In this document: in pieces, positions 1-64,000 of the stretch
How positions within the stretch are numbered: the first letter of the stretch is position 1
Layout: every line of letters starts with the position of its first letter
Assembly (NCBI GenBank): GCA_943350875.1
Contig: CALRAL010000001.1
Span: 4,829-68,828 of the forward strand
Source of the DNA: Candidatus Nomurabacteria bacterium
GTDB lineage: Bacteria; Patescibacteriota; Minisyncoccia; Phycocordibacterales; UBA9973
DNA: 64,000 bases
Direction of reading: 5' to 3'
Made by a program: the position numbers and the translations under genes
The notes under the pieces: model-generated
The model's input: the letters and a program-made list of their open reading frames with translations, nothing else
Databases searched by the model: none
What the model was told of the DNA's origin: nothing

Positions 1-719
1 AAGGTCATATCTGGTGTATAACCGATCAAATATGCCCAACCATTAATTGGATAATCATCAAATACTTCAAGATGAATATCATATAAATGGGGGATGCTTT
101 CTTTTGTTACGACAGTTGAAATACCTATGTAAGCACCAGCTTTCGATAATAGTTTAACTGCTTTCTCAAAGTCATTTTGTGAATTATTATTTTTAGATGT
201 TCTATTTTTTATTTGCCATCCAAAACCATCATATGAAAGGCCAATAGAAAACTTATATTCAGCAAGAAATGTTGCTATTTCTTGTGTTATCAGACTTCCA
301 TTTGTAACTATAGAATAAGAATGTTGGGGGTATTTTTTAACTAGTTCTTTAATTAGTTCGAACTTTATTAATGGTTCACCACCAAAAAATCTTAATTGGC
401 TACTATCCGGTAATTTATCAATAGCTTTACATGCTGTTTGATAATCAAGCGATTTTCTCATTTTGTAATTAGAACCTTCAAAACAATAATGACAGTTATA
501 ATTACATTCCTCGGTTATTTCTAAGGCTAATATTTGGTTAGCTTTACTTTTTTGATAAACAATACTTGAATCAGAATTAACTATTTCTCTAAATGAATCT
601 GATTTAAAAAATTCACTATTGATTTGTTGTTCTCCTAATTCAATTAATTGTTTAGTTTCAATATTGAAAGCATATCCATCTATACAGACCCATTTCCCAA
701 AATACTTAATTTTTTCCAT
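1..719 (-). CDS. Radical SAM enzyme, N-terminal part (gene runs off the window start). CxxxCxxC cluster preceded by a ~75-aa N-terminal extension.
   Basis: Manual reverse-complement translation from the ATG at 719-717 gives MEKIKYFGKWVCIDGYAFNIETKQ...ALEITEECNYNCHYCFEGSNYK... with the canonical rSAM Cx3Cx2C motif. It is not in the ORF track because it leaves the window. Confidence 0.6.
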   Translation of the reverse strand, partial: MEKIKYFGKWVCIDGYAFNIETKQLIELGEQQINSEFFKSDSFREIVNSDSSIVYQKSKANQILALEITEECNYNCHYCFEGSNYKMRKSLDYQTACKAIDKLPDSSQLRFFGGEPLIKFELIKELVKKYPQHSYSIVTNGSLITQEIATFLAEYKFSIGLSYDGFGWQIKNRTSKNNNSQNDFEKAVKLLSKAGAYIGISTVVTKESIPHLYDIHLEVFDDYPINGWAYLIGYTPDMT

Positions 720-928
720 TCACGACCTCTTTTATTTTTTGTTTTCGATGAGCAATATTACTCACATACAGGATACCACATCATGATATAAAATTCAGGT
801 GCTATAAATTTTCCTAGTGTTGTGGTAAACTATAGAAGTTAATAACATTTTATGTTGCCAGAATTCCCAAAGTTCAAAAATATTGAGTTGTCGGACAAGG
901 AAGATGTGGAGAGAGGTGTGGAATTTTA

Positions 929-1324
929 GTGTTATTTAGTACTTTTATGGAAAATGAACAGAAAAAACCAAAGACTTGGCTTATGCAGACACTCATAATA
1001 TGTTGTCTACTTTCTATTGTTGTATCGTTCTATTTTTTCTATTACAAAAAAGATTTTGATTTTATTGTAGAAGTTACTTGCGACAAAACCAAAGAGACTT
1101 GTTTTGAGCGTGATTGTTCCAATCCTGACGATTGCCCACCAAACGGTCTGTCTGATTTTAAAAGGTATAGCCTAAAGGCTAGTGATTTTGATAAGTGTAA
1201 AAATGAAGATTGCGCTAGTGTGTGTGCAAGTGGGGAGATAAAGTGTACAGCAGTAAAATGCGAACCTGATACCGAGACAGGAGAGTCTTGTGTGTCTCCA
1301 GAGATACCAGAAAATAGTCAATAA
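929..1324 (+). CDS. Small Cys-rich protein (131 aa) with an N-terminal TM helix and 12 Cys in the C-terminal half
   Basis: ORF track; hydrophobic segment TWLMQTLIICCLLSIVVSFYFFYY, then a CxxC / CxxxC-rich acidic domain. Confidence 0.45.
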   Translation: MLFSTFMENEQKKPKTWLMQTLIICCLLSIVVSFYFFYYKKDFDFIVEVTCDKTKETCFERDCSNPDDCPPNGLSDFKRYSLKASDFDKCKNEDCASVCASGEIKCTAVKCEPDTETGESCVSPEIPENSQ

Positions 1325-1433
1325 TCTTTAACATCCTTGACTTTTTGCGGGGGGGGGGTTATACTCCCTTTTGGATCAAGGTTCTTCGAAATTCATTGAG
1401 GAATAATACAAGGATCCAGAAAGTGAAAAAAGA

Positions 1434-1925
1434 ATGAAAAATAATGATATTAAACCTTTTAAAATAAGGTTGGTTCATAAAAATGACATTCTAATTCTTT
1501 CGGAAATATTTTCAAAAGTATTTACCGAAGCAGATATAAAAAAGCCTTGGGATAAAGATAATTCATATAAACATCTTATGTACTGGTTAAAAATACAGCC
1601 AGATATGTTCTTTGGTGCATTTAAAGATAATAAACCAATAGGAGCTATTGCTGTTAATATAAAGCCATGGAGAACTGGTATGAGATGTTGTGCTGGAATT
1701 ATTTTTGTTGATTCTCAATATAAAAAACAAAAAATTGCAAAATTCTTGTTTAAAAAAATATTAGAGAAAGCTGTAGGGAAATACAAGGCAATGAGTTTCG
1801 AAGCAGTAACTTTTGCTGGTAAAGATTTCCCGTTGAATTGGTATGAGAGAGTTGGGCTTGTATCTGACAAAAACACAGTACTCATAAAAGGTGATTGTCT
1901 AGATATATTAAAAAATCTCTTTTAA
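1434..1925 (+). CDS. GNAT-family N-acetyltransferase
   Basis: 163 aa; acetyl-CoA binding-like core (IGAIAVNIKPW...GIIFVDSQYKKQKIAKFL), typical GNAT size. Confidence 0.5.
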   Translation: MKNNDIKPFKIRLVHKNDILILSEIFSKVFTEADIKKPWDKDNSYKHLMYWLKIQPDMFFGAFKDNKPIGAIAVNIKPWRTGMRCCAGIIFVDSQYKKQKIAKFLFKKILEKAVGKYKAMSFEAVTFAGKDFPLNWYERVGLVSDKNTVLIKGDCLDILKNLF

Positions 1926-1983
1926 CATCATTTATAATAACACATGCTTTTTATTGGGTATGTGTTATTATTTTATATAAAAT

Positions 1984-3942
1984 ATGACAAATCAAAATAT
2001 ACACAAAGGTAATTTAATAGTAATATTTGGTTTACCTGGTTCTGGTAAATCAACACAATCAATTCTTCTTGAAGAAAAAATGGGTTATAAATATATTTCT
2101 TGGGGTAAAATTACAAGGAATATATTAAACAGTAAATTTGGTTCTGAAGATGATAAGAGGATTATACTTAATAATATAAAACATGGTTTTTCATATCCTG
2201 AAAAGTATATAAAAGAAAAAATAGTTCAGGCTTTTGTTCAAGATTTAGAAGCCGGTAACACTGATTTTGTCATTGATGGTTTTCCAAAAAGAACACAAGA
2301 AGCAAAAGATTTTATAGAAATAATAAAAGAGTTAAATTTGAATTTAAAGTGTGTAATCAATATTGCATGCACAGAAAAAACCCTTTTTAAAAGAATAGAA
2401 AGTAGAAAATATTGTGAAAACTGTGGTAAATTCTTTAATGATATTTTAAGACCCAGGAACGAGGGAATTTGTGATTTTGATTCAGGCAAACTAATAAGAA
2501 GAATTGATGATGATCCAGAGGTGGTAAAATTAAGAATCAATGAATATTTAAATTATGTAAATCCGGCTATTCAATTATTATCAAGTATATCAGAATCTTT
2601 TTTTTCTATAAATGGTGATCAAGACGAATTATTGATATTTTCAGATATTGTTACAAAACTCAAATCTCATAATAAAGATATATTTTCACTATTTAAAAAT
2701 GTTGGACACACACTTCTTCCAACTAAATATGGATATTTTGACATGTATGTTTACCAAAATATTATAAACTACGAGAGTCATGTTGTGTTAACATGTGGTG
2801 ATGTTTTGAATAAAAGAGGTATTCCCATAAGGATTCATTCGTCTTGTGTTACGGGGGATATTTTTCATTCAGAAAAATGTGATTGTGGAAGTCAAATTGA
2901 TCAGGCTATGTCATTTATACAAAAAAATGGTCAAGGTGTCATCTTATATCTTTTTCAGGAAGGGAGAGGTATAAATATGATAAATAAAATAAAAGCATAT
3001 GACTTACAACAAAAAGGATTTGATACTATATCTGCTAATGAATTTTTGGGTATACCAGCTGAAATGAGGTCTTACGAAGTCGTGAAGGATGTATTAAAAG
3101 ATTTTAGTATTAAATCAATACGTTTAATAACAAATAATCCAGATAAAATTTCAAAAATTCTTGATCTTGGTATAAATGTTGATGATACTATCGAACTTAA
3201 ATCAGAACATTTTGTATTTAATGAAGAGTATTTAAAAACTAAGGTTGACCGAATGATGCATTCAAAAAATCTAATTTCAGATATAAATATTAAACATTCT
3301 AATTTATCAGGTACATATCTTGAAATAGAAAAAAAATATTTACTCAAAAAATCTGATTTAGAATTATTTGAAAAGAAATTATTAGAATTATCTTTATCTC
3401 AAATATCACATCAATACGAGAAAAATCAAAACTTTGATAGAAATGGTATTTTTGAAAAAGAAGATGCTAGATTGCGTTTACGTACTAAAATTACGGATTT
3501 AAATGGGCAGACAAAGAATTTTGAATTTACTTACAAAAAAAGACTTTCTATAAAAAATGGTATTAAAAAAGAGACCGAAGTTAGTTATAATTTTGACTCT
3601 AACCAACCAGCAGAAAATCTTTTGTCTCTTTTTAAAATTATTGGACTCAACGAAAGAGACTCATACGAAAGGATAAGAAAAACATTTTCTAACGATGATA
3701 TAAAAATTACCATTGACGAATTTCCTTTTGGTTACATTGTTGAGATTGAAGGGGAAGAATTAAAAGTTTTAGAATACGAAAATTTACTTAATATGAATAA
3801 TTTTATTCAATATGGAGCAAGTTGTGATGATTTATATATGGAACTCTGTAATAAAAAGGGGGTAAAACCGAAAAACTTTATTCTTTTTGGTGATTTAGAT
3901 ATGCCTAAACTTGAAGATTATATTGAAACATGGAAGAAATAA
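1984..3942 (+). CDS. Three-domain fusion: adenylate kinase (P-loop plus Zn-lid), GTP cyclohydrolase II-like, CYTH (triphosphate tunnel)
   Basis: N-terminus GLPGSGKSTQS with lid CENCG...CDFDSG; middle RIHSSCVTGDIFHSEKCDCGSQ and YLFQEGRGINMINKIKAYDLQ...LITNNPDKI (RibA motifs); C-terminus YLEIEKKYLL (CYTH ExExK). Confidence 0.6.
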   Translation: MTNQNIHKGNLIVIFGLPGSGKSTQSILLEEKMGYKYISWGKITRNILNSKFGSEDDKRIILNNIKHGFSYPEKYIKEKIVQAFVQDLEAGNTDFVIDGFPKRTQEAKDFIEIIKELNLNLKCVINIACTEKTLFKRIESRKYCENCGKFFNDILRPRNEGICDFDSGKLIRRIDDDPEVVKLRINEYLNYVNPAIQLLSSISESFFSINGDQDELLIFSDIVTKLKSHNKDIFSLFKNVGHTLLPTKYGYFDMYVYQNIINYESHVVLTCGDVLNKRGIPIRIHSSCVTGDIFHSEKCDCGSQIDQAMSFIQKNGQGVILYLFQEGRGINMINKIKAYDLQQKGFDTISANEFLGIPAEMRSYEVVKDVLKDFSIKSIRLITNNPDKISKILDLGINVDDTIELKSEHFVFNEEYLKTKVDRMMHSKNLISDINIKHSNLSGTYLEIEKKYLLKKSDLELFEKKLLELSLSQISHQYEKNQNFDRNGIFEKEDARLRLRTKITDLNGQTKNFEFTYKKRLSIKNGIKKETEVSYNFDSNQPAENLLSLFKIIGLNERDSYERIRKTFSNDDIKITIDEFPFGYIVEIEGEELKVLEYENLLNMNNFIQYGASCDDLYMELCNKKGVKPKNFILFGDLDMPKLEDYIETWKK

Positions 3943-4943
3943 AAAATCTTTTTATAAAATATTTTAGATTTTATCCTGACATAATATCAACGACGGAACA
4001 TGCTTATATTTCTCCACCATCAAGAATCATAAGTACTTTATCTAAGCTCTCAAATTATAAAAATAAAAAAATACTTAGAATTGTAATTACAGATACTTTT
4101 TCTTTTAATCCAGAAAGTTGTGTTAAGCAAATATGTATTCCTTATTTTTTAGATAAAAATATTTTTACTATTAACAATTCTTATTCAAAAGAGGATATCA
4201 TTGTAAACTTCGAAAAAGATATTTCAAAAATGGAGAATATATTAAAAGATATAAATCCTTTTTCTTTGAAGGAAAAAATAAATTATAATGAGATTATGGA
4301 TTTTTATAAAAATATACTAAAAAATGTTATAAATATTGATCCTGTTTACATTTATAATAATATTATAAAAGAGTTTTCTTTGAGATTTGATTTTTTTGAC
4401 CTATATAAATGGTTACAAGAGACTAATTTGTACAGCGTAGATTCAAGAGAAATGAGAAGTTTTTTAGTAGAAGCTTTTGAAATTCTTTCAAAACATGATC
4501 CATTGAATGTTAATTTATTCATAAAATACATTGAAGTTAAAAAGAGGCTAAAATACAAAGATTCTACTCATGTTACACATAATGTTCTTTGGAATGAATA
4601 TTTATATATATTAAAAGATTTTTCTATCCTTTGTTCTGTTCCTTTTGAAATTATTTTATATGTATATAGTTATTGTGGGGGCTCTCATTTCGGTAATGAT
4701 TATTTGATAGTTAATGACATAAATAAAATTCGAGGTGATAATTGTATTTTACAACTTACAGAACATAACAAAGATTATTTTTCTAATTTAGAAATTAAAG
4801 ATGTTCCATTTCAGGAAGTTAGTTTTGTTCATGGAACATATAAACTATTACACAAAATATATAAGACAATAAATACACTTCCAGAACTTTATGTTATTCT
4901 TGGTTTCTCTTTGCTAAAAGAAAAGCTTTTTAATGATATATAA
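3930..4943 (+). CDS. Hypothetical protein
   Basis: 337-aa ORF, AT-rich codon usage consistent with neighbours; no motif recognised. Confidence 0.4.
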   Translation: MEEIKNLFIKYFRFYPDIISTTEHAYISPPSRIISTLSKLSNYKNKKILRIVITDTFSFNPESCVKQICIPYFLDKNIFTINNSYSKEDIIVNFEKDISKMENILKDINPFSLKEKINYNEIMDFYKNILKNVINIDPVYIYNNIIKEFSLRFDFFDLYKWLQETNLYSVDSREMRSFLVEAFEILSKHDPLNVNLFIKYIEVKKRLKYKDSTHVTHNVLWNEYLYILKDFSILCSVPFEIILYVYSYCGGSHFGNDYLIVNDINKIRGDNCILQLTEHNKDYFSNLEIKDVPFQEVSFVHGTYKLLHKIYKTINTLPELYVILGFSLLKEKLFNDI

Positions 4944-4969
4944 AAATTTATAAATAATTTTGTTACATT

Positions 4970-5470
4970 ATGAAAAATTGGAAACTTTATTTTGAAAAAC
5001 ATTTAAACAGAAAACCAAAGGAACAGCTCATTAAAGCTCTTTCTTTTTGTGCTTCTAAAAATGTGGCGTTAGATTTAGGAGCAGGTACATTGATTGAATC
5101 AAGAGCCATATTAAATAATGGTTTTAAAAAAGTAATTGCGATAGATAATGCGCCAGATGTAGGGCTTTTTGTTAAGAATTTTAATGATGTTAGACTCAGT
5201 TTTAAAAATATATCTTTTAAGGAATATAATTTTCCAAAAAATAAATTTGATTTAATAAATGCCCAATATGCTTTACCTTTCAATGGGGAAAAAGGTTTTA
5301 ATACTTTGTTTAAAAAAATAAAAAACTCTCTAAAAAACAAAGGAGTTTTTGTAGGTCAATTTTTTGGAGTAAAAGATAGTTGGAATAAAAAAGGTTCAGA
5401 CTTAGTTTTTCATAAAAAATCTGAAGTTTTAAAGCTTCTGTCTGGTTTAGAGGTAATAGAATTTATATAA
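4970..5470 (+). CDS. Class I SAM-dependent methyltransferase
   Basis: Motif I-like VALDLGAGTLIE; 166 aa. Confidence 0.5.
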   Translation: MKNWKLYFEKHLNRKPKEQLIKALSFCASKNVALDLGAGTLIESRAILNNGFKKVIAIDNAPDVGLFVKNFNDVRLSFKNISFKEYNFPKNKFDLINAQYALPFNGEKGFNTLFKKIKNSLKNKGVFVGQFFGVKDSWNKKGSDLVFHKKSEVLKLLSGLEVIEFI

Positions 5471-5653
5471 GAAGAAAAAGATGCCTTGCCTGTTTCTGGA
5501 AAAATGAAACATTGGCATTTTTTTCATATTATTGCTAGAAAGTGCTGTTAAGTAATGATAATCTATATCTAACAAATTCAAGTGCTACGTAATTTTCTGT
5601 TAGTATGGTAAAATATACTTGTTTTTGGATTGATATAACTAATTTTAAATTCT

Positions 5654-6463
5654 ATGAACAAAGTTGATGATTATGATAAAATAATGGCGGATCACAGACT
5701 TTTCAACCAAGTGGTTTATACATCATTGACTGAGGCTATAAAAATTTTAAAAGAAAGGCAAAAAGATAAAGGTTTGAGGGAAAAAATTGAAAAACTTTTA
5801 GGAGGAGACATTCCAGAACCTTTAAGAAAAATTGATAAATATGGAATTAGTAGTAAACAAGTAGCTACCCCTAATTTTGATACTAGATGGTTTTTAAATT
5901 TAATGAAAGAGTTTAGTTTAAAACCAGTTTTTTTAGAATATTATAATGATAAATTTACTTCTAATAATAGTTTTAAACATTCCTTAGGACAATTAATTGT
6001 ATATGATAATTTAAATAAAAAAGGTGAACATAAAATAAAAAAAATTACTATTGTGGATTTTAATAAATACAATGGCAAACCTATTAAAGATGTTTTAACT
6101 CTTTGGTCAGAATCACTGATTGACTTTCATAAAAGATTATTTAAAGTTTGTGGTTATGAAAATGAAAATTTATGTTTTTATGATGAATCTAATTGGTTAA
6201 AGAAACATGGTGATAAAGCAAAAGACTATTATGAAAATGATTTGTTGTTATATGTGTATCATGGTATTCTTTTTGAAAATTTTTTATTAACAGGAGATGA
6301 TGGTAATTTTGTTAAAAATATATTTTTACCAGCTTTTGAAAAGGTGTATAATTTAACAGGTTTGAAACCATTAATAGTACCTATACCACCAATGGATATT
6401 GAAGAAGATACATGTTGGTTATCTTATGATAAAAGAATTGAACCTTATATTAAAATAAAATAA
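5654..6463 (+). CDS. Hypothetical protein
   Basis: 269-aa ORF; no motif recognised. Confidence 0.35.
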   Translation: MNKVDDYDKIMADHRLFNQVVYTSLTEAIKILKERQKDKGLREKIEKLLGGDIPEPLRKIDKYGISSKQVATPNFDTRWFLNLMKEFSLKPVFLEYYNDKFTSNNSFKHSLGQLIVYDNLNKKGEHKIKKITIVDFNKYNGKPIKDVLTLWSESLIDFHKRLFKVCGYENENLCFYDESNWLKKHGDKAKDYYENDLLLYVYHGILFENFLLTGDDGNFVKNIFLPAFEKVYNLTGLKPLIVPIPPMDIEEDTCWLSYDKRIEPYIKIK

Positions 6464-6471
6464 AAATATCT

Positions 6472-8133
6472 ATGCTTGATATAAATGCAGTATTAAATAC
6501 ATGTTATATAAAAAAAGAAATAATCACACTGGCTTTTTATTCCCATTTAATCCCAGTATTTTTTTCAATGTCTTTAGCATTTTTGGTATTTGCGAAAGCG
6601 GGTAGAAGTCTGCTTTCAAAAATTTTTCTTTCTTTCATTTTAGTTTTCTCTATTTGGTTAATTGGAGATTTAATAACTTGGACTTCAAATGATTATTATT
6701 TAGTTTATACAACATGGTCCTTTCTTGCTTATATTGAAATTATCTTTTATGTTTTAGGTCTTTATTTTGCAATTCTGTTCATTAGACAAACTGCACTTTC
6801 ATTTTATACTAAAGTTTTACTTTTTATTATTACACTTCCACCACTTTTCATTACTTTAATTAAACAATCGGTTGGAGGTTTTAATTACCCAGTCTGTGAA
6901 GCATTTAATAATAATTTCCTCGATATTTATAAATTAATTATTGAGGTAGTTATTTTAGTTGTTATTCTCATTTACCTAATTATTCCTTTTATTAAAAAAG
7001 TTTCTTGGAGGATAAACAGGGCGAATCTGGTGGTGTTGGGCTCGATGTTCTTGTTCCTGTCTGTCTTTGGGGTCACGGAATACATCGCTTCTATAACTGG
7101 ATATTATGAGCTCAACTTATACAGTCTATTTATCTTACCTATATTCTTGTTTGCTTTGATTTATTCTGTTTTCGATTTAAATATATTTCATGTGCAGGTT
7201 CTAGGCACTTATTATCTGGTAGCTGGCTTTTTGGTACTTACTAGTGTACAGATATTTTTCGTACAGGGTAGCGTGAATAAATTGCTTACACTCATTACTC
7301 TCATATCAGCAGTGGGCTTAAGCTTTATTTTGTTTAGAAACTTGAAGAGGGAATCAGATCAGAGAGTGCGCATTGAAAAGCTTTCAATAGAACTCGAAGA
7401 CACGAATGTCAACCTTGAAAACTTAGTCAAACAAAGAGAGAGCTTGGTGCACCTCGTTACTCACAAAGTCAAGGGTTCGTTTACACATTCTAAATATATT
7501 TTTGCGGGTATTTTAGAGGGGATGTTCGGTGAGGTAAACGATGAAATAAAGAAAAGGGCTACTCAAGGGCTTGAGTCAGACAATGCTGGTATACAGACTG
7601 TGGACCTTGTTTTGAATGCTGCGAATCTGCAGAAAGGAAATGTGAAATTCGACATGAAAGATTTTGATTTTAAAGATCTGGTTTTAAAAACTATAGATGA
7701 TAAAAAGGGAGCAATAGAAGCAAAAGGGTTGAAGTTAGAAACTAATATAAGTGATGGCAGTTATAATACTCTAGGTGATGTATTTTGGCTCAAAGAAGTA
7801 GTACACAATTTACTTGAGAATTCTATCAGATATACAAAAGAAGGGAAGATAATGGTGGGGCTTGAAAATAAACCTGCCTCGACGCAAGGCGGGGACAGTA
7901 AAATTCTATTTTCTGTAAAAGATACTGGTGTAGGGATAACAGATGAAGATAAAAAGAATTTATTTACTGAAGGCGGGCGAGGCAAGGATTCTGTAAAGGT
8001 AAATGTGGATAGTACCGGCTATGGACTTTATTCTGTAAAGATAATTATGGATGCACACAAAGGCCGTGTCTTGGGTGAGTCCGAAGGTCCAGGCAAAGGC
8101 TCTCAATTCTTCGTCGAATTTAATGCGGAGTAA
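6472..8133 (+). CDS. Sensor histidine kinase with a multi-TM N-terminal domain
   Basis: About seven hydrophobic helices, then a coiled linker and an HATPase_c region (N box HNLLENSIRYT, G boxes DTGVGI and STGYGLYSVK). Confidence 0.6.
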   Translation: MLDINAVLNTCYIKKEIITLAFYSHLIPVFFSMSLAFLVFAKAGRSLLSKIFLSFILVFSIWLIGDLITWTSNDYYLVYTTWSFLAYIEIIFYVLGLYFAILFIRQTALSFYTKVLLFIITLPPLFITLIKQSVGGFNYPVCEAFNNNFLDIYKLIIEVVILVVILIYLIIPFIKKVSWRINRANLVVLGSMFLFLSVFGVTEYIASITGYYELNLYSLFILPIFLFALIYSVFDLNIFHVQVLGTYYLVAGFLVLTSVQIFFVQGSVNKLLTLITLISAVGLSFILFRNLKRESDQRVRIEKLSIELEDTNVNLENLVKQRESLVHLVTHKVKGSFTHSKYIFAGILEGMFGEVNDEIKKRATQGLESDNAGIQTVDLVLNAANLQKGNVKFDMKDFDFKDLVLKTIDDKKGAIEAKGLKLETNISDGSYNTLGDVFWLKEVVHNLLENSIRYTKEGKIMVGLENKPASTQGGDSKILFSVKDTGVGITDEDKKNLFTEGGRGKDSVKVNVDSTGYGLYSVKIIMDAHKGRVLGESEGPGKGSQFFVEFNAE

Positions 8134-8175
8134 AAACCTTTGGCGCCTTAGTTATAATTCTGTTATACTTACAAT

Positions 8176-8958
8176 ATGACTTGGGGACTGAAGAGACAGA
8201 TTTTTTATGTGGCAGTAATCGTGCTGTTTTTTGCAGTTTTTGGATATTTAATAATCGCTCCAAAATTAAACAAAGCTCCTACTTGTGTGGATAATACTCA
8301 AAATGGAAATGAGACGGGGGTGGATTGTGGTGGCTCTTGTGCCAAGGCTTGCACTTACCAAGTAGATCAGATCTCTACTTTTTGGTCCAGAGCTTTCAAG
8401 GTGGTACCAGGGCGATATAACGCAGTAGCGTATTTAGAGAATCATAATAAAAATGCATCCATTTATAAAATAGGCTATAGATTTCGTTTTGCCGATAAAG
8501 ATAATATTTATATAGGCAAGAGGGAAGGCTTTACTTTTGTTCCTCCATCTGGGAAGTTCGCTATCTTTGAGCCAGCAATTGATTTAGGCAATTCTATTCC
8601 TATTTATACTAATTTTGAGTTTACAGAGACACCGACTTGGATTCAAGTATCTACAGATAAAATAAATCAGCTCAAAGTCTTGGTTTCAGATATTAAATTA
8701 GAAGGTGAAAATGTTAGTCCAAAACTTTCTGCTACCGTCAAGAATAGTTCACTTTTTAACATTTCTGAAGTGAATTTTGTGACGATTCTATATGACGAGA
8801 GGGGGGATGCAGTATCTGTGAGTAGAACTTATTTAGACCAATTAAAAGGAGAAGAGACAAATACTATTAATTTCACTTGGCCGGAACCTTTCTCTTCGAA
8901 AGTTGTCCAAAAGGAAATAATACCAATGTTCAATATCTTTTTGGCAAAGTTACAATAA
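8176..8958 (+). CDS. Hypothetical membrane-anchored or secreted protein
   Basis: N-terminal TM (IFYVAVIVLFFAVFGYLII); 260 aa. Confidence 0.4.
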   Translation: MTWGLKRQIFYVAVIVLFFAVFGYLIIAPKLNKAPTCVDNTQNGNETGVDCGGSCAKACTYQVDQISTFWSRAFKVVPGRYNAVAYLENHNKNASIYKIGYRFRFADKDNIYIGKREGFTFVPPSGKFAIFEPAIDLGNSIPIYTNFEFTETPTWIQVSTDKINQLKVLVSDIKLEGENVSPKLSATVKNSSLFNISEVNFVTILYDERGDAVSVSRTYLDQLKGEETNTINFTWPEPFSSKVVQKEIIPMFNIFLAKLQ

Positions 8959-8960
8959 CT

Positions 8961-10091
8961 ATGGCAGAAAAAGTTCTTAACAGAATAGACTGGATGGTAG
9001 TTTTCTTTGTGTTGCCGATAATTCTGGCTGGGCTTGCCACCATGAAGTCTTTTGCTGGAGTAGAGGATAGTGATACTTTTTTTAATAAACAAATAATTTG
9101 GGTTCTAATATCTTTTTTAATTTTCTTTGTTTTTTCTTTTATTGATTTTCGTTTCTTAAAACGCACAGATGTACTAGTTTTTATTTTCCTTTTTTTCTCA
9201 GGGATTTTACTAGTGCTTTTTGGCTTAGGAAAAGTTTCTCATGGGGCTAGGAGCTGGCTTTCTCTCGGAGGATTCTCTTTTCAGCCTGTGGATATGATGA
9301 AGCTCACTTTAGTACTCGTTTTAGCTAAATATTTCTCTCGCAGGCATGTAGAAATAAAGGCCATAAAGCATATTTTTATTTCTGGATTTTATGCTTTTAT
9401 TCCTTTTGTTTTAGTCTTGCTCCAGCCAGACTTTGGTTCGGCGATGATTATATTTTTGATTTGGCTAGGAATGGTGTTAGTATCTGGAATTTCTAAAATG
9501 CACTTACTTTTGATTTTCTTGTCTGCTGGTCTTGTTTTTATGTCGCTCTGGTTCTTTGCTTTTGCTCCATATCAAAAAGAACGTATTTCTAACTTCTTGA
9601 ATCCGTTTGCGAATATCCATGGTTCAGGTTATAACGCCTTACAATCCACTATCGCTGTTGGTTCGGGGCAAGTTTTGGGTAAAGGTCTTGGCTTTGGTAC
9701 TCAATCACGACTTAAATTCTTACCTGAATACCAGTCTGACTTTGTTTTTGCAGCCTTTGCTGAAGAATGGGGGTTTATCGGATCATTACTTATATTGATG
9801 CTTTTTGGTTTAGTTATCTGGCGTATTTTGTATTATGCCTCTTTGGGGGCATCGAATTTTGAAATGCTTTTTGGTATGGGTATTGCTATTTTGCTTTCGA
9901 GTCATATACTCATAAATATATCTATAAATTTAGGTCTTTTACCCGTAACAGGGATACCACTGCCATTTATGAGCTATGGTGGCTCGCATTTACTAGCTGA
10001 ATTTGCTGGTCTTGGGATCTTAATGAGTATGAGGAGGTATGCAAAAGGAGCTCATACTGATGATACAAAAAATGAATTTTTAGGAATATGA
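8961..10091 (+). CDS. SEDS-family peptidoglycan glycosyltransferase (RodA/FtsW)
   Basis: Conserved GSGYNALQSTIAVGSGQVLGKGLGFGTQSRLKFLPEYQSDFVFAAFAEEWGFIGS. Start set at the ATG at 8961 (MAEKVLNRIDWMVV) rather than the longer ORF-track start. Confidence 0.8.
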   Translation: MAEKVLNRIDWMVVFFVLPIILAGLATMKSFAGVEDSDTFFNKQIIWVLISFLIFFVFSFIDFRFLKRTDVLVFIFLFFSGILLVLFGLGKVSHGARSWLSLGGFSFQPVDMMKLTLVLVLAKYFSRRHVEIKAIKHIFISGFYAFIPFVLVLLQPDFGSAMIIFLIWLGMVLVSGISKMHLLLIFLSAGLVFMSLWFFAFAPYQKERISNFLNPFANIHGSGYNALQSTIAVGSGQVLGKGLGFGTQSRLKFLPEYQSDFVFAAFAEEWGFIGSLLILMLFGLVIWRILYYASLGASNFEMLFGMGIAILLSSHILINISINLGLLPVTGIPLPFMSYGGSHLLAEFAGLGILMSMRRYAKGAHTDDTKNEFLGI

Positions 10092-10144
10092 CCTCACCCC
10101 TTCGCCCCTCTCCTTGATAAGGAGAGGGGTTGGGGGAGAGGTGA
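10092..10144. repeat. GC-rich palindromic element, copy A (core CCCCTCTCCTTGATAAGGAGAGGGG)
   Basis: Perfect 11-bp-arm palindrome filling exactly the RodA/FtsW-folD intergenic gap. Near-identical cores at 10960-10984 and 11766-11790. Confidence 0.7.
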
Positions 10145-10149
10145 ATTAT

Positions 10150-10959
10150 ATGCAATTAATAGACGGTAAAAAAATACAAAAAGATATTTTAGATGATATA
10201 AAAAAAGAAGTAGCTACTTTGACTTTTCAGCCTGTTTTTTGTGATGTTTTAGTAGGAGCAGATCCTGCTTCGATGCAATACGTCCGTATGAAAAACAAAA
10301 CTGCTGAAGACGTAGGGATGAAGACCAAAAATGCAATTTTTCCAGAAAATATTTCAACCAAAAATTTAATAAAAGAAATAAAAAAGTTAAACGAGATTGA
10401 AAACATGTGTGGTATTATCGTGCAACTTCCTTTACCAAAACACATAGACACACACGCTGTTTTAAATAATATAGAAAAGAAATTAGATGTAGATACACCT
10501 TCACCAGCAGCACTTGCTTGTATGATGGTTCTTGATTCTTTGAAAATAAATTTAGTTGATAAAAAGATAGTGGTGTTAGGCCAAGGTGAATTAGTAGGCA
10601 AACCTGTTGCAGAATTATTAAAGTCTCGTGAATTAGATTTTGAAATTATAAATAGTAAAACAGAAGAAAAAGAAAAATTAAATTTATTAAAAAATGCTGA
10701 TATTATTATTTCTGGTATGGGTAAAGGTAAATATATAACTAGTGATATGATTAAGGATGGAGTAGTATTGATAGATGCTGGTACTTCTGAATCGACTGGA
10801 GGAATGGTGGGGGATGTAGATTTAGAATCAGTCAAAGACAAAGCCTCTTTTGTGTCTCCTGTGCCTGGGGGTGTAGGCCCTGTGACTGTAGCTATGCTTT
10901 TGAAGAATGTTTTACAAGTAGCAAAGTCCCTCACCCCAACTTATTCACCTCACCCCTAA
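10150..10959 (+). CDS. folD: Bifunctional methylenetetrahydrofolate dehydrogenase / methenyl-THF cyclohydrolase
   Basis: MQLIDGKKIQ...GIIVQLPLP...VLGQGELVGKPVAELL...PVPGGVGPVTVAMLL, which is FolD-like; start set at the ATG at 10150. Confidence 0.75.
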   Translation: MQLIDGKKIQKDILDDIKKEVATLTFQPVFCDVLVGADPASMQYVRMKNKTAEDVGMKTKNAIFPENISTKNLIKEIKKLNEIENMCGIIVQLPLPKHIDTHAVLNNIEKKLDVDTPSPAALACMMVLDSLKINLVDKKIVVLGQGELVGKPVAELLKSRELDFEIINSKTEEKEKLNLLKNADIIISGMGKGKYITSDMIKDGVVLIDAGTSESTGGMVGDVDLESVKDKASFVSPVPGGVGPVTVAMLLKNVLQVAKSLTPTYSPHP

Positions 10960-10990
10960 CCCCTCTCCTTATAAAGGAGAGGGGAAGATG
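10928..10990. repeat. GC-rich palindromic element, copy B (core CCCCTCTCCTTATAAAGGAGAGGGG, with CCTCACCCC flank repeats)
   Basis: Overlaps the last codons of folD; same family as 10092 and 11761. Confidence 0.7.
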
Positions 10991-11026
10991 TCGCTATTTT
11001 TCAGAATAAATTAATGAGTTAGTACT

Positions 11027-11410
11027 ATGAGTCAAAATATAAAATATACAGCTTTATTTGTTAAAGATATCGAGGATTTACTAAAAAGATTTCCACCTAA
11101 ACATCAAAAAATCTTTGGTCATCATTCAACAATTGAATTTGAGCCAGAAAATTTAAATGGAATTGAAACAGGCAAAGAATATTCTATAAAAATTATTGGA
11201 CGTGCCCATGATGAATTTGGAGATGATTTACTTGTTGAAAATTTAAAATCAAAAAATAAATATCCTCATATAACTTTATCTCGTGCAGAAAATGCACCGC
11301 CTTTATATTCAAAGATATTATTTGAAAAAGCCATAGCTTCTAATAATATTAAATATTTTAATAATGAAAAAGTTGAGGTCGTTGAAGGTTATGGAATAGG
11401 TGAAAAATAA
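11027..11410 (+). CDS. Putative 2H-phosphoesterase-like protein (two HxT/S motifs)
   Basis: GHHSTIEF and PHITLSR resemble the paired H-x-T/S-x motifs of LigT / cyclic phosphodiesterases; 127 aa. Weak. Confidence 0.35.
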   Translation: MSQNIKYTALFVKDIEDLLKRFPPKHQKIFGHHSTIEFEPENLNGIETGKEYSIKIIGRAHDEFGDDLLVENLKSKNKYPHITLSRAENAPPLYSKILFEKAIASNNIKYFNNEKVEVVEGYGIGEK

Positions 11411-11419
11411 AATCATTTT

Positions 11420-11818
11420 ATGACTCTTTTAAAAAACAAATCCAAGTTACTTCCAAGACGTAGAGAATTAAGAAAAAACCAGACTAAACAAGAAGAAATT
11501 TTATGGGAAAAGATAAGAAATCGGAAACTTGGAATTAAATTTAAAAGGCAGTATAGTATAGGTGGTTATGTTTTAGATTTTTATTCTCCAGAATGTAAAT
11601 TAGTTATAGAATTAGATGGTAACCAGCATTTAGCAAAAGAGAATGCTTTGTATGATAGATACAGGACAGAATATTTGGAAATTTTAGGTTGTGAAGTTTT
11701 AAGGATTAAAAATAGTGAATTAGATAAAAATTTGGAAAAAGTTTTATTACAAATTAAGAAGTTTACCCCTCTCCTTGATAAGGAGAGGGGAAGGGGTGAG
11801 GTGAATATGAATTTATGA
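11420..11818 (+). CDS. DUF559 / Vsr-like endonuclease domain protein
   Basis: LRKNQTKQEEILWEKIRNRKLGIKFKRQYSIGGYVLDFY...LVIELDGNQH...EILGCEVLRIKNSEL matches the DUF559 consensus. Confidence 0.65.
   Translation: MTLLKNKSKLLPRRRELRKNQTKQEEILWEKIRNRKLGIKFKRQYSIGGYVLDFYSPECKLVIELDGNQHLAKENALYDRYRTEYLEILGCEVLRIKNSELDKNLEKVLLQIKKFTPLLDKERGRGEVNMNL
11761..11806. repeat. GC-rich palindromic element, copy C
   Basis: Core identical to copy A, followed by GGGGTGAGGTGA; overlaps the 3' end of the DUF559 gene and abuts the PAP2 start. Confidence 0.7.
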
Positions 11819-12348
11819 ATGACACAGTCTTTTTCTTTTTTTATAATTTAGCCCATCAGTCTATTTTTCTAGATAAAATGATTGTTTTTCTGGCTGACAC
11901 TTTTCCGTATATAGTTGCTGTAGGTGCTGGCATTTTTTTGTTCTACAAACATTTTAAAATAAAAGAATTTATCTTTGTTTTTCTATCTTCTTTTTTTGCT
12001 TATGCCATAGCATCTATTTTGAAAATTTTAATTCATACTCCACGTCCATTTCTAGTATTTTCAGATGTACAAAGTTTATTTATTGAGAATAGTTTTGCTT
12101 TTCCTTCTGGACATGCGGCATTTTTCTCTTGCTTAGCCATGACTATATTTTTTATAAATAAAAAAGTGGGCTATTATTTTATGTTTTTTGCTTTCCTAAT
12201 AGGAATTACTCGTATTGCTTCTGGTGTGCATTTTCCAGTTGATATTTTAGGCGGTTTTGCCATAGGTATTGCTATTTCTTTTGTATTTAAGTATATCTTT
12301 GAAAAACCCTTATTTTTTGGCATTTTTACGGAAAATTTGACAAAATAA
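11815..12348 (+). CDS. PAP2-family phosphatase (undecaprenyl-diphosphatase-like)
   Basis: PAP2 motifs KILIHTPRPF, PSGHAAFF and SGVHFPVDILGG; multi-TM. Confidence 0.7.
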   Translation: MNDTVFFFFYNLAHQSIFLDKMIVFLADTFPYIVAVGAGIFLFYKHFKIKEFIFVFLSSFFAYAIASILKILIHTPRPFLVFSDVQSLFIENSFAFPSGHAAFFSCLAMTIFFINKKVGYYFMFFAFLIGITRIASGVHFPVDILGGFAIGIAISFVFKYIFEKPLFFGIFTENLTK

Positions 12349-12441
12349 TCAAACGGGTGTATAATGTACTTGAATATGGTTACCTCCCTATGTTCGCTTT
12401 TTTTATGGAGGAATTTGAAAACACAATAAACAGATACGAAA

Positions 12442-13212
12442 ATGACTCAAAAAACTGATAAAAATAGTAATGTTCGTACTTGGAATTCAGATATGAGAGA
12501 TGAAATAGTATCATCTTTTGTAAAAAATTTACCGAGTTTGAACGAAAATGTTTCTTTTGATTTGACGGATAAATATATAAAAAAACCGTTAACATTTAAA
12601 AGAAAAATACGGGAAATATTTTTCCCAAGTGAAAATGGATTGACAAAAAGAGTAGAGGGAATTTATCCCGAATCTCTGCTTGAATTTCATGAAGGATGGG
12701 TGGATTTTTATAAAAATTTTGGAGAAACTATTGATCTTGCAAATTTTCCTTTGCCCAAGAATTTAATTCTTGAAGAAGGGAAAGAGTATTGGTCAATCGT
12801 GGTGCCAGATAGTATGAATCCGCAAAAAGCTTTTGAGCTACGGAAGCAGATTACTATAGTTTATGAAAATACATCAGTTGCAAGAATAATTGATGTGTTT
12901 CCAAGAATGAAAGTTTCTGTAATTCGTGCAGAGCAAAATGCAAAAGTTTTACACCCACACATTTCGCTTAATCACAGCATGAAACTTGGATTATGTGGCA
13001 CAACATTTACTGAAGGTTGTATTATTGATGGGAGAATTTTCAAAGATAATGGCATGCATTTAGATGTTGATGGTTGGACGCTTCATTGTGGTTCTCGTAA
13101 CGAGCATGGCGATGCCGTGAGCTCGGACTGGTGCGCCGGCAGGTTTCTGGTGAGTTGGAGCAATCCGGATAATGCCGGTCCGAACTTGTCTATCCGTCAG
13201 AAGCAGTTTTAA
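12442..13212 (+). CDS. DGR target (variable) protein; C-terminal FGE/C-type-lectin-like variable region
   Basis: The C-terminal 38 codons form the VR (13089-13203), matching the TR except at TR adenines. The C-terminus HCGSRNEHGDAVSSDWCAGRFLVSWSNPDNAGPNLSIRQ resembles DGR variable-protein ends. Confidence 0.85.
   Translation: MTQKTDKNSNVRTWNSDMRDEIVSSFVKNLPSLNENVSFDLTDKYIKKPLTFKRKIREIFFPSENGLTKRVEGIYPESLLEFHEGWVDFYKNFGETIDLANFPLPKNLILEEGKEYWSIVVPDSMNPQKAFELRKQITIVYENTSVARIIDVFPRMKVSVIRAEQNAKVLHPHISLNHSMKLGLCGTTFTEGCIIDGRIFKDNGMHLDVDGWTLHCGSRNEHGDAVSSDWCAGRFLVSWSNPDNAGPNLSIRQKQF
13089..13203 (+). repeat. DGR variable repeat (VR), 115 nt
   Basis: Aligns base-for-base with 13480-13594. All ~16 mismatches fall where the TR has A (A to C/G/T). 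The 3' 24 nt are identical (IMH-like). Confidence 0.9.
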
Positions 13213-13237
13213 ACTTTTTGTTTTTAACTTTTATCCT

Positions 13238-13270
13238 AATCACGTTAGCTTTCCAAAGCTAACGTGATTT
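13238..13270 (+). terminator. Perfect 15-bp stem hairpin (loop CCA) followed by a T-rich tract, downstream of the VR
   Basis: AATCACGTTAGCTTT-CCA-AAAGCTAACGTGATT then TATTTTTGTG. Read as a terminator for the target gene; it may also be the DGR-associated hairpin. Confidence 0.6.
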
Positions 13271-13479
13271 ATTTTTGTGTTATAATAGATTTGGCTGATA
13301 AACTGATTTTAATTAAATTAAAATAACAGTTTGCCATATTTAGAAACTGCTTGCTTGAAATTTGAGCATAGATAATTCAGATAAATTAAGATGCTACACA
13401 TTGCTCTATAATGTAGAGAATAATACAGGTTGTTGAGTAATCGATAATCGGTGAATATAGATTTATTCCAAGCATAGTA

Positions 13480-13594
13480 TGGTTCTCGTAACGAGAATGG
13501 CAATGCCGTGAACTCGAACTGGAACGACGACAAGTTTCAAGTGAATTGGAACAATCCGAATAATGCCAATCCGAACTTGTCTATCCGTCAGAAG
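13480..13594 (+). repeat. DGR template repeat (TR), 115 nt
   Basis: Adenine-rich invariant copy of the VR (it would encode the Asn-rich peptide GSRNENGNAVNSNWNDDKFQVNWNNPNNANPNLSIRQ); lies between the target and avd/RT. Confidence 0.9.
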
Positions 13595-13610
13595 TTTCTC
13601 ATTTAATCCG

Positions 13611-13997
13611 CTACAAACTTAATTGTGGCGGATTTTGTGTTTGAGCGTATTTGAGCCAGCCGTTGGTCATTTTAGAAATTTCCTGTAATTTTAGCTCTAT
13701 ATTCAGATACACTTTTTCGGTGATTATTTTTAATTCAAATTCTATTCTAAATAACTGTTTTAATGTTTCTATTTGAATTCTTGCTTTTTTCAGTGAAATC
13801 ACTTTTTCATATTTTGCTTCCAGTGAAGCGCTAATCAAAAGTGAGAAACTTTTTAAAAATTCTTTTTCAATATAGCTATGGATTCCCAATTTATCTCGTT
13901 TTGGCAATTTGTTGCCAATTAAATACACATAGGCGTATAATTTCCCCATCTTATGCACAACAGGGATGTCAAAATTGCGTTGGGGGGGGGGTTCCAT
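13611..13997 (-). CDS. avd: Accessory variability determinant (Avd) / four-helix-bundle protein
   Basis: 128 aa; NFDIPVVHKMGKLYAYVYLIGNKLPKRDKLGIHSYIEKEFLKSFSLLISASLEA parallels the Avd/TIGR02436 consensus (F.DL.VWQKA..L...IY.LTK.FPK.E.FGL.SQ.RRAA.SI.SNIAEG). The N-terminal codons include the C10 run. Confidence 0.7.
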   Translation of the reverse strand: MEPPPQRNFDIPVVHKMGKLYAYVYLIGNKLPKRDKLGIHSYIEKEFLKSFSLLISASLEAKYEKVISLKKARIQIETLKQLFRIEFELKIITEKVYLNIELKLQEISKMTNGWLKYAQTQNPPQLSL

Positions 13998-15030
13998 TCA
14001 AAGTCTTTTTCATAATATAGTTAGTCTATCAAATTTACTGAAAGCTTGGAAGGAATTTAAAAAATGCAAAAATTCTAAAACGGATATTGCCGAATTTGAG
14101 TTTAATTTGGAAAATAATTTATTTTCTTTGTATCAGGATTTAATAAACAAAACTTACAAACCAGATCCATACCAAGCATTTTATGTGTATGATCCAAAAA
14201 AGCGACATATTCATAAAGCTGTAGTTCGGGATAGAGTTTTACATCAAGCTATCTTCAGAATTTTATATCATATTTTTGATAAGCATTTTATTTTTGATTC
14301 ATATTCTTCAAGATTAAACAAGGGAACACATAAAGCTTCGAAAAGACTTTTTAGAGCTTTAAGAAAAGAGAGCAAAAACTGGCACACGCCAGTTTTTGCT
14401 CTTAAATGCGATATTAGAAAATTCTTTGATTCTATAAATCATGATATTTTATTTTCTCTAATCAAAAAGAAAATTACAGATTCAGAAACTCTCATACTTT
14501 TAGATCAGATTTTAAAAAGTTTTGGAAAAAGTCCAAATACTGGACTGCCATTGGGCAATGTGACGAGTCAGCTTTTTGCTAATATTTATCTCAATGAGTT
14601 TGACCAATTTATGAAACACAAATTAAAAGTTAGATATTATTTTAGATATGCGGATGACTTTGTGATAATAGATAGAAATAAAGAATCTTTAGAAAATTAT
14701 CTTTCAAATATTAAATTATTTTTAGCAGAAAATCTAAAATTAGAATTGCACCCCGGTAAAGTATTTATACGAAAATTAAGACAGGGAATTGATTTTGTGG
14801 GTTATGTGATTTTACCAAATGTTGCAGTTTTAAGAACTAAAACAAAAAACAGGATTTTTAAAAAGCTAAAAAATGCTAAAAGCAAATTATTAGAAGGAAA
14901 AATAAGCCAAGAAAATTTTGAACAAATTAAAGCATCTTATATGGGTGTTTTGAAGCATTGTAAAAATAAAGAGATTAAGAGGAAAATAAAATTTGCATAT
15001 TTACTAGAAAACATATACCCGTACACTTAA
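13966..15030 (+). CDS. DGR reverse transcriptase
   Basis: RT motifs: CDIRKFFDSINHDIL, GLPLGNVTSQLFANIYLNEFD (the DGR-typical SQ/FANIYL block), YFRYADDFVII (YxDD), LHPGKV. It directly follows the TR. The G10 tract lies in codons 6-9. Confidence 0.85.
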   Translation: MSKLRWGGGSIQSLFHNIVSLSNLLKAWKEFKKCKNSKTDIAEFEFNLENNLFSLYQDLINKTYKPDPYQAFYVYDPKKRHIHKAVVRDRVLHQAIFRILYHIFDKHFIFDSYSSRLNKGTHKASKRLFRALRKESKNWHTPVFALKCDIRKFFDSINHDILFSLIKKKITDSETLILLDQILKSFGKSPNTGLPLGNVTSQLFANIYLNEFDQFMKHKLKVRYYFRYADDFVIIDRNKESLENYLSNIKLFLAENLKLELHPGKVFIRKLRQGIDFVGYVILPNVAVLRTKTKNRIFKKLKNAKSKLLEGKISQENFEQIKASYMGVLKHCKNKEIKRKIKFAYLLENIYPYT

Positions 15031-15074
15031 TTTTGACTTTTTAAGTGTTCGGGTATAGAATACAGTATCTTTAT

Positions 15075-16436
15075 ATGATTAAAAAGATTATTTTATCGGT
15101 AATATTGCTTGGTTTAGGAGCTACTTTTGCCTTTTTTGTCTATAAATCAGAACCTAAATTAAACCATAATTTTCAAGCTGAAAGTTCGTTTTTTAAGAAT
15201 CATCCTTTTCGTTTGGGGTTAGATCTTTCTGGCGGAAGTCATCTAGTATATAAAGCAGATGTTTCTGCTATAAAGGCTAGTGATGTTTCCGGTTCTATGG
15301 ATGCTCTTCGGGATGTGATAGAAAGGAGAGTAAACTTGTTTGGAGTTTCTGAACCAGTTGTACAAGTGCAAGGTGGCGGGTTTATTTCTGGAGGAGAAAA
15401 CAAACTCATCATCGATCTTCCAGGAGTAACAGATGTTGAAAAAGCGACCACGATGATAGGCCAGACTCCACTTCTAGAATTCAAAACCGAAGCTCCAAAG
15501 GGTACACCTCAGACTGCGACAGTCGGCAAAGACGGTAAAGTCAATATTGATGTTGGTTCGCAATTTATTGCTACCGATTTAACTGGCAGATATTTAAAGA
15601 AGGCCGTTTTGCAATTCGATCAGAACACTAGAGAACCAAAAGTCTCTCTTCAGTTTGATGACACAGGTACAAAACTTTTTGCACAGATTACAAAAGCAAA
15701 TGTTGGTAAGATGGTAGCCATATATCTAGATGGTGCCCCTATCTCTACCCCTGTAGTGCGAGAAGAGATAACAGGTGGGCAAGCAGTGATTTCTGGTAGT
15801 TTTAACCCTACAGAAGCAAGGACCCTTGTAGGTAGGTTGAATTCTGGTGCATTGCCTGTACCTATCAGTTTACTTTCAAAACAAACTATTGGTGCGACAT
15901 TGGGAGATACTGCTACAAATGCTGGAGTGAAAGCCACAATTATTGGATTTTTGTTAGTAGCCTTTTTCCTTGTTATCTGGTACAGACTTCCAGGGCTAAT
16001 AGCAGTTATCTCACTTTGTATTTTTATTTCAATAATTTTGACTCTTTTCAAAATGATGCCTGTTACTCTCACTGCTGCTGGTATCGCTGGATTTATCATT
16101 TCTATTGGTATTGCTGTCGATGCAAATGTTCTTATCTTTGAACGTGTAAAAGAAGAGTTGCGTTTAGGTAAAACTATTCATGATGCTGTTTCGGCTGGAT
16201 TCTCCCGTGCTTGGTCTTCAATTCGTGATTCTAATATTTCCAGTATTATTACTGCTGTTATTTTGTTCTGGTTTGGTACATCTTTAATTAAAGGTTTTGC
16301 CCTTACTCTCGGTATGGGAGTCTTAGTGTCGATGTTTTCAGCCATCACTGTCACCAAGATTTTCCTTTCAACACTTAACTTCATCGGAGAAAACAAGGTC
16401 GCTAGATTTTTATTCAGTTCAGGAATTTCAAAATAA
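15075..16436 (+). CDS. secD: Protein translocase subunit SecD
   Basis: LGLDLSGGSHLVY..., periplasmic domain, C-terminal 6-TM with GIAVDANVLIFERVKEE; start set at MIKKIILSVILL. Confidence 0.8.
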   Translation: MIKKIILSVILLGLGATFAFFVYKSEPKLNHNFQAESSFFKNHPFRLGLDLSGGSHLVYKADVSAIKASDVSGSMDALRDVIERRVNLFGVSEPVVQVQGGGFISGGENKLIIDLPGVTDVEKATTMIGQTPLLEFKTEAPKGTPQTATVGKDGKVNIDVGSQFIATDLTGRYLKKAVLQFDQNTREPKVSLQFDDTGTKLFAQITKANVGKMVAIYLDGAPISTPVVREEITGGQAVISGSFNPTEARTLVGRLNSGALPVPISLLSKQTIGATLGDTATNAGVKATIIGFLLVAFFLVIWYRLPGLIAVISLCIFISIILTLFKMMPVTLTAAGIAGFIISIGIAVDANVLIFERVKEELRLGKTIHDAVSAGFSRAWSSIRDSNISSIITAVILFWFGTSLIKGFALTLGMGVLVSMFSAITVTKIFLSTLNFIGENKVARFLFSSGISK

Positions 16437-16453
16437 CTTTATAACTATTCAAC

Positions 16454-17362
16454 ATGTTTATAATAAAACACAAAAAAATATTTATCGGTATATCTACAGC
16501 CTTAGTAGTCTTTTCTATTGCTTTCTTATTATTTTGGGGTTTAAAAACTGGGATAGATTTTAAAGGGGGAGCAATAGTGGAAGTTTTATACAAAGACAGT
16601 CGTCCCGATCAAGTAGCCCTCGGTAAGGATATTGAGGCTTTGAATCTTGGCTCAGTGCTTATCCAGCCGACAGGGGATCTAGGTTATATTATAAAATCTC
16701 GTGAACTTTCAGATACAGAACATTCTGCACTTCTAAAAATATTATCTGCAAATGGCAAGAACAAATTTGAAGAAACAGGTTTTAATTCGATTGGTCCTTC
16801 TGTCGGCCACGAACTTACCAGAAAGGCAATTATTGCTATTATTCTAGTTTCTCTCGGTATCATTTGTTTTATTGCTTTCGCTTTTCGTAAAGTTTCAAAA
16901 CCAGTTTCATCTTGGAGATATGGTTTTATCGCAATTATCACACTTCTTCACGATGTAGCCATTCCTGTCGGTTTATTTGTGATGTTGTCTCATTATTATG
17001 GGGCAGAACTGGACACACTTTTCGTAGTAGCAGTATTGACAGTACTAGGCCTCTCTGTTTCAGATACCATCGTCATCTTTGATAGAATTCGTGAGAATTT
17101 GAGGAATCAAGTGAATATTTCCAAAGTCAATTTTAGTGAAGTAGTGGGGAAAAGTCTCGAGCAATCTTATGTCCGTTCTATCTGTACTTCTTTGACTGTC
17201 ATTTTGGTTCTTTTATCCTTATTCTTCTTTGGCCCAGTTTCTACTAAATATTTTGCCTTGATGCTCGTTTCAGGGATGTTCTTTGGAACATATTCCTCAA
17301 TATTCCTTGCATCTCCACTCCTCGTTCTTATCGAAGAATGGCAACAAAACAAAAAGAAATAA
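16454..17362 (+). CDS. secF: Protein translocase subunit SecF
   Basis: Adjacent to secD; GLDFKGGAIVEV... and TM-rich C-terminus DTIVIFDRIRENL. Confidence 0.75.
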   Translation: MFIIKHKKIFIGISTALVVFSIAFLLFWGLKTGIDFKGGAIVEVLYKDSRPDQVALGKDIEALNLGSVLIQPTGDLGYIIKSRELSDTEHSALLKILSANGKNKFEETGFNSIGPSVGHELTRKAIIAIILVSLGIICFIAFAFRKVSKPVSSWRYGFIAIITLLHDVAIPVGLFVMLSHYYGAELDTLFVVAVLTVLGLSVSDTIVIFDRIRENLRNQVNISKVNFSEVVGKSLEQSYVRSICTSLTVILVLLSLFFFGPVSTKYFALMLVSGMFFGTYSSIFLASPLLVLIEEWQQNKKK

Positions 17363-17384
17363 TTTTGTGCTATAATACAGCTAT

Positions 17385-17966
17385 ATGGAAACAAATTTTT
17401 GGCAGAAGAATAAAAAAATTATCATTATTTTAGCAATAATAGTTGTTTTGGTACTTTGGGTTGTCGGTAAATATAATTTCTTTGTAAAACAAAATGAAGC
17501 TACAACTTCACAATGGGCGCAGGTAGAGAATCAATTACAAAGGCGTTTTGATTTGATTCCCAATGTCATCAATACTGTCAAAGGGATAACCAAACAAGAA
17601 AAAGATGTTTTTGGAGCTCTTGCAGAAGCTCGCACACGTTATGCAGGTTCTACCTCGGTAGATGAAAAAGCTAAATATGCGAGTCAAGTAGAATCTTCCC
17701 TTGGCAGACTTTTGGTGATTGCAGAGAATTATCCTCAATTGAAATCTTCAGAATCTTTTCGTGATTTGACGGTAACTCTTGAAGGCACAGAAAACAGGAT
17801 TTCAGTCGAGAGAATGAATTACAATAATCTGGTAAAGAATTTAAATGCTAATATAAAAACTTTCCCTAGTTCTATAATCGCTTCTATTTTTGGAGTGAAA
17901 GAACATTCTTATTTTGAAGTAAAAGATGAAGCAAAAGAAGTGCCAAAAGTTGACTTTACTCAATAA
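17385..17966 (+). CDS. lemA: LemA family protein
   Basis: N-terminal TM, then QLQRRFDLIPNVINTVKG...LLVIAENYPQLKSSESFRDL...VERMNYNNLVKNLN. Confidence 0.7.
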   Translation: METNFWQKNKKIIIILAIIVVLVLWVVGKYNFFVKQNEATTSQWAQVENQLQRRFDLIPNVINTVKGITKQEKDVFGALAEARTRYAGSTSVDEKAKYASQVESSLGRLLVIAENYPQLKSSESFRDLTVTLEGTENRISVERMNYNNLVKNLNANIKTFPSSIIASIFGVKEHSYFEVKDEAKEVPKVDFTQ

Positions 17967-17975
17967 TATAAAAAA

Positions 17976-18713
17976 ATGAAGAAATATTTTCTTCTTTTCC
18001 TAATCTTTACATTATTTACGCTATTTACTATTGCAAATGTAAGTATGGCTTTTGATATATCGAGTAGGCCTAAGAATTTTGTAAATGATTATGCGGGGAT
18101 TTTGTCGGGAGATAATATAAATTCTCTTGAAGAAAAAATTTCAAATTTTGAAAAACAGACTACTGATGAAATAGCTGTAGTGATAATCCCATCTCTAGAT
18201 GGAGATGTAGTTGAGAATATAGCACAAGACATTTTTACCAAGTGGGGGATTGGCAAGAAAGATAAAAACAATGGAGTTCTGCTCCTTGTGGCTATGGCTG
18301 AACACAAAACTCGGATTCAGACCGGGTATGGAGTAGAGGGGGATTTGACTGATCTTGCTACGTCATATATCCAAAGTGAAATTATCACTCCAGCGTTTCG
18401 TCAGGATAATTATTTTGGAGGCATAAATAATGGAGTAGATAAAATAATAGAAACTCTTAATGGTGGCAATGTTGTGCCAGAGGGATATAAAGTAAATAAA
18501 AAATCTAATATAAATATTGGGAATATTTTATTTTTTGCTTTTTTGATTTTACAAATTTTTCTTATTATTAGAAGGTCAAAAAACAAGAATAGAAGGCCTC
18601 CATGGTGGTTCTTTGGAGGTTTTGGCGGGGGATCGGGCGGTGCTGGAAGTGGAGGATTTGGAGGTTTTGGCGGTGGTTCTTCTGGGGGAGGGGGTTCCTC
18701 GGGGTCTTGGTAG
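17976..18713 (+). CDS. TPM-domain (TLP18.3/Psb32-like) protein with a Gly-rich C-terminal tail
   Basis: Signal peptide, TPM core (DYAGILSGDNINSLEEKISNFEKQTTDEIAVVII...GVEGDLTDL), C-terminal TM and GGFGGGSGGAG repeats; the usual LemA-TPM pairing. Confidence 0.6.
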   Translation: MKKYFLLFLIFTLFTLFTIANVSMAFDISSRPKNFVNDYAGILSGDNINSLEEKISNFEKQTTDEIAVVIIPSLDGDVVENIAQDIFTKWGIGKKDKNNGVLLLVAMAEHKTRIQTGYGVEGDLTDLATSYIQSEIITPAFRQDNYFGGINNGVDKIIETLNGGNVVPEGYKVNKKSNINIGNILFFAFLILQIFLIIRRSKNKNRRPPWWFFGGFGGGSGGAGSGGFGGFGGGSSGGGGSSGSW

Positions 18714-18716
18714 TGT

Positions 18717-18822
18717 AAAGTCGCAGAAATAGCTTTTTCTAGGGTACGGATTTTTTGAAGCTTAAAAAATCCTGAAGTTTTCGCTCCGTCGAGCTCAAAA
18801 CCCCCTAAAAAAGCTATTTCTG
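18717..18822. other. Long inverted repeat: 19-bp perfect arms (GTCGCAGAAATAGCTTTTT / AAAAAGCTATTTCTGCGAC) around a ~65-nt spacer
   Basis: Seen directly; lies between the TPM gene and gatC. Confidence 0.6.
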
Positions 18823-18861
18823 CGACTTTTATTTTTAGCCCAATTTTGTTATACTGTTTTT

Positions 18862-19140
18862 ATGAACATAAAGGATGTGGAGAACTTGGCGGAGCTGGCT
18901 AGGATTGATCTGACAGAAGAAGAAAAACAGGGTCTTTTGAAAGATTTTGATAGTATTTTGGCGTATGTGGATACGATAAAAAGTGCCGAAATTGGCGACA
19001 TAGAACTACATAACGATGTCTATAACGCTTGGCGTGAGGACGAGCCACGTGTAGGTGAACCGGATTTCTCCCTTCAATTAATAAAAGAAGGCTTCCCAGA
19101 TTCACAAGATGGATTTTTGAAAGTTAAAAAAATACTTTAG
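18862..19140 (+). CDS. gatC: Asp/Glu-tRNA amidotransferase subunit C
   Basis: MNIKDVENLAELARIDLTEEEKQGLLKDFDSILAYVDTI; 92 aa; precedes gatA. Confidence 0.8.
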   Translation: MNIKDVENLAELARIDLTEEEKQGLLKDFDSILAYVDTIKSAEIGDIELHNDVYNAWREDEPRVGEPDFSLQLIKEGFPDSQDGFLKVKKIL

Positions 19141-19155
19141 TTTATTATATTCGCT

Positions 19156-20589
19156 ATGATTGATTTAAAAAACCTAACAATTGAAAAAGCACATAATAGT
19201 CTAAAAAAAGGCGAATTTACTTGCCGTCAATTAGCTGAAGCTTATTTAGAAAATATAAAAGAAAAAAATAAATTACTCAATGCATATTTGGAAATTTATG
19301 ATGATGTATTAGCGCAAGCAGATAAAGCACAGAAAATGTTTAAGGAGGGGCAGGATACAATACTCACTGGTATTCCGTTTGGTATTAAAGATAATATTTT
19401 ATTTGAAGGACATATAGCTTCGGCTGGTTCGAAAATTTTAGAGAATTATAAAGCATCTTATAGTGCTACAGTTATAAAAGAATTAATTAAAGCCGGGGCA
19501 GTTATTTTAGGACGTACCAATATGGATGAGTTTGCCATGGGTTCTTCCACTGAATATTCTGCTTATGGGCCTACAAAAAATCCTCTTGATACTTCTCGAG
19601 TGCCAGGTGGAACCTCTGGGGGCTCAGCTGCTGTGACATCTGCAAATATGGCTTTGGTGACATTGGGGACAGAGACTTGTGGCTCAGTCAGGGAGCCCGC
19701 TGCCTTTTGTGGAGTAGTAGGTATCAAGCCGACTTATGGGGGAATTTCAAGACATGGGGTGATAGCTATGGGGAACTCTTTAGATCAAGTTTCACCATTT
19801 GGTAAAACTGTAGGGGATGCCGAGATAGTTTGTAATGCGCTTTTAAAATATGACAAAGATGATGCTACTTCTGTACCTGTCTCCTCAAGGACGGTCCTTA
19901 AGAAGTCTCTCCAAGGACCGTCCTTTTCCCGACAGAAAATAGGTGTGCCGTGGCATTTATTTGAAAATGATCTAGATAAAGTAATCATGGATAATTTTAA
20001 AGAATCTATTGAGAAATTAAAAAAGGCTGGATATGAGATAGTAGATATCGAACTTCCCTATGCTAAATATTCTCTCGCAGTATATTACATAGTCATGCCG
20101 GCGGAAGTATCTACGAACCTTTCCCGTTTTGATGGTATCCGTTATGGTTTTCATTACGACGGCAAAGACTTGATGGAAGTGTACAAGAAAAGCAGAGCTA
20201 AAGGCTTCGGAGCCGAAGCAAGGAGAAGAATTTTACTTGGTACCTATGTGCTTTCTCATGGATATTACGATGCGTATTATAATAGAGCTGTGAAAATACG
20301 TGAGAAAATAAAAGAGGAGATGAATGAAGCTTTTCAAAAAGTTGATTTTATTGTCACTCCCACCGCGCCATTTTTACCATTTAAATTAGGGGAGAAACTC
20401 AATGATCCAGTGTCGATGTATCTCTGCGATTTATTTAATGCACCGGCAAACCTGACAGGCACACCATCGATAGCTATCCCAGCTGGATTTAACAGTGAAG
20501 GTTTACCTTTTTCAATCCAGTTTACAGCGCCTCACTTTTGCGAAGATGCGTTATTTAATGTCGGTAAGAAATTTGAAGAAATAAGGTAA
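19156..20589 (+). CDS. gatA: Asp/Glu-tRNA amidotransferase subunit A (amidase)
   Basis: Amidase signature GGTSGGSAAVTSANMALVTLGTETCGSVREPAAFCGVVGIKPTYG. Confidence 0.85.
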   Translation: MIDLKNLTIEKAHNSLKKGEFTCRQLAEAYLENIKEKNKLLNAYLEIYDDVLAQADKAQKMFKEGQDTILTGIPFGIKDNILFEGHIASAGSKILENYKASYSATVIKELIKAGAVILGRTNMDEFAMGSSTEYSAYGPTKNPLDTSRVPGGTSGGSAAVTSANMALVTLGTETCGSVREPAAFCGVVGIKPTYGGISRHGVIAMGNSLDQVSPFGKTVGDAEIVCNALLKYDKDDATSVPVSSRTVLKKSLQGPSFSRQKIGVPWHLFENDLDKVIMDNFKESIEKLKKAGYEIVDIELPYAKYSLAVYYIVMPAEVSTNLSRFDGIRYGFHYDGKDLMEVYKKSRAKGFGAEARRRILLGTYVLSHGYYDAYYNRAVKIREKIKEEMNEAFQKVDFIVTPTAPFLPFKLGEKLNDPVSMYLCDLFNAPANLTGTPSIAIPAGFNSEGLPFSIQFTAPHFCEDALFNVGKKFEEIR

Positions 20590-20617
20590 TTTTCGTGATA
20601 TAATTCTGTTATAAATT

Positions 20618-21238
20618 ATGTATACATCATCAAGCCCTAGCGATATTTTTGGAAAATCTTTTTTGGATTCTAAATTTTTCAATGCTGATTATTTATTTAA
20701 AAGTGGCACTCACATATTAAGTCAAATTAATTATTTAGAAATCTGGAGTATTATAAAAGTATTTTTATTGATTATTTCCATTTTTTTCTTAATCTTGATT
20801 GCTTATGTAGTAGTGCGAATGCTTGAACTTCGTAAAAAAGAACACGAACATTTGCATCATGAGATAGAGGAATACGCGCATCACCACGCAGAAAAAGAAA
20901 CTTCAGTTATAGGAGCAGATTTTAAGAATGAAAAATGGAAAAAGGTTTTAGAATATACCTTGTCTCCAAATGAAAATGATTGGAAACTGGCAGTGATAGA
21001 AGCTAATTCCATGCTTGAAGTTTTGGTAGGGGATCTTGGTTTTAAAGGGGAAAGTTTAGGGGAGAAACTCAAAAATGCTGACAGAGATAGTTTTCATAGT
21101 TTGAGTTCAGCTTGGGAAGTTCATACTATTAGGAATAGGATTGCTCACGAAGGTTCTGCATTTATACTTACTCAACGTGAAGCAAAGAGGGTAGTAGCCC
21201 TCTATGAGCAGATTTTTAAAGAGTTTGGGTTTATTTAG
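20618..21238 (+). CDS. Membrane-anchored hypothetical protein with a C-terminal Rx4H (HEPN-like) motif
   Basis: TM IIKVFLLIISIFFLILIAYVVV; C-terminal TIRNRIAHEGSAF. The domain call is weak. Confidence 0.4.
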   Translation: MYTSSSPSDIFGKSFLDSKFFNADYLFKSGTHILSQINYLEIWSIIKVFLLIISIFFLILIAYVVVRMLELRKKEHEHLHHEIEEYAHHHAEKETSVIGADFKNEKWKKVLEYTLSPNENDWKLAVIEANSMLEVLVGDLGFKGESLGEKLKNADRDSFHSLSSAWEVHTIRNRIAHEGSAFILTQREAKRVVALYEQIFKEFGFI

Positions 21239-21244
21239 AATTGT

Positions 21245-21547
21245 TGCGGGGAACCGAATCGAACGGTTGTCTTAAGGTTATGCTTTACCACTATAGTTTT
21301 CACTACAAAAATTTTGTGGTCTGGACTATACCATCTCCTTTTCTAAAAAATAAATTAAAGATTAAGGAGCTCGCCATCTAGTCTCTACACTTTTATCTTT
21401 AGTTAAACACCAAAGAATTTAGCTCGGAATTGTCTTTCTACAAAATATGCAGATAGGATTTCTCCGAATTTGACGAGTACACACCCCTATGTTTCCAAAG
21501 AGGGGGCCCATATTTTCTAACGCTGAGCCTTATGAGATACCACTTCT
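21245..21547 (-). tRNA. Initiator-type tRNA-Met(CAT) interrupted in the anticodon loop by a ~233-nt putative group I intron
   Basis: Minus-strand 5' exon 21547-21516: CGCGGGG-TA-GAGA-AGTGGTA-TCTC-A-TAAGG-CT. Minus-strand 3' exon 21282-21245: CATAA-CCTTA-AGAC-AACCG-TTCGATT-CGGTT-CCCCGCA-A. Joined, these give a cloverleaf with C1·A72, anticodon CAU and loop CUCAUAA. The exon ends in U and the intron ends in G (21283). The intron carries GTAGAGACTAGATGG (R-like) and GAGATGGTATAGTCCAGAC (S-like). Confidence 0.6.
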
Positions 21548-21614
21548 CTACCCCGCGATGTTTTCTATGATACATTAAAAAATTAGTTTTTGCAAATGTA
21601 ACTTATGATTTTCT

Positions 21615-22349
21615 ATGGTTTGCATTAATAATAGAACTTATGATATACTGTTATATATGTCTAAATATAATGAACGAATAAGAGCTTTATCAATGAGAAG
21701 AGAAGGAGTTTCTATTCTTGTCATTGCGAGAGAACTTGGAGTCTCAAAAGGTACAGCTAGTAAATGGTGTCGAAATATAGTTTTGACTAAAGAACAATTT
21801 GAAAATTTAAAAAGAAATCAAGGAATATCAGTAAAAACAGGTCAAAGAATTGGAGCGGAAATGAACAAAAGGAAAAGGATTGATGCTATTAAGTCGGCTG
21901 ATATTTGGGGAAGTGAACTTATTAAAAAAATTTCTAAAAGAGAGTTATTATTGATCGCTACAGCGTTGTATTGGAGTGAAGGATCAAAAAGTGATCGTAC
22001 TTCGGGTTTTATATTTGTTAATTCGGACCCAGAGATGATTTTGGTAATGAAATTGTTTTTAGTAAATGTTCTAGATATACCGTCTGAAGAAATAGTATGT
22101 TCTATTCAGATTAATAGGATTCATGAAAAAAGGATAAACACTGTCTTGAATTTTTGGAAAAAACTGCTAAACTTACCAGATAATCAGTTTAGAAAACCTT
22201 ATTATGTAAATACCAAAATAAGTAAGGTGTATGATAATTATGATAATTATTACGGTATATGTAGATTGGTTGTAAGGAAAGGTATGAATTGGAAATACAG
22301 AATGATTGGTTTAATCAAGGCAGTAAAGAATAATATATTGTCGGCATAG
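21615..22349 (+). CDS. HTH-domain protein (resolvase-type HTH plus uncharacterised C-terminal domain)
   Basis: ILVIARELGVSKGTASKW HTH; its stop overlaps the first nucleotides of tRNA-Met. Confidence 0.4.
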   Translation: MVCINNRTYDILLYMSKYNERIRALSMRREGVSILVIARELGVSKGTASKWCRNIVLTKEQFENLKRNQGISVKTGQRIGAEMNKRKRIDAIKSADIWGSELIKKISKRELLLIATALYWSEGSKSDRTSGFIFVNSDPEMILVMKLFLVNVLDIPSEEIVCSIQINRIHEKRINTVLNFWKKLLNLPDNQFRKPYYVNTKISKVYDNYDNYYGICRLVVRKGMNWKYRMIGLIKAVKNNILSA

Positions 22350-22414
22350 CTCAGGTAGTTAGAGCGGGCGTTTCATAAGCGCCAGGTCCCAAGTGCAACT
22401 CTTGGTGCCGACAC
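22341..22414 (+). tRNA. tRNA-Met/Ile2 (anticodon CAT), elongator type (G1-C72)
   Basis: GTCGGCA-TA-GCTC-AGGTAGTTA-GAGC-G-GGCGT-TTCATAA-GCGCC-AGGTC-CCAAG-TGCAACT-CTTGG-TGCCGAC-A. Confidence 0.8.
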
Positions 22415-22461
22415 AAGCAGATTAGGGAATTACCTTAATTTGTGATTAAATACATACGTTT

Positions 22462-22535
22462 GCGGCTGTAGCTCAACGGTAGAGCACCCGCCTGTCACGT
22501 GGGAGGCCGTGGGGTCAGCACCCATCAGCCGCGCA
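22462..22535 (+). tRNA. tRNA-Asp (GTC)
   Basis: GCGGCTG...CCCGC-CTGTCAC-GTGGG...CAGCCGC; anticodon loop with U33-GUC-A37; unusual T-loop GTCAGCA. Confidence 0.65.
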
Positions 22536-22555
22536 AATTAAAAAAGAACTTAGCT

Positions 22556-22582
22556 TCGGCTAAGTCTTTTTTAATTCTTGCA
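22556..22582 (+). terminator. Rho-independent terminator hairpin (CTTAGC-TTCG-GCTAAG plus T6)
   Basis: Seen directly downstream of tRNA-Asp. Confidence 0.6.
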
Positions 22583-22810
22583 AGACGAAAAAATATCTTT
22601 TAGACATTTCGTTGGGTGCTGACAGGCGGAGCTATATTTTGTCAGCAGATAAAATTACGAGCCGGGGTCGCGAAATTTCCGAGCGACGGCGAGGAAATAT
22701 TTGTGACCAAACCCATCAGTCGCACAAACAGCAAAAATTACTAGGTCTTGCCTAGTAATTTTTGCTTTTAAAAAGCCTCTTTTTTTGCTATAGTGGCTAA
22801 GTTAGCTTAT

Positions 22811-22882
22811 GCCGTCGTAGCTTAGTGGTAAAGCACTGACTTGGTAAGTCAGAGACCATGGGTCCGATCCCCATCGACGGCT
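22811..22882 (+). tRNA. tRNA-Thr (GGT)
   Basis: GCCGTCG-TA-GCTT-AGTGGTA-AAGC-A-CTGAC-TTGGTAA-GTCAG-...-CGACGGC-T. Confidence 0.8.
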
Positions 22883-22889
22883 CTCGTTT

Positions 22890-22965
22890 GCCGATGTAGC
22901 TCAGTTGGTAGAGCATCGCTTTCGTAAAGCGAGGGTCGACAGTTCAATCCTGTCCATCGGCTCCA
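22890..22965 (+). tRNA. tRNA-Thr (CGT) with encoded CCA
   Basis: GCCGATG-TA-GCTC-AGTTGGTA-GAGC-A-TCGCT-TTCGTAA-AGCGA-GGGTC-GACAG-TTCAATC-CTGTC-CATCGGC-T-CCA. The last ~5 nt coincide with the start of the recombinase-element inverted repeat. Confidence 0.85.
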
Positions 22966-24493
22966 AAACCCGACTTTTTTGTTGGGAACTCACAAAGGAG
23001 TGGGCGTCGCAAAGCGACGCCCATGCTGTTTGCATTTGTTTTGCGGGGGGATTCAGAAATTCTGGCGCGCTTGCGCGCACTAATTTGTTTTGGAGGAGGA
23101 GGTTCGAGCCAAAGATTTCTTTGGCACAGACCTTTTTGCAAAAAAGGTCTGTATCCAATGCAATTTTTTCCATATTCTGGGCTTTATTTATCCATTTTTG
23201 CATCGGTTCGAGCCACAATTTTTGTTTACCTTCCGAACGAGAAATTTCTGTCTCCAGCGACTTTTTCTCGGATAACAATTTTGATTTTTCAGAACGATAA
23301 ATTTCCTTTTCTATATCTTGGTCTAAATATCCGTCTAAAAGTCGCTGGAGCTTCACCACGATGTCTTGTATCTTCTTCTCGTTCTCCGAAACAAAAATTT
23401 GAACAGATTGGGCGGATTCCGTTTTGTCTTTTTCAAGTCTCATATTCAAATAATCCGCCCAATCTTGCGGCATAGAAACTTTTTGCAAGAGTGATGAAAT
23501 TTGTTCGTCCAACGACTCTTGGCGAATACAAGGTTCAGGACATTTCATATCTCGGCGTTTCTTGGTGCAACGATAGTAAGTGTAAAAATGTTGAGTTCCG
23601 TTAAGCTGTGTCTTCACCTTGTATTCGCCAGTGATCATCATTCCGCAAGTGGCACATGATAACAAACCACAATATGCTTGCGGTTCATTTTTCATTTTAT
23701 GTCGTGGACGACCTCTTTCTTTCATCACTTCTTGCACTTTGTCCCAAAGTCTCTTATCCACGATTGGCTCATGCTTGCCCTCATACACTTCTTTATTAAA
23801 TCTAAAATGTCCGTAATAAAATGGATTGGATAAAATGAAAGTGGCACGGGTTCGGTGGATTTTCTTTCCGTTTTTTGCAAAAAGATTATTCTGCGCCAAA
23901 AACATACCGATAGTGTCTAGTGTTTGATTTCCCTCTGAATACATCTCAAACGCCTTGAGAATAACAGGCGCGGACTTTTTATCAACTGCGATAGTTTTTG
24001 TTCGTGAATCGTTGATATAACCAACAGGAGTTAGTCCTGGATATTCTCCGCGCCTAACTTTTTGGCGCATCCCCCTTTTTGTATTTTCGGAAAGAGAATC
24101 CACATAATACTTACTTTGCCCAAACGCCATGTTGAGCATAAATTTTCCTTGTGAAGTGCTATCGCACCAAAATGTTGGAAATTTTAGCGTAGCAAGTTTC
24201 TCTGTGTCGAGGAGGTAAATTACTCGTCCACCATCAACGCTATTTCTTGCGAGACGATCCGGATGCCAAGCGAGAATGCTTCCGCCGAGTTTTTCAATCT
24301 CATCTAACATTTTATTAAATATCGGACGACCTGGAATTTTCGCAGATTGTTTTTCCACATACTCGGCGGAAATTTCAATCGCTTCTCGCTTGGCATAGTC
24401 TCGCAATTCGTCCAACTGTGCTTCAATAGACAAAACTTGTTTATCCTCGACATCAGTAGACTTGCGAGCGTACAAAAAGAATTTTTGTGACAT
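22901..24493 (-). CDS. Large serine recombinase (resolvase/invertase N-terminal domain plus recombinase domain plus Zn ribbon)
   Basis: N-terminus FLYARKSTDVEDKQVLSIEAQLDELRDY (catalytic Ser in YARKST); Zn-ribbon Cys pairs CGLLSCATCG...CTKKRRDMKC; 530 aa. The C-terminal ~60 aa read through the TIR and antisense across the tRNA, so the true stop is uncertain. Confidence 0.8.
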   Translation of the reverse strand: MSQKFFLYARKSTDVEDKQVLSIEAQLDELRDYAKREAIEISAEYVEKQSAKIPGRPIFNKMLDEIEKLGGSILAWHPDRLARNSVDGGRVIYLLDTEKLATLKFPTFWCDSTSQGKFMLNMAFGQSKYYVDSLSENTKRGMRQKVRRGEYPGLTPVGYINDSRTKTIAVDKKSAPVILKAFEMYSEGNQTLDTIGMFLAQNNLFAKNGKKIHRTRATFILSNPFYYGHFRFNKEVYEGKHEPIVDKRLWDKVQEVMKERGRPRHKMKNEPQAYCGLLSCATCGMMITGEYKVKTQLNGTQHFYTYYRCTKKRRDMKCPEPCIRQESLDEQISSLLQKVSMPQDWADYLNMRLEKDKTESAQSVQIFVSENEKKIQDIVVKLQRLLDGYLDQDIEKEIYRSEKSKLLSEKKSLETEISRSEGKQKLWLEPMQKWINKAQNMEKIALDTDLFCKKVCAKEIFGSNLLLQNKLVRASAPEFLNPPAKQMQTAWASLCDAHSFVSSQQKSRVLEPMDRIELSTLALRKRCSTN

Positions 24494-24811
24494 ATATTTT
24501 TTTGTTAAAGCAGAAATGACTATTCCAGTGTTGAAACCTTAACGCTAATTAAGATATCTGGAATAGTCATTTCTGCTAATTAGCTAATAACTGGTTTCAA
24601 CATTTCTAGTATAGCAAAAAATATTTGAGAACAAAAATTCTTTTTGAATAATTGCAAAAATTGCATTAGATTCCGAACCTCCTCCTCCAAAACAAATTAG
24701 TGCGCGCAAGCGCGCCAGAATTTCTGAATCCCCCCGCAAAACAAATGCAAACAGCATGGGCGTCGCTTTGCGACGCCCACTCCTTTGTGAGTTCCCAACA
24801 AAAAAGTCGGG
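22961..24811 (-). mobile_element. Serine-recombinase element 1: recombinase gene bounded by perfect ~140-bp terminal inverted repeats (22961-23102 / 24670-24811)
   Basis: The reverse complement of 24670-24811 is identical to 22961-23102 (CTCCAAAACCCGACTTTTTTGTTGGGAACTCACAAAGGAGTGGGCGTCGCAAAGCGACGCCCATGC...GGAGGAGGAGGTTCG). The outer end overlaps the 3' CCA end of tRNA-Thr(CGT). Confidence 0.75.
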
Positions 24812-25130
24812 TTTTGGAGTGTCTTTACGATTCCGCTCGAACTTACTTTATCAAAAATTCCTGAGAATATCCACAAGCGTTCCCCGCGCGCTAAAGCGCC
24901 ACCACGCGAAGCGTGGTGCTTCTGCTGAAGCAGAAGTGCGGGAAACGCTCTGCACCTCGCCACTAATGTTTTTCAAACGAGGCGAGGTGCAGAAATGCGG
25001 AACGCGAGCGAAATTTTGCGAAATGCTGGGGGTGTGGGGGAAAGTATTTCGCAAAAATTCGCTCGCGTACTTCCTGATTTTTTTTGGCAAATTAATTTTT
25101 TTGAATTTTTGCTCTCAGAGTTTTGAGCCT
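24812..25130. repeat. Inverted repeat C, left copy (~320 bp); partner at 28270-28602
   Basis: The reverse complement of 28270-28602 aligns along its full length with a few indels. The substitutions are compensatory within hairpins (CCACGCGAAGCGTGG vs CTGTGCGAAGCACAG; CTGCACCTCGCC...GGCGAGGTGCAG vs CTGCACTCCGCC...GGCGGAGTGCAG). Confidence 0.8.
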
Positions 25131-25355
25131 ACAATAAAAAAGTAAAATATGTTATAGTATATTTGCTGACAGATAAATATATTTAGAGCATTCATTGATG
25201 GTTTTTCCGTCAATCGCGTCCAATATTGGCATCCCAATATGAGGAAACACGATTGACGGTGAATGCCGTTTATCTGTCAGCACCTCTTTGTTGGGGTGCC
25301 TATTTTGTTTTTAGGTATCCAATACAAAGATTTTATAAATATAAATCTTAATAAA

Positions 25356-26189
25356 ATGGAAAACCTAGAGACACCCAAAAAAATTGAAACAAAATTTGAA
25401 AGATTAAAAAATTTTCTTGAAACACATAAAAATTCGATTGCAATGGTGTTTCATCGTCATGCCGAGCATACTAATGATAAAACTCAACCCGATGAATTTA
25501 GGAGATTGGCTATTGAAACTGATATAGATAAAACAATTGAGGCAGCAGGTTTAATTGATTTCGATTTAACAGTAGCATATTCTGTAAAAAGTTTACGTTC
25601 ATTTTTAACTGCTTATTATTTATTAAAACCAAATGATAGTATAAGTCTCGATCAAGAATCTCAAATTTTGCAATATGAAGCAATTCATTCTGGGCCAATG
25701 AAAAACAAAATACGTTCAAAAAAAGAACTAGATTATAAAGATCCAACAAAATTTAGTTTTTTTGAAGAATTAACAAAAGCTTTTAATGAAAACAAAATGT
25801 TGGAATTTTTAGTACATCATTCTGATGAATATGTTGCTAAGGGTGAAGATATTAGTGCTTACACTGTTGTGGCAAAAGATATAGCAAAAATTGCTCAAAC
25901 CTATATTAGATTTATTCCTAGGTGGAAAAATTTATCTACATCAAAATTTAACAATAAAAATCTATTTAGAACATTTTGTGCTAGAGAAATGGTATATGGA
26001 TGCTTTCGAGCGAAAATTACTGAGTTAGTTTCAGGAATTGAAGAGAGGGATTCGTTTGTTAAATATTATGATAAAAATTTAAGTCAAAAAGATATTGGGG
26101 TAATTATTATTAAAGATCAAGAAAATTTAGTTCTATTCGATGGTTTTGGACAATTAAGTTTTACAAGCTCAATTTTAGAAAAGATTTAA
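25356..26189 (+). CDS. Hypothetical protein (cargo gene 1)
   Basis: ORF 25263..26189; start trimmed to MENLETPKK downstream of the palindromic leader. No motif recognised. Confidence 0.4.
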   Translation: MENLETPKKIETKFERLKNFLETHKNSIAMVFHRHAEHTNDKTQPDEFRRLAIETDIDKTIEAAGLIDFDLTVAYSVKSLRSFLTAYYLLKPNDSISLDQESQILQYEAIHSGPMKNKIRSKKELDYKDPTKFSFFEELTKAFNENKMLEFLVHHSDEYVAKGEDISAYTVVAKDIAKIAQTYIRFIPRWKNLSTSKFNNKNLFRTFCAREMVYGCFRAKITELVSGIEERDSFVKYYDKNLSQKDIGVIIIKDQENLVLFDGFGQLSFTSSILEKI

Positions 26190-26199
26190 TTAGAAATTT

Positions 26200-27153
26200 A
26201 TGGCTTTACATAATTTAACATTGGGAATCCCTGTAAGAAATGAATCATTAAACTTAAAACAATTTATTAATTCTTTAAACATTTCTGTCGATTATTTACA
26301 AAATATCTACAAAGATATCAAGATTGAAATTATAGTTTGCATAAATGGCTCTACGGACAATTCAGAAAATATTATAAAAAATGAAATAATTGCCTCACAT
26401 TTAGACGTCCATCTAATTTTTAGCTCGGAGGGTAAATTAAATGCAATCGATGCTATTTTAAATTCTAAAAAATACAATGATCTAATTGGATTTATTGATG
26501 CAGATACTTTACTTGAGGTGTCGGCAATTTATGAATTGTATGCAGAAATTGTAGATAACAAAAATTTATTTGCAGTGTATTCAAATATGACCCCTAGGGG
26601 TAATGATAGTTTTATTTATAGAATACAGAAAAGCCATTATGATTCACGTTTCTCAAATACGAGAGGATATATTCACGGAAGATTTTACATTTTAAAAAAT
26701 GCTGATTTATTAAAAGTTGAAAGAATAAAAAGAAATAATAAAAAATGGATTTTAGAATACGGTCCGTTAGTTGATGATATATATCTTTCAAGGGTAATTG
26801 TAGCGACTTATGGAGTTGGCGCCATAAAAGAAGTTGAAAAATCAATTATTTATTTTAAACCACCGCAAAATCTAATAGATTTTTTCTTTGGTTATCGTAG
26901 AATTATTATTGAGCTCAAAAGATTATCTTTTTTATATCCCGAACATAATTTTATTCAGAAAAAATATTTTTCAAAAAATAGGTATGGGTTTAAAAAATAT
27001 AAAAATTATGAACAAAAATTTTTATATTTAATTTATCAAATAATTGTTCATTTCATTAAACTGATTGTCGGTTTGGAAATATTATTAATTAATTTTAAAA
27101 TTATAAAATTAAAACATGTCTGGAAAACAACACACTCAACAAAAGTTATTTAA
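26200..27153 (+). CDS. Family-2 glycosyltransferase
   Basis: LTLGIPVRNESLNLKQFINSL...IVCINGSTDNSENII...GFIDADTLLE (GT2 DxD motif). Confidence 0.6.
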   Translation: MALHNLTLGIPVRNESLNLKQFINSLNISVDYLQNIYKDIKIEIIVCINGSTDNSENIIKNEIIASHLDVHLIFSSEGKLNAIDAILNSKKYNDLIGFIDADTLLEVSAIYELYAEIVDNKNLFAVYSNMTPRGNDSFIYRIQKSHYDSRFSNTRGYIHGRFYILKNADLLKVERIKRNNKKWILEYGPLVDDIYLSRVIVATYGVGAIKEVEKSIIYFKPPQNLIDFFFGYRRIIIELKRLSFLYPEHNFIQKKYFSKNRYGFKKYKNYEQKFLYLIYQIIVHFIKLIVGLEILLINFKIIKLKHVWKTTHSTKVI

Positions 27154-27154
27154 T

Positions 27155-27733
27155 ATGGACAAATATTCCAAGTTAAATTTAGCATGTGGCCCAAAGGTAA
27201 AAAATAAATTTAAATTACCTTGGCTAAATGTTGATATCGATGGAAAAGCAGCTGATTTTATCTGTGATATAATGGTATTACAGAAAGAATGGAGTGGTAA
27301 ATTTGAAGAAGTTAGGGCTTCTCATGTATTAGAGCATATTTTTTTAGACGATGTGCCAAAAGTTTTATCCGAATGGATACGAGTATTAAAACCAAACGGC
27401 GTGTTAAGAATCATAGTTCCTGATCTTGATATTGTAATTGAGTCTTTAAACAGTGGTATTGATCAGAAAAAAAGGAAATCTTTATCGGTCGATACTACTA
27501 CCCCGATTTTATCTCAAATTTATGGATGGGGTTATTGGACAAAAAATACAAAAAAGGAATGGAGACACAGAATGATATATAATGAGAAACTTATTATTAA
27601 GATTTTGAAAAATCAGAAAAAATTAAAAAATATAAAAACCTACAAACAAGATCAAGATCCAGCATTTATATTCAAAATAAAAGATGATTCACAAAATATT
27701 TTTTCTTTATGTGTCCAAGCTCAAAAAAAGTAA
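27155..27733 (+). CDS. SAM-dependent methyltransferase (class I)
   Basis: LNLACGPKV...LNVDIDGKAADFICD...LKPNGVLRIIVPD resembles methyltransf_11/23-type motifs I, II and post-II. Confidence 0.5.
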   Translation: MDKYSKLNLACGPKVKNKFKLPWLNVDIDGKAADFICDIMVLQKEWSGKFEEVRASHVLEHIFLDDVPKVLSEWIRVLKPNGVLRIIVPDLDIVIESLNSGIDQKKRKSLSVDTTTPILSQIYGWGYWTKNTKKEWRHRMIYNEKLIIKILKNQKKLKNIKTYKQDQDPAFIFKIKDDSQNIFSLCVQAQKK

Positions 27734-27775
27734 AGTCGATTATATTTATTAGTATTAATAGTTTAAAATAAAATT

Positions 27776-28261
27776 ATGGAACAACCAATGGATAATAAAA
27801 TGAGTAGCAAAATAGAATCAACTAATTTAAAAATTGAATTTGTAAATTTAACTTTAGGAATTGAACCCTCTAATATTGAGACTTCCCACATAAGTGCCAT
27901 ATTTCTAGTTGGCATAAAAGACGGGATGATACTCGCTGCAAGAAATGAAAGAGGGTGGGATATCCCAGGAGGTCACGTAGATGCTGATGATACAGATTTG
28001 TATTCTGCATTAGTACGAGAAGTAGATGAAGAATCAGGTGTAACACTCAAAAAAGCTAAGCCTTTTGCTATCATGAGATTTGATGGAAAAGATAAATCAA
28101 TGCTGTTTTATGTATCCGATGCTTTTGAATTAGAAGAGTTTATACCAAAGGAAGATGCGTTTGAAAGACAAATGATGCCCATTCCAGAATTTATAGAAAA
28201 ATATAATTGGAAGAAAAACGTAATTCAACCAATAATTGAATATGCTATTCAAAATAAATAA
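27776..28261 (+). CDS. Nudix hydrolase
   Basis: Nudix box GGHVDADDTDLYSALVREVDEESGV (Gx5Ex7REVxEExG). Confidence 0.75.
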   Translation: MEQPMDNKMSSKIESTNLKIEFVNLTLGIEPSNIETSHISAIFLVGIKDGMILAARNERGWDIPGGHVDADDTDLYSALVREVDEESGVTLKKAKPFAIMRFDGKDKSMLFYVSDAFELEEFIPKEDAFERQMMPIPEFIEKYNWKKNVIQPIIEYAIQNK

Positions 28262-28269
28262 GAATTTAA

Positions 28270-28602
28270 ATTAAAGTATTTACTCCTCTCAAAACTCTGA
28301 GAGCAAAAATTCAAAAAAATTAATTTGCCAAAAAAAATCAAGAAGCACGCGAAGCGAATTTTGCGAAATACTTTCCCCCAAACCCCCAGCATTTCGCAAA
28401 ATTTCGCTCGCGTTCCGCATTTCTGCACTCCGCCTCCTTTGCCCCCAAAACATTGTGGCGGAGTGCAGAGCATTCTCCCGCACTTCTGCTTCAGCAGAAG
28501 CTCTGTGCTTCGCACAGAGGCGCTTCAGCGCGCGGGGAACGCTTGTGGATATTCTCACGAATTTTTGATAAAGTAAGTTCGAGCGGAATCGTAAAGACAC
28601 TC
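28270..28602. repeat. Inverted repeat C, right copy; ends exactly at the prfB ATG
   Basis: See 24812-25130; ...CGTAAAGACACTC|ATG. Confidence 0.8.
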
Positions 28603-29484
28603 ATGGAAAAAGAAGAAATACAAAATAAAATAGGTACATTAGAAAAGGAAATGACAAGTCCAGATTTTTGGAATGATAAAATAAAAGCGCAAAATATCAT
28701 AAAAGAAATTGCTGAATTAAAGTCAAAGAAAGAGGGTTTTGGAAAATATGATAAAGGGAATGCAATCATCACTATTATCTCTGGCGCAGGAGGGGATGAT
28801 TCTGAAGATTTTGCAAATATGTTGCTCCAAATGTATGTGAAATATGCTGGGAAAAAAGGCTGGGGTGTTTCTTTCATTCATGAAAATAAAAATGAACATG
28901 GTGGTTATAAAAATGTATCTTTTGAAATAGAGGGAAAGGGCGCTTATGGGAATTTAAAAAACGAAGGAGGAGTGCATCGTCTCGTACGTATTTCTCCTTT
29001 TAATGCTAAAAAATTACGTCATACTTCTTTTGCACTGGTTGAGGTTTTGCCAAAATTCTCAAAACTCGAAGAGAAGGATTTTGTGATTCCAGAAGCGGAT
29101 TTGAAAATAGAATTTGCTCGCTCCGGTGGTCCTGGCGGGCAAAATGTGAACAAGAGAGAGACTGCAGTTAGAGTGGTGCATATTCCAAGTGGTATAGCTG
29201 TGCATGCTTCAAATGAGCGTTCGCAAGAGCAGAATAGGGAGCGAGCAATGGCAATCCTGCGGGCTAAAATATTCAAAAAAGCTGAACAAGATAAAAAAAC
29301 AATAGAAGAAAGTCTAAAATTAACTAAAAATACTCAGATAGAGTGGGGGAATCAGATTCGTTCGTATGTTTTGCACCCGTATAAAATGGTGAAAGACCAT
29401 AGGACAGAAGCAGAGACTTCCAATGTTGACGAAGTCCTCGCTGGCGATTTAGAACTATTCATTGAAGCGGAGAAAAATTTGTAA
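28603..29484 (+). CDS. prfB: Peptide chain release factor 2 (SPF motif), apparently without a programmed +1 frameshift and with a short N-terminus
   Basis: RISPFNAKK (SPF tripeptide anticodon), GGQNVNKRETAVR (GGQ). The single ORF runs from MEKEEIQ with no CUU-UGA-type shift site. The upstream in-frame extension belongs to the repeat. Confidence 0.8.
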   Translation: MEKEEIQNKIGTLEKEMTSPDFWNDKIKAQNIIKEIAELKSKKEGFGKYDKGNAIITIISGAGGDDSEDFANMLLQMYVKYAGKKGWGVSFIHENKNEHGGYKNVSFEIEGKGAYGNLKNEGGVHRLVRISPFNAKKLRHTSFALVEVLPKFSKLEEKDFVIPEADLKIEFARSGGPGGQNVNKRETAVRVVHIPSGIAVHASNERSQEQNRERAMAILRAKIFKKAEQDKKTIEESLKLTKNTQIEWGNQIRSYVLHPYKMVKDHRTEAETSNVDEVLAGDLELFIEAEKNL

Positions 29485-29503
29485 TTGTGATACAATTAGT
29501 AGT

Positions 29504-30286
29504 ATGAACCCTTGGATACAGCTAAGTATTGATTACGCAAATCAGAGAAGTTATTTGGATGATCTTTTTAAAGTTTATCCAACTATACCAGATGGTATAC
29601 GCGAAATTAATGAAGAACTTTGGAAAAATATAGAAAACTCCTTCAAAAGTAAAAACAATAAAAACTTAATTGAAAATTTAGTTAAGTTAGATTTATTTCC
29701 TATCAAAGATTCCTATGTTGCTTATTTAAAGAAAGATAAAACAGCTTCTCTAAGAAATCCAAAAACAATATCAAGATTAGCAGGGCGTTTATATGAAATG
29801 GGTTTGAATACTATCTATGAACGTTGTTCAGAGCCAAAAGAAACAAATAGACAAATTGGTCCGTTGTTTCGTCGTTGGTTGAGTAGCAAATCTTTAGGTG
29901 TTCCATACTTGGAATCTACAGAATTTTTAGCTACAAAAGAAAATGCTGTGCTAGATGCAGGTGATGCAGAAATGATGACTTTTGCTAAAAAACATTTTAA
30001 TTATAAACACAATAAAGGGTTAGATTTTATTGCTCGTTTTAATGGTAAATATGTAATTGGGGAAGCGAAATTCTTGACTGACTTTGGTGGACATCAAAAT
30101 GCCCAATTTAATGATGCTATTTCTACAATAAAAACTAAGCATGTAAATGCAGTTAAAATAGCTATTTTAGATGGAGTTCTTTATATTAAAGGAAATAATA
30201 AAATGTATAGAAGTATTACGACAAAATATAAAAAAGAAAATATAATGAGTAGTCTTGTATTACGTGAATTTCTTTATCAACTTTAA
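29504..30286 (+). CDS. Putative Type II restriction endonuclease (PD-(D/E)xK)
   Basis: GLDFIARFNGKYVIGEAKF (D...E-A-K); directly upstream of and co-oriented with a DNA methyltransferase; start trimmed to MNPWIQL. Confidence 0.5.
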   Translation: MNPWIQLSIDYANQRSYLDDLFKVYPTIPDGIREINEELWKNIENSFKSKNNKNLIENLVKLDLFPIKDSYVAYLKKDKTASLRNPKTISRLAGRLYEMGLNTIYERCSEPKETNRQIGPLFRRWLSSKSLGVPYLESTEFLATKENAVLDAGDAEMMTFAKKHFNYKHNKGLDFIARFNGKYVIGEAKFLTDFGGHQNAQFNDAISTIKTKHVNAVKIAILDGVLYIKGNNKMYRSITTKYKKENIMSSLVLREFLYQL

Positions 30287-30294
30287 ATTTTTAT

Positions 30295-31521
30295 ATGTTT
30301 ATAACATACAAAAACAAAAAAGAAGAATTTGAGATCTTAAATACTCCAAAAGCGAGCCTAGAAATTATTTCAGGGAAAGGTTCAAAAAATAAACTTATTC
30401 AAGGTGATAATTTAAGTATTCTTCAGTCTTTAATGAAAGATTATAATTTGAAAGGAAAAATTGATTTGATTTATATTGATCCGCCTTTTGCCACCAATAC
30501 TGATTTTAAAATAGGAGATAGAACAAGTACTATCAGTAGTAGCAATCTTGATGAAATTGCGTATAGCGATACATTAATTGGGGATGATTTTTTGGAGTTT
30601 TTAAGAGAGAGATTAATTTTGCTTCGTGAATTATTGTCAGAAAGAGGCTCTATTTATTTACATATTGATTATAAAATTGGTCATTATGTAAAATTGATAA
30701 TGGATGAAGTTTTTGGAGTAAAAAACTTTCGTAATGATATAACCAGAATTAAATGCAACCCAAAAAATTTTCATAGAAAAGCATATGGCAATGTGAAAGA
30801 TATGATACTTTTTTATACAAAAAATGGAAATCCTATTTGGAATGATCCTCGTGTTGCTTTTTCGAATGAAGACGAAGAACGGTTATTTAAAAAAACTGAT
30901 AAAGATGGAAGAAAATACACAACAATACCATTACATGCTCCAGGAGAAACAACAAAGGGAAATACGGGTAAAGAATGGCGTGGTGTTAAACCACCAAAAG
31001 GACGGCATTGGAGAACCGACCCAAAAATTCTTGAAGAATGGGACAAAGAAGGTTTGATTGAGTGGTCAAAAAATGATGTTCCAAGAAAAAAAATTTATAT
31101 TGATGAAAGGGATGGTAAAAAAACACAAGATATTTGGGAGTTTAAAGATCCGCAATATCCCAATTATCCAACCGAAAAAAATCTTAATCTGCTTAAATTT
31201 ATTATTTCCGCTTCATCTAATAAAGATAGTATTGTTTTAGATTGTTTTTGTGGTTCAGGTACAACATTAATAGGTGCACAAGAATTGGATAGGAATTGGA
31301 TAGGAATAGATCAGTCAGAACAAGCAATAAAAGTTATAAAAGAACGCTTAAATAAAATACAAAATGGTTTTTTTTCAAAAAAAGATTATGAATTTATTAT
31401 AGAAGGTAAAGAATTAATACATCCAAAATATACAATAGAAGATATGGTAAAAGGTATTACAAAGAAAAATAGACACAAGGAAGTTGATTGGGGGCCTCCA
31501 AGAGGTAAAGAAGTATGGTAG
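30295..31521 (+). CDS. DNA methyltransferase, beta-class (N6-adenine or N4-cytosine)
   Basis: IYIDPPFATNTDF (DPPF motif IV) N-terminal; LDCFCGSGTTLIGAQELDRNWIGID (motif I) C-terminal. Confidence 0.75.
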   Translation: MFITYKNKKEEFEILNTPKASLEIISGKGSKNKLIQGDNLSILQSLMKDYNLKGKIDLIYIDPPFATNTDFKIGDRTSTISSSNLDEIAYSDTLIGDDFLEFLRERLILLRELLSERGSIYLHIDYKIGHYVKLIMDEVFGVKNFRNDITRIKCNPKNFHRKAYGNVKDMILFYTKNGNPIWNDPRVAFSNEDEERLFKKTDKDGRKYTTIPLHAPGETTKGNTGKEWRGVKPPKGRHWRTDPKILEEWDKEGLIEWSKNDVPRKKIYIDERDGKKTQDIWEFKDPQYPNYPTEKNLNLLKFIISASSNKDSIVLDCFCGSGTTLIGAQELDRNWIGIDQSEQAIKVIKERLNKIQNGFFSKKDYEFIIEGKELIHPKYTIEDMVKGITKKNRHKEVDWGPPRGKEVW

Positions 31522-31566
31522 AAAATCTTTTGTTTTACTAATCTGCAATTATGCTATAATTGATAG

Positions 31567-32247
31567 GTGATTTATTTTAACAATGTTTCAAAAGTTTATA
31601 ACAAGGATTCGGTGGCACTCGATGATGTGACATTGACCATAAAAGCAGGTGAATTTGTCTCTATCGTGGGGCATTCTGGGGCGGGGAAGACGACACTACT
31701 TAAAATGATTCTTGCAGAGGATGTGCCCACCAATGGCACAGTGTTTTTTGAGTCTCAAAATGTGCATAAATTGAAAAATAAAGATTTGACCAAGCTACGT
31801 TGTCGTATTGGGACAGTTTTTCAAGATTTTAAACTTTTATCAAACAAAACTGCTTATGAGAATATCGCTTTTGCTATGGAAGCAGTAGGGAAAACAGACG
31901 AGGAGATAGCCGGTGACGTACCACATGTTTTAGAGCTTGTAGATTTAGGTAGTAAGATTTTCCATTTTCCGCATCAAATGTCAGGCGGTGAACAGCAACG
32001 CCTTGCTATTGCTCGAGCTATTATCAATCAACCAGAACTCATTATTGCCGATGAACCGACTGGGAATTTGGACCCTATAAATACTTACGAGATTGTGCAA
32101 ATTCTTAAAAAAATAAATGACCTTGGCACCACTGTGATATTAACGACGCACAACAGAGGCGTGATAGACTCAGTCGGCAAGAGAGTGGTGACGATGGAAA
32201 AAGGAAAAGTTATTAGAGATGACAAAGAAGGGAAATACGTTATATAA
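31567..32247 (+). CDS. ftsE: Cell-division ABC ATPase FtsE
   Basis: Walker A GHSGAGKTTLLKMI, signature MSGGEQQRLAIARAI, Walker B LIIADEPTGNLD; followed by ftsX. Confidence 0.8.
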   Translation: MIYFNNVSKVYNKDSVALDDVTLTIKAGEFVSIVGHSGAGKTTLLKMILAEDVPTNGTVFFESQNVHKLKNKDLTKLRCRIGTVFQDFKLLSNKTAYENIAFAMEAVGKTDEEIAGDVPHVLELVDLGSKIFHFPHQMSGGEQQRLAIARAIINQPELIIADEPTGNLDPINTYEIVQILKKINDLGTTVILTTHNRGVIDSVGKRVVTMEKGKVIRDDKEGKYVI

Positions 32248-32260
32248 TTAATCAATTTTT

Positions 32261-33178
32261 ATGATCGGATTTAAAAGGATTTTAAAAGCTGGATTCATAA
32301 ACTTCAAAAGAGGTGGACTCGTTTCTTATGCATCTGTATTGGTGATGACTATTACTCTCTCGGTCATCACTGCTCTTATTTTGCTCCAAGCTGTGCTTCA
32401 CTTTTCACTTGATCAAATAAAAAACAAAGTGGACGTGACGATTTATTTTAATGTAAATGCTGACGAAGATAAAATAACAGCTTTGAAATCATATTTAGAA
32501 AAAATGCCAGAAGTGGCAGAAGTTTCTTACACTTCATCTGCACAGGCATTGAAGATCTTTCGTGACAGGCATTCTGCAGATTATCCTACTATTCAAGCTT
32601 TGGATGAGATAGGTCAGAATCCTCTCGGTGCTTATTTGAATATCAAAGCCAAAGAGGTTTCTCAATATGAAAGCATTGCAAACTTCTTGAAATCAGACAA
32701 TGCTCTCGTACTAGGTTCTGCTTCAATTATAGATAAGGTGAATTATTATCAAAACAAACTTGTGATAGACAGGTTAAATAATATAATTTCTGGGGCACAA
32801 AAACTTGGCTTCTTGATAACTATTATTTTGGTTATAATTTCTATTATTATTACCTTCAATACTATCCGTTTGGCTATATTCATTTCTAAGGAAGAAATAG
32901 GGGTGATGCGTCTAGTTGGAGCGAGTAAAATGCGTACTAGAGGGCCATTTTTAGTGGAGGGAGCTGTTTATGGGTGTATTGCCACTTTTGTCACCTTTCT
33001 CTTGTTTTGGCCTATTACAGCGTGGTTGGGGCACAATATGACTCCGCTTTTAGGCACAAATATGTATGATTATTACTTTTCAAATATATTGCAAATACTA
33101 GCCATAGTCTTGCTTTCAGGTATCACAATTGGTATTCTTTCTTCGTTACTGGCCATCCGTAAATATTTAAATATATAA
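32261..33178 (+). CDS. ftsX: Cell-division permease FtsX
   Basis: Four-TM topology with a large first periplasmic loop and a C-terminal GVMRLVGASKMRTRGPFLVEG block. Confidence 0.75.
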   Translation: MIGFKRILKAGFINFKRGGLVSYASVLVMTITLSVITALILLQAVLHFSLDQIKNKVDVTIYFNVNADEDKITALKSYLEKMPEVAEVSYTSSAQALKIFRDRHSADYPTIQALDEIGQNPLGAYLNIKAKEVSQYESIANFLKSDNALVLGSASIIDKVNYYQNKLVIDRLNNIISGAQKLGFLITIILVIISIIITFNTIRLAIFISKEEIGVMRLVGASKMRTRGPFLVEGAVYGCIATFVTFLLFWPITAWLGHNMTPLLGTNMYDYYFSNILQILAIVLLSGITIGILSSLLAIRKYLNI

Positions 33179-33182
33179 CAGT

Positions 33183-34850
33183 ATGTCAAAAAAAGAGGCA
33201 AAATATATTTTTGTGGTTGGAGGAGTTATTTCTGGAGTAGGGAAAGGTATTACTTCTTCTTCAATCGGAGTAGTATTACAGAATCGCGGACTCAAAGTGA
33301 CGGCTCTAAAAATCGACCCTTATATCAATATTGATGCTGGTACTATGAACCCCACTGAGCACGGTGAGGTTTTTGTATTGTCGGATGGTGATGAGACGGA
33401 TCAAGATATGGGGAACTATGAAAGATTTTTAAATTTGGATTTAACTAAGGTAAATTATATGACGACCGGTAGAGTGTATCAGACAGTCATAGAAAAAGAA
33501 CGAAATCTAGAATATAAAGGCAAATGTGTAGAAGTCGTACCTCATATACCACTTGAAGTTATAGCTAGGATAAAAAAGGCAGGTAAAGAAGCAGAGGCAG
33601 ATGTGGTGATAGTAGAGATAGGAGGGACGATAGGTGAATATCAAAACATGCTTTTCCTAGAAGCGGCCAGAATGATGAAAATAGAGTATCCAAAAGATGT
33701 GGTTTTTGTGATGGTTTCTTATTTACCGACTCCTTATGTGGTAGGAGAAATGAAGACCAAGCCTACCCAACATGCTTCTAGAATGCTCAACTCTTCGGGA
33801 ATTCAAGCTGACATATTAATAGCTCGAGCTGATACAAAACTGGATGAAAAAAGAAAAGAAAAACTTGCTCTGTCTTGTAGTGTGATAACTGACAGAATAA
33901 TTTCTGCGCCAGATGTAGAAAGCATTTATGATATTCCAATAAATTTCGAACGGGAAAAACTTTCAGATAAACTTTGCGATATCTTAGGTGTCACTTGTAA
34001 AAAGCCAGATGAGAAAGCTTGGAATAAATGGAAAGATTTTGCCAAGCATGCACATAATGGTAAAGAAACTATAGAAATAGCAATAGTAGGAAAGTATTTT
34101 GAAACAGGGGATTTTGTTTTGTCTGATGCATATCTATCTGTGATTGAAGCGATAAAATATTCTAGTTATGCCCAAAATAAAAAGCCAATTATTTATTGGC
34201 TCAATTCGACTGATTTCGAGGGTGATAAAAGTAAATTAAAAGAATTGAAGAAATATGATGGTATATTGGTACCAGGAGGATATGGTGCCCGAGGAGTAGA
34301 AGGCAAACTAAATGTGGTTAAATATGCCCGAGAGAACAAGATTCCGTATTTTGGACTTTGTTATGGAATGCAAATGATGGTGATAGAATACGCGCGGAAT
34401 GTTTTAGGTCTCAAAGATGCAAATACTAGAGAAATAAATCCAGATTCAAAAAATATAGTGATAGATGTGATGGATTCTCAAAAAGAACATTTGAAAAAGC
34501 ATTTATATGGTGGAACTAACAGACTTGGGAGTTATAAAGCTATTTTGCGTGATGGTACTATTGCGCGTTCTGCTTATGTCAAAAAAGAAATAGTAGAGCG
34601 TCACAGACATCGCTACGAAGTAAATCCTGCATTTATAGCAGAATTGGAGGCCAAAGGTTTAGTATTTTCAGGTCGTTCTCCAGATGGACAGTTGATGGAG
34701 ATAGCGGAACTTCCGAAAAAAGTTCACCCTTTCTTTTTAGGTACTCAATTCCATCCGGAATTTCTCGCCCGACCCCTTTCTCCACATCCACTTTTCACCG
34801 CTTTTATAAGAGCGTGTATTGCTAAGCTTGCCCACAATGCTAAAGCGTAG
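33183..34850 (+). CDS. pyrG: CTP synthase
   Basis: YIFVVGGVISGVGKGITSSSIG..., glutamine amidotransferase domain GLCYGMQMMVIEYARN...HRHRYEVN. Confidence 0.9.
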   Translation: MSKKEAKYIFVVGGVISGVGKGITSSSIGVVLQNRGLKVTALKIDPYINIDAGTMNPTEHGEVFVLSDGDETDQDMGNYERFLNLDLTKVNYMTTGRVYQTVIEKERNLEYKGKCVEVVPHIPLEVIARIKKAGKEAEADVVIVEIGGTIGEYQNMLFLEAARMMKIEYPKDVVFVMVSYLPTPYVVGEMKTKPTQHASRMLNSSGIQADILIARADTKLDEKRKEKLALSCSVITDRIISAPDVESIYDIPINFEREKLSDKLCDILGVTCKKPDEKAWNKWKDFAKHAHNGKETIEIAIVGKYFETGDFVLSDAYLSVIEAIKYSSYAQNKKPIIYWLNSTDFEGDKSKLKELKKYDGILVPGGYGARGVEGKLNVVKYARENKIPYFGLCYGMQMMVIEYARNVLGLKDANTREINPDSKNIVIDVMDSQKEHLKKHLYGGTNRLGSYKAILRDGTIARSAYVKKEIVERHRHRYEVNPAFIAELEAKGLVFSGRSPDGQLMEIAELPKKVHPFFLGTQFHPEFLARPLSPHPLFTAFIRACIAKLAHNAKA

Positions 34851-34914
34851 CTTTTGCCCGCCCGCATGACTAGCTTTAGCGTGTCGGGCAGGCAGGCGGG
34901 AAATAATAGTCTTC

Positions 34915-35517
34915 TTAAGAAAGTTTTTGTTTACGTTTTCGAATTAGGGAAACGATAAACATTGCAACAAGGGTGCCTATGGCAGCCATGGCCATATCTT
35001 TTGGTGTATCAAAGATGTCTCCTTGTGAACCATAGAATGAAGTAGCGAGGACTGGGTTCACAGTCTCGGCGGCGAGCCATTCAAATATCTCATATATTGC
35101 AGAGAAGGCGAGGATGGTTTCCATTGGTACATAATAACTCCAACCATTCTCTACTTTCTTTATATTTATTACAAATTCATGTACTGGGTAAAAAAATAAA
35201 AATCCAAACATAAAATGCGTGAATCTATCATACATATTTCTCGTAGATCCTAAGAATTCCCCCAAGCCATTTCCAAAAGGTACGCCTGTCACTCCATAAT
35301 GCGAAGTTACGAGTGGTAGGAGTAGGTATGCCACTATGAGGGTGAGAGATAAATTTGATATTTGGAGACGTTTTCCGAATATGCCAAAAAATATCAGCCC
35401 CACAAATATCGGGCTGTTCTCAAGCCACCAGTCTGACTGTGATGCCGGGGGGCGTATGCCTGACCATATAAGGACCACAACGAAAACTATCAGTAAAAAC
35501 CATTTATACTTGCTCAT
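34915..35517 (-). CDS. Integral membrane protein (DUF2238/YjdF-like)
   Basis: 200 aa, ~5 TM; family assignment tentative. Confidence 0.45.
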   Translation of the reverse strand: MSKYKWFLLIVFVVVLIWSGIRPPASQSDWWLENSPIFVGLIFFGIFGKRLQISNLSLTLIVAYLLLPLVTSHYGVTGVPFGNGLGEFLGSTRNMYDRFTHFMFGFLFFYPVHEFVINIKKVENGWSYYVPMETILAFSAIYEIFEWLAAETVNPVLATSFYGSQGDIFDTPKDMAMAAIGTLVAMFIVSLIRKRKQKLS

Positions 35518-35555
35518 TTATAAAATAAATCTTAACTCTTTTTTTATCCAAATTC

Positions 35556-35760
35556 AAGACAAAATGTTGATAAAAAAGACGTGCTGTGTCTCTTGAATAA
35601 AATCCGAACTTTTTTCCAAAACAATCCGGATGCTGACTAATACCGACCAGCGCCTCGCAAAGCCTCGGCGCTCCGCCCTCGCCCCATTCCGCCTTTCATT
35701 CTAATTTTTTTCGCGGGGGGATTCTTTTTGAAATTGTATGGGCGGAAACGGGGCTCGGTC
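35556..35760. repeat. Inverted repeat D, left copy (~200 bp, GC-rich); partner at 43195-43382
   Basis: The reverse complement of 43195-43382 is essentially identical (TGCTGTGTCTCTTGAATAAAATCCGAAC...CGCCTCGCAAAGCCTCGGCG...CGCGGGGGGATTC...GGCTCGGTCGGGC). Confidence 0.8.
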
Positions 35761-36207
35761 GGGCTTCTTCTAAGGAAGAAGCGGTCGGTAAATACGTGGT
35801 GTCTCGGACATTATACTATTTTTGATCGTCCGTGACCAAAGGAGTCCATCCTCGGCATTCGCCTCGGACATTTCCGCTAGGGCTACTCGCGCCTAGATGT
35901 CTAGGTTTGGCGCGTTTCCTCGCTCTACGGCACTGTGGTGCCGGAGCTCGGGCGCCAGCAGTTTGGGGGAAGGAAGGAATCCTTCCCCCAGCTTCGCCTC
36001 GTCTCGGCAGGGCTCGACCAACCGGCTCAGCCAACCCCCATCCTCGTTTTCATATCCGAGTATTTCTCAAGATTTTAGATTATCCTTTGTTTATATCGTC
36101 GGCGCTCATCCTTTAGCCACGGACGCCCGTCGCGGAAATGTCCGAGGCTCAAATTCGTATTGCACACTTGACCCACCCTCCCGTTCGCGTGTGCGCAAAA
36201 CCCCGCT
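35761..36207. ncRNA. GC-rich ~450-bp non-coding island with many nested hairpins; candidate structured RNA of unknown class
   Basis: Much more GC-rich than surrounding CDSs (as are the rRNA and tRNAs here). Long-range inverted pair CGCCTCGGACATTTCCGC (35858) / GCGGAAATGTCCGAGG (36128); perfect 9-bp stem GGGGGAAGG-AAGGAAT-CCTTCCCCC; a TTGGTC-N18-TATAAT-like promoter on the minus strand near 35800-35830. The ORFs here are Arg/Pro/Ala-rich and look spurious. Confidence 0.4.
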
Positions 36208-36240
36208 CGCAAGGACGAGAGGCGTGCGAGCGGGGCTCCC
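36208..36240 (-). terminator. Rho-independent terminator for the minus-strand operon (11-bp stem CCCCGCTCGCA...TGCGAGCGGGG, then a T-tract on the minus strand)
   Basis: Seen directly after the stop of the nuclease gene. Confidence 0.65.
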
Positions 36241-36990
36241 TTAATTTTCTAAAACTTTTCTTGCGTTCCAGTATGCACACCAATCACAATGCTCACCAGA
36301 TTTTGGTATCACATCACTTTCTAAACATTTTTTAATTTCAAACAAAGTTTTTTCAACCCAAGAATCATCGCCTTTGTGTTCAATCAAATTGACATCAAAA
36401 TCAATTCGTTTATCAAATGCTTGTCTATCCATTTTTCCAGTGCAATATACAAAATAACCAATATCAGAGACCTTTAGCCCATTCTGCCTCAAAAGCCACT
36501 GATACACCTCCATTTGGCGTTTATAGCCATCTTGCCACTCTTTATCCAGCGCTTTAACAGCTTCATCCTTTGCAGTGGCTTTATAATCCACGACAATATA
36601 CTCGTCTTTTCCGTTGATCCACAAATCATCAATCGCACCAGTTACCAAAAGTCCAGTCGGCTCATGCAAATATCTAATACCACCAAAATTTCTTCGCCAT
36701 TCATCAAGCTCTTTGTGAGACATTGGTCGTGCGTCAATTCCATATTCTTTTTGTAGTGGGTGCTGTTCGTTTTTTGTACGGTATGAATCAAATTCTTGTT
36801 TAAGAAGATAATCAACCGCACTATTGATAGAAAACGGAAATCCGGGTACTCGTTTTACACCAAGTTTGTTATCAATGTAAAAACATCGTGGACACTCTTT
36901 AAACAAATCAATTTTAGAACGAGAAAGTTTCCAGTTCTTTCCGCCATAATTCCACCCATCACCTCTATTTGCTTTATAGTATTCAGACAT
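36241..36990 (-). CDS. Cas4/RecB-like PD-(D/E)xK nuclease with four Cys (CxxC...CxxC), putative Fe-S cluster
   Basis: N-terminal CPRC, core GAIDDLWING...DEYIVVDYKATAK (D...E-x-x-x-D-Y-K), C-terminal HCDWC. Confidence 0.65.
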   Translation of the reverse strand: MSEYYKANRGDGWNYGGKNWKLSRSKIDLFKECPRCFYIDNKLGVKRVPGFPFSINSAVDYLLKQEFDSYRTKNEQHPLQKEYGIDARPMSHKELDEWRRNFGGIRYLHEPTGLLVTGAIDDLWINGKDEYIVVDYKATAKDEAVKALDKEWQDGYKRQMEVYQWLLRQNGLKVSDIGYFVYCTGKMDRQAFDKRIDFDVNLIEHKGDDSWVEKTLFEIKKCLESDVIPKSGEHCDWCAYWNARKVLEN

Positions 36991-36999
36991 AAAATTTTG

Positions 37000-38502
37000 T
37001 TAATTATAATATGAGTCAAACACTTGCACCTCCTTTTTGCTAATAAGAGTCTTCGTTTTGCCGATTTTTGCCTTATCAATATATGACCTATCCTCGATTG
37101 ATTTTTTAATCACTGCATCATCAATCCAATCTGTAACAAAGATATTTTGCGCTTCACCATCTACGGCTTTACACAATTTCTCATTAAGCGATAGTTTAAA
37201 TTTCAAACCAATCGACATTCTCTGTATCCAAATTTCAATTAGTCCAGTATTTGAAAGATTACAAATCTTATTCTGAATTTTTAGAAGTAGTTCTTTTTTA
37301 GATTTTATTGTTAGTTTTGATATACAACTCGATACTAAACCAGCGATCACGGGAAAAGCGTTTGGATTGTTATAAGCAATATCAATAAGCAAACTTGTTA
37401 TCAGTTTTTGTTGATTATAAAAATCTTTGTCATTAACCGCATCGAGAATTTTAGACAGTCTATTTTTAAGAGTTCCTGAATTTGGATGCCACTTTCCAAT
37501 TTGTTGGACAATCATTAACTGCCGGAGTAATTCTTTTTTTGATAATTTTTTAGGAACGGCTTCAAATTTAAGAGCCTCTATCTTGTCGGGTTTTATTGAG
37601 CCTGTAACAACATCGTCGCAAGAATATGTTTTATTAGTATTTAGACGGAAACCGAATCCTATCAGTGTTTCGCTTAGACATTTTAGAATTATATCTCCAT
37701 CCATTGTATCATTCGTGAAAATTCTATAATCATCTCGATACCGAAGTATGTGAAATTTTTTATCTTTCAACGTAGTATTAAGTTTGTTTGATAATTCAGT
37801 ATCAGCATAACCTAGGACTATCTCTGCTATAAAATCCATCAAAATACTTCCTTGTGGTATTCCATTAGTTTGACCATAAGACATTGCTTGAACATGGTGA
37901 TCAATTTTATTTCCAAATAAGTCTGCATATTTTTGCTTTTTCTTTGATTCTTCTTTTGTATGAATAGCCCAAGGTATTGAGTGCGTATAAATAGAGCCAT
38001 AACAATCAGTAATATCAGTCTGATATAAAAACTTATATTCCAAAGCTAGAGTTACAGATTTCTTTTCTACATTATTAACCCATTGCGAAATTTGAGATGC
38101 TCTTTGTTTAGATTTATATCTTGGCAATACAGGAATACTTTCGCATTCGATATTTTTATCACCTTGAAATTCTTTAAATCTATCTTGTAAAGATTTCCAG
38201 TTATCTTTCTGTGTGATTACATTTACTAGAGAAACATACAACAACGGGTTTATAATTTCATATTTTCTCCAAGCATATTTTCCATCCTTATTACCATATA
38301 AGATATGATTAACTGTTTCGTATTTTTTCGCTTTTTTAAGATCGTCAAATGTGAGTTCTTTATCTTTAAAATTCTTTGTAATAACAGAAAGTAATTTACT
38401 AAATGAAAAATAGGGTGGCAATTCTATATTAGAAAAGGATTCTTGGTTTATAAAGAATTTTTTTGCATCTGTTGGGTTTAAATTTAAGACATTTTTTGAC
38501 AT
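37000..38502 (-). CDS. Reverse transcriptase of the Abi/UG (defence-associated) type with an alpha-helical C-terminal extension
   Basis: RT motifs QTDITDCYGSIYTHSI (motif 2), NGIPQGSILMDFIAEIVL (motif 4, PQG), HILRYRDDYRIF (YxDD variant), LIGFGFRLNTNKT (motifs 6/7). About 180 aa N-terminal and ~200 aa helical C-terminal regions, with no maturase/En domains. Confidence 0.7.
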   Translation of the reverse strand: MSKNVLNLNPTDAKKFFINQESFSNIELPPYFSFSKLLSVITKNFKDKELTFDDLKKAKKYETVNHILYGNKDGKYAWRKYEIINPLLYVSLVNVITQKDNWKSLQDRFKEFQGDKNIECESIPVLPRYKSKQRASQISQWVNNVEKKSVTLALEYKFLYQTDITDCYGSIYTHSIPWAIHTKEESKKKQKYADLFGNKIDHHVQAMSYGQTNGIPQGSILMDFIAEIVLGYADTELSNKLNTTLKDKKFHILRYRDDYRIFTNDTMDGDIILKCLSETLIGFGFRLNTNKTYSCDDVVTGSIKPDKIEALKFEAVPKKLSKKELLRQLMIVQQIGKWHPNSGTLKNRLSKILDAVNDKDFYNQQKLITSLLIDIAYNNPNAFPVIAGLVSSCISKLTIKSKKELLLKIQNKICNLSNTGLIEIWIQRMSIGLKFKLSLNEKLCKAVDGEAQNIFVTDWIDDAVIKKSIEDRSYIDKAKIGKTKTLISKKEVQVFDSYYN

Positions 38503-38527
38503 ATTCTTTAGTAAACATGGAACGGAA

Positions 38528-40435
38528 CTATCTCCATAAATCTAAAATCGTATTCCTAAGCAAAACATCCTCTTTATTTAGATTGTTTCTTAATTTCTCT
38601 ACTTCATCGTACTTTTTCACTATTTTTATTTGTTCTGAAATTGATGGTAGTGGAATATATATTTTTTCCAATAAATCAGGCGGTGTTAGATATTTTCTAT
38701 TTGTTGATCCAGATGAAGCATTTGCCACTATAGACTCAAAGTCGCCTGATGAAATCACAAGATTAAGAAATTTTGGCAAGATTAAGTCAGTGTTTAATTT
38801 TGCGGTAGCCATGTTCGAAGTCACAACACAATCAGAATAATCTTTAGTTATTAATCCGAATCCACCAGATTTTGTATCAACCTTACACCAGAACAAAGAA
38901 TCATTTTTAACCGGTCTATATTTTAGAGTTTTCTTTAATTCTTTTCCCTTTACAACTTTAGAAATAAAACATCCTTTACCATGCGACCGCACTCCAAGAA
39001 CTTTATATTCCTTTTCATCGACAAGTGATATGGGTTTCTCATTATAAAATGATAGTACTTTTGATAATTTTACAAAATCATCATTTTCAGCATTATGATT
39101 TTTCAAGTATTCATTAGCTAACAGCTTTGATTGTTTACTTAGTAAAATACTTTCTTTTTTAACTATATGAAATACTAAATTGGTTTTGTGTGCTAGTTTA
39201 TAACTTCCTAAAATTGATTTCTTGATTTCATCTAGCAATTCTACACATAATGGTAAATCATTTTTTTCAAATTCTTTTCTTTGTAACCCCAAATCATAGC
39301 CGTCATTTTGAATATCGATAAAATACACAGAATCACTCTTTTTTGAAATCTCTTTATCAAAAAAGAGTATATTTGTTTTGTTGTCTGCGTAAGGATTAAA
39401 AACTCCTGAGGGAAGTGAGATTACAGCCCACAACCAATTATCTTTAACCAATTTTGTTCTAAGAGATCTAAAAGAGCTTTGGGTGTTAAATACTACTCCT
39501 TCAGGAACGATTACTCCGCCTCTACCGTTAATCCCTAAATGTTCTAACATATAATCAACAAAAAGAACTTCCGCTTTATTTGCTTGAACAGAAAATCTTT
39601 TGTGTGGCTTGATTCCGCCTGTTGGTGTCATAAAGGGAGGATTTGCCATTATTACATCGTACATTTCGTCCCACTTCTCATCGCTTGAAAGTGTGTCGTA
39701 TTCAAAAATTTTAGGCTCGGCGAAACCATGCAAATACATATTTACTTTTGAAAGTTTTACCATGTCAGGAGAAATATCATAGCCGACTAAATTATTCATC
39801 AATTTTTCTTTTTCGTCGGGGGTAAGTGGCTTGTCTTTTTGTTGTTTGAGAATATGTTTGTATGCAGAAATTAAAAATCCAGCCGTACCGCAAGCAGGAT
39901 CTAAAATTTTATCTCCTTTCTTTGGGTCTACTACCTCGGCTATAAAATCAATAATGTGGCGTGGTGTGCGAAATTGTCCTGCATCGCCTTGAGAGCCGAG
40001 AATAGAGAGTAAATATTCAAAAGCATTTCCTAAATCTTCGCTGTGGTCATAAGTAAAACCGTTAATTTCTTTCAAAAACAAAGTTAAAGTTTCGGGACTT
40101 CGGTATGGAAGAAAGGCATCTTTGAAAATATCTCGGAATAATTGTGGGATGTGTGGATTTTGAGACATTTTAGCAACGGCTTCGCCATAAAGCTCTAAAC
40201 GCTCATGTCCACCGAGTTTTTGGTCAAGTAATTTCGTCCACGCATATTTTTCAAAACCTTTTGTGAAAAATCTTGCTTTTCCGCCAAGTTCAATCGCTTC
40301 TTTATCCATATCGTCCATAAACTTGTAAATCAAAGCCGTTGTGATTTGTTCAACTTGGGCTTTTGGGTCGGGGACTTTGCCGACAAGAATATTGCGGGCA
40401 GAGTCAATTTTTCGTTTTGTTTCTTGAGTAAGCAT
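38528..40435 (-). CDS. N6-adenine DNA methyltransferase fused to a single target-recognition domain (M-S fusion)
   Basis: Motif I ILDPACGTAGFLIS; motif IV MANPPF; C-terminal TRD ending in the HsdS-type conserved block IYIPLPSISEQIKIVKKYDEVEKL. Confidence 0.8.
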   Translation of the reverse strand: MLTQETKRKIDSARNILVGKVPDPKAQVEQITTALIYKFMDDMDKEAIELGGKARFFTKGFEKYAWTKLLDQKLGGHERLELYGEAVAKMSQNPHIPQLFRDIFKDAFLPYRSPETLTLFLKEINGFTYDHSEDLGNAFEYLLSILGSQGDAGQFRTPRHIIDFIAEVVDPKKGDKILDPACGTAGFLISAYKHILKQQKDKPLTPDEKEKLMNNLVGYDISPDMVKLSKVNMYLHGFAEPKIFEYDTLSSDEKWDEMYDVIMANPPFMTPTGGIKPHKRFSVQANKAEVLFVDYMLEHLGINGRGGVIVPEGVVFNTQSSFRSLRTKLVKDNWLWAVISLPSGVFNPYADNKTNILFFDKEISKKSDSVYFIDIQNDGYDLGLQRKEFEKNDLPLCVELLDEIKKSILGSYKLAHKTNLVFHIVKKESILLSKQSKLLANEYLKNHNAENDDFVKLSKVLSFYNEKPISLVDEKEYKVLGVRSHGKGCFISKVVKGKELKKTLKYRPVKNDSLFWCKVDTKSGGFGLITKDYSDCVVTSNMATAKLNTDLILPKFLNLVISSGDFESIVANASSGSTNRKYLTPPDLLEKIYIPLPSISEQIKIVKKYDEVEKLRNNLNKEDVLLRNTILDLWR

Positions 40436-40438
40436 AAT

Positions 40439-42925
40439 TTACATATAAGTATTTACGGACACATAATCTTTGACATATTCCGGTATCACTTCACGAAAGC
40501 CGTTTAGCTCTTTGAAATCTCCCATTGATACTTTTGGATTTGTAGCAAAACGACCATATTCTTTTGATTCCACAATCTCACGAATTTCATTGTCGGTTAT
40601 GTATGCCTTTAGGAAATTTTTGATTGGATAGTAATATTTGCTATCGGGTTTGTAGATAGAGATAAACTTTTCAAATTCTTCTTCCAAAAGCTCATCTTTA
40701 TTTTTGAATTTATCAAGGCGACCAAAAATTTTGTCTATGACTTCTCGTAGGGAAATGCGACGATCAACTTTTGCTGATTTTCGGAGTTTTTCAAGGTTGT
40801 AAAATTCCTGCGGTTTATCGAAAATCTCCGTTTTTACATATTCCTCAACGGCTTGCATATCGCCCTGTTCATATTTCTCTTTGATAAATGAATCAGCTTT
40901 GATTGTGTCCTCAAATTTCTCAAAGAGTTTCCTATCAACTTTCATTCCCTCAACGCCTACGGCTTTTTCGTTGAAAGTTTTAAGTGGGTCAGGAGTTCCA
41001 ATAATTATTTCGTCAATATCAACTCCTCCGCCACCTGTACCACCAGTTCCAATTTTTGGTATTTTTAGAATCTCGTCATAGTTAAACTTTTCCTCAAAAT
41101 ATTCGCAGTTTGCAAAGAAATCAAAAAGCTTGAATTTGTCTTTTTCGGTATTATTTTTGTCGCCATCGTTTTCAAACGAAAAAACATATTTTCTTGTACC
41201 ACGCCCTTTGATCTGAATGAAATCTGTCGGCGAGAAAATCGGGCGCATAAGTCCGAGGTTTAATATATTTTGGCAGTCATAGCCAGTAGTCATCATCCCG
41301 ACAGTTACGCAAACTCTCGTTTTACTTGATTTATACCCATCGAGCCATTTTGTATGTCCGTTGAGATTATCATTTGAAAAATTGATTGTGAATTGCTGGG
41401 CGTCGCTGATATTTGAAGTAACTTGAACGGCAAAATCGGAATTGTATTTATTCGGGTAGTGCTTATCAGCTAATTGGTTAAGTATTTGCGTAATTTTTGT
41501 CGCATGGTTTTGACTAACGCAATAAATAATACTTTTACCAATTTCTCCACTCACTGGATCAACAAGAGCATTTTTGAGAAAAGTTTCGCAAAAAATCGTG
41601 TTTGTCTTATCCGAGAAAAATTTCCTTTCAAAATCCTTTTGGTAAAAAGTTTGTTCCTCTTTTCCTTCCTCCGTATCAACAAGCAGAGAATATCCCTCAT
41701 CAGATAAAAGCTGTGTTGTTATTTCTGTTCGAGCGTCAGCAACGATAGGATTTACCAAAAATCCCTCTTTCACACCATCTAACAAGCTGTAACGGAAAGT
41801 TGGCTCACCGTTTTCGCAACCAAAAGTAGTGTATGTATCAAGAAGTTGCCGACGCTCCCAAGCTCGCGGGTCTTTTTCGCCTAATTTTACAGGGTCAATG
41901 CCTTTGAGATAATTTTTCGGTGTTGCTGTAAGTCCCAGTTTATACCCAACAAAGTATTCAAAAACCGCTCTGCTATTTCCGCCGATTGATCGGTGCGCTT
42001 CGTCTGAAATAATAAGGTCAAAATCTGTCGGAGAGAAAAGTTTTTGATATTTATCAGAAATGCTTTGAATCGTGGTAACGACAATTTCTGCCTTTCGCCA
42101 ATCATCACGATTTTCTTTATATATCACAGTCGTATAATCTTTTGAAAGCCACTTTTTGAAATTTTTTGCCGCCTGATCTTCAAGCTCTATGCGGTCTACT
42201 AAAAACAATACTCTTTTCGCGTTTCCTGTTTTAAGAAATAATTTTATAACGGCGGCACAAGTAAGGGTTTTACCTGTTCCAGTCGCCATTTCAAAAAGAT
42301 AACGATCTTTTCCACTACTAGCCCAGCCCTGTAATGCCTCAATCGCTTTCAACTGGTACGGACGCAGAAATTTTAGGTCGTATTCTTTTACAAGTTCAGA
42401 TTTCTTGTCGTCGTTCCATCGTGGGTCTTTTTGATAACTAGGATTTTGTGTTAGTGCGATATAATCGGCAGTCAATTTTTCGTCCGCAAGTTTTTTCGGG
42501 TCTGGTTTGAATGCTTCAAAATGCTTCAGAGATTCCTGTGTTGGGAAAACTGTAATTATTTGTGGATTACCTCGCTCCAAATCCCAAAAATAATGTATAT
42601 TGCCATTTGAAAGAATTATAAAACGAACATTGAGCGATTGAGCATATCGACGAGCCTGTTCTTTTCCGTTCAGAGGGTCTTTCTCTTCTGATTTCGCCTC
42701 CAAAACTAAATACGGGAAACCTTTTTCGTCGAGCAAGAGAAAATCGACAAAGCCATCTTTCGTTTTATCAAAATCATTACCAAGCTCATCAACGGCATTT
42801 TTTGTCAGCTTCACATTGTTTTCTAGAGCAATGTTTGCTGTGCCTTTTTCATCGTCAAAAAATCTCCAGTTGGATTCTTGAAGTAAATTATTGATTTTGA
42901 TTCTGGCTTTGGCTTCTTTTTGCAT
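40439..42925 (-). CDS. Restriction subunit: N-terminal Mrr/PD-(D/E)xK nuclease plus SF2 helicase-like ATPase (HsdR / Type ISP-like)
   Basis: VDFLLLDEKGFPYLVLEAKSEEK nuclease motif; Walker A MATGTGKT; DEAH-box LIISDEAHRS; 828 aa. Confidence 0.8.
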   Translation of the reverse strand: MQKEAKARIKINNLLQESNWRFFDDEKGTANIALENNVKLTKNAVDELGNDFDKTKDGFVDFLLLDEKGFPYLVLEAKSEEKDPLNGKEQARRYAQSLNVRFIILSNGNIHYFWDLERGNPQIITVFPTQESLKHFEAFKPDPKKLADEKLTADYIALTQNPSYQKDPRWNDDKKSELVKEYDLKFLRPYQLKAIEALQGWASSGKDRYLFEMATGTGKTLTCAAVIKLFLKTGNAKRVLFLVDRIELEDQAAKNFKKWLSKDYTTVIYKENRDDWRKAEIVVTTIQSISDKYQKLFSPTDFDLIISDEAHRSIGGNSRAVFEYFVGYKLGLTATPKNYLKGIDPVKLGEKDPRAWERRQLLDTYTTFGCENGEPTFRYSLLDGVKEGFLVNPIVADARTEITTQLLSDEGYSLLVDTEEGKEEQTFYQKDFERKFFSDKTNTIFCETFLKNALVDPVSGEIGKSIIYCVSQNHATKITQILNQLADKHYPNKYNSDFAVQVTSNISDAQQFTINFSNDNLNGHTKWLDGYKSSKTRVCVTVGMMTTGYDCQNILNLGLMRPIFSPTDFIQIKGRGTRKYVFSFENDGDKNNTEKDKFKLFDFFANCEYFEEKFNYDEILKIPKIGTGGTGGGGVDIDEIIIGTPDPLKTFNEKAVGVEGMKVDRKLFEKFEDTIKADSFIKEKYEQGDMQAVEEYVKTEIFDKPQEFYNLEKLRKSAKVDRRISLREVIDKIFGRLDKFKNKDELLEEEFEKFISIYKPDSKYYYPIKNFLKAYITDNEIREIVESKEYGRFATNPKVSMGDFKELNGFREVIPEYVKDYVSVNTYM

Positions 42926-42931
42926 AAAAAT

Positions 42932-43219
42932 TTATTTCAAAAGTTCGCTACTGGAAATCCCCAACGCATTAGCAATCTTTTCCAAGGTGGAAAGAGTGGG
43001 GTTCATACGACCATTCTCAATATTGCTAATATATGCTCTATCCACACTCAAAGCGGTCGCAAGGTCTCCTTGCGACATATTCTTTTTCAGACGCCATTTT
43101 CTAAGGTTTTCACCTAATTTCTTGCCAGATGACATATTTTGTATTTTATTCTCACTTGCATCATATTGCAATCGTGTAATATAATGCACATAGCCCGACC
43201 GAGCCCCGTTTCCGCCCAT
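42932..43219 (-). CDS. XRE-family HTH transcriptional regulator (putative controller of the defence operon)
   Basis: LRKWRLKKNMSQGDLATALSVDRAYISNIENGRMNPTLSTLEKIANALGISSSEL. Confidence 0.75.
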   Translation of the reverse strand: MGGNGARSGYVHYITRLQYDASENKIQNMSSGKKLGENLRKWRLKKNMSQGDLATALSVDRAYISNIENGRMNPTLSTLEKIANALGISSSELLK

Positions 43220-43382
43220 ACAATTTCAAAAAGAATCCCCCCGCGAAAAAAATTAGAATGAAAGGCGGAATGGGGCGAGGGCGGAGCGCCGAGGCTTTGC
43301 GAGGCGCTGGTCGGTATTAGTCAGCATCCGGATTGTTTTGGAAAAAAGTTCGGATTTTATTCAAGAGACACAGCCCTGAATG
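43195..43382. repeat. Inverted repeat D, right copy
   Basis: See 35556-35760; abuts the recombinase-element inverted repeat at 43371. Confidence 0.8.
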
Positions 43383-45068
43383 CAAATCGCCGTTTTCGCC
43401 AAAATGCGGAGCGTCGCAAAGCGACGCGACCGGAGTTTCCGCCAGAATTCGCCAAGGGTTTTTGAAATCCAAAAGGAGCGAGCGGGACGCGAGGCGGGGG
43501 TTCTCTGTTCTCCGAACAGTCAAAACAAAGTTTTGTGAGCCAATCTTGAAGCGATAATTATCAATATTTAACATAAACCTTTTTCTATGAACAAATTCTT
43601 TCTCTACGCTAGAAAATCTACCGACGAGCCCGATCGTCAGATTTTGAGTATTGAAGCGCAGATTGACGAGTTGAAAGAATTTGCCACGCGAGAGCAGTTA
43701 GAGATTCTTGAAACTTTTATTGAATCACAGACCGCTAAAGAGCCGGGTAGACCTATTTTCAACAATATGCTCTCGCTCATAGAAAAAGGAAAAGCGTCGG
43801 GAATTTTAGCTTGGCACCCCGATAGATTAGCGAGAAATAGTATTGATGGCGGAAAGATAATCTATCTGTGCGACCTTGGCAAAATTAAAGAGCTAAAATT
43901 CCCGACCTTTTGGTTTGATGCTACGCCACAAGGTAAGTTTATGTTAAATATTGCTTTTGGGCAGAGCAAATACTATGTAGATAATCTTTCAGAGAATGTA
44001 AAGCGTGGACTTCGACAAAAAGTAAGACGAGGCGAACAAAGTGGTCAAGCTCCGACAGGATATTTGAATGACAAACTAAACAAGAAAATTATTCCCGACC
44101 CTGAAAGATTTCGCCTCGTCAGGAAAATGTTCGAAGTCTACGCTACTGGAAATTATTCTCTGAAAGAAACAAGGAATTTGCTCGCCCAAAAGGGCTTGGT
44201 GTCTAAAAATGGTAAAGTTCTCACTATTTCAAACACACAAATGATATTGAAAAATCCTTTTTACTACGGAATGTTTTTATTTAATCGAGAACTTTACCAA
44301 GGAAAGCACGAGCCAGCGATTTCAAAGAAACTTTTTGATAAGTGCGCAGAGGTATCGGCGAGGAACGCTCACCCAACAAAGCGAGGAATTATCAAACACA
44401 CTTTTCGCGGAATATTTTTTTGCGGAGAATGTGGCTGTGGTATCACCAGCGAAATACAAAAAGGTCATACCTATTATCGTTGCACCAAAAAGAAAGGTGT
44501 TTGCACACAAAAATATATCCGCGAAGAATTCCTCGCCGAACGAGTAAATGAGACTATCAAAAAGGTTTCTTTGCCGTCCGAGTGGAAAGAATTCATGCTC
44601 GCTGAACTAGATAAGGAGCAAGCGAGCAGTTTCCACTCTGACGAGCTTTTCGTTCAAAATTTGAAAAATCAAATCAAAAGTGTTGAGGAGACGCTGGACA
44701 GGCTTCTTGACGCTCATTTGGACAGCACAATTACGAGCGATGAGTATATCGCCAAAAAGCAAAAGCTCCTCAACCAGAAAATTGATTTTTCAGAGAAATT
44801 GAAAGATTTTGAACGAAAAGGCAATCGCTGGCTCGAACTTTCTAAACAATTTATTTTAGACAGCAACCAAGCCTTAATTATCGCTTCCGAAGAAAATCTC
44901 GAAGCCAAAAGAGATTTTCTTAAAAAGATTGGCTCGAACCCCCGCCTCGCGTCCCGCTCGCTCCTTTTGGATTTCAAAAACCCTTGGCGAATTCTGGCGG
45001 AAACTCCGGTCGCGTCGCTTTGCGACGCTCCGCATTTTGGCGAAAACGGCGATTTGCATTCAGGGCTG
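43371..45068 (+). mobile_element. Serine-recombinase element 2: recombinase gene bounded by perfect ~133-bp terminal inverted repeats (43371-43503 / 44936-45068)
   Basis: The reverse complement of 44936-45068 equals 43371-43503 (CAGCCCTGAATGCAAATCGCCG...GCGTCGCAAAGCGACGCGACC...GAGGCGGGGGTTC). The outer end overlaps the 3' end of tRNA-Gln. Shares the GCGTCGCAAAGCGACGC hairpin core with element 1. Confidence 0.75.
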
Positions 45069-45125
45069 CGGGTCAGGGACTCGAACCCCAATACCATCCT
45101 CCAGAGGGATGTGTCCTACCGTTAG
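43587..45125 (+). CDS. Large serine recombinase, paralogue of the 22901-24493 gene
   Basis: FLYARKSTDEPDRQILSIEAQIDELKEF...AWHPDRLARNSIDGG...NPFYYG...CGECGCG...YYRCTKKKGVC. The C-terminus reads through the TIR and the antisense tRNA, so the true end is uncertain. Confidence 0.8.
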   Translation: MNKFFLYARKSTDEPDRQILSIEAQIDELKEFATREQLEILETFIESQTAKEPGRPIFNNMLSLIEKGKASGILAWHPDRLARNSIDGGKIIYLCDLGKIKELKFPTFWFDATPQGKFMLNIAFGQSKYYVDNLSENVKRGLRQKVRRGEQSGQAPTGYLNDKLNKKIIPDPERFRLVRKMFEVYATGNYSLKETRNLLAQKGLVSKNGKVLTISNTQMILKNPFYYGMFLFNRELYQGKHEPAISKKLFDKCAEVSARNAHPTKRGIIKHTFRGIFFCGECGCGITSEIQKGHTYYRCTKKKGVCTQKYIREEFLAERVNETIKKVSLPSEWKEFMLAELDKEQASSFHSDELFVQNLKNQIKSVEETLDRLLDAHLDSTITSDEYIAKKQKLLNQKIDFSEKLKDFERKGNRWLELSKQFILDSNQALIIASEENLEAKRDFLKKIGSNPRLASRSLLLDFKNPWRILAETPVASLCDAPHFGENGDLHSGLRVRDSNPNTILQRDVSYR

Positions 45126-45135
45126 ACGAACCCGC
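45067..45135 (-). tRNA. tRNA-Gln (CTG)
   Basis: Minus-strand GCGGGTT-CG-TCTAACGGTAGGACA-CATCC-CTCTGGA-GGATG-GTAT-TGGGG-TTCGAGT-CCCTG-ACCCGC-A. Short D-arm; moderate confidence. Confidence 0.6.
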
Positions 45136-45192
45136 AATATAATGATAGAATAATACAATAATAGTTTTTAATCAAATAGTTTTAAATTCATT

Positions 45193-45654
45193 ATGAAAAA
45201 TAAATCGTTTTCTTTTATTATAGGTATTATTGTAGTCTTAGTGGCTGTTGTAGTCGTATTTATAGGTAATAGCAACAAAAAGATTATTGACTATAAAGCA
45301 AAAACACCTATCCAAAATAACATTAACATTGTCGATAATACAAAAAATACAGTAATTCCGCCTAATAATACAAATATAGGTAGCATTTCTAATACACCAA
45401 ATTCTCCTGCTCCATCTATAAAATCATACACCCTTACTGATGTTGCAAAACATGCTAGCAGTTCTGATTGTTGGACTACCATAAATGGTGCAGTCTATAA
45501 TGTGACGCCTTTTATTTCTCAACATCCCGGTGGAGAAGAAGCTATAATGAGTCTTTGCGGTATAGATGGTTCTGATGGTTTTAATGGTCAGCATGGTGGA
45601 CAACGTCGTCCAGCCAGTGAGCTTGCAAATTTTAAAATAGGGGTATTAAAATAA
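45193..45654 (+). CDS. Cytochrome b5-like haem-binding domain protein, membrane-anchored
   Basis: N-terminal TM; HASSSDCWTTINGAVYNVTPFISQHPGGEEAI (HPGG motif). Confidence 0.65.
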   Translation: MKNKSFSFIIGIIVVLVAVVVVFIGNSNKKIIDYKAKTPIQNNINIVDNTKNTVIPPNNTNIGSISNTPNSPAPSIKSYTLTDVAKHASSSDCWTTINGAVYNVTPFISQHPGGEEAIMSLCGIDGSDGFNGQHGGQRRPASELANFKIGVLK

Positions 45655-45686
45655 TTTTAAAAAACAAAAACAAAGATATAAATATT

Positions 45687-46088
45687 ATGAATAAATTAAA
45701 AATATTTGCGCCAATAGTTTTACGCTTAGGAATGGTTTTTGTATTTGTTTGGTTTGGACTCAATCAACTTTTAAATCAATCGATGTGGGTTTCGCTCATA
45801 CCAGTTTGGATTGTGAATGCGACAGGTATCAGTGCTGGAGCATTTGTGGTGATAAATGGTTTATTTGAAATTATTATGGCCATGATGCTTTCTTTTGGTT
45901 TTCATATTCGCTTGGTTGCTACACTATTGTTCCTACATTTAGCGATGATTGTTTCTGATGTGGGTCTTTCTGCAGTAGGTGTTCGAGATGTTGGGCTAAT
46001 GTTTGGTTTGCTTTCTGTGGCTTTTCAAGGAGCTGATATTTATTCTTATGATGAGGTAGAAATAGTATCTGAAATGAGTCCGCAATAA
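45687..46088 (+). CDS. DoxX-family membrane protein
   Basis: 133 aa, 4 TM, LRLGMVFVFVWFGLNQL-type N-terminus. Confidence 0.45.
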   Translation: MNKLKIFAPIVLRLGMVFVFVWFGLNQLLNQSMWVSLIPVWIVNATGISAGAFVVINGLFEIIMAMMLSFGFHIRLVATLLFLHLAMIVSDVGLSAVGVRDVGLMFGLLSVAFQGADIYSYDEVEIVSEMSPQ

Positions 46089-47254
46089 TGAGAAAAAGAA
46101 TTTATTTTATTTTAATTATTTTAGCTTTAGCTTTTTTGCTGTTTATAATTTTTTCTATTGTGCCAGAGTTTTTTGGTGCCGGAATTGTTTCTTACAAAAA
46201 AAGGGAAGTGATAAAAGAGATGATTAAAAAAGTGGTAGAACATAAATTACCTCCTCTTGACACTGTGCTTTATGATAAGAAAATGCTTGTTTTAGCAAAC
46301 AATCCTGTGCCTAAGGTAGTGGTGCCAAAAGTGCCCAAAACAGTGAAAAAGGTCAAAGCTGGCAAAACAGCAGTATCAGCTGTTTTGCCAGCTCCCGAGC
46401 CTGTTCCAACGCCTTCACCTGCCCTCAAACCCACGCTTTGGCCTGTAAAGACCATGTATCCCCTCGCTGGGGCAATATTGCCATTTAGCCGAATAGTCGC
46501 TTATTATGGCAATTTATACTCAAAAGGGATGGGTGTTTTGGGTCAATATTCAACAGATGAGATGCTTTCTCAGCTCGATGTAGAGGTGAAGAAATGGAAA
46601 CTTGCCGACCCGAGCACTCCTGTCATTCCAGCACTTCATTACATAACAGTTGTAGCTCAAGGTAATGCAGGAGCCGATGGAAAATATCGATCTAGGATGC
46701 CATACAGTGAAATAGATAAAGTGTTAGAAATTGCTAAAAAAGTGAATGCTATTCTATTTCTAGATGTGCAAGTTGGGTTTAGCACTCTAGAGAATGAGCT
46801 TCCACTTTTAGAAAAATATTTAAAATTACCACAGGTCCACCTAGGAATAGATCCAGAATTTTCCATGAAGGGGACTATTCGCCCGGGGAAGATAGTAGGG
46901 ACGTATGATGCGTCTGATATAAATTATGCGATAGATTTTTTAGCTAAAATTGTAAAAGATAATAATTTAACCCCAAAAATACTTGTAGTGCATCGTTATA
47001 CAGAAAAAATGGTGACGAATTATAAAAATATAAAGCCAGTGCCTGAGGTAGAAGTAGTGATGAATATGGATGGGTGGGGGGTGAAGGCGAAAAAGTTGAA
47101 TACCTATAAAGAATTTGTATATAAACAACCAGTGCAGTTTACAGGTTTTAAATTATTTTACAAAAATGATGTTTTGACGCCAGGTACTGTACTATTTACT
47201 CCCGAAGAATTACTCAAACTAAACCCTCGTCCGATATATATACAATATCAGTAG
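46088..47254 (+). CDS. Hypothetical membrane-anchored protein with a Pro/Val/Lys-rich linker
   Basis: 388 aa; N-terminal TM; PVPKVVVPKVPKTVKKVKAGK linker. Confidence 0.4.
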   Translation: MRKRIYFILIILALAFLLFIIFSIVPEFFGAGIVSYKKREVIKEMIKKVVEHKLPPLDTVLYDKKMLVLANNPVPKVVVPKVPKTVKKVKAGKTAVSAVLPAPEPVPTPSPALKPTLWPVKTMYPLAGAILPFSRIVAYYGNLYSKGMGVLGQYSTDEMLSQLDVEVKKWKLADPSTPVIPALHYITVVAQGNAGADGKYRSRMPYSEIDKVLEIAKKVNAILFLDVQVGFSTLENELPLLEKYLKLPQVHLGIDPEFSMKGTIRPGKIVGTYDASDINYAIDFLAKIVKDNNLTPKILVVHRYTEKMVTNYKNIKPVPEVEVVMNMDGWGVKAKKLNTYKEFVYKQPVQFTGFKLFYKNDVLTPGTVLFTPEELLKLNPRPIYIQYQ

Positions 47255-47446
47255 AAAGTAGTATAATGTATAGCATTATGGAAAATATAAATTTAAATAA
47301 AAACACTAAGAAGAAGGCCTTTTTAGATTATTCTGAAGGAGGAAAAGAAAGGTTAAAAAATTCGATCCGTGAAAAACAAAGACTTGGTATTAATTTCACT
47401 AAAGAAGAAAGTGATTTTTGGGAGGCAGATAAAGCTTTCTTTGATA

Positions 47447-47872
47447 ATGATGACCAGCCTTATCACTATCATGGCAAGCATCATTAATTATATGGAATCA
47501 GATAAAGAAGAAAAGGCTTGGCGGGAGGTGAAGAAAAGTGAAAGGTTTAAAAACGCATTTAGGGGTTTGCGAGTTTTGAGTGCGACAACTAGGCATCTAT
47601 GGGTGCATGTATTTTTTACTGTATTGGCTGTAGTTTTTGGATTTTGTTTTAATATTTCTAGTTTTGAATGGATAGTAATTATTTTTTCTATTGGTTTTGT
47701 CTTTGTGACAGAAGCGGTAAATACAGCCATAGAGATAGACATAGATCTGACTTCTCCAGAATATCATCCATACGCTAGAGACACTAAAGACGTCGCTGCG
47801 GGGGCAGTATTGCTCTCTGTTTTTACTGCAGTAACAGTCGGACTCATTATTTTCCTGCCTAAAATTTTTTAA
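47447..47872 (+). CDS. dgkA: Diacylglycerol kinase (prokaryotic DgkA family)
   Basis: FVTEAVNTAIEIDIDL (EAxNTAIE motif), 3 TM; start trimmed (the ORF-track start at 47369 overlaps the upstream small ORF). Confidence 0.65.
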   Translation: MMTSLITIMASIINYMESDKEEKAWREVKKSERFKNAFRGLRVLSATTRHLWVHVFFTVLAVVFGFCFNISSFEWIVIIFSIGFVFVTEAVNTAIEIDIDLTSPEYHPYARDTKDVAAGAVLLSVFTAVTVGLIIFLPKIF

Positions 47873-47873
47873 G

Positions 47874-47898
47874 AATATCAAGGGTAGTCCTTGATATT
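47874..47898. repeat. REP-like palindrome AATATCAAGGGTAGTCCTTGATATT (copy 1 of 4)
   Basis: Perfect palindrome, near-identical to copies at 61072, 61780 and 62478 that flank a RAYT gene. Confidence 0.7.
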
Positions 47899-47935
47899 TT
47901 ATTGTTATTTTTTAATTTGGTGCTATAATTTCCTT

Positions 47936-48361
47936 ATGGAAAATCAAAAATTAAATGTAGTTTTTATTATTATTTTTGTTCTAATTTTAGGAGGGGTTTT
48001 AACTTTTGTCTCAAAAAGAGGAGGAGATGCCAGTGGTGTGCCAGATGGTAAATATGATACATTTGCCCAATGTTTGAAAGACAAGGGTGCTACTTTTTAT
48101 GGCGCTTTTTGGTGTCCACATTGCCAAGCACAGAAGAAGCTTTTTGGTTCAGCTTATAAATTATTAAATTATGTTGAATGTTCTACGGCTGATGGTAATG
48201 GTCAGACACAGATATGTAAAGATAAAAAGATAGCAAGTTACCCAACTTGGGAATTAAAAGATGGTACTCGTTTACCGGTAGAGAATAGTGCTGGAGTGAC
48301 ACTCGAAACATTGGCACAAAAAACTTCTTGTGAACTTCCACCAGAAGGTGCTACAAAATAA
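47936..48361 (+). CDS. Thioredoxin-fold protein with a CxxC motif (DsbA/thioredoxin-like), membrane-anchored
   Basis: AFWCPHCQAQKK; N-terminal TM; start trimmed to MENQKLNVVF. Confidence 0.6.
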   Translation: MENQKLNVVFIIIFVLILGGVLTFVSKRGGDASGVPDGKYDTFAQCLKDKGATFYGAFWCPHCQAQKKLFGSAYKLLNYVECSTADGNGQTQICKDKKIASYPTWELKDGTRLPVENSAGVTLETLAQKTSCELPPEGATK

Positions 48362-48362
48362 T

Positions 48363-48908
48363 ATGCCAGAATATGTACATATTTTTAATTTGATTTTCGG
48401 TTATGGGGCAATAGTGGCACAGGTTTTATGTTTACTTGTTTTATTCTTATTATTTTTTGGTCCCAAAGAGAATAAATTACTTACTATTATTAAAGAGAAT
48501 TTTGTAACGATTGGATTTATTTTTTCACTACTTATTGCTTTATCTTCATTATTCTATTCCCAAATAGTAGGTTTTGCGCCATGTGCTCTGTGTTGGTGGC
48601 AAAGAGTATTTATCTTCCCGCAAGTTTTTCTTTTTGGGGTAGCATATTTCAAAAAGGATAAAGGAATTTTAAGTTATTCTTTTCCTTTACTCATAACAGG
48701 TATGGTGATAGCTTTTTACCACAATTATATTTACTATTTTGGTGAGGGATTAGCACCTTGTGATTCTTCTGGAGTGTCTTGTGTTCAACGTTTAGTAAAC
48801 GAAATGGGTGGGTACATATCTATCCCATCTTTGTCACTTACGAGTTTTGTTATTTTAATTACTATTTTACTTGTTGTTAAGTTTTACAAAAAAGAGAATG
48901 TTTTGTAA
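48363..48908 (+). CDS. DsbB/BdbC-like disulfide-bond formation protein
   Basis: 4 TM; PCALCWWQRVFIFP (CxxC in the first loop) and a second Cys pair CDSSGVSC; start trimmed to MPEYVH. Confidence 0.6.
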   Translation: MPEYVHIFNLIFGYGAIVAQVLCLLVLFLLFFGPKENKLLTIIKENFVTIGFIFSLLIALSSLFYSQIVGFAPCALCWWQRVFIFPQVFLFGVAYFKKDKGILSYSFPLLITGMVIAFYHNYIYYFGEGLAPCDSSGVSCVQRLVNEMGGYISIPSLSLTSFVILITILLVVKFYKKENVL

Positions 48909-49535
48909 ATGAATTCTTTTACTAAAGAAGAAAAAAAGTTAATGCAGAAGCTAAACACTCCGGCAAAGGTGCAGGATTTCTTAAACACTTTAGAATTTAA
49001 TTTTGAGAAGCCTGCCCGCCGTGGAGGGAATGGGGAAACTCTTAAATCTCCATTATTTACTTTGAGGGCACGAAAGGCGCATTGTATGGAGGGAGCACTC
49101 CTGGGTGCTTATATCTTGTCTCTTCATGGCTATAAGCCACTTATAATGTATATACAATCTACCAAAGATGATTTTGATCATGTAATAGCAATTTTTAAAA
49201 AAGGTGGATTTTATGGAGCGCTCTCAAAGACTAATCATGCAGTACTGCGATATCGTGAGCCAGTTTACAAAAGTATTCGTGAGCTTGTGATATCGTATTT
49301 TCACGAATATTTTTTAGATAATGGTAAAAAGACTTTACGTAAATATTCTTGCTTACTAAACTTAAATATTTTTGGTTCAAAATGGGTGACAGAAGAAGGA
49401 AATTTGTGGTATATAGATAAAAAGCTAGACAAGATGAAACATTATGATATTGCTCCAAAAAAAGTTTTTAAAAATTTGCGCAAGGCAGATAAAATAGAGA
49501 TAAAAGCAGGGAAACTTGTGGAATATAAAAAATAA
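48909..49535 (+). CDS. Hypothetical protein
   Basis: 208-aa ORF; no motif recognised. Confidence 0.35.
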   Translation: MNSFTKEEKKLMQKLNTPAKVQDFLNTLEFNFEKPARRGGNGETLKSPLFTLRARKAHCMEGALLGAYILSLHGYKPLIMYIQSTKDDFDHVIAIFKKGGFYGALSKTNHAVLRYREPVYKSIRELVISYFHEYFLDNGKKTLRKYSCLLNLNIFGSKWVTEEGNLWYIDKKLDKMKHYDIAPKKVFKNLRKADKIEIKAGKLVEYKK

Positions 49536-49964
49536 ATGCAAAAAAATATAAAAGTAAAAGTGATGGTATTTGGGACATTTGATGGGGTACATCCTGGGCA
49601 TTTGGATTTCTTTAAACAAGCAAAAAAGTTAGCAGAAAATGCTTTCTTGACAGTGTCTATTGCTCGAGATAAAAACGTAATTAAAATAAAAAGGGAAAAA
49701 CCCATTTTAAATGAAAAAGAAAGACTTAATTTATTAAAAAAGATAGAAATAATTGATAAAGTAGTACTATCTGGTATTAAAAATCATATACCACACATAG
49801 CTGCGGAAAAACCTGCTATAATAGCCTTGGGATATGATCAAAAAGATTATGTCAGAAACTTAAAAAAAGATTTGAAAAATAAGGGAATTTTAGTAAAAAT
49901 AGTTAGGTTGAAGCCATACAAACAGACTGTTTATAAAAACCACTTGCTTAATAAAAAAAGATAA
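49536..49964 (+). CDS. Nucleotidyltransferase (cytidylyl/adenylyltransferase fold, HxGH)
   Basis: VMVFGTFDGVHPGHLDFFKQAKK. Confidence 0.6.
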   Translation: MQKNIKVKVMVFGTFDGVHPGHLDFFKQAKKLAENAFLTVSIARDKNVIKIKREKPILNEKERLNLLKKIEIIDKVVLSGIKNHIPHIAAEKPAIIALGYDQKDYVRNLKKDLKNKGILVKIVRLKPYKQTVYKNHLLNKKR

Positions 49965-49980
49965 ATATAATATAAATATT

Positions 49981-51282
49981 ATGAAAAATATAAAAGATTT
50001 TTTAACAAATAAAAATTTTATAAATGGGTTTTTGACCAGTCTTATTTCGGTTATTATTGTTTTGGGTATTGTTTCTAGTATTGTTTGGCACAATAGAGGG
50101 GATATTTTTGGATATTTTGCTAAAGAATATCTAAAAGAAACTACAGAAATCGGTTCTGGTAATAAAAATGATACAAAGAATGTTACAGAAAAAATAATTG
50201 AGAAACAATCAATATTTACACAAGAATCTTTTGTCATTGATGCAGTGAAAAAGACGAATCCAGCCGTGGTGTCTATAATCATCTCCAAAGAAGTTCCAAA
50301 GTATGAAGCTTATACAGATCCCAACCAACAGCAAAATCCTTTTGGCGATTTGTTTCCAGGTTTTAATTTCAATTTTAATATCCCACAATATCGTCAAAAT
50401 GGCACAGAGAAGAAAGACATCGGTGGTGGCTCTGGGTTCTTTGTTTCTAGCGATGGTTTGATTGTGACGAACAAACACGTAGTAGATCAAAAGGATGTAG
50501 AATACACTGTTTTTACAAATGATGGCAAAAAGCATTCTGCTAAAGTTATAGCTCGTGATCCAGTTCTCGACATTGCACTGATAAAAGTTGATGGTTCTGG
50601 TTATCCATACCTCTCACTCGGTAATTCTGATTCATTACAAATTGGGCAGAGTGTCATTGCTATAGGGAATGCGCTTGGGGAATTTCGCAATACTGTTTCT
50701 GTCGGCGTTGTTTCAGGACTGGCTCGTTCCATCACCGCTGGAGATGCTTCTGGTAAATCAGAAACCCTTGATCATGTGATCCAGACAGATGCCGCTATTA
50801 ACCCAGGGAATTCTGGTGGACCACTTTTGAATTTATCAGGACAAGTTATTGGGGTGAATGTGGCAGTGGCACAAGGATCTCAGAATATCGGCTTTGCTTT
50901 ACCTATAAATAGTGTTAAAAGCGCCATAGAATCAGTTAAATCAACTGGTAAAATAGTCCGTCCGTATCTAGGAGTCCGTTATGTGGCTATTAATGCAGAA
51001 ATGAAAGAGAAAAATAATTTGACAGTGGATTATGGAGTGCTGGTGAAAGCGGGGAGCAATCCAAATGAGTTGGCGGTCATTCCAGGGAGTCCTGCCGATA
51101 AAGCGGGGATAGTAGAGAATGACATAATACTTGAAGTAGATGCGGTAAAATTGGATGATAAAAATAGTTTGGCTTCTGTCATTAGACAAAAAAGTATTGG
51201 AAATGTTTTGAACCTAAAAATCCTGCACAAAGGTGCAGAAAAAACCGTCTCCGTCACCCTCGAAACTGCGAAGGATAATTAA
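49981..51282 (+). CDS. htrA: HtrA/DegP-family serine protease with a PDZ domain
   Basis: N-terminal TM; catalytic GNSGGPLLNLSGQVIGVN; His and Asp blocks (VVTNKHVV; DIALIKV); C-terminal PDZ. Confidence 0.8.
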   Translation: MKNIKDFLTNKNFINGFLTSLISVIIVLGIVSSIVWHNRGDIFGYFAKEYLKETTEIGSGNKNDTKNVTEKIIEKQSIFTQESFVIDAVKKTNPAVVSIIISKEVPKYEAYTDPNQQQNPFGDLFPGFNFNFNIPQYRQNGTEKKDIGGGSGFFVSSDGLIVTNKHVVDQKDVEYTVFTNDGKKHSAKVIARDPVLDIALIKVDGSGYPYLSLGNSDSLQIGQSVIAIGNALGEFRNTVSVGVVSGLARSITAGDASGKSETLDHVIQTDAAINPGNSGGPLLNLSGQVIGVNVAVAQGSQNIGFALPINSVKSAIESVKSTGKIVRPYLGVRYVAINAEMKEKNNLTVDYGVLVKAGSNPNELAVIPGSPADKAGIVENDIILEVDAVKLDDKNSLASVIRQKSIGNVLNLKILHKGAEKTVSVTLETAKDN

Positions 51283-51295
51283 CTAATACAACCCT

Positions 51296-51360
51296 CTAAA
51301 TCCCCCTTATCAAGGGGACTTAAATAAATACCTCCCCTGACAAGGGGAGGCTAGGAGGGG
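51296..51360. terminator. Tandem GC-rich hairpins (CCCCTTATCAAGGGG and CCTCCCCTGACAAGGGGAGG)
   Basis: Seen directly after htrA; related in style to the 10092-family palindromes. Confidence 0.5.
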
Positions 51361-51438
51361 TTTAAGTTATGGCAGTTGACTTTCGGCTATATATATATTA
51401 GTCTTTAATTGAATAAGATTAATTGAAAGGAATCTATT

Positions 51439-51729
51439 ATGAAAAACATATGTATTATCAAGGACAGTAATACTATCCTTGGTAGTGCTAATGATTTTAT
51501 ACAACGAAAATTCCCAGAACTTATATGTGTTTCCCATTTTAATTCAGTTGATTCTTTTTTTTCGAAAGAAGGGAAAAAACAAGCTGATTTAATTTTGGTT
51601 GATGTTTTCTCAACCACACAGTATGGGTTTAGCACAGTTAGGGCATTAGCGGGATTTGGAAAATCGGTTAGCACTTTTAGCGGAATTTATGAACTTGAAA
51701 GAGAAATTAGTTCTCTGATGAATTCATAA
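51439..51729 (+). CDS. Hypothetical small protein
   Basis: 96-aa ORF. Confidence 0.3.
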   Translation: MKNICIIKDSNTILGSANDFIQRKFPELICVSHFNSVDSFFSKEGKKQADLILVDVFSTTQYGFSTVRALAGFGKSVSTFSGIYELEREISSLMNS

Positions 51730-51777
51730 ATATTCCAATTCAATATATAAAAAAGGGTTCAAGAAATTGAATCCTTT

Positions 51778-52926
51778 TTATTTCACATCTTTCAAACGCA
51801 GAGTCACGAAGAATCCAAAAAGCATGATGGCGCCCAAGATGTAGAAAAGGTAGCCGAAGGAAGGGACTAGGAGGAGTATTGGGATAGCGAGAAGTGGAGC
51901 GATGATAAAAGAAAGCGGGGAAGTATTTCTGAAGAAACTAATTGCATCTGCATCTTTTTCATCTTCTAATTTAAAGAAATAACTTTCGCTCAATACTTCT
52001 ATCATTGAAGCTCCTATCCTCGTGCCGAAAAGTATGATGGCCCAAGTTATCAAACTAGGCTTTTCAAAAAAAGGCATTATCAAAGTAAATATAGCTGTAA
52101 TTATAAATCCATAAAGAAGCATTTTTTTCTCACCTATTTTGTCAGATAAGCGTCCAAGAGGGAACTCTATAACTACAAAAGGAATAAGCATGATGGTGAA
52201 TATTATTCCTATTTTATCCCAACTAAATCCTAAATATTCATGTAAATATATTGGAGTGTAAATAGCCATCCAAGCGAAAAAGAATTTTAAAATAAAATTA
52301 ATTATATAAATTTTAGAGATGTTTCTATTTTTTATGAAGAATCTTACTGTTTTTAAAATAGATATTTTTTTGTATTCTGGATCTTTAAAATTTTTTAAAA
52401 ATAAAGCAAAAATTATCAAAATGAATGCCATGATGCTTGCTGATAGTAGATATATACTACTGAAAGATGCTTTATTTATGATAGGTATAGAAATAACTTG
52501 AGAAATTACCCAGCCTAGATTAAGTATGACTAAATAAAAACCTCTAGATTTACCAATCGAAGAACTTTTTGAGAAATCTTCGACAAATATATCAAACGAT
52601 GAAACTATAAGGTTTATTGATATTATATTTAATACAAAAGCTGAAATAACGACAAATACATTTTTACTAATCCCCATCAAAATAAGTGAAAGTAAAATCA
52701 ATACGCCCATAAATAAGGTGTTTTTTTTGTTACCTATTTTATTTAATAGTTTTGGCACCTCTAACATTCCCCAGATACTCAAAACAGATGCTAGTATGTA
52801 TACCAAACTTACGTAATATTTATTTATATAAATTTCTAAAAAACTGGAACTTATAAAATAAGTAAGAGAGATAGAAATAGAGAACAGAAAACCTATGAAA
52901 TATATTATAATTCTATTATTTTTCAT
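51778..52926 (-). CDS. MFS transporter
   Basis: 382 aa, ~12 TM, Gly-rich loop motifs. Confidence 0.6.
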   Translation of the reverse strand: MKNNRIIIYFIGFLFSISISLTYFISSSFLEIYINKYYVSLVYILASVLSIWGMLEVPKLLNKIGNKKNTLFMGVLILLSLILMGISKNVFVVISAFVLNIISINLIVSSFDIFVEDFSKSSSIGKSRGFYLVILNLGWVISQVISIPIINKASFSSIYLLSASIMAFILIIFALFLKNFKDPEYKKISILKTVRFFIKNRNISKIYIINFILKFFFAWMAIYTPIYLHEYLGFSWDKIGIIFTIMLIPFVVIEFPLGRLSDKIGEKKMLLYGFIITAIFTLIMPFFEKPSLITWAIILFGTRIGASMIEVLSESYFFKLEDEKDADAISFFRNTSPLSFIIAPLLAIPILLLVPSFGYLFYILGAIMLFGFFVTLRLKDVK

Positions 52927-52929
52927 TTT

Positions 52930-54888
52930 TTATACAGCTAAAACTACCGGGATGACGAGTGGTCTCTTGGCAGTTTTTTGATACAAGAATTTTGAAATAT
53001 TTTCACCGAGTCCAGCTTTGATATTATCAAAGTCTATAGGCTGTCCATTATACCCAGGCATTCTAGTCGTAGCGTCTTCTACTGATTTTTTGATAATGAT
53101 TCTTACTTGTCGTAAAAGCTCTTGATTTTCTTTCAGATATACAAATCCACGTGAGATAAGGTCTGGAGACTTCTTTAACTTTCCAGTATTTTGATCAACT
53201 AGCGCAATGATTACAAACATTCCATCTTGGGCGAGCATCAAACGGTCTCTGATGACCACATCCTGAGTGTCGCCGACAGAGACTCCGTCCACCATCATTG
53301 CCCCGCTAGCGGCCTTTTCTTTCCTTAAAATAATTTTTTCTCCATCAGCGGATATTTCAATAATAGAGCCATTGTCGGGAACTATTATATTTTCTTCAGA
53401 CATACCGAGCTCAAGCGCGAGTTCTTTGTGTCGGACTAGCATCGAATGCCAACCATGAATAGGTATGAAGAATTTTGGGTGAGTTTTCCGGTGGAGCCAT
53501 TTTATGTCTTCTTGGTTACCATGACCTGTAGCATGCACAAAATCTTCTCCTGAAGTACGATAGCTGATGATACGTACACCTTGTCTAGTTAATCCGTCTT
53601 TCATCTTTTGGACATCAAGTTCATTACCGGGGACGATAGATGCCGAGAGAACTATGGTGTCATCTTTATGTAAAGTGAATTTCGTATGAGTTTTATTGGC
53701 TGCTCTGTTTAGGGCTGCGAATTCTTCACCCTGTGCACCAGTCATTAGGATCAAGACTTTATTTGGAGGATAATCATTAACTTGTTCTATCGGTATAATG
53801 GTGCCCTTTTTAGGGGTGAAAAGCCCAGCTTCGATAGCTACTTCGATATTTGTTTTCATTGAACGTCCTTCTAGAGCTATCTTTTTGCCGATAGATTCTG
53901 CAAATTTGACTACATGAGCCAGACGAGTGATGTGTGAGGCAAAAGCGGCTATGATCATTCTGCCATTTACTTTTTTTATTAAGTTTTCAAGCCCTTTGTG
54001 TACTTTTTCTTCAGCTAAAGAGAATCCTTCATTTTCTATGTTTGTAGAATCTGTCATCAAGAGTAAAACTTTTGCTTTATCAAAAATAGAATATTCTTTT
54101 TCTTCTTCTTTTGAAACTATCCCATCAACTTGGTCGAGTTTGTAGTCTCCTGGGGTTACTATCCATCCATGGGGTGTTTCTATTATCACTCCCATAGAGT
54201 CTGGTACAGTGTGAGTGACTCCAAAGAATCTGATTTTTATTTTCCCACACATTATAACGTCATCTTTAGTCACGATATTTTCTTTCATAGCTGGCAGGTG
54301 GGGGAATTCTGACTGGCGTTTACGCATGAGAAGGATGGAAAGATTTCTAGAATATACAGGAGGATTTCCGATACGTGAGAGCACAAGTGGTACACCTCCT
54401 ATATGGTCGAGGTGTCCATGGGTGACAATGAGCGCACGAATTTTGTCTTTACGTTCTTCAAGGTACGTAGTATTTGGGATGACATAATCCACCCCGGGGG
54501 TTTCTTCAGTAGAGAAATGCATGCCTGCGTCGACGATGATGATGTCATCTCCTATTTCTATCGCAGTCATATTTTTACCTATTTCTTCAACTCCACCGAG
54601 TGGGATAATACGTACTACACCTTCCTCCGGTGGAGGTATTTTGGCGTCATTTACATTTTTGTATTGATTTTTATTTTGGAAAGATTGGCTCTTATTTCCA
54701 CCCCTTTTACCAAATTTAGAATATTGATAAGTAGAACCTTTTTGAGTTCTCTTCTTTTCTCCACCTTTATGAGCAAAATTGTGTCCTTTATTATTTCCCA
54801 CTGTTCCACTATTATGTGTCGCTTCATGAACTGGTTTCTTTTCATCTATGCTCATAGCAGAAAAGGGCAGTATTGATTTCTTTTTCAT
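52930..54888 (-). CDS. rnj: Ribonuclease J with an N-terminal Lys/Gly-rich extension
   Basis: Metallo-beta-lactamase HGHLDHIGG; beta-CASP and C-terminal domain; ~90-aa basic N-terminal extension. Confidence 0.8.
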   Translation of the reverse strand: MKKKSILPFSAMSIDEKKPVHEATHNSGTVGNNKGHNFAHKGGEKKRTQKGSTYQYSKFGKRGGNKSQSFQNKNQYKNVNDAKIPPPEEGVVRIIPLGGVEEIGKNMTAIEIGDDIIIVDAGMHFSTEETPGVDYVIPNTTYLEERKDKIRALIVTHGHLDHIGGVPLVLSRIGNPPVYSRNLSILLMRKRQSEFPHLPAMKENIVTKDDVIMCGKIKIRFFGVTHTVPDSMGVIIETPHGWIVTPGDYKLDQVDGIVSKEEEKEYSIFDKAKVLLLMTDSTNIENEGFSLAEEKVHKGLENLIKKVNGRMIIAAFASHITRLAHVVKFAESIGKKIALEGRSMKTNIEVAIEAGLFTPKKGTIIPIEQVNDYPPNKVLILMTGAQGEEFAALNRAANKTHTKFTLHKDDTIVLSASIVPGNELDVQKMKDGLTRQGVRIISYRTSGEDFVHATGHGNQEDIKWLHRKTHPKFFIPIHGWHSMLVRHKELALELGMSEENIIVPDNGSIIEISADGEKIILRKEKAASGAMMVDGVSVGDTQDVVIRDRLMLAQDGMFVIIALVDQNTGKLKKSPDLISRGFVYLKENQELLRQVRIIIKKSVEDATTRMPGYNGQPIDFDNIKAGLGENISKFLYQKTAKRPLVIPVVLAV

Positions 54889-54968
54889 TTGTTGGCTTTT
54901 TTTGTTTTTAAAAATTAATAATTAGTTTTCCGCCCAAGGCAGCCTGTCCGCCTCGGGTGGAGATCAGC

Positions 54969-56732
54969 CTAGGGCTGATAGTTTGAAAACATTTTCCAAA
55001 CATTATCCGTTTTAGTATACCATAGATATGAGTCAAAGAACCTATCCGACGGGGATATGATGTTACCCATCTTAAATCCCTTTAGGTTTTTCGATACTAC
55101 ATATATAAAGTCTGGACTGTAGAGGAATACAGCCGGTATATCTTTCTTTATTTCATCTTCGAATTGGGCGTACTTTTTTACCCTTGCTTTTTCGTCTATG
55201 GTCACATACGCGTCTTCCAATATCTTGTCGACTTTTGTATTGGTGTACATTGCCACGTTTAGCCCTGGGTCTTTTCTCTGTGAGGAATGCCAGAATGCAA
55301 AAAGTTCTGATTCGTGATTTATGATTTGCCCAAAGAGCAAAGCATCGTATTTACGAGGACGAATGACTGATTGGTTCAAATTCCCGATATCAAAAGTTTT
55401 CACATTTACTTTTATACCTATCTCTTTTAAATTATCTTGTATTATTTCTGCTGATTTTACAAGTTCGGCTGAGTTGCCTGTGGATATTGAGAATTCTAAA
55501 CGAGAGGTAGTTTTCTTTTTCTTGGCAACAGTATTCTTTTCTAAAAATCCATCCACTCCTGTCTTCCATCCAGCTTTTGCTAAACTTGCTTGTATTTTTT
55601 GCACTTTTTCATCACGAGTAGAGTCACCGCTCTCACTACTTAATTTCAGGTAGGAGATTATACCCTCTGGTATTGGGCTATCTATGGTAGTGCCATATCC
55701 TTGCAACACCTCCTGTACTATTTTTTCTTTGTCTACTGCTTCGTTTATGGCTTTTAGAACTACTTTGTCTGTAAATATCTGATTTTGGTTTTGATTAAAG
55801 AATAATCCAAACACGCGGGGGAGTATAGAAGATTCTATTCTATAACCTTTCTCTTTTAGTATCAGAGCATCCTCAGGGGTTATAGAACTTATCTGATCTA
55901 CTTCATTATTTAAAAAGGCCGTCACTAAATCATTCTCATTTGAATAAAATCTTAAAGTTACGTTTTTGATGTATGGCTTGCCCAAAGCAAATTTCTTGAA
56001 CTGGGTTAATTCATAATAGTCTATTATTCCAGAAGATTGTTTGCTTACCTTAGAGACTTGATATGGGCCAGAACCGATGGGGTTAGTATTGGCATCGTTT
56101 AATTCTACTATTGAGTTACCCCATACGTGGAGAGGCATGATGCCGAGTGTTGTATTTTCCAAGAATGAAGAATAGGGTTGCTTCAAAGTAAACTTCACTG
56201 TCTTTTCATCCACCTTTTCGACACTTACTCCATCCCAATTACCCTTTTTGGGACTTTTTAAAACTTTGTCTTTTACTTCATTTATCGTAAATACTATGTC
56301 ATCAGCTGTGACAGGTTTGCCATCTTGGAAATAAATATTGTTTTTAAGAGTGAAAGTATAGATTAAACCATCTTTTGATATATCATATTTTTCTGCTAAG
56401 TCAGGAATCAAATTATCGTCGCTATCTTTCCTCATCAGCCCTGAGTATATAAGCGATACTAAGTCTCTATCAGCATCGGAAATAGCCAAAATTGGATTTA
56501 CAAAGCGAGGAGTGCCCACTATTCCTTCACTGATTGATCCACCTTTCATCGGTATGCTCACCATAAAAGATTGATTTACTTTTTGGAGTAGTATTATCGT
56601 GCTTATGACTAAAATAACTGCCAAAATCCAAAAACTAATCCATTCTTTTTTAGAAAAATAAGAAAAAACCGAATTTAATTCGTGTTTCTTTGGAAATTTA
56701 AAATTGCGTATATTATTATAGAATTTTTCCAT
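54969..56732 (-). CDS. ABC transporter substrate-binding protein, family 5 (peptide/nickel type)
   Basis: 587 aa; N-terminal TM anchor; SBP_bac_5-like length and motifs. Confidence 0.55.
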   Translation of the reverse strand: MEKFYNNIRNFKFPKKHELNSVFSYFSKKEWISFWILAVILVISTIILLQKVNQSFMVSIPMKGGSISEGIVGTPRFVNPILAISDADRDLVSLIYSGLMRKDSDDNLIPDLAEKYDISKDGLIYTFTLKNNIYFQDGKPVTADDIVFTINEVKDKVLKSPKKGNWDGVSVEKVDEKTVKFTLKQPYSSFLENTTLGIMPLHVWGNSIVELNDANTNPIGSGPYQVSKVSKQSSGIIDYYELTQFKKFALGKPYIKNVTLRFYSNENDLVTAFLNNEVDQISSITPEDALILKEKGYRIESSILPRVFGLFFNQNQNQIFTDKVVLKAINEAVDKEKIVQEVLQGYGTTIDSPIPEGIISYLKLSSESGDSTRDEKVQKIQASLAKAGWKTGVDGFLEKNTVAKKKKTTSRLEFSISTGNSAELVKSAEIIQDNLKEIGIKVNVKTFDIGNLNQSVIRPRKYDALLFGQIINHESELFAFWHSSQRKDPGLNVAMYTNTKVDKILEDAYVTIDEKARVKKYAQFEDEIKKDIPAVFLYSPDFIYVVSKNLKGFKMGNIISPSDRFFDSYLWYTKTDNVWKMFSNYQP

Positions 56733-56765
56733 AAAGAAGAATATCCCGAACGGTATTCTCTGGGG

Positions 56766-57005
56766 TTAGCTCTTAGCTTTCAATATTATAGCTAAAATTG
56801 CAGACAAAGCAAAAAGAATTCCACAGACAATAGATAAATAAAAGAGGAATTTTTCAAAACCTCGACGTGTATGACTAAAAGACTCAGTGCTTCCACCACC
56901 TAGAGCCCCCTCTCCGGCGGAAGATTGCTGGAGTAAAATAGCGATTATTAAGACCACTGAAAGTATGATTTCTATATATGGTAGTATTTGCTTCAATAAA
57001 ATCAT
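56766..57005 (-). CDS. secG: Preprotein translocase subunit SecG
   Basis: 79 aa, two TM, SSAGEGALGGGSTESF linker. Confidence 0.7.
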   Translation of the reverse strand: MILLKQILPYIEIILSVVLIIAILLQQSSAGEGALGGGSTESFSHTRRGFEKFLFYLSIVCGILFALSAILAIILKAKS

Positions 57006-57061
57006 GGGTCCATTATCGCATTTTTGCCTCCAAAATGCAAATACTGTATAATTTACATATT

Positions 57062-58057
57062 ATGAAAAAAGAAATATCAATGCTTAATTTGTTTCAAAAA
57101 TTATTCCACAACTTTAACGCTCGGGCGATGAAAGATGCAACTTTGGCCTTCAAGGCTCATTTAGATAAAGGGGGCAAGATGTTGCTTGCTATGGGAGGGG
57201 CGATGTCTTCCGCGCAAATGGGCATCACCCTCGCTCCGATGATAAAAGAAGGCAAGATTCATGCTATATCTTGCACGGGTGCGAATTTAGAAGAATCCGT
57301 TTTCCGGCTTGTGGCTCATGAGAGTTATAAGGATTATCCAGATTACAGATATTTTACGAAGAAAGACGATGAAGAGATTCTAAATAGAGGGGAAAGGAGG
57401 GTGACAGATACTTCGATTCCTGAGGAAGAGGCATTTCGGGTGGTTGAGCCGATTATTTTAAAAAGATGGAAAGAGGCGGGAAAAAACGGCCAGCGTTTTT
57501 TCCCGCATGAATACTTTTATCAGATTTTACTCTCTGATGAATTAAAAGATAAGTATGAGGGTGATCCAGAGGCTTGCTGGCTCTTGCAAGCGGCCAAGAA
57601 GAATTTTCCTATAGTGGTGCCAGGGTGGGAAGACTCAACATTGGGGAATATTTTTGCTGGATATTGTAAAGCTGGTGAAGTAAGTCCGACTGTGATGAAG
57701 ACAGGGGTGGAATACATGATGTACTTATATGACAGATATACTGAGCTTGCGAAAGATGGCCCAGGGCTTGGGTTCTTCCAAATAGGAGGAGGAATTTCCG
57801 GAGACTTCCCAATATGCGTCGTGCCTTCTATTAAATATGATTTGAAGAGACCTGTTCGTCCGTGGGGATATTTCTGTCAGATTTCAGATTCTACGACTTC
57901 GTATGGTTCATATTCAGGCGCTACTCCAAATGAGAAAATCACGTGGGATAAATTGACTGTAGACACTCCAATGTTCGTGATAGAGTCTGATGCTACCATC
58001 GTCGCTCCATTCATATTTGAAGCGATATTGGACAGGTATTCTATAAATGAAAAATAA
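57062..58057 (+). CDS. Deoxyhypusine synthase-like family protein (putative)
   Basis: LLAMGGAMSSAQMG...IKEGKIHAISCTGANLEESV resembles the DHS Rossmann/TTAGGxEED block; start trimmed to MKKEISMLNL. Confidence 0.4.
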   Translation: MKKEISMLNLFQKLFHNFNARAMKDATLAFKAHLDKGGKMLLAMGGAMSSAQMGITLAPMIKEGKIHAISCTGANLEESVFRLVAHESYKDYPDYRYFTKKDDEEILNRGERRVTDTSIPEEEAFRVVEPIILKRWKEAGKNGQRFFPHEYFYQILLSDELKDKYEGDPEACWLLQAAKKNFPIVVPGWEDSTLGNIFAGYCKAGEVSPTVMKTGVEYMMYLYDRYTELAKDGPGLGFFQIGGGISGDFPICVVPSIKYDLKRPVRPWGYFCQISDSTTSYGSYSGATPNEKITWDKLTVDTPMFVIESDATIVAPFIFEAILDRYSINEK

Positions 58058-58307
58058 AAGTTTTACACAAAAAGTTTTGGAAGTTGTTGGTAAAATACCA
58101 AAAGGTAAAATGCTCACGTATAAAGGTGTGGCAAAGAGAGCAGGGAATGTGAATGCATCACGGGCCGTGGGGAGTATTTTAAAGAAAAATTACAATCCGA
58201 AAATCCCTTGCCACCGTGTTATCCGTTCCGATGGATTGATAGGGGAATATAACAGAGGCAGAGCGGAAAAATTACGTAAGTTAAAAGCCGAAGGCGCAAT
58301 TGTTTAG
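58047..58307 (+). CDS. Methylated-DNA-protein-cysteine methyltransferase DNA-binding domain protein (short Ogt/ATL-like)
   Basis: IPCHRVIRSDGLIGEY (PCHR active-site motif). Confidence 0.7.
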   Translation: MKNKSFTQKVLEVVGKIPKGKMLTYKGVAKRAGNVNASRAVGSILKKNYNPKIPCHRVIRSDGLIGEYNRGRAEKLRKLKAEGAIV

Positions 58308-58708
58308 TTACCCTTCAAGGGTGACACTGTGGATAAATAATAATTAAGTTTCTCGACCGGTATCATGCCGTTTAAATATTTTCCTAAATGGATTCTTTCA
58401 TAGTTGTAGAAATGTAAATATTCTTCTAAACTTTTCCATGTGCGTGTTGGATTTAGATAGTACTCTTGATCAATCACTCCATGAGCTCTTTCTACCGCTC
58501 CATCCCACATAGACACTGAATCAAGTCGGTCAGTCACTACTGCGTGCTGGAATCCTGTGTATATATCAATGAATGTTCGTTGATACTTTCGTTCATTTTC
58601 AATCCAAATATATTTATCGTCAGCTTGCACTACATCACCAGGAGCCTTAGGTATTACATGGTCTTTCAGTGGTTTGTACCAAGGTAATTTCTTTTGGGGT
58701 CTTCTCAC
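58304..58708 (-). pseudogene. Truncated DDE transposase (rve integrase core only), IS3/IS481-like
   Basis: DVVQADDKYIWIENERKYQRTFIDIYTGF...SLEEYLHFYNYERIHLGKYLNGMIPVEKL (rve C-terminal signature). No HTH N-terminal domain and no inverted repeats found. Confidence 0.6.
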
Positions 58709-58853
58709 TAATCCCTTCTTCTTGTAGAATTGATAGATTGAAGTTTAGGCCGCCACTTGATTTTTGTTTGCCATATATGTGAATTTTACACGGTTACCCT
58801 TTGTCACCTCAATTGTATCTTAATTGTCACCTCATATGGTTAACTGTACACTG

Positions 58854-58884
58854 GCTTGACTTGGTAATCGGATTGGTATATACT
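58854..58884 (+). promoter_or_regulatory. Sigma70-like promoter (TTGACT-N17-TATACT), probably for the rRNA
   Basis: Seen directly ~280 bp upstream of the 16S 5' end, followed by two short GC hairpins. Confidence 0.45.
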
Positions 58885-59156
58885 CCCATAGCGTCTAATT
58901 CTATATGGAATAGGGCGTTTTTATTTCAATGTTGAAGTGAAACTTTGATAATTGAATAGCCCCGACGATACGTCGGGGTAGATTGAGAACCCCCTGATTT
59001 AATCAGGGGAGCAAGTCTCAGCAGAAAGTTTTCTTTGTTTTTTTAAAATAATTCCTGCCCGCAATGCTAAAACATAGCTTTTGCAGGCGGGTCAGAGCTA
59101 GGATAAAAGTAAAAACAAAAACATGCTGTTTTTTGTTTTGTTTCGTTCTAATTAAC

Positions 59157-60777
<1,621 letters not shown>

Positions 60778-61071
60778 TGAAAAACGTCCGGTAGTGAGAC
60801 TTTGCGACGCATCGCAAGATGCAGTGCTACGCACATCGCAAAGCTCTACTACCGGACTAAGAAGTCGGTATTGTGTAGCTCAATTGACTACACAATAGTT
60901 TGGAAAAACTTAAAATTTTATGACAAGCGTGGAAAGACATGCAAATAAAAAAGTTTCAGCCTTCGGGCTGATCCGCCTCTGGCGGAAAAAAGAACGAAAC
61001 AAAACAAAGAACAGCAAAATACAAAAAATACCCCACAAGGGGTATTTTTTGTTGTCTTTATAATAAGATAC

Positions 61072-61094
61072 AAAATATCGAGGACTACCCTTGA
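61072..61094. repeat. REP-like palindrome ATATCGAGGACTACCCTTGATAT (copy 2)
   Basis: Same family as 47874, 61780 and 62478. Confidence 0.7.
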
Positions 61095-61165
61095 TATTTT
61101 TATTAGATATGATAACCTTAAGAAAAGTACATTTCAATCATAAATTAATCCAAGAAAGGGTATAT

Positions 61166-61708
61166 ATGAATCTTATCTCGCTTATGTTTTCATCCACTTT
61201 CTTTACTGGTTTTTTGCCTGGCAAAATTATTAGTAAAGATGGTGCTGGTGGAGGATTAATGGGAAGTATTGTCGGTTTCTTCATTCAACTGTATTTCATT
61301 TATTACGGTTTTGGTTTTGAAGCTGATATATTGCTCATTTTATTTTCTTTTGTATTGGGTCTTATCTGTGTTGAAAAAGCAGAAAAATATATGTTCTTAA
61401 AATACGGGAAAAGAAAAAGACATACCGGTGAATTGGTGGATTATGATTATAATCAAACAAATATTGATGAAGTTCATGGTCAAGCTATTGCTGGTCTTCC
61501 AATTTTTTTCTTTAATTTAACTTTCAGTTGGCAAGTTACGATGTTAATGTTTTCTTTTATTGCTTTTAGGATTTTTGATGTTTCAAAACCTTGGCCAATA
61601 AAATTAATTGAGAGGAATATTAAAGGTTCTTTTGGAATAATGTTTGATGATACAATTGCTGGTTTGATGGCTGGCGTTGTAGTTATAATTACTTACTTAT
61701 CTTTTTAA
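61166..61708 (+). CDS. pgpA: Phosphatidylglycerophosphatase A
   Basis: FFTGFLPGKIISKDGAGGGLMGSIVG...WPIKLIERNIKGSFGIMFDDTIAGLMAG (PgpA DDxxAG block); start set at MNLISLMF. Confidence 0.65.
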   Translation: MNLISLMFSSTFFTGFLPGKIISKDGAGGGLMGSIVGFFIQLYFIYYGFGFEADILLILFSFVLGLICVEKAEKYMFLKYGKRKRHTGELVDYDYNQTNIDEVHGQAIAGLPIFFFNLTFSWQVTMLMFSFIAFRIFDVSKPWPIKLIERNIKGSFGIMFDDTIAGLMAGVVVIITYLSF

Positions 61709-61779
61709 ACAATAAAATTTCCCATCGGAGACAAAAAACTTGCTTCGGTGGGTTTTTTGTTTGTATTTAGCTACAACAA

Positions 61780-61803
61780 AATATCAAGGACTACCCTTGA
61801 TAT
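61780..61803. repeat. REP-like palindrome (copy 3), immediately upstream of the RAYT gene
   Basis: ATATCAAGGACTACCCTTGATAT. Confidence 0.7.
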
Positions 61804-61822
61804 CTCGTGGTATACTTAAGGT

Positions 61823-62491
61823 ATGGAAAGAAAAGTAAAATTTGCACCTAAAGAATATTATCATCTATACAGTCGCGGAGTAGAAAAAAGAAAAATTTTT
61901 CTTAATACAAAAGATTATGAAAGGTTCATAGCTTTGCTTTATATTATGAACCAATCAGGTGAATTTCATCTTGCCAATTTTTTGAAAAAGAAAAAGTTAG
62001 TAGAGATTTTTAATGAATCAAAAGAAAAGAAATTAGTGTCAGTTCTAAGCTATACGCTTATACCGAATCATTTCCACATTTTAGTTTATGAAAACGAAGA
62101 AGGTGGAATTAGTAAATTTATGTCTCGTTTACTTACAGCTTATTCAATGTATTTTAATACTAAATATGAAAGAAGTGGTCCTTTATTTACTCATCCTTTT
62201 CGCTCACAACATATATTAAATGAATCTCAATATTTATGGATATTTTCTTATATACATTTAAATCCAATAGGAATTATAAAAAAAGATTTCAAAGAAAATG
62301 GAATTGGAGATAAAACCATTATTCAAAAGTTTTTAGAATCTTATAAGTATTCAAGTTACCTAGATTATCAAGAAATAAATCGTCCTGAATCAAAAATTCT
62401 AGATTTTTCATTGGTTCCAGAGTACCTTTTAAAGAATAAATTAAACATAGAAAAGTATGATGAATGGTTCTCTATAAAATATCAAGGGTAG
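61823..62491 (+). CDS. REP-associated tyrosine transposase (IS200/IS605-like Y1 HuH transposase, RAYT)
   Basis: HuH motif LIPNHFHILV; catalytic Tyr region FSYIHLNPIG; flanked on both sides by the 23-bp REP palindrome. Confidence 0.7.
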   Translation: MERKVKFAPKEYYHLYSRGVEKRKIFLNTKDYERFIALLYIMNQSGEFHLANFLKKKKLVEIFNESKEKKLVSVLSYTLIPNHFHILVYENEEGGISKFMSRLLTAYSMYFNTKYERSGPLFTHPFRSQHILNESQYLWIFSYIHLNPIGIIKKDFKENGIGDKTIIQKFLESYKYSSYLDYQEINRPESKILDFSLVPEYLLKNKLNIEKYDEWFSIKYQG

Positions 62492-62502
62492 TCCTCGATA
62501 TT
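62478..62502. repeat. REP-like palindrome (copy 4), overlapping the RAYT stop
   Basis: ATATCAAGGGTAGTCCTCGATAT. Confidence 0.7.
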
Positions 62503-62528
62503 TTGTTTTTTATTGTATAATTAAATAT

Positions 62529-63443
62529 ATGAAAACTGTTGGAGTATTGCGAGGAGGGGATTTTGAGAATTACGAAGATTCTCTGCGTGAAGGTGCGGAA
62601 ATTATTTCTTATATCATTTCAAATTTTAATAATGAATTTGATGTTTTAGATATTTTTGTAGACAGAAAAGGAGTTTGGCATTTGAAAGGTCTACCAATAA
62701 TTCCTTCGACACTAGTGCATAAAGTTGATGTTGTTTGGAATACTGCACATCCGAATCTGGCTCAAATTTTGGAGAGTTTTTCTATTCCCGTTATTGGTTC
62801 ATCATCTTTTAATTTTTCAATATCACAAAATAGAGCTTTGTTGGGTGAACAGATGAAAAATATCGGCATAGACATGCCTAGACATTTATTAATTCCAGCT
62901 TACCAAAAAGATTTTGATGGCGGTGTTGAAGAATATGTCCGCAAAAAAACTAGAGAAGTTTTCGGTAAATTTTCTCCTCCTTGGATAGTCAGATCTCTAA
63001 GTAAGAATTCGAGTATGGGAGTGCATGTTGCCAAAATGTTAATAGAATTAGAGAAAGCAATAGCTGACGGAGTAGACCATGGTGTCAGTATTTTGATTGA
63101 AGAATTTATCACTGGCAAAGTCGCATATATGCATTCTGTGTCAGGGTTCAGAAACCAAAACGTCTATGTTTTTCCTGTCTGCACAGGCGAGTCTTTTAAT
63201 AGCTTTTCAAAAAACGAAAAAGAAAAGTTGGAAACTATTTCCAAAGATTTACATAAACATTTAGGAGTAAAACGTTATCTAAAATCTAGTTTTATAGTGC
63301 ACCCCAAAGGGAAGATATATCTAACTGGTGTAAATTTAAGTCCTAATTTAAAAGATAATTCACATTTTCGCCAATCTTGTGAATCCGTAGGAGCTAAGAC
63401 TAGCCACATTATCAAACATATATTAGAACAAGCTTTAAAATAA
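62529..63443 (+). CDS. ATP-grasp ligase, D-alanine--D-alanine ligase-like
   Basis: MKTVGVLRGGDFENYEDSLREGAEI (Ddl-type N-terminus), central and C-terminal ATP-grasp regions; 304 aa. Confidence 0.5.
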   Translation: MKTVGVLRGGDFENYEDSLREGAEIISYIISNFNNEFDVLDIFVDRKGVWHLKGLPIIPSTLVHKVDVVWNTAHPNLAQILESFSIPVIGSSSFNFSISQNRALLGEQMKNIGIDMPRHLLIPAYQKDFDGGVEEYVRKKTREVFGKFSPPWIVRSLSKNSSMGVHVAKMLIELEKAIADGVDHGVSILIEEFITGKVAYMHSVSGFRNQNVYVFPVCTGESFNSFSKNEKEKLETISKDLHKHLGVKRYLKSSFIVHPKGKIYLTGVNLSPNLKDNSHFRQSCESVGAKTSHIIKHILEQALK

Positions 63444-63906
63444 TTGTGTTATAATCTATTTAAGAAATTATTTTTATCTGTAGCGGGTGATCGCACTCAC
63501 ATAGGCACATATGTTGGAGTTTAGCCGTCACCCGCTTCAAATGGAAATAATTTTTTTGTTTATATAAAAAAGAAAATAAATTTTTTAGAAAAGTTATCCA
63601 CAGTTTTTTTGTAAAAATCATTGTGTTTGATTCCGATATGCGGGATAATTAAATAAGTTTGATACGATAATTATTTTTAGAAATTATTTCTAGGGTCGTG
63701 ATTATCGTAAACCCTTGGCCGTAGCTCTATGGACGAGGCTAAAATTAAAAATTTAATAAAAAAATATTATGGCAGCAAAAAAGAAAGCAAAGAAGAGCGC
63801 AAAGAAGCGAGCTTAGTCTTCTCTAGAAAACTCCCCACAAAACGGGGAGTTTTTTCGTTTTTACCCTGTCATTCGCGAATGACAGGGTTTATGCTAATAT
63901 ATAGCA

Positions 63907-64000
63907 ATGGGTTTATTGAGCGGAATATTTGGAGATGTGTCTTCAAAATTCATTAAAGACGCAGAGAAAATAGTAGCAAAAATAAATGCTTTAGAGGCGG
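63907..64000 (+). CDS. secA: Preprotein translocase SecA, N-terminal fragment (runs off the window end)
   Basis: MGLLSGIFGDVSSKFIKDAEKIVAKINALEA parallels the SecA N-terminus (ML..L.K.FG...R.L.....V..IN..E). Confidence 0.5.
   Translation, partial: MGLLSGIFGDVSSKFIKDAEKIVAKINALEA

Follow-up and report, generated by a model that had tools for sequence, protein, structure and literature searches.

A bipartite serine-recombinase island at the 3' end of a tRNA-Thr gene in a Candidatus Nomurabacteria bacterium

Introduction

Why should a short block of cargo genes next to a serine recombinase be bracketed by two long inverted repeats, the outer of which ends at the start codon of prfB? The question arises in a 64,000-nucleotide stretch of contig CALRAL010000001.1 (assembly GCA_943350875.1; hereafter the window, to which all coordinates refer). 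An initial annotation, made from the sequence alone, described repeats of roughly 320 bp flanking the segment, drew attention to compensatory base changes between them as a sign of a structured RNA or a structured DNA recombination site, and proposed an invertible or mobilisable cassette that would place a repeat-borne promoter or leader in front of either prfB or the recombinase. That description of the repeats is correct, whereas the interpretation placed on them is only partly supported. As described below, the repeats are the two ends of the cargo half of a small mobile island, which a large serine recombinase (LSR) inserted at the 3' end of a tRNA-Thr gene. We found no published description of this layout.

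Results

Inverted repeats of the cargo module

A repeat search and a pairwise alignment show that 24817–25127 (+; arm A, the inner copy) and the reverse complement of 28288–28602 (arm A', the outer copy) are inverted copies, with 91.2% identity over 317 columns and five gap openings by blastn, far beyond what chance would produce for repeats of this length. The inner copy abuts a repeat of the recombinase (24674–24819), sharing GAG/TGGAG at 24815–24819, whereas the outer copy ends at 28602, immediately before the prfB ATG at 28603. Both reported sets of compensatory changes are present: CACCACGCGAAGCGTGGTG versus CTCTGTGCGAAGCACAGAG has four paired changes, and CTGCACCTCGCC/GGCGAGGTGCAG versus CTGCACTCCGCC/GGCGGAGTGCAG has two. 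However, the two versions of the first hairpin are haplotypes that also occur in other elements, and the difference between A and A' therefore reflects allele mixing between elements, rather than mutation in place followed by compensation.

The repeats are not protein-coding. The open reading frames inside them (24756–25145, +; 28289–28600, –; 28249–28515, –) are broken by indels between the copies, and the two that were scanned (24756–25145 and 28289–28600) have no significant Pfam match. The cargo between the arms (25128–28287, +) comprises a hypothetical gene (25263–26189), a GT2 glycosyltransferase (26200–27153), a methyltransferase (27116–27733) and a Nudix hydrolase (27776–28261), as initially annotated, with no PADLOC defence match apart from a weak Nudix hit. 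A candidate extended –10 promoter for the cargo, identified by eye, lies in unique DNA near 25148–25160. An independent assembly from another sample (L181) is 99.95% identical over 15 kb and has the same arrangement, in the same orientation, which rules against an assembly artefact.

Two abutting inverted pairs and three junctions

The cargo pair is half of a larger structure. A perfect 146-nt inverted pair, R1 (22961–23106, +) and R1' (24674–24819, +), brackets the recombinase gene and is 99.3–100% identical between its copies in the two assemblies. R1 begins at the end of tRNA-Thr(CGU) (22890–22965, +; found by ARAGORN and Rfam), whose last five nucleotides, CTCCA, are the first five nucleotides of R1. 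The tRNA is the integration target, that is, the B arm of attB and now part of attL. R1 contains the last conserved recombinase codons (GSN...), at which its inner boundary falls, and terminator-like hairpins on both strands.

The recombinase open frame (22901–24493, –) encodes 530 residues, of which the tail after about residue 480 is read through R1 and antisense into the tRNA; the tails of homologues are likewise antisense tRNA. The protein has the Pfam Resolvase (PF00239, catalytic), Recombinase (PF07508, DBD1) and Zn_ribbon_recom (PF13408, DBD2) domains, as does the second recombinase of the window, and its best PDB match is the A118/LI integrase. The unique region upstream of the gene (24494–24673, –) contains a 20-bp perfect palindrome (24509–24528/24558–24577) and no open reading frame, and a promoter-like site on the plus strand (24625–24652) points into R1'.

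The two inverted pairs meet at a 3–5-nt core that is also the 3' end of the tRNA, and the resulting three junctions share only this core (CTC/CTCCA). The first, tRNA|R at 22961–22965, reads as attL. The second, R'.A with its core at 24815–24819, reads as a complete attP-like site in inverted orientation. The third, A'|prfB with core CTC at 28600–28602, reads as attR. The prfB gene (28603–29484, +; Pfam PCRF and RF-1) has its native length, its homologues being 293–295 residues, and is not part of the element. On this reading, 22961–28602 is a 5.6-kb integrative island made of two modules, R.rec.R' and A.cargo.A', each bracketed by its own inverted pair of attachment-site arms.

A second island in the window (35583–45068) has the same plan in mirror image, with cargo arms at 35583–35765 and 43192–43374, the core CAGC at 43371–43374, the only sequence shared by its three junctions, recombinase arms at 43371–43503 and 44936–45068, an LSR at 43587–45125 (+), and tRNA-Gln (45063–45137, –) as the target. 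Its cargo encodes a type I restriction-modification system, an AbiP2 reverse transcriptase and a Cas4-like nuclease.

Conservation of the plan among related loci

A homology search with the recombinase returned 7981 homologues at E≤1e-20, from organisms named Nomurabacteria, Staskawiczbacteria and similar. Among 162 related loci, 86 of the 95 testable ones have the recombinase pair, and 27 of the 39 loci with more than 4 kb upstream also have an abutting cargo pair. In 81 loci a convergent tRNA 3' end lies at the end of R, covering 14 amino-acid types. In every family locus where it could be read, the same triplet of junctions appears, with the core TGG plus the discriminator complement. The plan is retained across recombinases down to about 50% identity and across many candidate phyla, with the inner boundary of R fixed at the GSN codons. 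No simple version lacking any inner R.A junction was found among the loci with enough flank.

The first ~50 nt of arm A (TGTCTTTACGATTCCGCTCGAACTTACTTTATC) are conserved in dozens of loci and constitute a tRNA-like, P-type half-site. The TCGAA-type motif starts 18 nt from the TGG in the tRNA (44 of 68 loci) and 22 nt from it in the A arm (48 of 66 loci), a modal shift of +4, which is also the offset of the TCGAAC motif in the present arm. In LSRs, the DBD2 motif lies 4–5 bp closer to the centre in attB than in attP (PMC11722253), and the shift is in agreement with this rule, although that the TCGAA-type motif is the DBD2 motif is an inference.

The arms of a pair are 90–100% identical within a locus but differ widely between loci, and the identities of the two pairs in a locus correlate (Spearman 0.41, p=0.02, n=32). 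Many loci have arms decayed to 80–93% identity; decayed pairs diverge only about half as much in the 40 nt next to the core as in the interior, which does not prove that both copies are constrained. Some loci (L011 and L014; loci are designated by L and a number) have unlike R arms, and arm identity is thus not obligatory for persistence.

Rearrangements of modules are seen across loci. In L147 and L082 the recombinase module sits between two convergent tRNA genes, the product expected if the internal attP recombined with a second tRNA. L114 and L119 carry homologous cargo in opposite orientation; inversion of a cargo module relative to the recombinase, as initially proposed, is thus seen between related elements, although only between diverged ones. 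L101, L048, L078 and L064 are stacked arrays of alternating R-type and A-type modules. In L141, L151, L021 and L061 the order is rec->R.core.A; L141 and L151 are compatible with a circle but are ambiguous; contigs with this order could be mis-joins through the repeat, and neither a circular form nor a mixture of orientations was demonstrated.

A covarying four-way junction in the cargo arms

Beyond the half-site, the arm is a hairpin-rich domain. A 76-nt four-way junction, with a closing helix and three hairpins, lies at 24875–24949 (+) in A and at 28469–28544 in A', with hits of 96.7 bits (covariance model R1) and 98.9 bits, respectively. Across 25 distinct sequences, 20 of 30 pairs change on both sides, 98.4% of cells are paired, and 0 of 500 shuffles reach this level, so that the compensatory changes do reflect a conserved single-strand structure, as the initial annotation had inferred. 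Within 24950–25086 two further hairpins (24950–24992 and 25002–25068) are followed by T-runs; RNAalifold on seven homologous arms found four compensatory pairs in helix 7. In that fold G.U cells outnumber A.C cells 20 to 4, but such counts give only a weak strand preference, and the structure may act either as RNA or as DNA. The junction is present in only about 27 of 162 loci, whereas the arm architecture is near-universal, and other arms carry unrelated hairpin-rich sequence.

Discussion

Interpretation of the island

The junction logic, the conservation of the plan across the family, the tRNA-like P-type half-site at the start of each A arm, the co-evolution of the two arms of a pair, and the covarying four-way junction inside A are shown by the data, whereas the mechanism built on them is inferred. 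In this inferred scheme, the recombinase would join attP (A.core.R) to the tRNA 3' end, at the discriminator/CCA end, with the crossover around tRNA positions 72–73, so that R would restore the CCA end and provide a trailer or terminator. The free form would be a circle in which two inverted attP copies separate the recombinase and cargo segments. The duplicated arms would let either attP be used and let modules invert or be reshuffled, and would be kept alike by an unidentified copy-correction process, while the hairpin domain would work at the single-strand level, most likely as a transcribed insulator, 3'-UTR or processing signal. We hold the identification as an LSR island with these att junctions with high confidence, and that identification together with the family-wide two-module plan with reasonable confidence, but any specific functional role of the spare attP and the duplicated arms is tentative.

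Some observations do not sit easily with this scheme. No empty tRNA-Thr(CGU)|prfB site was recovered, prfB in the relatives examined has its own promoter and no upstream tRNA, and the B' flank begins directly at the prfB ATG, with only a 3-nt core. Canonical LSRs do not recombine attP with attL, attR or attP. Neither the recombinase module nor the window's two cargoes (by Pfam and PADLOC) holds a conserved small gene that could be a directionality factor, other loci's cargoes having been scanned only in part, and any route by which the island leaves or flips is therefore conjectural.

Alternative explanations

The initial annotation is supported in describing a mobilisable cassette tied to the adjacent serine recombinase, but it treated the cargo pair as a stand-alone inverton and missed the second pair and the att junctions. 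A phase-variable switch of 25128–28287 could draw on the position of the repeats beside a serine recombinase, on the opposite cargo orientations of L114 and L119, and on the variable direction of cargo genes relative to the recombinase among loci, but we consider it unlikely. Both copies already face prfB and the recombinase at the same time, so that flipping changes neither, and the proposed promoter toggle has no support; a promoter scan found no promoter-like site inside A' on the prfB strand. The enzyme is a 530-residue LSR rather than a small invertase, the repeats of 146 and 310 nt end in att-type junctions with a tRNA, unlike 14–30-bp invertase sites, and two independent assemblies share one orientation. 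An assembly artefact is very improbable: although many related contigs break at the repeats with k-mer-length terminal overlaps, and a few (L116 and L160) look like fold-back joins, A and A' differ at about 9% of positions and are two distinct copies, and the same structure is seen in a second sample's assembly and in more than 100 loci from different projects and assemblers. A conventional insertion sequence or transposon with terminal inverted repeats does not fit, as the only mobility gene is the LSR, with no DDE or other transposase, and the short direct repeat is the shared att core at a tRNA end rather than a target-site duplication produced by staggered cuts.

The view that the repeats are two copies of a structured non-coding RNA gene (or cis-RNA), with the recombination-site reading secondary, is possible but doubtful. 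It is favoured by the covariation in the four-way junction and in hairpin 2, the constant sense of the structure relative to the core, the T-runs after the last hairpin in the core-to-inward direction, the promoter-like site pointing into R'.A, and the excess of G.U over A.C cells. However, neither repeat matches Rfam 15, at the gathering threshold or at E≤5, GCGAAGC-type GAA triloops are classic stable DNA mini-hairpins, so that a DNA-level role fits equally well, the four-way junction is confined to a minority of loci, and this reading explains neither the junction cores nor the tRNA adjacency. We likewise consider it unlikely that the repeats are a neutral by-product of an ancestral inverted duplication of the attP region, kept alike by homologous gene conversion, in an otherwise ordinary LSR island whose internal attP has no role. 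The decay of many arm pairs, the unlike R arms, the merely twofold reduction of divergence near the core, and the damaging rather than useful outcome expected from use of the internal site with a second tRNA (L147 and L082) speak in its favour, but a neutral 470-bp duplication should often be lost from genomes this compact, whereas the plan and the inner R.A junction are retained.

Comparison with other systems

Phage-type large serine integrases (A118/LI, SPbeta, phiC31 and Bxb1) have the same domain set, a short crossover core, elements bounded by hybrid sites, and a P-type half-site with its outer motif 4 nt further from the centre than in the B-type half-site. The present island differs in keeping a second, intact, inverted attP, in the duplication of both attP arms over 110–400 nt as co-evolving inverted repeats, in targeting the extreme 3' end of many different tRNAs, and in the absence of phage genes and of a conserved directionality factor among the sequences scanned; IMG/VR viral contigs hold only relatives of 43% identity or less. 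The inferred circle resembles in layout the yeast 2-micron plasmid (FLP/FRT), in which two long inverted repeats, each holding the recombinase target, separate two unique segments, one encoding the recombinase; isomers by inversion are expected, and are seen across loci. However, FLP is a tyrosine recombinase, and 2-micron is an autonomous replicon that uses the flip for copy amplification, whereas the present element is found integrated and no replication gene was seen in either window island.

LSR transposons and cassettes that need no directionality factor (Tn4451 TnpX, Tn5397 TndX and SCCmec CcrAB) are likewise small cargo-carrying elements, moved by an LSR alone through a circular intermediate, and SCC-type arrays stack at one site like L101 and L078. 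Those elements have short terminal repeats, and are not known to have an internal attP or long module-flanking inverted repeats or to target tRNA 3' ends. Genomic islands with tyrosine integrases also insert at a tRNA 3' end and restore it, but use a different recombinase class and produce direct repeats of the tRNA 3' segment, not paired inverted arms. Serine invertase systems (Hin, Gin, Cin and shufflon-like multi-inversion loci) share inverted recombination sites that bracket DNA next to, or including, the recombinase gene, but rely on small invertases, 26–34-bp sites and an enhancer/Fis requirement and are not mobile; none of these features was found here.

A bolder reading, which we regard as doubtful on present evidence, is that these loci represent a previously undescribed class of two-module LSR mobile element, widespread in Patescibacteria, in which recombinase and cargo are separate cassettes, each capped by outward-facing att half-sites and joined through a functional spare attP. 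Such a design would let one recombinase, without a directionality factor, integrate at the CCA end of almost any tRNA, flip or exchange cassettes, and occasionally rearrange the chromosome between tRNA genes, and the four-way junction would be a required cis-acting structure, either RNA or extruded DNA.

Patescibacteria have tiny genomes, and few mobile elements have been described for them. The islands sit at many different tRNA genes and carry very varied cargo, including restriction-modification systems, an AbiP2 reverse transcriptase, glycosyltransferases, an aminoacyl-tRNA synthetase, a racemase and glycoside hydrolases, and may therefore be a main route of gene gain and of tRNA-to-tRNA rearrangement in this radiation. 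Three features do not fit the standard serine-integrase scheme, namely an integrated element that retains a complete attP, attP arms that co-evolve as long inverted repeats, and no directionality factor among the cargoes scanned so far. Closely related enzymes (75–92% identity) that use different tRNA ends could also interest those who engineer integrases. We note that the repeats systematically break metagenome assemblies at these loci, and produce recombinase annotations with spurious tails that read antisense through tRNA genes.

The inverted pair is half of a larger structure

A repeat search and inspection of the sequence confirm the observation made in the initial annotation, that a gene block is bracketed by roughly 320-bp inverted repeats with paired differences in their stems. 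Window positions 24817–25127 and 28288–28602 are inverted copies, 91.2% identical over 317 columns with small indels, and the outer copy ends at 28602 and the prfB ATG is at 28603. Both pairs of stem variants described in that annotation are present, and they differ by four and two paired substitutions. Between the repeats lie genes for a hypothetical protein, a GT2, a methyltransferase and a Nudix hydrolase, as annotated. The ORFs inside the copies are out of frame between copies, and the two that were scanned have no significant family match, the only Pfam hit being a sub-threshold one; protein coding within the repeats is therefore rejected. A contig from a different sample (L181) is 99.95% identical over 15 kb and has the same order and orientation, which, with the alignment of the two copies, rules out an assembly artefact.

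The pair is half of a larger structure. A repeat search of the whole window reveals a perfect 146-nt inverted pair, 22961–23106 and 24674–24819, which brackets the recombinase gene and directly abuts the 320-bp pair. The outer end of this pair overlaps the last five bases (CTCCA) of tRNA-Thr(CGU) at 22890–22965. We refer to the arms around the recombinase as R and to those around the cargo as A, with A' the outer cargo arm next to prfB. Written in one orientation, with a slash at the junction, the three junctions are tRNA...GGCTCCA/AAACCCGAC (s1), ...GTAAAGACACTCCA/AAACCCGAC (s2, read as reverse complement), and ...GTAAAGACACTC/ATGGAAAAAG (s3). They share only CTC. Junction s2 carries both element arms intact, whereas s1 and s3 each carry one element arm and one host arm. 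This is the pattern of attL, attP and attR of a site-specific integration, with one oddity, i.e., a full attP sits inside the element, inverted, between the recombinase and the cargo.

A second island with the same two-module plan lies at tRNA-Gln (35583–45137). Two inverted pairs, both 100% identical, are found at 35583–45068: the 183-nt pair encloses 7.4 kb, and the 133-nt pair encloses a second recombinase. They abut at a 4-nt core (CAGC), and the outer recombinase arm ends on the 3' end of tRNA-Gln. The arms of the two islands are recognisably related near the cores (GTGTCT..., ..CCGAAC; GGCTCGAACC at the inner end of R; a GCGTCGCTTTGCGACGC hairpin) and are otherwise different. The cargo of the second island is a defence set, comprising a type I restriction-modification system (HsdR, a fused HsdM-S and a controller protein), an AbiP2-type defence reverse transcriptase (E = 6e-178) and a Cas4-like nuclease.

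The recombinase family

Both enzymes have the resolvase, recombinase and zinc-ribbon domains of large serine recombinases (LSRs), and the best solved relative is the A118/LI integrase. The family is very large, with 7981 homologues at E<=1e-20 carrying names from Nomurabacteria, Staskawiczbacteria and other Patescibacteria. A scan of IMG/VR found no close relatives, the viral contigs holding only distant ones (43% identity or less), so this is not a phage integrase family in that collection.

In an alignment of 16 members, conservation runs to an invariant G-S-N, after which the annotated C-terminal tails turn into motifs such as GFEP..STN, which are tRNA genes read antisense and which differ with the target. 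These genes therefore generally run into a tRNA, and the ORFs (window 22901–23106, and homologues P0002–P0119 of the family) have no stop before it. A terminator-like hairpin on the recombinase strand (23023–23001) lies upstream of the stop codon, so the integrated gene might give a non-stop transcript. The invariant G-S-N codons, at the inner ends of R (23097–23106 and 24674–24683), are always GGC TCG AAC, in an AT-rich genome. This repeats the GCTCGAAC motif of the cargo-arm half-site (24836–24843 in the A arm) and resembles a tRNA T-loop, which hints at a DNA-level constraint at the inner boundary of R. Between the recombinase start codon and the upstream R arm lies a perfect 20-bp palindrome with a 29-nt spacer (24509–24577), conserved in loci L081 and L011, which could be an operator or a 5'-UTR hairpin.

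The architecture is family-wide

We collected 80 loci from species-representative genomes, 80 from metagenomes, and two through exact-protein look-ups; loci are designated by L numbers. Of 95 loci with enough flank, 86 have the recombinase-bracketing pair (median 143 nt, 90–100% identical), and of 39 loci with more than 4 kb upstream, 27 also have an abutting second pair (112–405 nt) enclosing 1.1–6.9 kb. A convergent tRNA whose 3' end lies at the end of the outer recombinase arm is present in 81 loci, covering 14 amino-acid types. The junction triplet is the same everywhere: R...TGG+N(N)/tRNA, R...core/A, and flank...core/A, in which the core is the complement of the discriminator plus CCA, and the host flank is often a terminator hairpin or the next tRNA. 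Close relatives of the window enzyme (75–92% identity) sit at Thr(CGU, UGU, GGU), Ala, Phe, Cys, Leu, Tyr and other tRNAs.

Many metagenome contigs of this family (L116, L160, L096, L103, L127, L138 and others) end exactly in the repeats with terminal overlaps of 55, 99 or 127 nt, which is what repeats do to short-read assemblies. A few contigs are fold-back joins with the recombinase at both ends, and bins also place such contigs in unrelated taxa (Bacteroidetes, Phycisphaerae, Gammaproteobacteria).

Typing of the half-sites

Each cargo arm begins with a conserved stretch of about 50 nt (TGTCTTTACRAC..GCTCGAACYTATTTT) that is shared by dozens of otherwise unrelated arms, and whose TCGAAC resembles the tRNA T-loop. 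Measured from the TGG of the core, the motif starts at +18 in the tRNA (44 of 68 loci) and at +22 in the A arm (48 of 66 loci), so that the modal shift is +4. For serine integrases, the motif bound by the second DNA-binding domain lies 5 bp closer to the centre in attB than in attP by prediction for many enzymes, and 4 bp closer in the SPbeta structures (PMC11722253). The A arm therefore behaves as a P-type half-site and the tRNA as a B-type half-site, although that TCGAAC is this particular motif is our inference. The bases shared by all three junctions, together with the symmetry of the inner motifs, place the crossover around tRNA positions 72–73; R would then supply the CCA end and a trailer after integration. 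Profiles of the half-sites (nhmmer) carried too little information to map sites.

Read outward, many cargo arms (e.g., in loci L054, L012 and L042) end in a –10-like box (TATAAT or TACAAT) 2–5 nt from the core. In the window (28588–28602), the weaker TAAAGA lies 5 nt before the prfB ATG, at the spacing seen for the leaderless-type prfB promoters of relatives. This could be an outward promoter, or simply the recombinase-binding motif.

Evidence for rearrangement of the modules and of the inner site

Comparison of loci gives evidence that the modules and the inner site are dynamic. In L147 and L082 the recombinase module lies between two convergent tRNA genes, each joined to an R arm at the core, which is the product expected if the inner attP recombined with a second tRNA; in L147 the two arms differ at several positions, so it is not a repeat-collapse artefact. 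L016, L018, L044 and L065 have a tRNA upstream of the recombinase. In L141, L151, L021 and L061 the order downstream of the recombinase is R.core.A, which fits a circle, a flipped isomer or an array, but mis-joining through the repeat cannot be excluded. L101, L048, L078 and L064 are stacked arrays in which R-type and A-type modules alternate, as would follow if a resident tRNA/R junction remains a usable target. L114 and L119 carry homologous cargo (76% identity over 3.5 kb) in opposite orientation relative to the recombinase, and cargo gene direction varies among loci.

The two arms of a pair are near-identical within a locus, while arms differ greatly between loci, and the arms must therefore co-evolve through some copying process. 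The identities of the two pairs in a locus correlate modestly (Spearman 0.41, p = 0.02, n = 32), which is compatible with both being reset together and then decaying. In decayed pairs, divergence in the 40 nt next to the core is about half that of the interior, an ambiguous twofold effect that does not settle whether both copies are constrained. Some loci have unlike R arms, probably from recombination within the conserved recombinase gene. In the first island of the window the R pair is perfect, while the A pair is 91% identical. The two versions of hairpin 1 are haplotypes found in other elements, i.e., CACCAC... in L095 and L039, and CTCTGT... in L083, L084, L143, L159 and L001; A and A' therefore probably come from different parents.

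A covarying structure in the cargo arms

Seven alignable arms fold into a common structure, comprising a closing helix enclosing three hairpins, then two longer hairpins, then T-runs, in which 97.8% of cells are paired and nine pairs change on both sides. A covariance model of the first 76 nt, a four-way junction, finds this domain in the cargo arms of about 27 loci, always in the core-to-inward sense. On 25 distinct sequences, 20 of 30 pairs show changes on both sides, and 98.4% of cells pair, against 87.6% in shuffles (0 of 500 shuffles reach this) and 26–67% when partners are slid. That alignment was fitted to the model, which favours the structure; the signal is nevertheless large, and it was already visible in the unfitted alignment. 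Other arms carry different hairpin-rich sequence, and Rfam, searched at gathering thresholds and at permissive E-values, has no match to the repeats.

The interpretation in the initial annotation was thus supported in part, in that its inference of selection on secondary structure is right for this sub-family. G.U cells outnumber A.C cells on the core-to-inward strand, which continues from the recombinase sense strand through R, but most of that excess comes from one invariant pair, and GAA triloops closed by C-G are also a classic stable DNA hairpin, so that the structure may act as either RNA or DNA.

The host flank

prfB is native length here, homologues being 293–295 aa. In relatives, a TATAAT box lies 7–8 nt before the ATG and there is no upstream tRNA. 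A search for an empty site through prfB homologues found none, because upstream synteny is not conserved. The direct fusion of A' to the ATG with only a 3-nt core may reflect a secondary site or a later rearrangement. Between prfB and ftsE (29462–31521) lie a Tsp45I-family restriction enzyme and an N6/N4 DNA methylase; relatives have prfB-ftsE-ftsX-pyrG without them, so this looks like a separate insertion.

Interpretation and alternative readings

The segment is the cargo module of an LSR island at a tRNA 3' end, and the identification of the sites is well supported. What sets it apart is the two-module layout with each module capped by inverted att arms, a retained complete attP, co-evolving arms, no conserved directionality factor found (with only part of the cargo scanned), and a covarying four-way junction. 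Literature searches, of an incomplete collection that cannot prove absence, found no description of these features or of this layout. While the junctions, the layout and the covariation are read from the sequences compared, the position of the crossover, the identity of TCGAAC as the motif of the second DNA-binding domain, and the free form with any excision to it are inferred; the free form is most simply a circle with two inverted attP copies, as in the 2-micron plasmid.

A transposon with terminal inverted repeats is rejected, because there is no transposase and the junctions are att-like, and tandem insertion of a recombinase-only and a cargo-only element would give direct repeats, not inverted ones. 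Separate recombinase-only or cargo-only circles with palindromic R.R or A.A sites are likewise rejected, because the core has a fixed polarity, reading TGGTG outward from R and CACCA outward from A and from the tRNA, and such sites would have conflicting polarity. A folded single-strand attP, with R:R' and A:A' stems stacking, is considered unlikely, as the three cores are identical rather than complementary and the crossover region would stay unpaired.

Other features of the window

At about 21243–21600 (–), a group I intron (Rfam, 78 bits, 21303–21535) interrupts the anticodon loop of a tRNA with anticodon CAT. ARAGORN alone did not call this tRNA, and removing the intron in silico restores a tRNA-like gene. 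At 10105–11790, three copies of a CCCCTCTCCTTGATAAGGAGAGGGG palindrome lie about 800 nt apart (repeat pairs I6 and I8 of the repeat search). Finally, a 42-nt inverted pair (93%) at 61059–61100 and 62476–62517 encloses 1.4 kb just downstream of the 16S rRNA gene.

Follow-up and report, generated by a model that had tools for sequence, protein, structure and literature searches.

A defence-gene segment between perfect inverted repeats as the probable cargo module of a serine recombinase island at a tRNA-Gln gene in a Patescibacteria genome

The window analysed here, a stretch of 64,000 nucleotides from a Candidatus Nomurabacteria genome to which all positions refer, contains a 7.8-kb segment in which a restriction-modification (R-M) operon and other putative defence genes lie between long inverted repeats. 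The initial annotation had taken this segment for a self-contained island with two ends of its own, which raises the question of what the repeats belong to and how the genes between them came to be placed there. The evidence points instead to a larger, 9.5-kb element of two modules, of which this segment is one. The segment is probably the cargo module of a bipartite integrative island (35583-45068) that was placed at the 3' end of a tRNA-Gln(CTG) gene by the large serine recombinase (LSR) encoded in the other module.

Inverted repeats were searched for in 22-46 kb of the window. The arms that bracket the cargo, expected from the initial annotation to be near-perfect at 35556-35760 and 43195-43382, proved to be perfect, with 183 nt at 100% complementarity and a spacing of 7426 nt, and their coordinates had been off by no more than 27 nt; an exact inverted match of this length cannot arise by chance in 64 kb. 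The GC content of these arms (c and c') is 52%, compared with approximately 33% in the genome around them. A second pair (a and a'; 133 nt, 100%) brackets the LSR gene and terminates within the 3' end of the tRNA-Gln gene. As had been proposed, the right-hand cargo repeat abuts the repeat of the recombinase element, and the two pairs in fact overlap by the 4 nt CAGC. The complement of this core, GCTG, forms both outer ends of the element (35583-35586 and 45065-45068) and corresponds to the final bases of the tRNA-Gln gene, such that the core is common to three sites in the element and to the tRNA 3' end, as is expected of an island integrated by an LSR. With O denoting the 4-nt core, the order across the locus is tRNA, O-a-(LSR)-a'-O'-c'-(cargo)-c-O, chromosome (Table 1).

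Table 1. Coordinates of the repeats, genes and other features of the island in the window.
Feature	Position	Strand	Evidence or remark
c arm, outer copy	35583..35765	no strand	Far end of element, attR side; first 4 nt GCTG = core
Structured non-coding element, ~350 nt	35838..36196	+ (tentative)	Fold, covariation, homologues
GC-rich hairpin, 11-bp stem, UUUUG tail on minus strand	36201..36235	no strand	Between Cas4-like gene and structured element; seen in RNA fold
PD-(D/E)XK nuclease, Cas4-like	36241..36990	-	Pfam PDDEXK_1 7.8e-14; PADLOC Cas4 3.5e-9; four Cys (CPRC ... CDWC)
AbiP2-type reverse transcriptase (UG/Abi class 1)	37000..38502	-	PADLOC AbiP2 6.1e-178; Pfam RVT_1
HsdM-S: type I-like N6-adenine methyltransferase fused to single-TRD specificity domain	38528..40435	-	N6_Mtase 1.3e-53
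HsdR-like nuclease-helicase (EcoAI/FtnUII-like type I R subunit)	40439..42925	-	ResIII 2e-39, HSDR_N_2; PADLOC REase_I 2.3e-56
XRE-family HTH, C-protein-like controller	42932..43219	-	HTH_3 3.8e-19; PADLOC Control_protein 1.4e-17
c' arm, inner copy	43192..43374	no strand	Half of internal attP-like junction
Core CAGC	43371..43374	no strand	Common to both repeat pairs; same logic in ~20 other loci
a' arm, inner copy	43371..43503	no strand	Upstream of LSR gene
Large serine recombinase (LSR)	43587..45125	+	512 aa as open frame; Resolvase, Recombinase, Zn_ribbon_recom domains
a arm, outer copy	44936..45068	no strand	attL side, adjoins tRNA
tRNA-Gln(CTG), integration target	45063..45137	-	3' end overlaps a-arm end

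The recombinase has the features of an integrase-type LSR, with matches to PF00239 (7e-22), PF07508 (7e-14) and PF13408 (4.1e-9), all over the gathering scores, and a YARKST motif. Its final ~60 codons lie within the a arm and antisense to the tRNA gene. Homologues with 91-96% amino acid identity occur in metagenome-assembled genomes labelled as many different Patescibacteria lineages. A switch of the Hin/Gin/Pin or shufflon type does not fit, the enzyme being a large recombinase and the repeats being 133-183 nt long and ending in a tRNA gene, as opposed to short sites of ~26 bp.

The cargo genes form the single minus-strand string that had been described, with intergenic gaps of 6, 3, 25 and 9 nt, in line with the upper bound of 26 bp given for them, and end, also as described, at a terminator-like hairpin followed by UUUUG. 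This hairpin is predicted from the RNA fold to be the terminator of the operon and may also end an RNA read from the plus strand; it was missed by a simple terminator scan because its loop is longer than 8 nt, and it is conserved in two related loci (L022 and L005). At the other end of the string, the open reading frame of the XRE/C-protein-like regulator starts within the repeat, and the true start of the gene is probably an internal Met near 43135. Parts corresponding to HsdR, HsdM and HsdS occur together, as in type I R-M systems, with the single-TRD HsdS part fused to the methyltransferase. The fusion protein is matched in PADLOC by MTase_I (2.2e-96) and Specificity_I (3.1e-31) but only weakly by Methylase_S (E 0.0019), at 18.9 bits and below the 22-bit cut-off, and the HsdR-like protein matches NF046051 at 1.1e-66, under the cut-off of that model. 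All NCBIfam equivalog scores of the R-M proteins are below cut-off, and the system is therefore a distant or atypical member of type I. The reverse transcriptase is identified as AbiP2 from its sequence, residues 2-499 of 500 aligning with positions 4-487 of 489 in the profile PDLC03744 (full length, C-terminal repeat region included), with a putative defence activity. AbiP2 is a stand-alone gene (PMC9226505). For the nuclease, an assignment as true Cas4 was rejected: TIGR00372 scores 29.7 bits against a cut-off of 65 and there is no CRISPR-cas locus, with no cas genes among the island open reading frames of at least 90 amino acids and no CRISPR-like direct-repeat family listed by the repeat search in 22-46 kb. 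It is thus a Cas4-like PD-(D/E)XK nuclease only.

The layout had been said to be mirrored at the other recombinase in the window, and this was borne out. An element to the left, whose LSR (22901-24493) is 47% identical to that of the island, has arms at 22961-23106/24674-24819 and 24817-25127/28288-28602 and follows the same logic with the core CTC at a tRNA-Thr gene. Its arms are 92% identical, with double substitutions between arms that preserve a hairpin, and are strongly structured (z = -8.0). The c arm of the right element is not significantly structured when folded alone (z = -1.5), and a role for it as an RNA in its own right was rejected. A single family of recombinase-recognised ends had also been suggested. 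The ends are recombinase-related and share motifs, namely ATTTkTTTyGCGGGGGGATTC between the A and C arms (19/21) and GCGTCGCAAAGCGACGC between the A and D arms (17/17), but the c and a arms are different junction halves as opposed to copies of a single end.

The same plan was sought in 80 LSR loci from species-representative genomes. A repeat flanks the LSR gene in more than 40 and up to approximately 60 of the 80, and some 20 loci have both repeat pairs, the second abutting the first with an overlap that equals the tRNA 3' end (CAGC to CAGCCAA for Gln, CCGC to CACCGCCA for Ser). These include the isolate genome of Schleiferia thermophila DSM 21410. In 62 loci the tRNA gene adjoins the 3' arm of the LSR gene. 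The cargo between arms measures 1.3-9.7 kb and belongs to families dominated by R-M and other defence genes. Elements whose LSRs are >90% identical carry unrelated cargo yet conserve the outermost 46-60 nt of the c arm; the remainder of the arm is element-specific and GC-rich. The a-arm bases beside the core vary between elements with near-identical LSRs, which is odd for a site that is read on both halves. In more distant LSR clades, the cargo or the structured element is oriented differently with respect to the LSR gene; simple homologous-recombination flipping explains this equally well. A scan of a viral collection with the hairpin of the element gave 0 matches. The layout, including the structured element, recurs in many related Patescibacteria genomes and metagenomes, and no description of this architecture was found in the literature searched.

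Two further explanations of the repeats bear on these comparisons. The cargo could be an independent, non-autonomous transposon with 183-nt terminal repeats that landed by chance beside an LSR gene, and reported R-M units (PMC2853133) do combine terminal inverted repeats with short target duplications. Such a unit is, however, hardly credible here: the cargo module by itself (35583-43374) is not flanked by a target-site duplication, no further copy of its arms was found anywhere in the window, the inner end always adjoins the LSR-flanking repeat with a tRNA-derived overlap, and the arrangement is kept across LSR clades with different tRNA targets. A transposon with terminal inverted repeats was rejected as a class for the additional reason that the 4 flanking or core bases belong to the inverted symmetry. 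Chimeric or palindromic joins made during assembly are the other explanation. Breaks within the arms are frequent in contigs of this and related elements, and palindromic metagenome contigs do exist (L105 and L189), but an artefact can effectively be excluded because imperfect arms exist and because the same architecture occurs in dozens of independent assemblies by many different assemblers and in an isolate genome. The imperfect arms include, besides those of the left element and their compensatory changes, the arms of a sister strain from another sample (L087), which differ by 3 indels and are both spanned by one contig in the same order and orientation as in the window.

The island read as an LSR-placed element would bear attL, attR and, mid-element, an intact inverted attP-like junction (a'-O'-c'). 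The left bracket of the cargo would then be the outer, attR-side arm and the right bracket one half of the internal junction. If the element were excised between its outer sites, the resulting circle would carry two inverted copies of a ~312-bp c-O-a junction, and integration via either copy would give the two isomers that are observed. Opposite-orientation isomers do exist among related loci: the tRNA gene lies on the 5' side of the LSR gene in L011, L019 and L039, and in L019 the two modules are both reversed with respect to the tRNA gene, which matches the prediction for integration via the other junction copy. The isomer argument, drawn from sequence comparison, rests on this one fully resolved locus and two partial loci. 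We know of no LSR that needs or uses a second attP. The predicted empty site, ...ACCCGCAGC followed directly by ACGTCTTTTTTATC..., would join the tRNA-Gln 3' end to the DUF2238 flank. Exact-protein look-ups of the flanking genes (cytochrome-b5 and DUF2238) and of AbiP2 returned contigs that each carry the element in the same order or break ~140 nt into an arm, with no empty attB site among these same-species contigs. Breaks at this point are expected from k=141 graphs, and such contigs are uninformative on inversion; the circle junction is undetectable from contigs because its sequence is the same as that of the internal junction.

Conservation of the outer c-arm sequence and the length and identity of the arms would also allow the cargo to be flipped or swapped by recombination. 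Taken further, the cargo could be an invertible, phase-variable cassette in which the LSR, or RecA acting on the 183 bp of identity, flips the R-M/AbiP2 operon or the structured element relative to outside promoters and integration is secondary. A complete operon between long perfect inverted repeats is what such a cassette would look like, both orientations relative to the LSR are found across LSR clades, and perfect arm identity suggests continuing exchange between the arms. Nevertheless, this explanation is judged unlikely. The operon has its own C-protein and a promoter-like site just within the arm, so a flip need not switch it; the cargo genes of close relatives are nearly always divergent from the LSR gene, and two strains of the species share one orientation. 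Nor does an inversion switch alone explain why the ends of the arms fall at a tRNA 3' end or why the core is common to three sites, and the enzyme is a large integrase-type recombinase as opposed to a small invertase.

The arms could alternatively act as a folded single-strand substrate, in which a pairs with a' and c' with c to rebuild a duplex att site during uptake or transfer, by analogy with the attP of CTX-phi and the attC of integrons. On one strand a'-O'-c' can indeed pair with both outer arms into a continuous c-O-a duplex, and the left-element arms, with their strong structure and hairpin-preserving substitutions, fit such a role. This is nonetheless very unlikely for the island in question, in which the c arm alone is not significantly structured; the elements are also without transfer or rolling-circle genes, and serine recombinases act by cleaving two duplexes, each on both strands. 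To our knowledge, no serine recombinase uses a folded single-stranded DNA substrate. Integration by the LSR at the tRNA-Gln gene is retained as the probable origin of the island.

Everything between the arms had initially been considered accessory. This holds for the defence genes, but the GC-rich stretch, which lies just within the outer c arm and past the operon terminator, is a conserved structured element and not filler. The 480 nt from 35766 to 36245, which cover this element and the terminator hairpin, fold with z = -5.2 on the plus strand and -6.4 on the minus strand, and 79 distinct homologues and >100 metagenomic copies of the element were found. Direct folding of the alignment of the 79 sequences gave a poor consensus because the alignment is gappy; the structure was obtained with RNAalifold on these sequences and tested by pair counting. 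Across its 90 pairs, 91.8% of cells are paired, compared with 36-47% in slid controls, and 225 double-sided changes were counted against 86±7 in shuffles. On the plus strand, pairs of the G·U type outnumber those of the A·C type by 638 to 161. The element is probably transcribed inward from the c arm, the plus strand being a tentative assignment. In 35 of the 49 loci with room, an arm lies just upstream of the element and its partner 3.8-11 kb downstream. Modules of this class are widespread, and the element recurs beside many unrelated cargoes.

Several roles for this element were considered. A known RNA was rejected, no Rfam 15 family matching at gathering level in the window and an E-value scan of 35500-36320 giving only noise of at most 17 bits. 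A partner RNA of AbiP2 or of the Cas4-like gene was rejected as well, the gene neighbours being variable and unrelated across 89 loci. When the distribution among LSR loci was charted with an nhmmer profile, the element was missing from most close relatives of the island and is therefore not required for recombination; a guide or cofactor of the recombinase was likewise rejected, since elements with >90% identical LSRs lack it. A 3'UTR of the LSR gene formed on circularisation would fit the window and five other loci (L019, L146, L158, L190 and L200) but is contradicted by L125, L145 and L089, in which the element lies on the 5' side of the LSR gene. It may be an RNA with a cis-acting or regulatory function, transcribed inward from the arm.

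The architecture appears to be a new form of LSR integrative island, in which the functions of the internal att copy and of the structured element are inferred. A broader proposal can be made only tentatively, and is on balance doubtful: that these loci represent a widespread undescribed class of LSR elements in Patescibacteria, with a circle bearing two inverted attP repeats, orientation-independent integration and a cassette-like, mostly defensive cargo, often with a novel structured RNA of ~350 nt at the edge of the cargo whose position relative to the recombinase gene shifts with excision or isomer state. Ultra-small, host-dependent bacteria are mostly without plasmids and classic transposons. 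If the architecture works as proposed, defence genes would move among such bacteria by means of a compact recombinase module and a cargo slot that lies between repeats at tRNA genes and whose content can be exchanged. LSRs are important tools for genome engineering, and a second, inverted attachment site would be a new LSR behaviour, one that parallels recombinase-mediated cassette exchange in nature. A large, covarying structured element, the GC-rich stretch, joins the few big non-coding RNAs that have no assigned function, and the long inverted repeats explain the fragmentation of metagenome assemblies at such regions.

Compared with known LSR elements and prophages (phiC31, Bxb1, A118, SCCmec Ccr, XisF and TnpX), the island has the same order of resolvase, recombinase and zinc-ribbon domains and a short core common to the element and target junctions. 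The closest NCBIfam likenesses of its LSR are CcrB and XisF, both far below the cut-offs, and identity to phage LSRs is at most 29%. Unlike these systems, the island targets the extreme 3' end of tRNA genes, elements of this type keep a second, inverted, intact attP-like junction, repeats of 85-400 bp bracket the recombinase gene and the cargo, and no directionality factor is evident. The yeast 2-micron plasmid, a replicating plasmid with a tyrosine recombinase, carries its FLP/FRT system inside 599-bp inverted repeats. By analogy with this plasmid, and with the flip-flop of plastid inverted repeats, the proposed circle would have two long inverted repeats bearing the recombinase site, two unique segments and two expected isomers, whereas the island is without replication genes, lives integrated and has a serine in place of a tyrosine recombinase, and inversion is hypothetical in its case. 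The structured element resembles ROOL, GOLLD, HEARO/omega RNA and the IS110 bridge RNA in being a large, covarying and GC-rich structure located by a recombination site at a mobile-element border. It differs from them in having no Rfam 15 match and in its absence from many elements that share the LSR, so it is no recombination guide.

Among elements with related content, Furuta et al. 2010 (PMC2853133) reported R-M genes bracketed by inverted repeats and, as a separate case, a tRNA gene that had received R-M genes and an integrase homologue. Those repeats measure 26-65 bp and come with 8-bp target duplications, which is transposon-like, and, unlike the island, the units have no link to a serine recombinase or to a common core derived from a tRNA. 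Tycheposons are small cargo elements at tRNA genes of reduced genomes; they mostly use tyrosine recombinases, a minority having LSRs, many carry replication genes, and the text of the paper describes no inverted-repeat or internal-att architecture (bioRxiv 10.1101/2020.12.28.424599). With tycheposons the island shares its general form, that of a small, cargo-bearing island at a tRNA gene in a streamlined genome.

A repeat search of the window revealed five pairs of long inverted repeats at 22-46 kb and none comparable in the remainder. In the right element (35583-45068), one pair (c/c' arms) flanks the cargo and the other (a'/a arms) flanks the gene for a large serine recombinase (LSR), giving the order tRNA / O a - LSR - a' O' c' - cargo - c O / chromosome, where O is a short core. 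The initial annotation had described a 7.8-kb defence island at 35556-43382 bracketed by inverted repeats, and this description is correct apart from small offsets in its coordinates, because the repeats, the gene string and its terminator were all found. Enclosed by the c and c' arms are a non-coding, GC-rich stretch of 475 nt and a string of five genes on the minus strand, 3-25 nt apart, with a GC-rich hairpin and U-run directly after the last gene; this cargo as a whole was matched solely in the same species. The outer sites of the element resemble the attL and attR that an insertion into the 3' end of the tRNA would leave. Joining both ends would create the junction c O a; the middle site, a'O'c', matches the reverse complement of this junction exactly and is, judged by its sequence, an intact, inverted attP-like copy within the element.

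Repeat arms, core copies and genes of the right element, with the core of the left element
Feature	Position	Strand	Details
c / c' arms	35583-35765 / 43192-43374		183 nt, 100% complementary, 52% GC (repeat search)
a' / a arms	43371-43503 / 44936-45068		perfect inverted pair bracketing LSR gene (repeat search)
Core CAGC	43371-43374		four-base overlap of c' arm with LSR-flanking repeat pair
GCTG (core complement)	35583-35586 and 45065-45068		both outer ends of right element
tRNA-Gln(CTG)	45063-45137	minus	3' end contains outer a-arm end, 45068
LSR gene	43587-45125		between a' and a arms
XRE-family C-protein-like regulator		minus	right-element cargo gene
HsdR-like nuclease-helicase		minus	right-element cargo gene
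HsdM-S fusion		minus	right-element cargo gene
AbiP2 reverse transcriptase, full-length		minus	right-element cargo gene; PADLOC 6e-178
Cas4-like PD-(D/E)XK nuclease		minus	right-element cargo gene
Core CTC/GAG of left element	22961-63, 24817-19, 28600-02

Close relatives of the right-element LSR were all from Patescibacteria MAGs, those with 91-96% identity being labelled as many different lineages, and remoter homologues (~52-67% identity) use other tRNAs as targets. The LSR gene is bracketed by an inverted repeat of 85-170 nt in ~60 of the 80 fetched loci. A second repeat pair adjoins the LSR-flanking pair in ~20 of the 80, and the bases in which both pairs overlap are invariably those of the 3' terminus of the neighbouring tRNA (CAGC to CAGCCAA at tRNA-Gln, CCGC to CACCGCCA at tRNA-Ser). 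One of these two-pair loci belongs to an isolate genome (Schleiferia thermophila DSM 21410), the arms of several pairs do not match perfectly, and in a sister strain of the window organism, 99.7% identical overall and with matching module order and orientation, the c arms (8125-8304 of its contig versus 43192-43374 of the window) differ by three indels; together, these observations rule out an assembly artefact. An independent transposon with terminal repeats is contradicted by the conserved two-module plan and its tRNA core. These repeats systematically fragment assemblies: many metagenome contigs (L088, L091, L099, L129, L142 and others) comprise exactly one repeat-bracketed cargo segment and stop ~k-1 bases into each arm, and two further contigs, L105 and L189, have a palindromic sequence.

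In related elements, the c arms enclose 1.3-9.7 kb of mutually unrelated genes, nearly always directed away from the LSR, and the flank beyond the outer c arm is a different sequence in each genome. DNA methyltransferases were the commonest families among 67 cargo proteins, which also included one example each of the restriction endonucleases NgoPII, HinP1I, TdeIII, EcoO109I and MjaI and of AbiEii and GmrSD, as well as AAA_15/21 ATPases and Schlafen-AlbA_2 domains. Across near-identical LSRs, the c arm is conserved only in its outer 46-60 nt, and its inner GC-rich part is element-specific, yet usually identical between both arms of one element. This combination of unrelated cargo, a conserved outer c arm and an element-specific but arm-identical inner part fits a recombinase module that is conserved and a cargo slot whose contents can be swapped. 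At the junctions of the 80 loci, the a-arm bases beside the core vary even where LSRs are >90% identical, with the c-arm end and tRNA conserved, which would be unexpected for an enzyme reading both half-sites.

The LSR 3' arm adjoins the tRNA in 62 loci, and the tRNA is instead found on the LSR 5' side in L011, L019 and L039 (LSR identity 70-94%). In L019, which is fully resolved, the two modules each have the opposite orientation with respect to the tRNA, the outcome that would be expected if a circle with two junctions had integrated via its other junction copy; two successive inversions would also produce it. The anatomy, its conservation, the three-site tRNA-derived core, the variable defence cargo, the existence of this opposite isomer and the structured element described below are established. 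We infer that the LSR integrates a circular form at the tRNA end by attP x attB recombination. The circle would bear two inverted junction copies, either of them usable for integration, and recombination between the long arms would maintain arm identity and also allow flipping and cargo exchange. A dedicated inversion switch is possible as an additional property but leaves the tRNA-anchored three-site core unaccounted for, and a folded single-strand substrate, although geometrically attractive, has no known precedent among serine recombinases. In another locus (L075, 9634-11569), the LSR gene lies between two inverted tRNA-Ser(GGA) copies plus arms (226 nt, 92%), an arrangement possibly caused by cassette exchange or by the internal att copy having recombined with a second tRNA gene.

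On either strand, the predicted fold of the GC-rich region is far more stable than that of shuffled sequence (z = -6.4 and -5.2), and the region had zero family matches in Rfam. Homologues were retrieved via one invariant hairpin, GGGGGAAGGAAGGAATCCTTCCCCC, which led to >120 metagenome loci, 79 of them distinct full-length homologues (58-95% identity) of a structured element at 35838-36196. A 90-pair structure taken from their alignment is 91.8% paired, compared with 36-47% with slid partners, and contains 225 double-sided changes versus 86±7 in shuffles (0 of 500); several of its helices show clear GC<->CG and AU<->CG swaps. G·U-type pairs point to the plus strand, read inward from the c arm, an assignment that is tentative because the derivation of the structure biases this signal. 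An inverted-repeat arm lies immediately upstream of the element, with its partner 3.8-11 kb downstream, in 35 of the 49 loci with room. Neighbouring genes, mostly convergent, are unrelated from locus to locus, ruling out a partner of AbiP2, and only two of the 80 LSR loci (L014 and L022) have the element, ruling out a recombination cofactor; it is therefore an optional but widespread module of the repeat-bracketed segments. An LSR homologue (25-91% identity) was found in 23 structured-element loci, and the position of the element relative to the LSR differs from clade to clade, so over evolutionary time cargo modules have taken up either orientation.

The left element (22961-28602), at tRNA-Thr(CGT), repeats the same two-module plan, with an LSR 47% identical to that of the right element and non-defence cargo (an unknown protein, GT2 glycosyltransferase, methyltransferase and NUDIX hydrolase). 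Its c-type arms (311-315 nt, ~92% identical) differ by hairpin substitutions that compensate each other fully, and their fold is much more stable than in shuffles (z = -8.0). A group I intron (21303-21535, minus strand; Rfam, 78 bits) lies immediately upstream of the cluster of tRNA-Met, Asp, Thr and Thr at 22340-22965. The 7-kb 'core' stretch separating the two elements contains genes for a Tsp45I-type restriction enzyme and an N6/N4 methyltransferase (29462-31521), neighbours of prfB and ftsEX. The window has ~33% GC, a low-GC chromosome of a Patescibacteria/CPR bacterium. A GC-rich palindrome, CCCCTCTCCTT(GA/A)TAAGGAGAGGGG, resembling a REP-type element, occurs at 10105-10146, 10943-11006 and 11744-11790, ~0.8 kb apart and in alternating orientation. 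The 16S rRNA gene (59158-60777, 1620 nt) has, compared with the bacterial model, 35 nt inserted in its first hairpin, and immediately 3' of it a 42-nt inverted repeat (61059-61100 / 62476-62517, 93%) surrounds ~1.4 kb.

The right-element recombinase falls within the definition of LSRs, with ≤29% identity to phage integrases. LSR islands are of an already known kind, as are tRNA-targeting cargo elements in streamlined genomes, the tycheposons (bioRxiv 10.1101/2020.12.28.424599), and restriction-modification units flanked by inverted repeats (PMC2853133). The proposed circle, with its two inverted junction copies, would be similar in geometry to the 2-micron plasmid. Recombinase and cargo modules that are both repeat-bracketed and have a tRNA-derived core in common, with an internal inverted att copy, were absent as a combination from the full-text literature searched. 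The main interest is that the architecture is very widespread in Patescibacteria and is accompanied by a new large structured element.

Follow-up and report, generated by a model that had tools for sequence, protein, structure and literature searches.

A conserved, folded non-coding module at the end of a mobile defence-gene island in Candidatus Nomurabacteria

A GC-rich stretch of about 450 bp lies next to a reverse transcriptase (RT) gene in a 64,000-nucleotide stretch of Candidatus Nomurabacteria DNA (hereafter the window), and a preliminary description of the sequence had raised the possibility that it encodes an RT-associated non-coding RNA. We asked what this region is, whether it belongs with the RT, and what it might do. 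The analysis identified it as a conserved, folded non-coding module at the end of a mobile island of defence genes and indicated that, in all likelihood, it is part of the backbone of a large serine recombinase (LSR) island and is not linked to the RT.

Composition, conservation and folding

The G+C content was 0.55-0.58 across 35700-36150 versus about 0.25-0.40 elsewhere in the 64-kb window, and the folding of 35630-36245 exceeded that of dinucleotide shuffles with z = -6.2 on the plus strand and z = -5.0 on the minus strand. These values bore out the initial impression of a GC-rich, hairpin-dense stretch. The stable local stems reported at the same time are present, including the TGGGGGAAGGA/TCCTTCCCCCA hairpin at 35964-35974/35980-35990, and the long-range pair first described as two 17-nt segments (35858 and 36128) was recovered as 35861-35882/36127-36148, 22 nt with 91% complementarity, the arms forming a 23-bp helix in the family alignment; GGAAATGTCCGAGGC lies at 36133-36147 and its complement at 35862-35876. 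The promoter-like site noted on the minus strand is also present, as TGGTCA-N17-TATAAT at 35838-35810. The bounds had to be corrected: those first proposed, 35761-36207, do enclose GC-rich non-coding DNA, but the conserved unit in an 85-copy profile is 35790-36245.

No credible open reading frame (ORF) had been seen in the region, and none was conserved in the 85 homologues. The shortest stop-free stretch in these sequences was 25-36 codons in every frame, and the homologue length differences were evenly spread over mod 3, which together ruled out protein coding. Covariance-model scans, which the preliminary description had called for, returned no match to RNase P, tmRNA, group II, retron, HEARO, GOLLD or ROOL models. 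For this region, in the window and in 13 homologous loci, nothing in Rfam 15 reached the gathering score, no OLE or retron model matched either, and at E <= 10 there were chance-level microRNA, lncRNA and snoRNA matches alone; ARAGORN found no tmRNA. The faint resemblance to the P4 strand of RNase P that had been remarked on thus found no support from any Rfam family even at E <= 10, and the scans agreed with the earlier decision against calling the region RNase P.

Conservation was assessed in an alignment of 85 copies, no pair of which was more than 97% identical over most of its length. It begins at about 35790 and ends at 36245, with blocks of at least 90% at 35845-35905, 35960-35995, 36033-36075, 36096-36150 and 36163-36192 and a GCTCCC at 36236-36241 (conservation at least 0.9); the copies are otherwise 71-90% identical, and the recombinases travelling with the module are 37-96% identical. 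It had been proposed that a lack of both transcription and conservation in related genomes would point to a fragment of foreign high-GC DNA; the conservation half of this proposal was checked, and the region is conserved in homologues. The conserved elements are as follows.

35790-35845, minus strand: left module, a promoter-like site with a conserved leader (promoter scan)
35838-35833 and 35815-35810, minus strand: predicted -35 and predicted -10 (TATAAT) of that site (promoter scan)
35845-36148: central structured domain, about 300 nt (85-copy conservation profile)
35861-35883: closing helix, 5' arm, nearly invariant, partner 36125-36148
36125-36148: closing helix, 3' arm (family alignment and covariation)
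35889-35893/36101-36105: inner helix of the central domain
35904-35960: irregular hairpin of the central domain
35963-35991: hairpin of the central domain, GGGGGAAGG stem, AAGGAAU loop
36033-36100: conserved C-rich and A/U-rich stretch of the central domain
36164-36192: hairpin with conserved loop TTGACCCACCCTCCCGTTC, all four stem pairs covarying
36201-36235, minus strand: GC-rich hairpin right after the nuclease stop codon, 11-bp perfect stem, followed by UUUUG
36236-36245: conserved junction GCTCCCTTAA; the last cargo gene has its stop codon here (36241-36243, minus strand)

RNAalifold placed 97 pairs in the 85 sequences. Paired cells amounted to 90.4% versus 33-48% when the partners were slid, and 30 of the 97 pairs had double-sided changes versus 8-21 in the slid controls. 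In a 24-sequence alignment, 96.1% of cells were paired versus 36-54% in the slid controls, double-sided changes occurred in 11 pairs versus 0-4, and none of 500 shuffles matched the observed values. The closing helix pairs in 81-84 of the 85 sequences at most positions (97.4% of cells in the 24-sequence set), one of its pairs switching between AU (47 sequences), GC (30) and A.C (7), and the inner hairpins at 35904-35960, 35963-35991 and 36164-36192 covary freely. These results showed that, across the 85 homologues, the helices are maintained by compensatory substitutions beyond controls, the general mark of a structured non-coding RNA, and the alignment of homologous loci that had been suggested for this purpose was thereby informative. 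An alternative long-range pairing, 35827-35843/36109-36125, was 50-70% paired and had moderate support; as it is incompatible in full with the closing helix, it was left as a possible alternative conformation. Other candidates were discarded: a 10-nt match, 35803-35812/36137-36146, is unconserved; a hidden att-like half-site, GTTCGGATTT, gave random-level matches inside the element (18 of 85 at one position); iteron-like GCCTCG repeats were too few to be meaningful; and an operator shared with the HTH promoter was dropped, the arm sequence having no further copy in the window.

The module has three parts: a promoter-like site with its leader on the left, the central domain, and hairpins on the right. 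The left part points outward, into arm Y (described below) and on toward the host gene; its -10 is kept as TAnAAT in most homologues, the block 35790-35812 is conserved, and we infer that the site acts as a promoter. The right part, about 95 nt, resembles tandem minus-strand terminators and is shared with islands that lack the center. Its 36164-36192 hairpin, after which AUUUGnAUUUG comes next on the minus strand, is probably the terminator of the cargo operon, and nhmmer also found it in L021, L023, L018 and L042, elements without the central domain. The 36201-36235 hairpin, with a loop consensus that is purine-rich on the plus strand, is missing in many homologues and would be an optional, terminator-like hairpin. 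A neighboring ORF ends a few nucleotides from the junction edge in most of the 79 loci listed, and it is on the minus strand in 68 of the 79 (among the matches listed). The central domain is specific to this module type; L021, L023 and L027 carry in its place a different GC-rich module without the long closing stem. These replacement modules (L021:6556-6821, L023:2323-2665 and L027:104-306) are about 200-340 nt long, occupy the same position beside the Y arm, and have only the C-rich-loop hairpin and the GCTCCC junction in common with the studied module.

Signals of strand were mixed. Wobble at interior pairs was symmetric (G.U 155 versus A.C 159), while A.C exceeded G.U in the closing helix (23 versus 11), an excess that favors the minus strand or DNA. 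UNCG tetraloops numbered 42 on the plus strand versus 1 on the minus strand, mostly at one hairpin apex. Neither a sigma-70-like promoter on the plus strand nor a canonical terminator turned up in scans of 35300-36500, a result compatible with read-through transcription.

The serine-recombinase island

As judged from its sequence, the element carrying the module is an LSR island that has inserted at the tRNA-Gln 3' end. Its order is attL (tRNA-core-X), LSR, an intact inverted attP (X'-core-Y'), cargo, module and attR (Y-core-host), with the following features.

34915-35517, minus strand: DUF2238 gene, on the other side of the studied region
35583-35765: arm Y, predicted P arm of attR, with core GCTG at 35583-35586 and the host DNA upstream of DUF2238 to its left
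36241-43219, minus strand: cargo span (PADLOC and Pfam)
36241-36990, minus strand: PD-(D/E)XK (Cas4-like) nuclease, cargo
37000-38502, minus strand: Abi-P2 RT, cargo (best PADLOC match AbiP2, E = 6e-178)
38528-40435, minus strand: type I HsdM/S, cargo
40439-42925, minus strand: HsdR, cargo
42932-43219, minus strand: XRE-type HTH, cargo
43192-43503, plus strand: predicted internal attP, intact and inverted (Y' 43192-43374, core CAGC 43371-43374, X 43371-43503)
43587-45125, plus strand: LSR gene (Pfam Resolvase, Recombinase, Zn_ribbon_recom)
44936-45137, minus strand: predicted attL, arm X' (44936-45068) abutting tRNA-Gln (45063-45137)

Two perfect inverted repeats are present, one of 183 nt (35583-35765/43192-43374) and one of 133 nt (43371-43503/44936-45068); the 133-nt pair brackets the LSR gene and ends at the tRNA-Gln 3' end. 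Junctions of three kinds (tRNA 3' end-core-X, Y end-core-X and Y end-core-host) were found in 13 loci. In 11 of these the junctions have a core of 3-7 nt in common (CAGC here); in L039 and L040 they overlap over a longer, imperfect stretch. The Y end (…AAAAAAGTTCGGATTTTATTCAAGAGACA) resembles a tRNA T-arm and lies at the same distance from the core. We read these junction types as attL, attP and attR. Empty tRNA-Thr/prfB sites occur in L021 and L025, with tRNA-Thr 2-7 nt before prfB, and they equal the attB predicted for the first element in the window and thus support the att model; for the studied island, the predicted empty attB is the tRNA-Gln end, CAGC and then ACGTCTTTTTT. On this reading the attP region is duplicated and inverted, and the long inverted repeats are its P and P' arms; the junction pattern together with the empty sites indicates that each island carries an intact inverted attP between its recombinase and cargo segments. 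Most simply, such an island would have arisen from a circular element that carried a repeat of about 316 nt twice, in inverted orientation, and used one of the two for integration.

Homologous loci were collected by a GTDB genome scan with the two recombinases of the window, yielding 80 loci, each of them labelled as Patescibacteria or compatible with that group, and by a metagenome scan with the invariant 27-mer CGCCTCGGNCANTTCCGCTAGGGCTAC, yielding at least 120 contigs. The same architecture was present in most of the 80 LSR loci, down to 50% protein identity, and the recombinase and cargo segments occurred among loci in all four relative orientations. Orientation polymorphism in the source population was considered and dropped: contigs from that population with the HTH gene have the arrangement of the window alone. 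The metagenome assemblies (k=141) break inside arm Y because k is shorter than the repeat. Of the 36 long loci with a Y-type arm, 31 have the end of that arm 81-124 nt ahead of the search motif, or about 10-55 nt ahead of the start of the conserved element; in the remaining 5 the distance to the motif is 163-238 nt. In most loci the module starts 10-20 nt inside the Y arm, at the cargo end opposite the HTH gene, and an HTH gene adjacent to the proximal arm recurs in 31 loci carrying the element (among the matches listed).

The LSR ORF extends through arm X' into the tRNA-Gln antisense. As it crosses the core, its last 20 residues or so depend on the sequence beyond the att site. Both recombinase ORFs of the window (43587-45125 and 22901-24493) cross a GC-rich P' arm and the att core into tRNA antisense in this way; the C-terminal tail of the recombinase would differ between the integrated and the excised state, and the tails of the two recombinases are unconserved between them.

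A second island of the same design was observed at 22890-28602. It starts at tRNA-Thr and has the host gene prfB at its far end; a perfect 146-nt repeat pair (22961-23106/24674-24819) surrounds a 530-aa recombinase (22901-24493, minus strand) that is 49% identical to that of the studied island, and a repeat pair of about 311 nt and about 92% identity (24817-25127/28288-28602) flanks the cargo, which comprises an unknown 308-aa protein, a glycosyltransferase, a methyltransferase and a Nudix protein. This island is without a counterpart of the studied module. In L132, the cargo is flanked by an inverted repeat of 2131 nt with 99.9% identity that takes in the whole recombinase gene, such that two inverted recombinase copies bracket the cargo; L139 is similar, and the arrangement may be real or an assembly fold-back.

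Further features were noted elsewhere in the window. The host block between the islands contains, beside prfB, a Tsp45I-like restriction enzyme and an N4/N6 methyltransferase (29462-31521), a further restriction-modification system outside both islands. A group I intron match of 78 bits (21303-21535, minus strand) lies just upstream of a 244-aa ORF (21615-22349, plus strand) and a tRNA cluster. The 16S rRNA match at 59158-60777 spans 1620 nt versus a model of 1533 positions, with insertions of about 90 nt; insertions of this type are often reported for rRNAs of the Candidate Phyla Radiation (CPR). Two families of short GC-rich palindromes, CCCCTCTCCTTGATAAGGAGAGGGG (10105-10135, 10960-10990 and 11766-11796) and ATATCAAGGGTAGTCCTTGATAT (47874-47906, 61070-61097, 61776-61803 and 62474-62510), lie between genes and may be terminators or REP-like repeats.

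Distribution of the module and its neighboring genes

Homologues of the module were found in at least 120 metagenome contigs and 3 genomes. The latter are 3 of the 80 genome loci (L035, L031 and L014), and the right end alone was detected in L023, L021, L018 and L042 (blastn and nhmmer). The islands occur in ultra-small CPR/Patescibacteria bacteria; blastn against phages and plasmids and a motif scan of viral contigs gave no copy. Loci L014-L030 have recombinases 93-96% identical to that of the window, in metagenome-assembled genomes (MAGs) labelled Nomurabacteria, Lloydbacteria, Taylorbacteria, Giovannonibacteria, Paceibacteria and Minisyncoccia; such similarity under different labels suggests that the gene has recently moved between CPR lineages. 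In many cases the contig stops within 150-350 nt of the recombinase gene, at the repeats.

The genes beside the module vary from copy to copy. Among the matches listed, the adjoining gene belongs to 57 unrelated families in 79 loci, and sampled neighbors score as RT_UG17, DitA and Old, indicating a diverse cargo in which known defence genes are represented. By tblastn, the Abi-P2 RT was absent beside the module in at least 120 contigs and 3 genomes (among the matches listed), and neither the RT nor the nuclease was present in any of the 80 genome loci. The nuclease appeared in one of the at least 120 metagenome contigs, on the far side. It has thousands of relatives of 80-94% identity in CPR contigs; in three long contigs (L008, L010 and L012) its upstream partner is Fic/RhuM, Bro-N or SocA (SocA_Panacea), and the next gene follows within about 60 nt, leaving no long spacer downstream of the nuclease. 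A link to the nuclease was thus ruled out. This 249-aa PD-(D/E)XK protein, found directly downstream of varied partners, looks like a conserved effector with interchangeable upstream genes. The constant partner of the module is the attP-derived inverted-repeat arm of the serine-recombinase element.

Possible function, alternatives and significance

How might such a module serve the island? We put forward, with slightly less than even confidence, that it is a cis-acting folded RNA at the attP boundary that, in the manner of lambda sib, couples or insulates transcription across the att site. The central domain would act as folded RNA, in cis, where the cargo meets the attachment site. In the excised circle, as reconstructed, the plus-strand order would be LSR, X', core, Y and module; read-through from the recombinase gene would cross attP into the module on the plus strand, and integration would cut this link. 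The fate of the recombinase mRNA could then follow the integration state, through either a stable 3' domain or a long perfect duplex that would suit RNase III. Transcription of the cargo would be separated by the flanking promoter and terminators from the transcript that crosses the att site into the host or the LSR gene: we infer from the sequence that outward transcripts would begin at the left edge of the module and cargo transcripts would stop at the right edge.

In the reconstructed circle, the module does lie across attP from the recombinase and is parted from it by integration, only in isomers in which it faces the LSR 3' end. Given the four segment orientations, it would be 5' of the LSR gene in some isomers, which argues against a sib-like mechanism. 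So do its optional nature (3 of 80 genome loci; replaced in L021, L023 and L027) and the consideration that a simple retroregulator needs neither 300 nt nor conserved loops. A circular form of the element was not observed either. The symmetric wobble counts against an RNA mechanism, and the plus-strand reading is weakened by the fact that the UNCG count comes mostly from one hairpin.

The hairpins could work in single-stranded or extruded DNA instead, serving the excised island as a replication or single-strand origin, an ssDNA promoter, or a packaging or transfer signal for its passage between CPR cells; ssoA and F Frpo are examples of a single-strand origin and an ssDNA promoter. Mismatches tolerated without strand asymmetry, two nearly invariant arms of the 23-bp helix, as a recognized duplex would have, and a conserved A/T-rich segment (36047-36098) inside GC-rich hairpins all speak for this, as does a backbone without a replication or transfer gene, so that any such function would have to be cis-acting. 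However, there was no evidence for a free or replicating form; the searches of viral contigs, phages and plasmids returned no copies; a single-strand origin should give one-strand asymmetry; a conserved iteron or DnaA-box pattern was not found; and most related elements spread widely without the central domain. We regard a DNA-level role as fairly unlikely. More unlikely still is that the module is a plain bidirectional insulator, whose stacked hairpins stop or process transcripts from both strands and do nothing more specific. The position between the end of the cargo operon and the outward promoter-like site would suit an insulator, as would the terminator-like right hairpins common to elements without the center, the symmetric constraint on both strands and the different GC-rich modules of L021, L023 and L027, but loops and unpaired blocks conserved at 90% or more in copies otherwise 71-90% identical are left unexplained, as is conservation better than that of the accompanying recombinases.

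The remaining explanations are far less probable. That the 23-bp arms are terminal inverted repeats of a non-autonomous transposon (MITE) of about 290 bp is suggested by their near invariance and their spacing of 240-330 bp, and yet the window holds one copy, every copy sits in the same context beside the Y arm with conserved flanks on both sides of the arms, target-site duplications are absent, no copies were seen at unrelated sites with target duplications, and the internal hairpins covary; we consider this very improbable. Hardly any weight can be given to the RT-associated non-coding RNA with which this study began, a template or scaffold for the neighboring RT as in retrons or DRT2/DRT9. 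The module does lie directly downstream of the RT-nuclease pair, and the L035 copy adjoins the gene of an unrelated RT, RT_UG17. Against this stand the absence of Abi-P2 RT matches and the 57 neighbor families described above (among the matches listed), the lack of a retron or other Rfam match, and the identity of the RT itself, which by its best PADLOC match is not a template-dependent, RNA-partnered enzyme but an Abi-P2, of a family that makes DNA without a template. Abi-P2 RTs are protein-primed and template-independent, and no partner RNA is thus expected. Just as implausible is a divergent housekeeping RNA (RNase P, tmRNA, 6S or SRP), or else foreign high-GC junk or a decayed gene. The other GC-rich islands of the genome are rRNA and tRNA, and the P4-strand likeness would fit the former, but no Rfam or ARAGORN match appeared at permissive thresholds and the module is carried by a mobile element and missing in most related genomes. 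Strong conservation and covariation speak against junk or a decayed gene.

Among known systems, the folded RNA proposed here is best compared with lambda sib/tI, a hairpin beyond attP that makes the fate of the int mRNA depend on the integration state. Both are hairpin-forming non-coding elements beyond attP from a recombinase gene; here too, the element would be reached by read-through only with attP intact and cut off by integration, and the near-perfect 23-bp helix would suit RNase III. Unlike in lambda, the recombinase is of the serine rather than the tyrosine type, the module spans some 300-450 nt with several conserved hairpins instead of one and lies about 300 nt beyond the core, and two inverted attP copies are present, some isomers placing the module upstream of the recombinase gene. 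In Tn4451/Tn4453-like elements, the circular joint creates or connects the recombinase promoter. The large serine recombinase (TnpX in those elements) is shared, as is an outward promoter-like site at the element end that, in some configurations, would read through the joint (attP) and into the recombinase gene; in contrast, the putative promoter is here complete on one side of the att site, and the insertion is tRNA specific with long structured arms flanking the core. Like HEARO/omega RNA, GOLLD, ROOL, ssoA and Frpo, the module is GC rich, multi-hairpin, several hundred nucleotides long, borne by mobile DNA and far better conserved than its flanks, but its constant associated proteins are the LSR and HTH only, its interior pairs show symmetric wobble, and no Rfam 15 model, including those of HEARO/omega RNA, GOLLD and ROOL, matches it. 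By analogy, the module may work like sib or the joint-dependent promoters while belonging to none of these groups.

The genomes of the 2-micron plasmid, chloroplasts and herpesviruses have unique segments bounded by inverted repeats and exist as isomers. Here, similarly, recombinase and cargo segments are separated by two inverted recombination-site repeats and show all four relative orientations among loci, whereas the element is chromosomally integrated through one repeat copy and its isomers are seen between lineages, not within one population. In layout the island resembles the 2-micron plasmid or a herpesvirus genome more closely than any described serine-integrase element. Literature searches found no description of the island architecture or of the conserved strings.

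CPR/Patescibacteria are uncultured and genome-reduced, and their gene exchange is poorly known. The present island, distinctive for its unusual duplicated, inverted attP, is a widespread, recombinase-driven element by which defence genes (restriction, Abi, Old, DitA, RT and others) are carried between distant CPR lineages. It also carries a warning, in that GC-rich, RNA-like spacers beside defence genes can be parts of mobile elements rather than of defence systems. The recombinase, the short att sites at tRNA ends and the module would be testable genome-engineering parts for organisms without genetic tools. A bolder reading is possible, although we judge it somewhat unlikely: the central domain would represent a large structured RNA of a new class, or a folded ssDNA signal, specific to an undescribed kind of CPR integrative element with two inverted attP copies, and would control or read the integration state or segment orientation of that element; the element family would be a main vehicle of defence systems between Patescibacteria. 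If the module does control the recombinase or the life cycle of the element, it would represent a new class of regulatory RNA.
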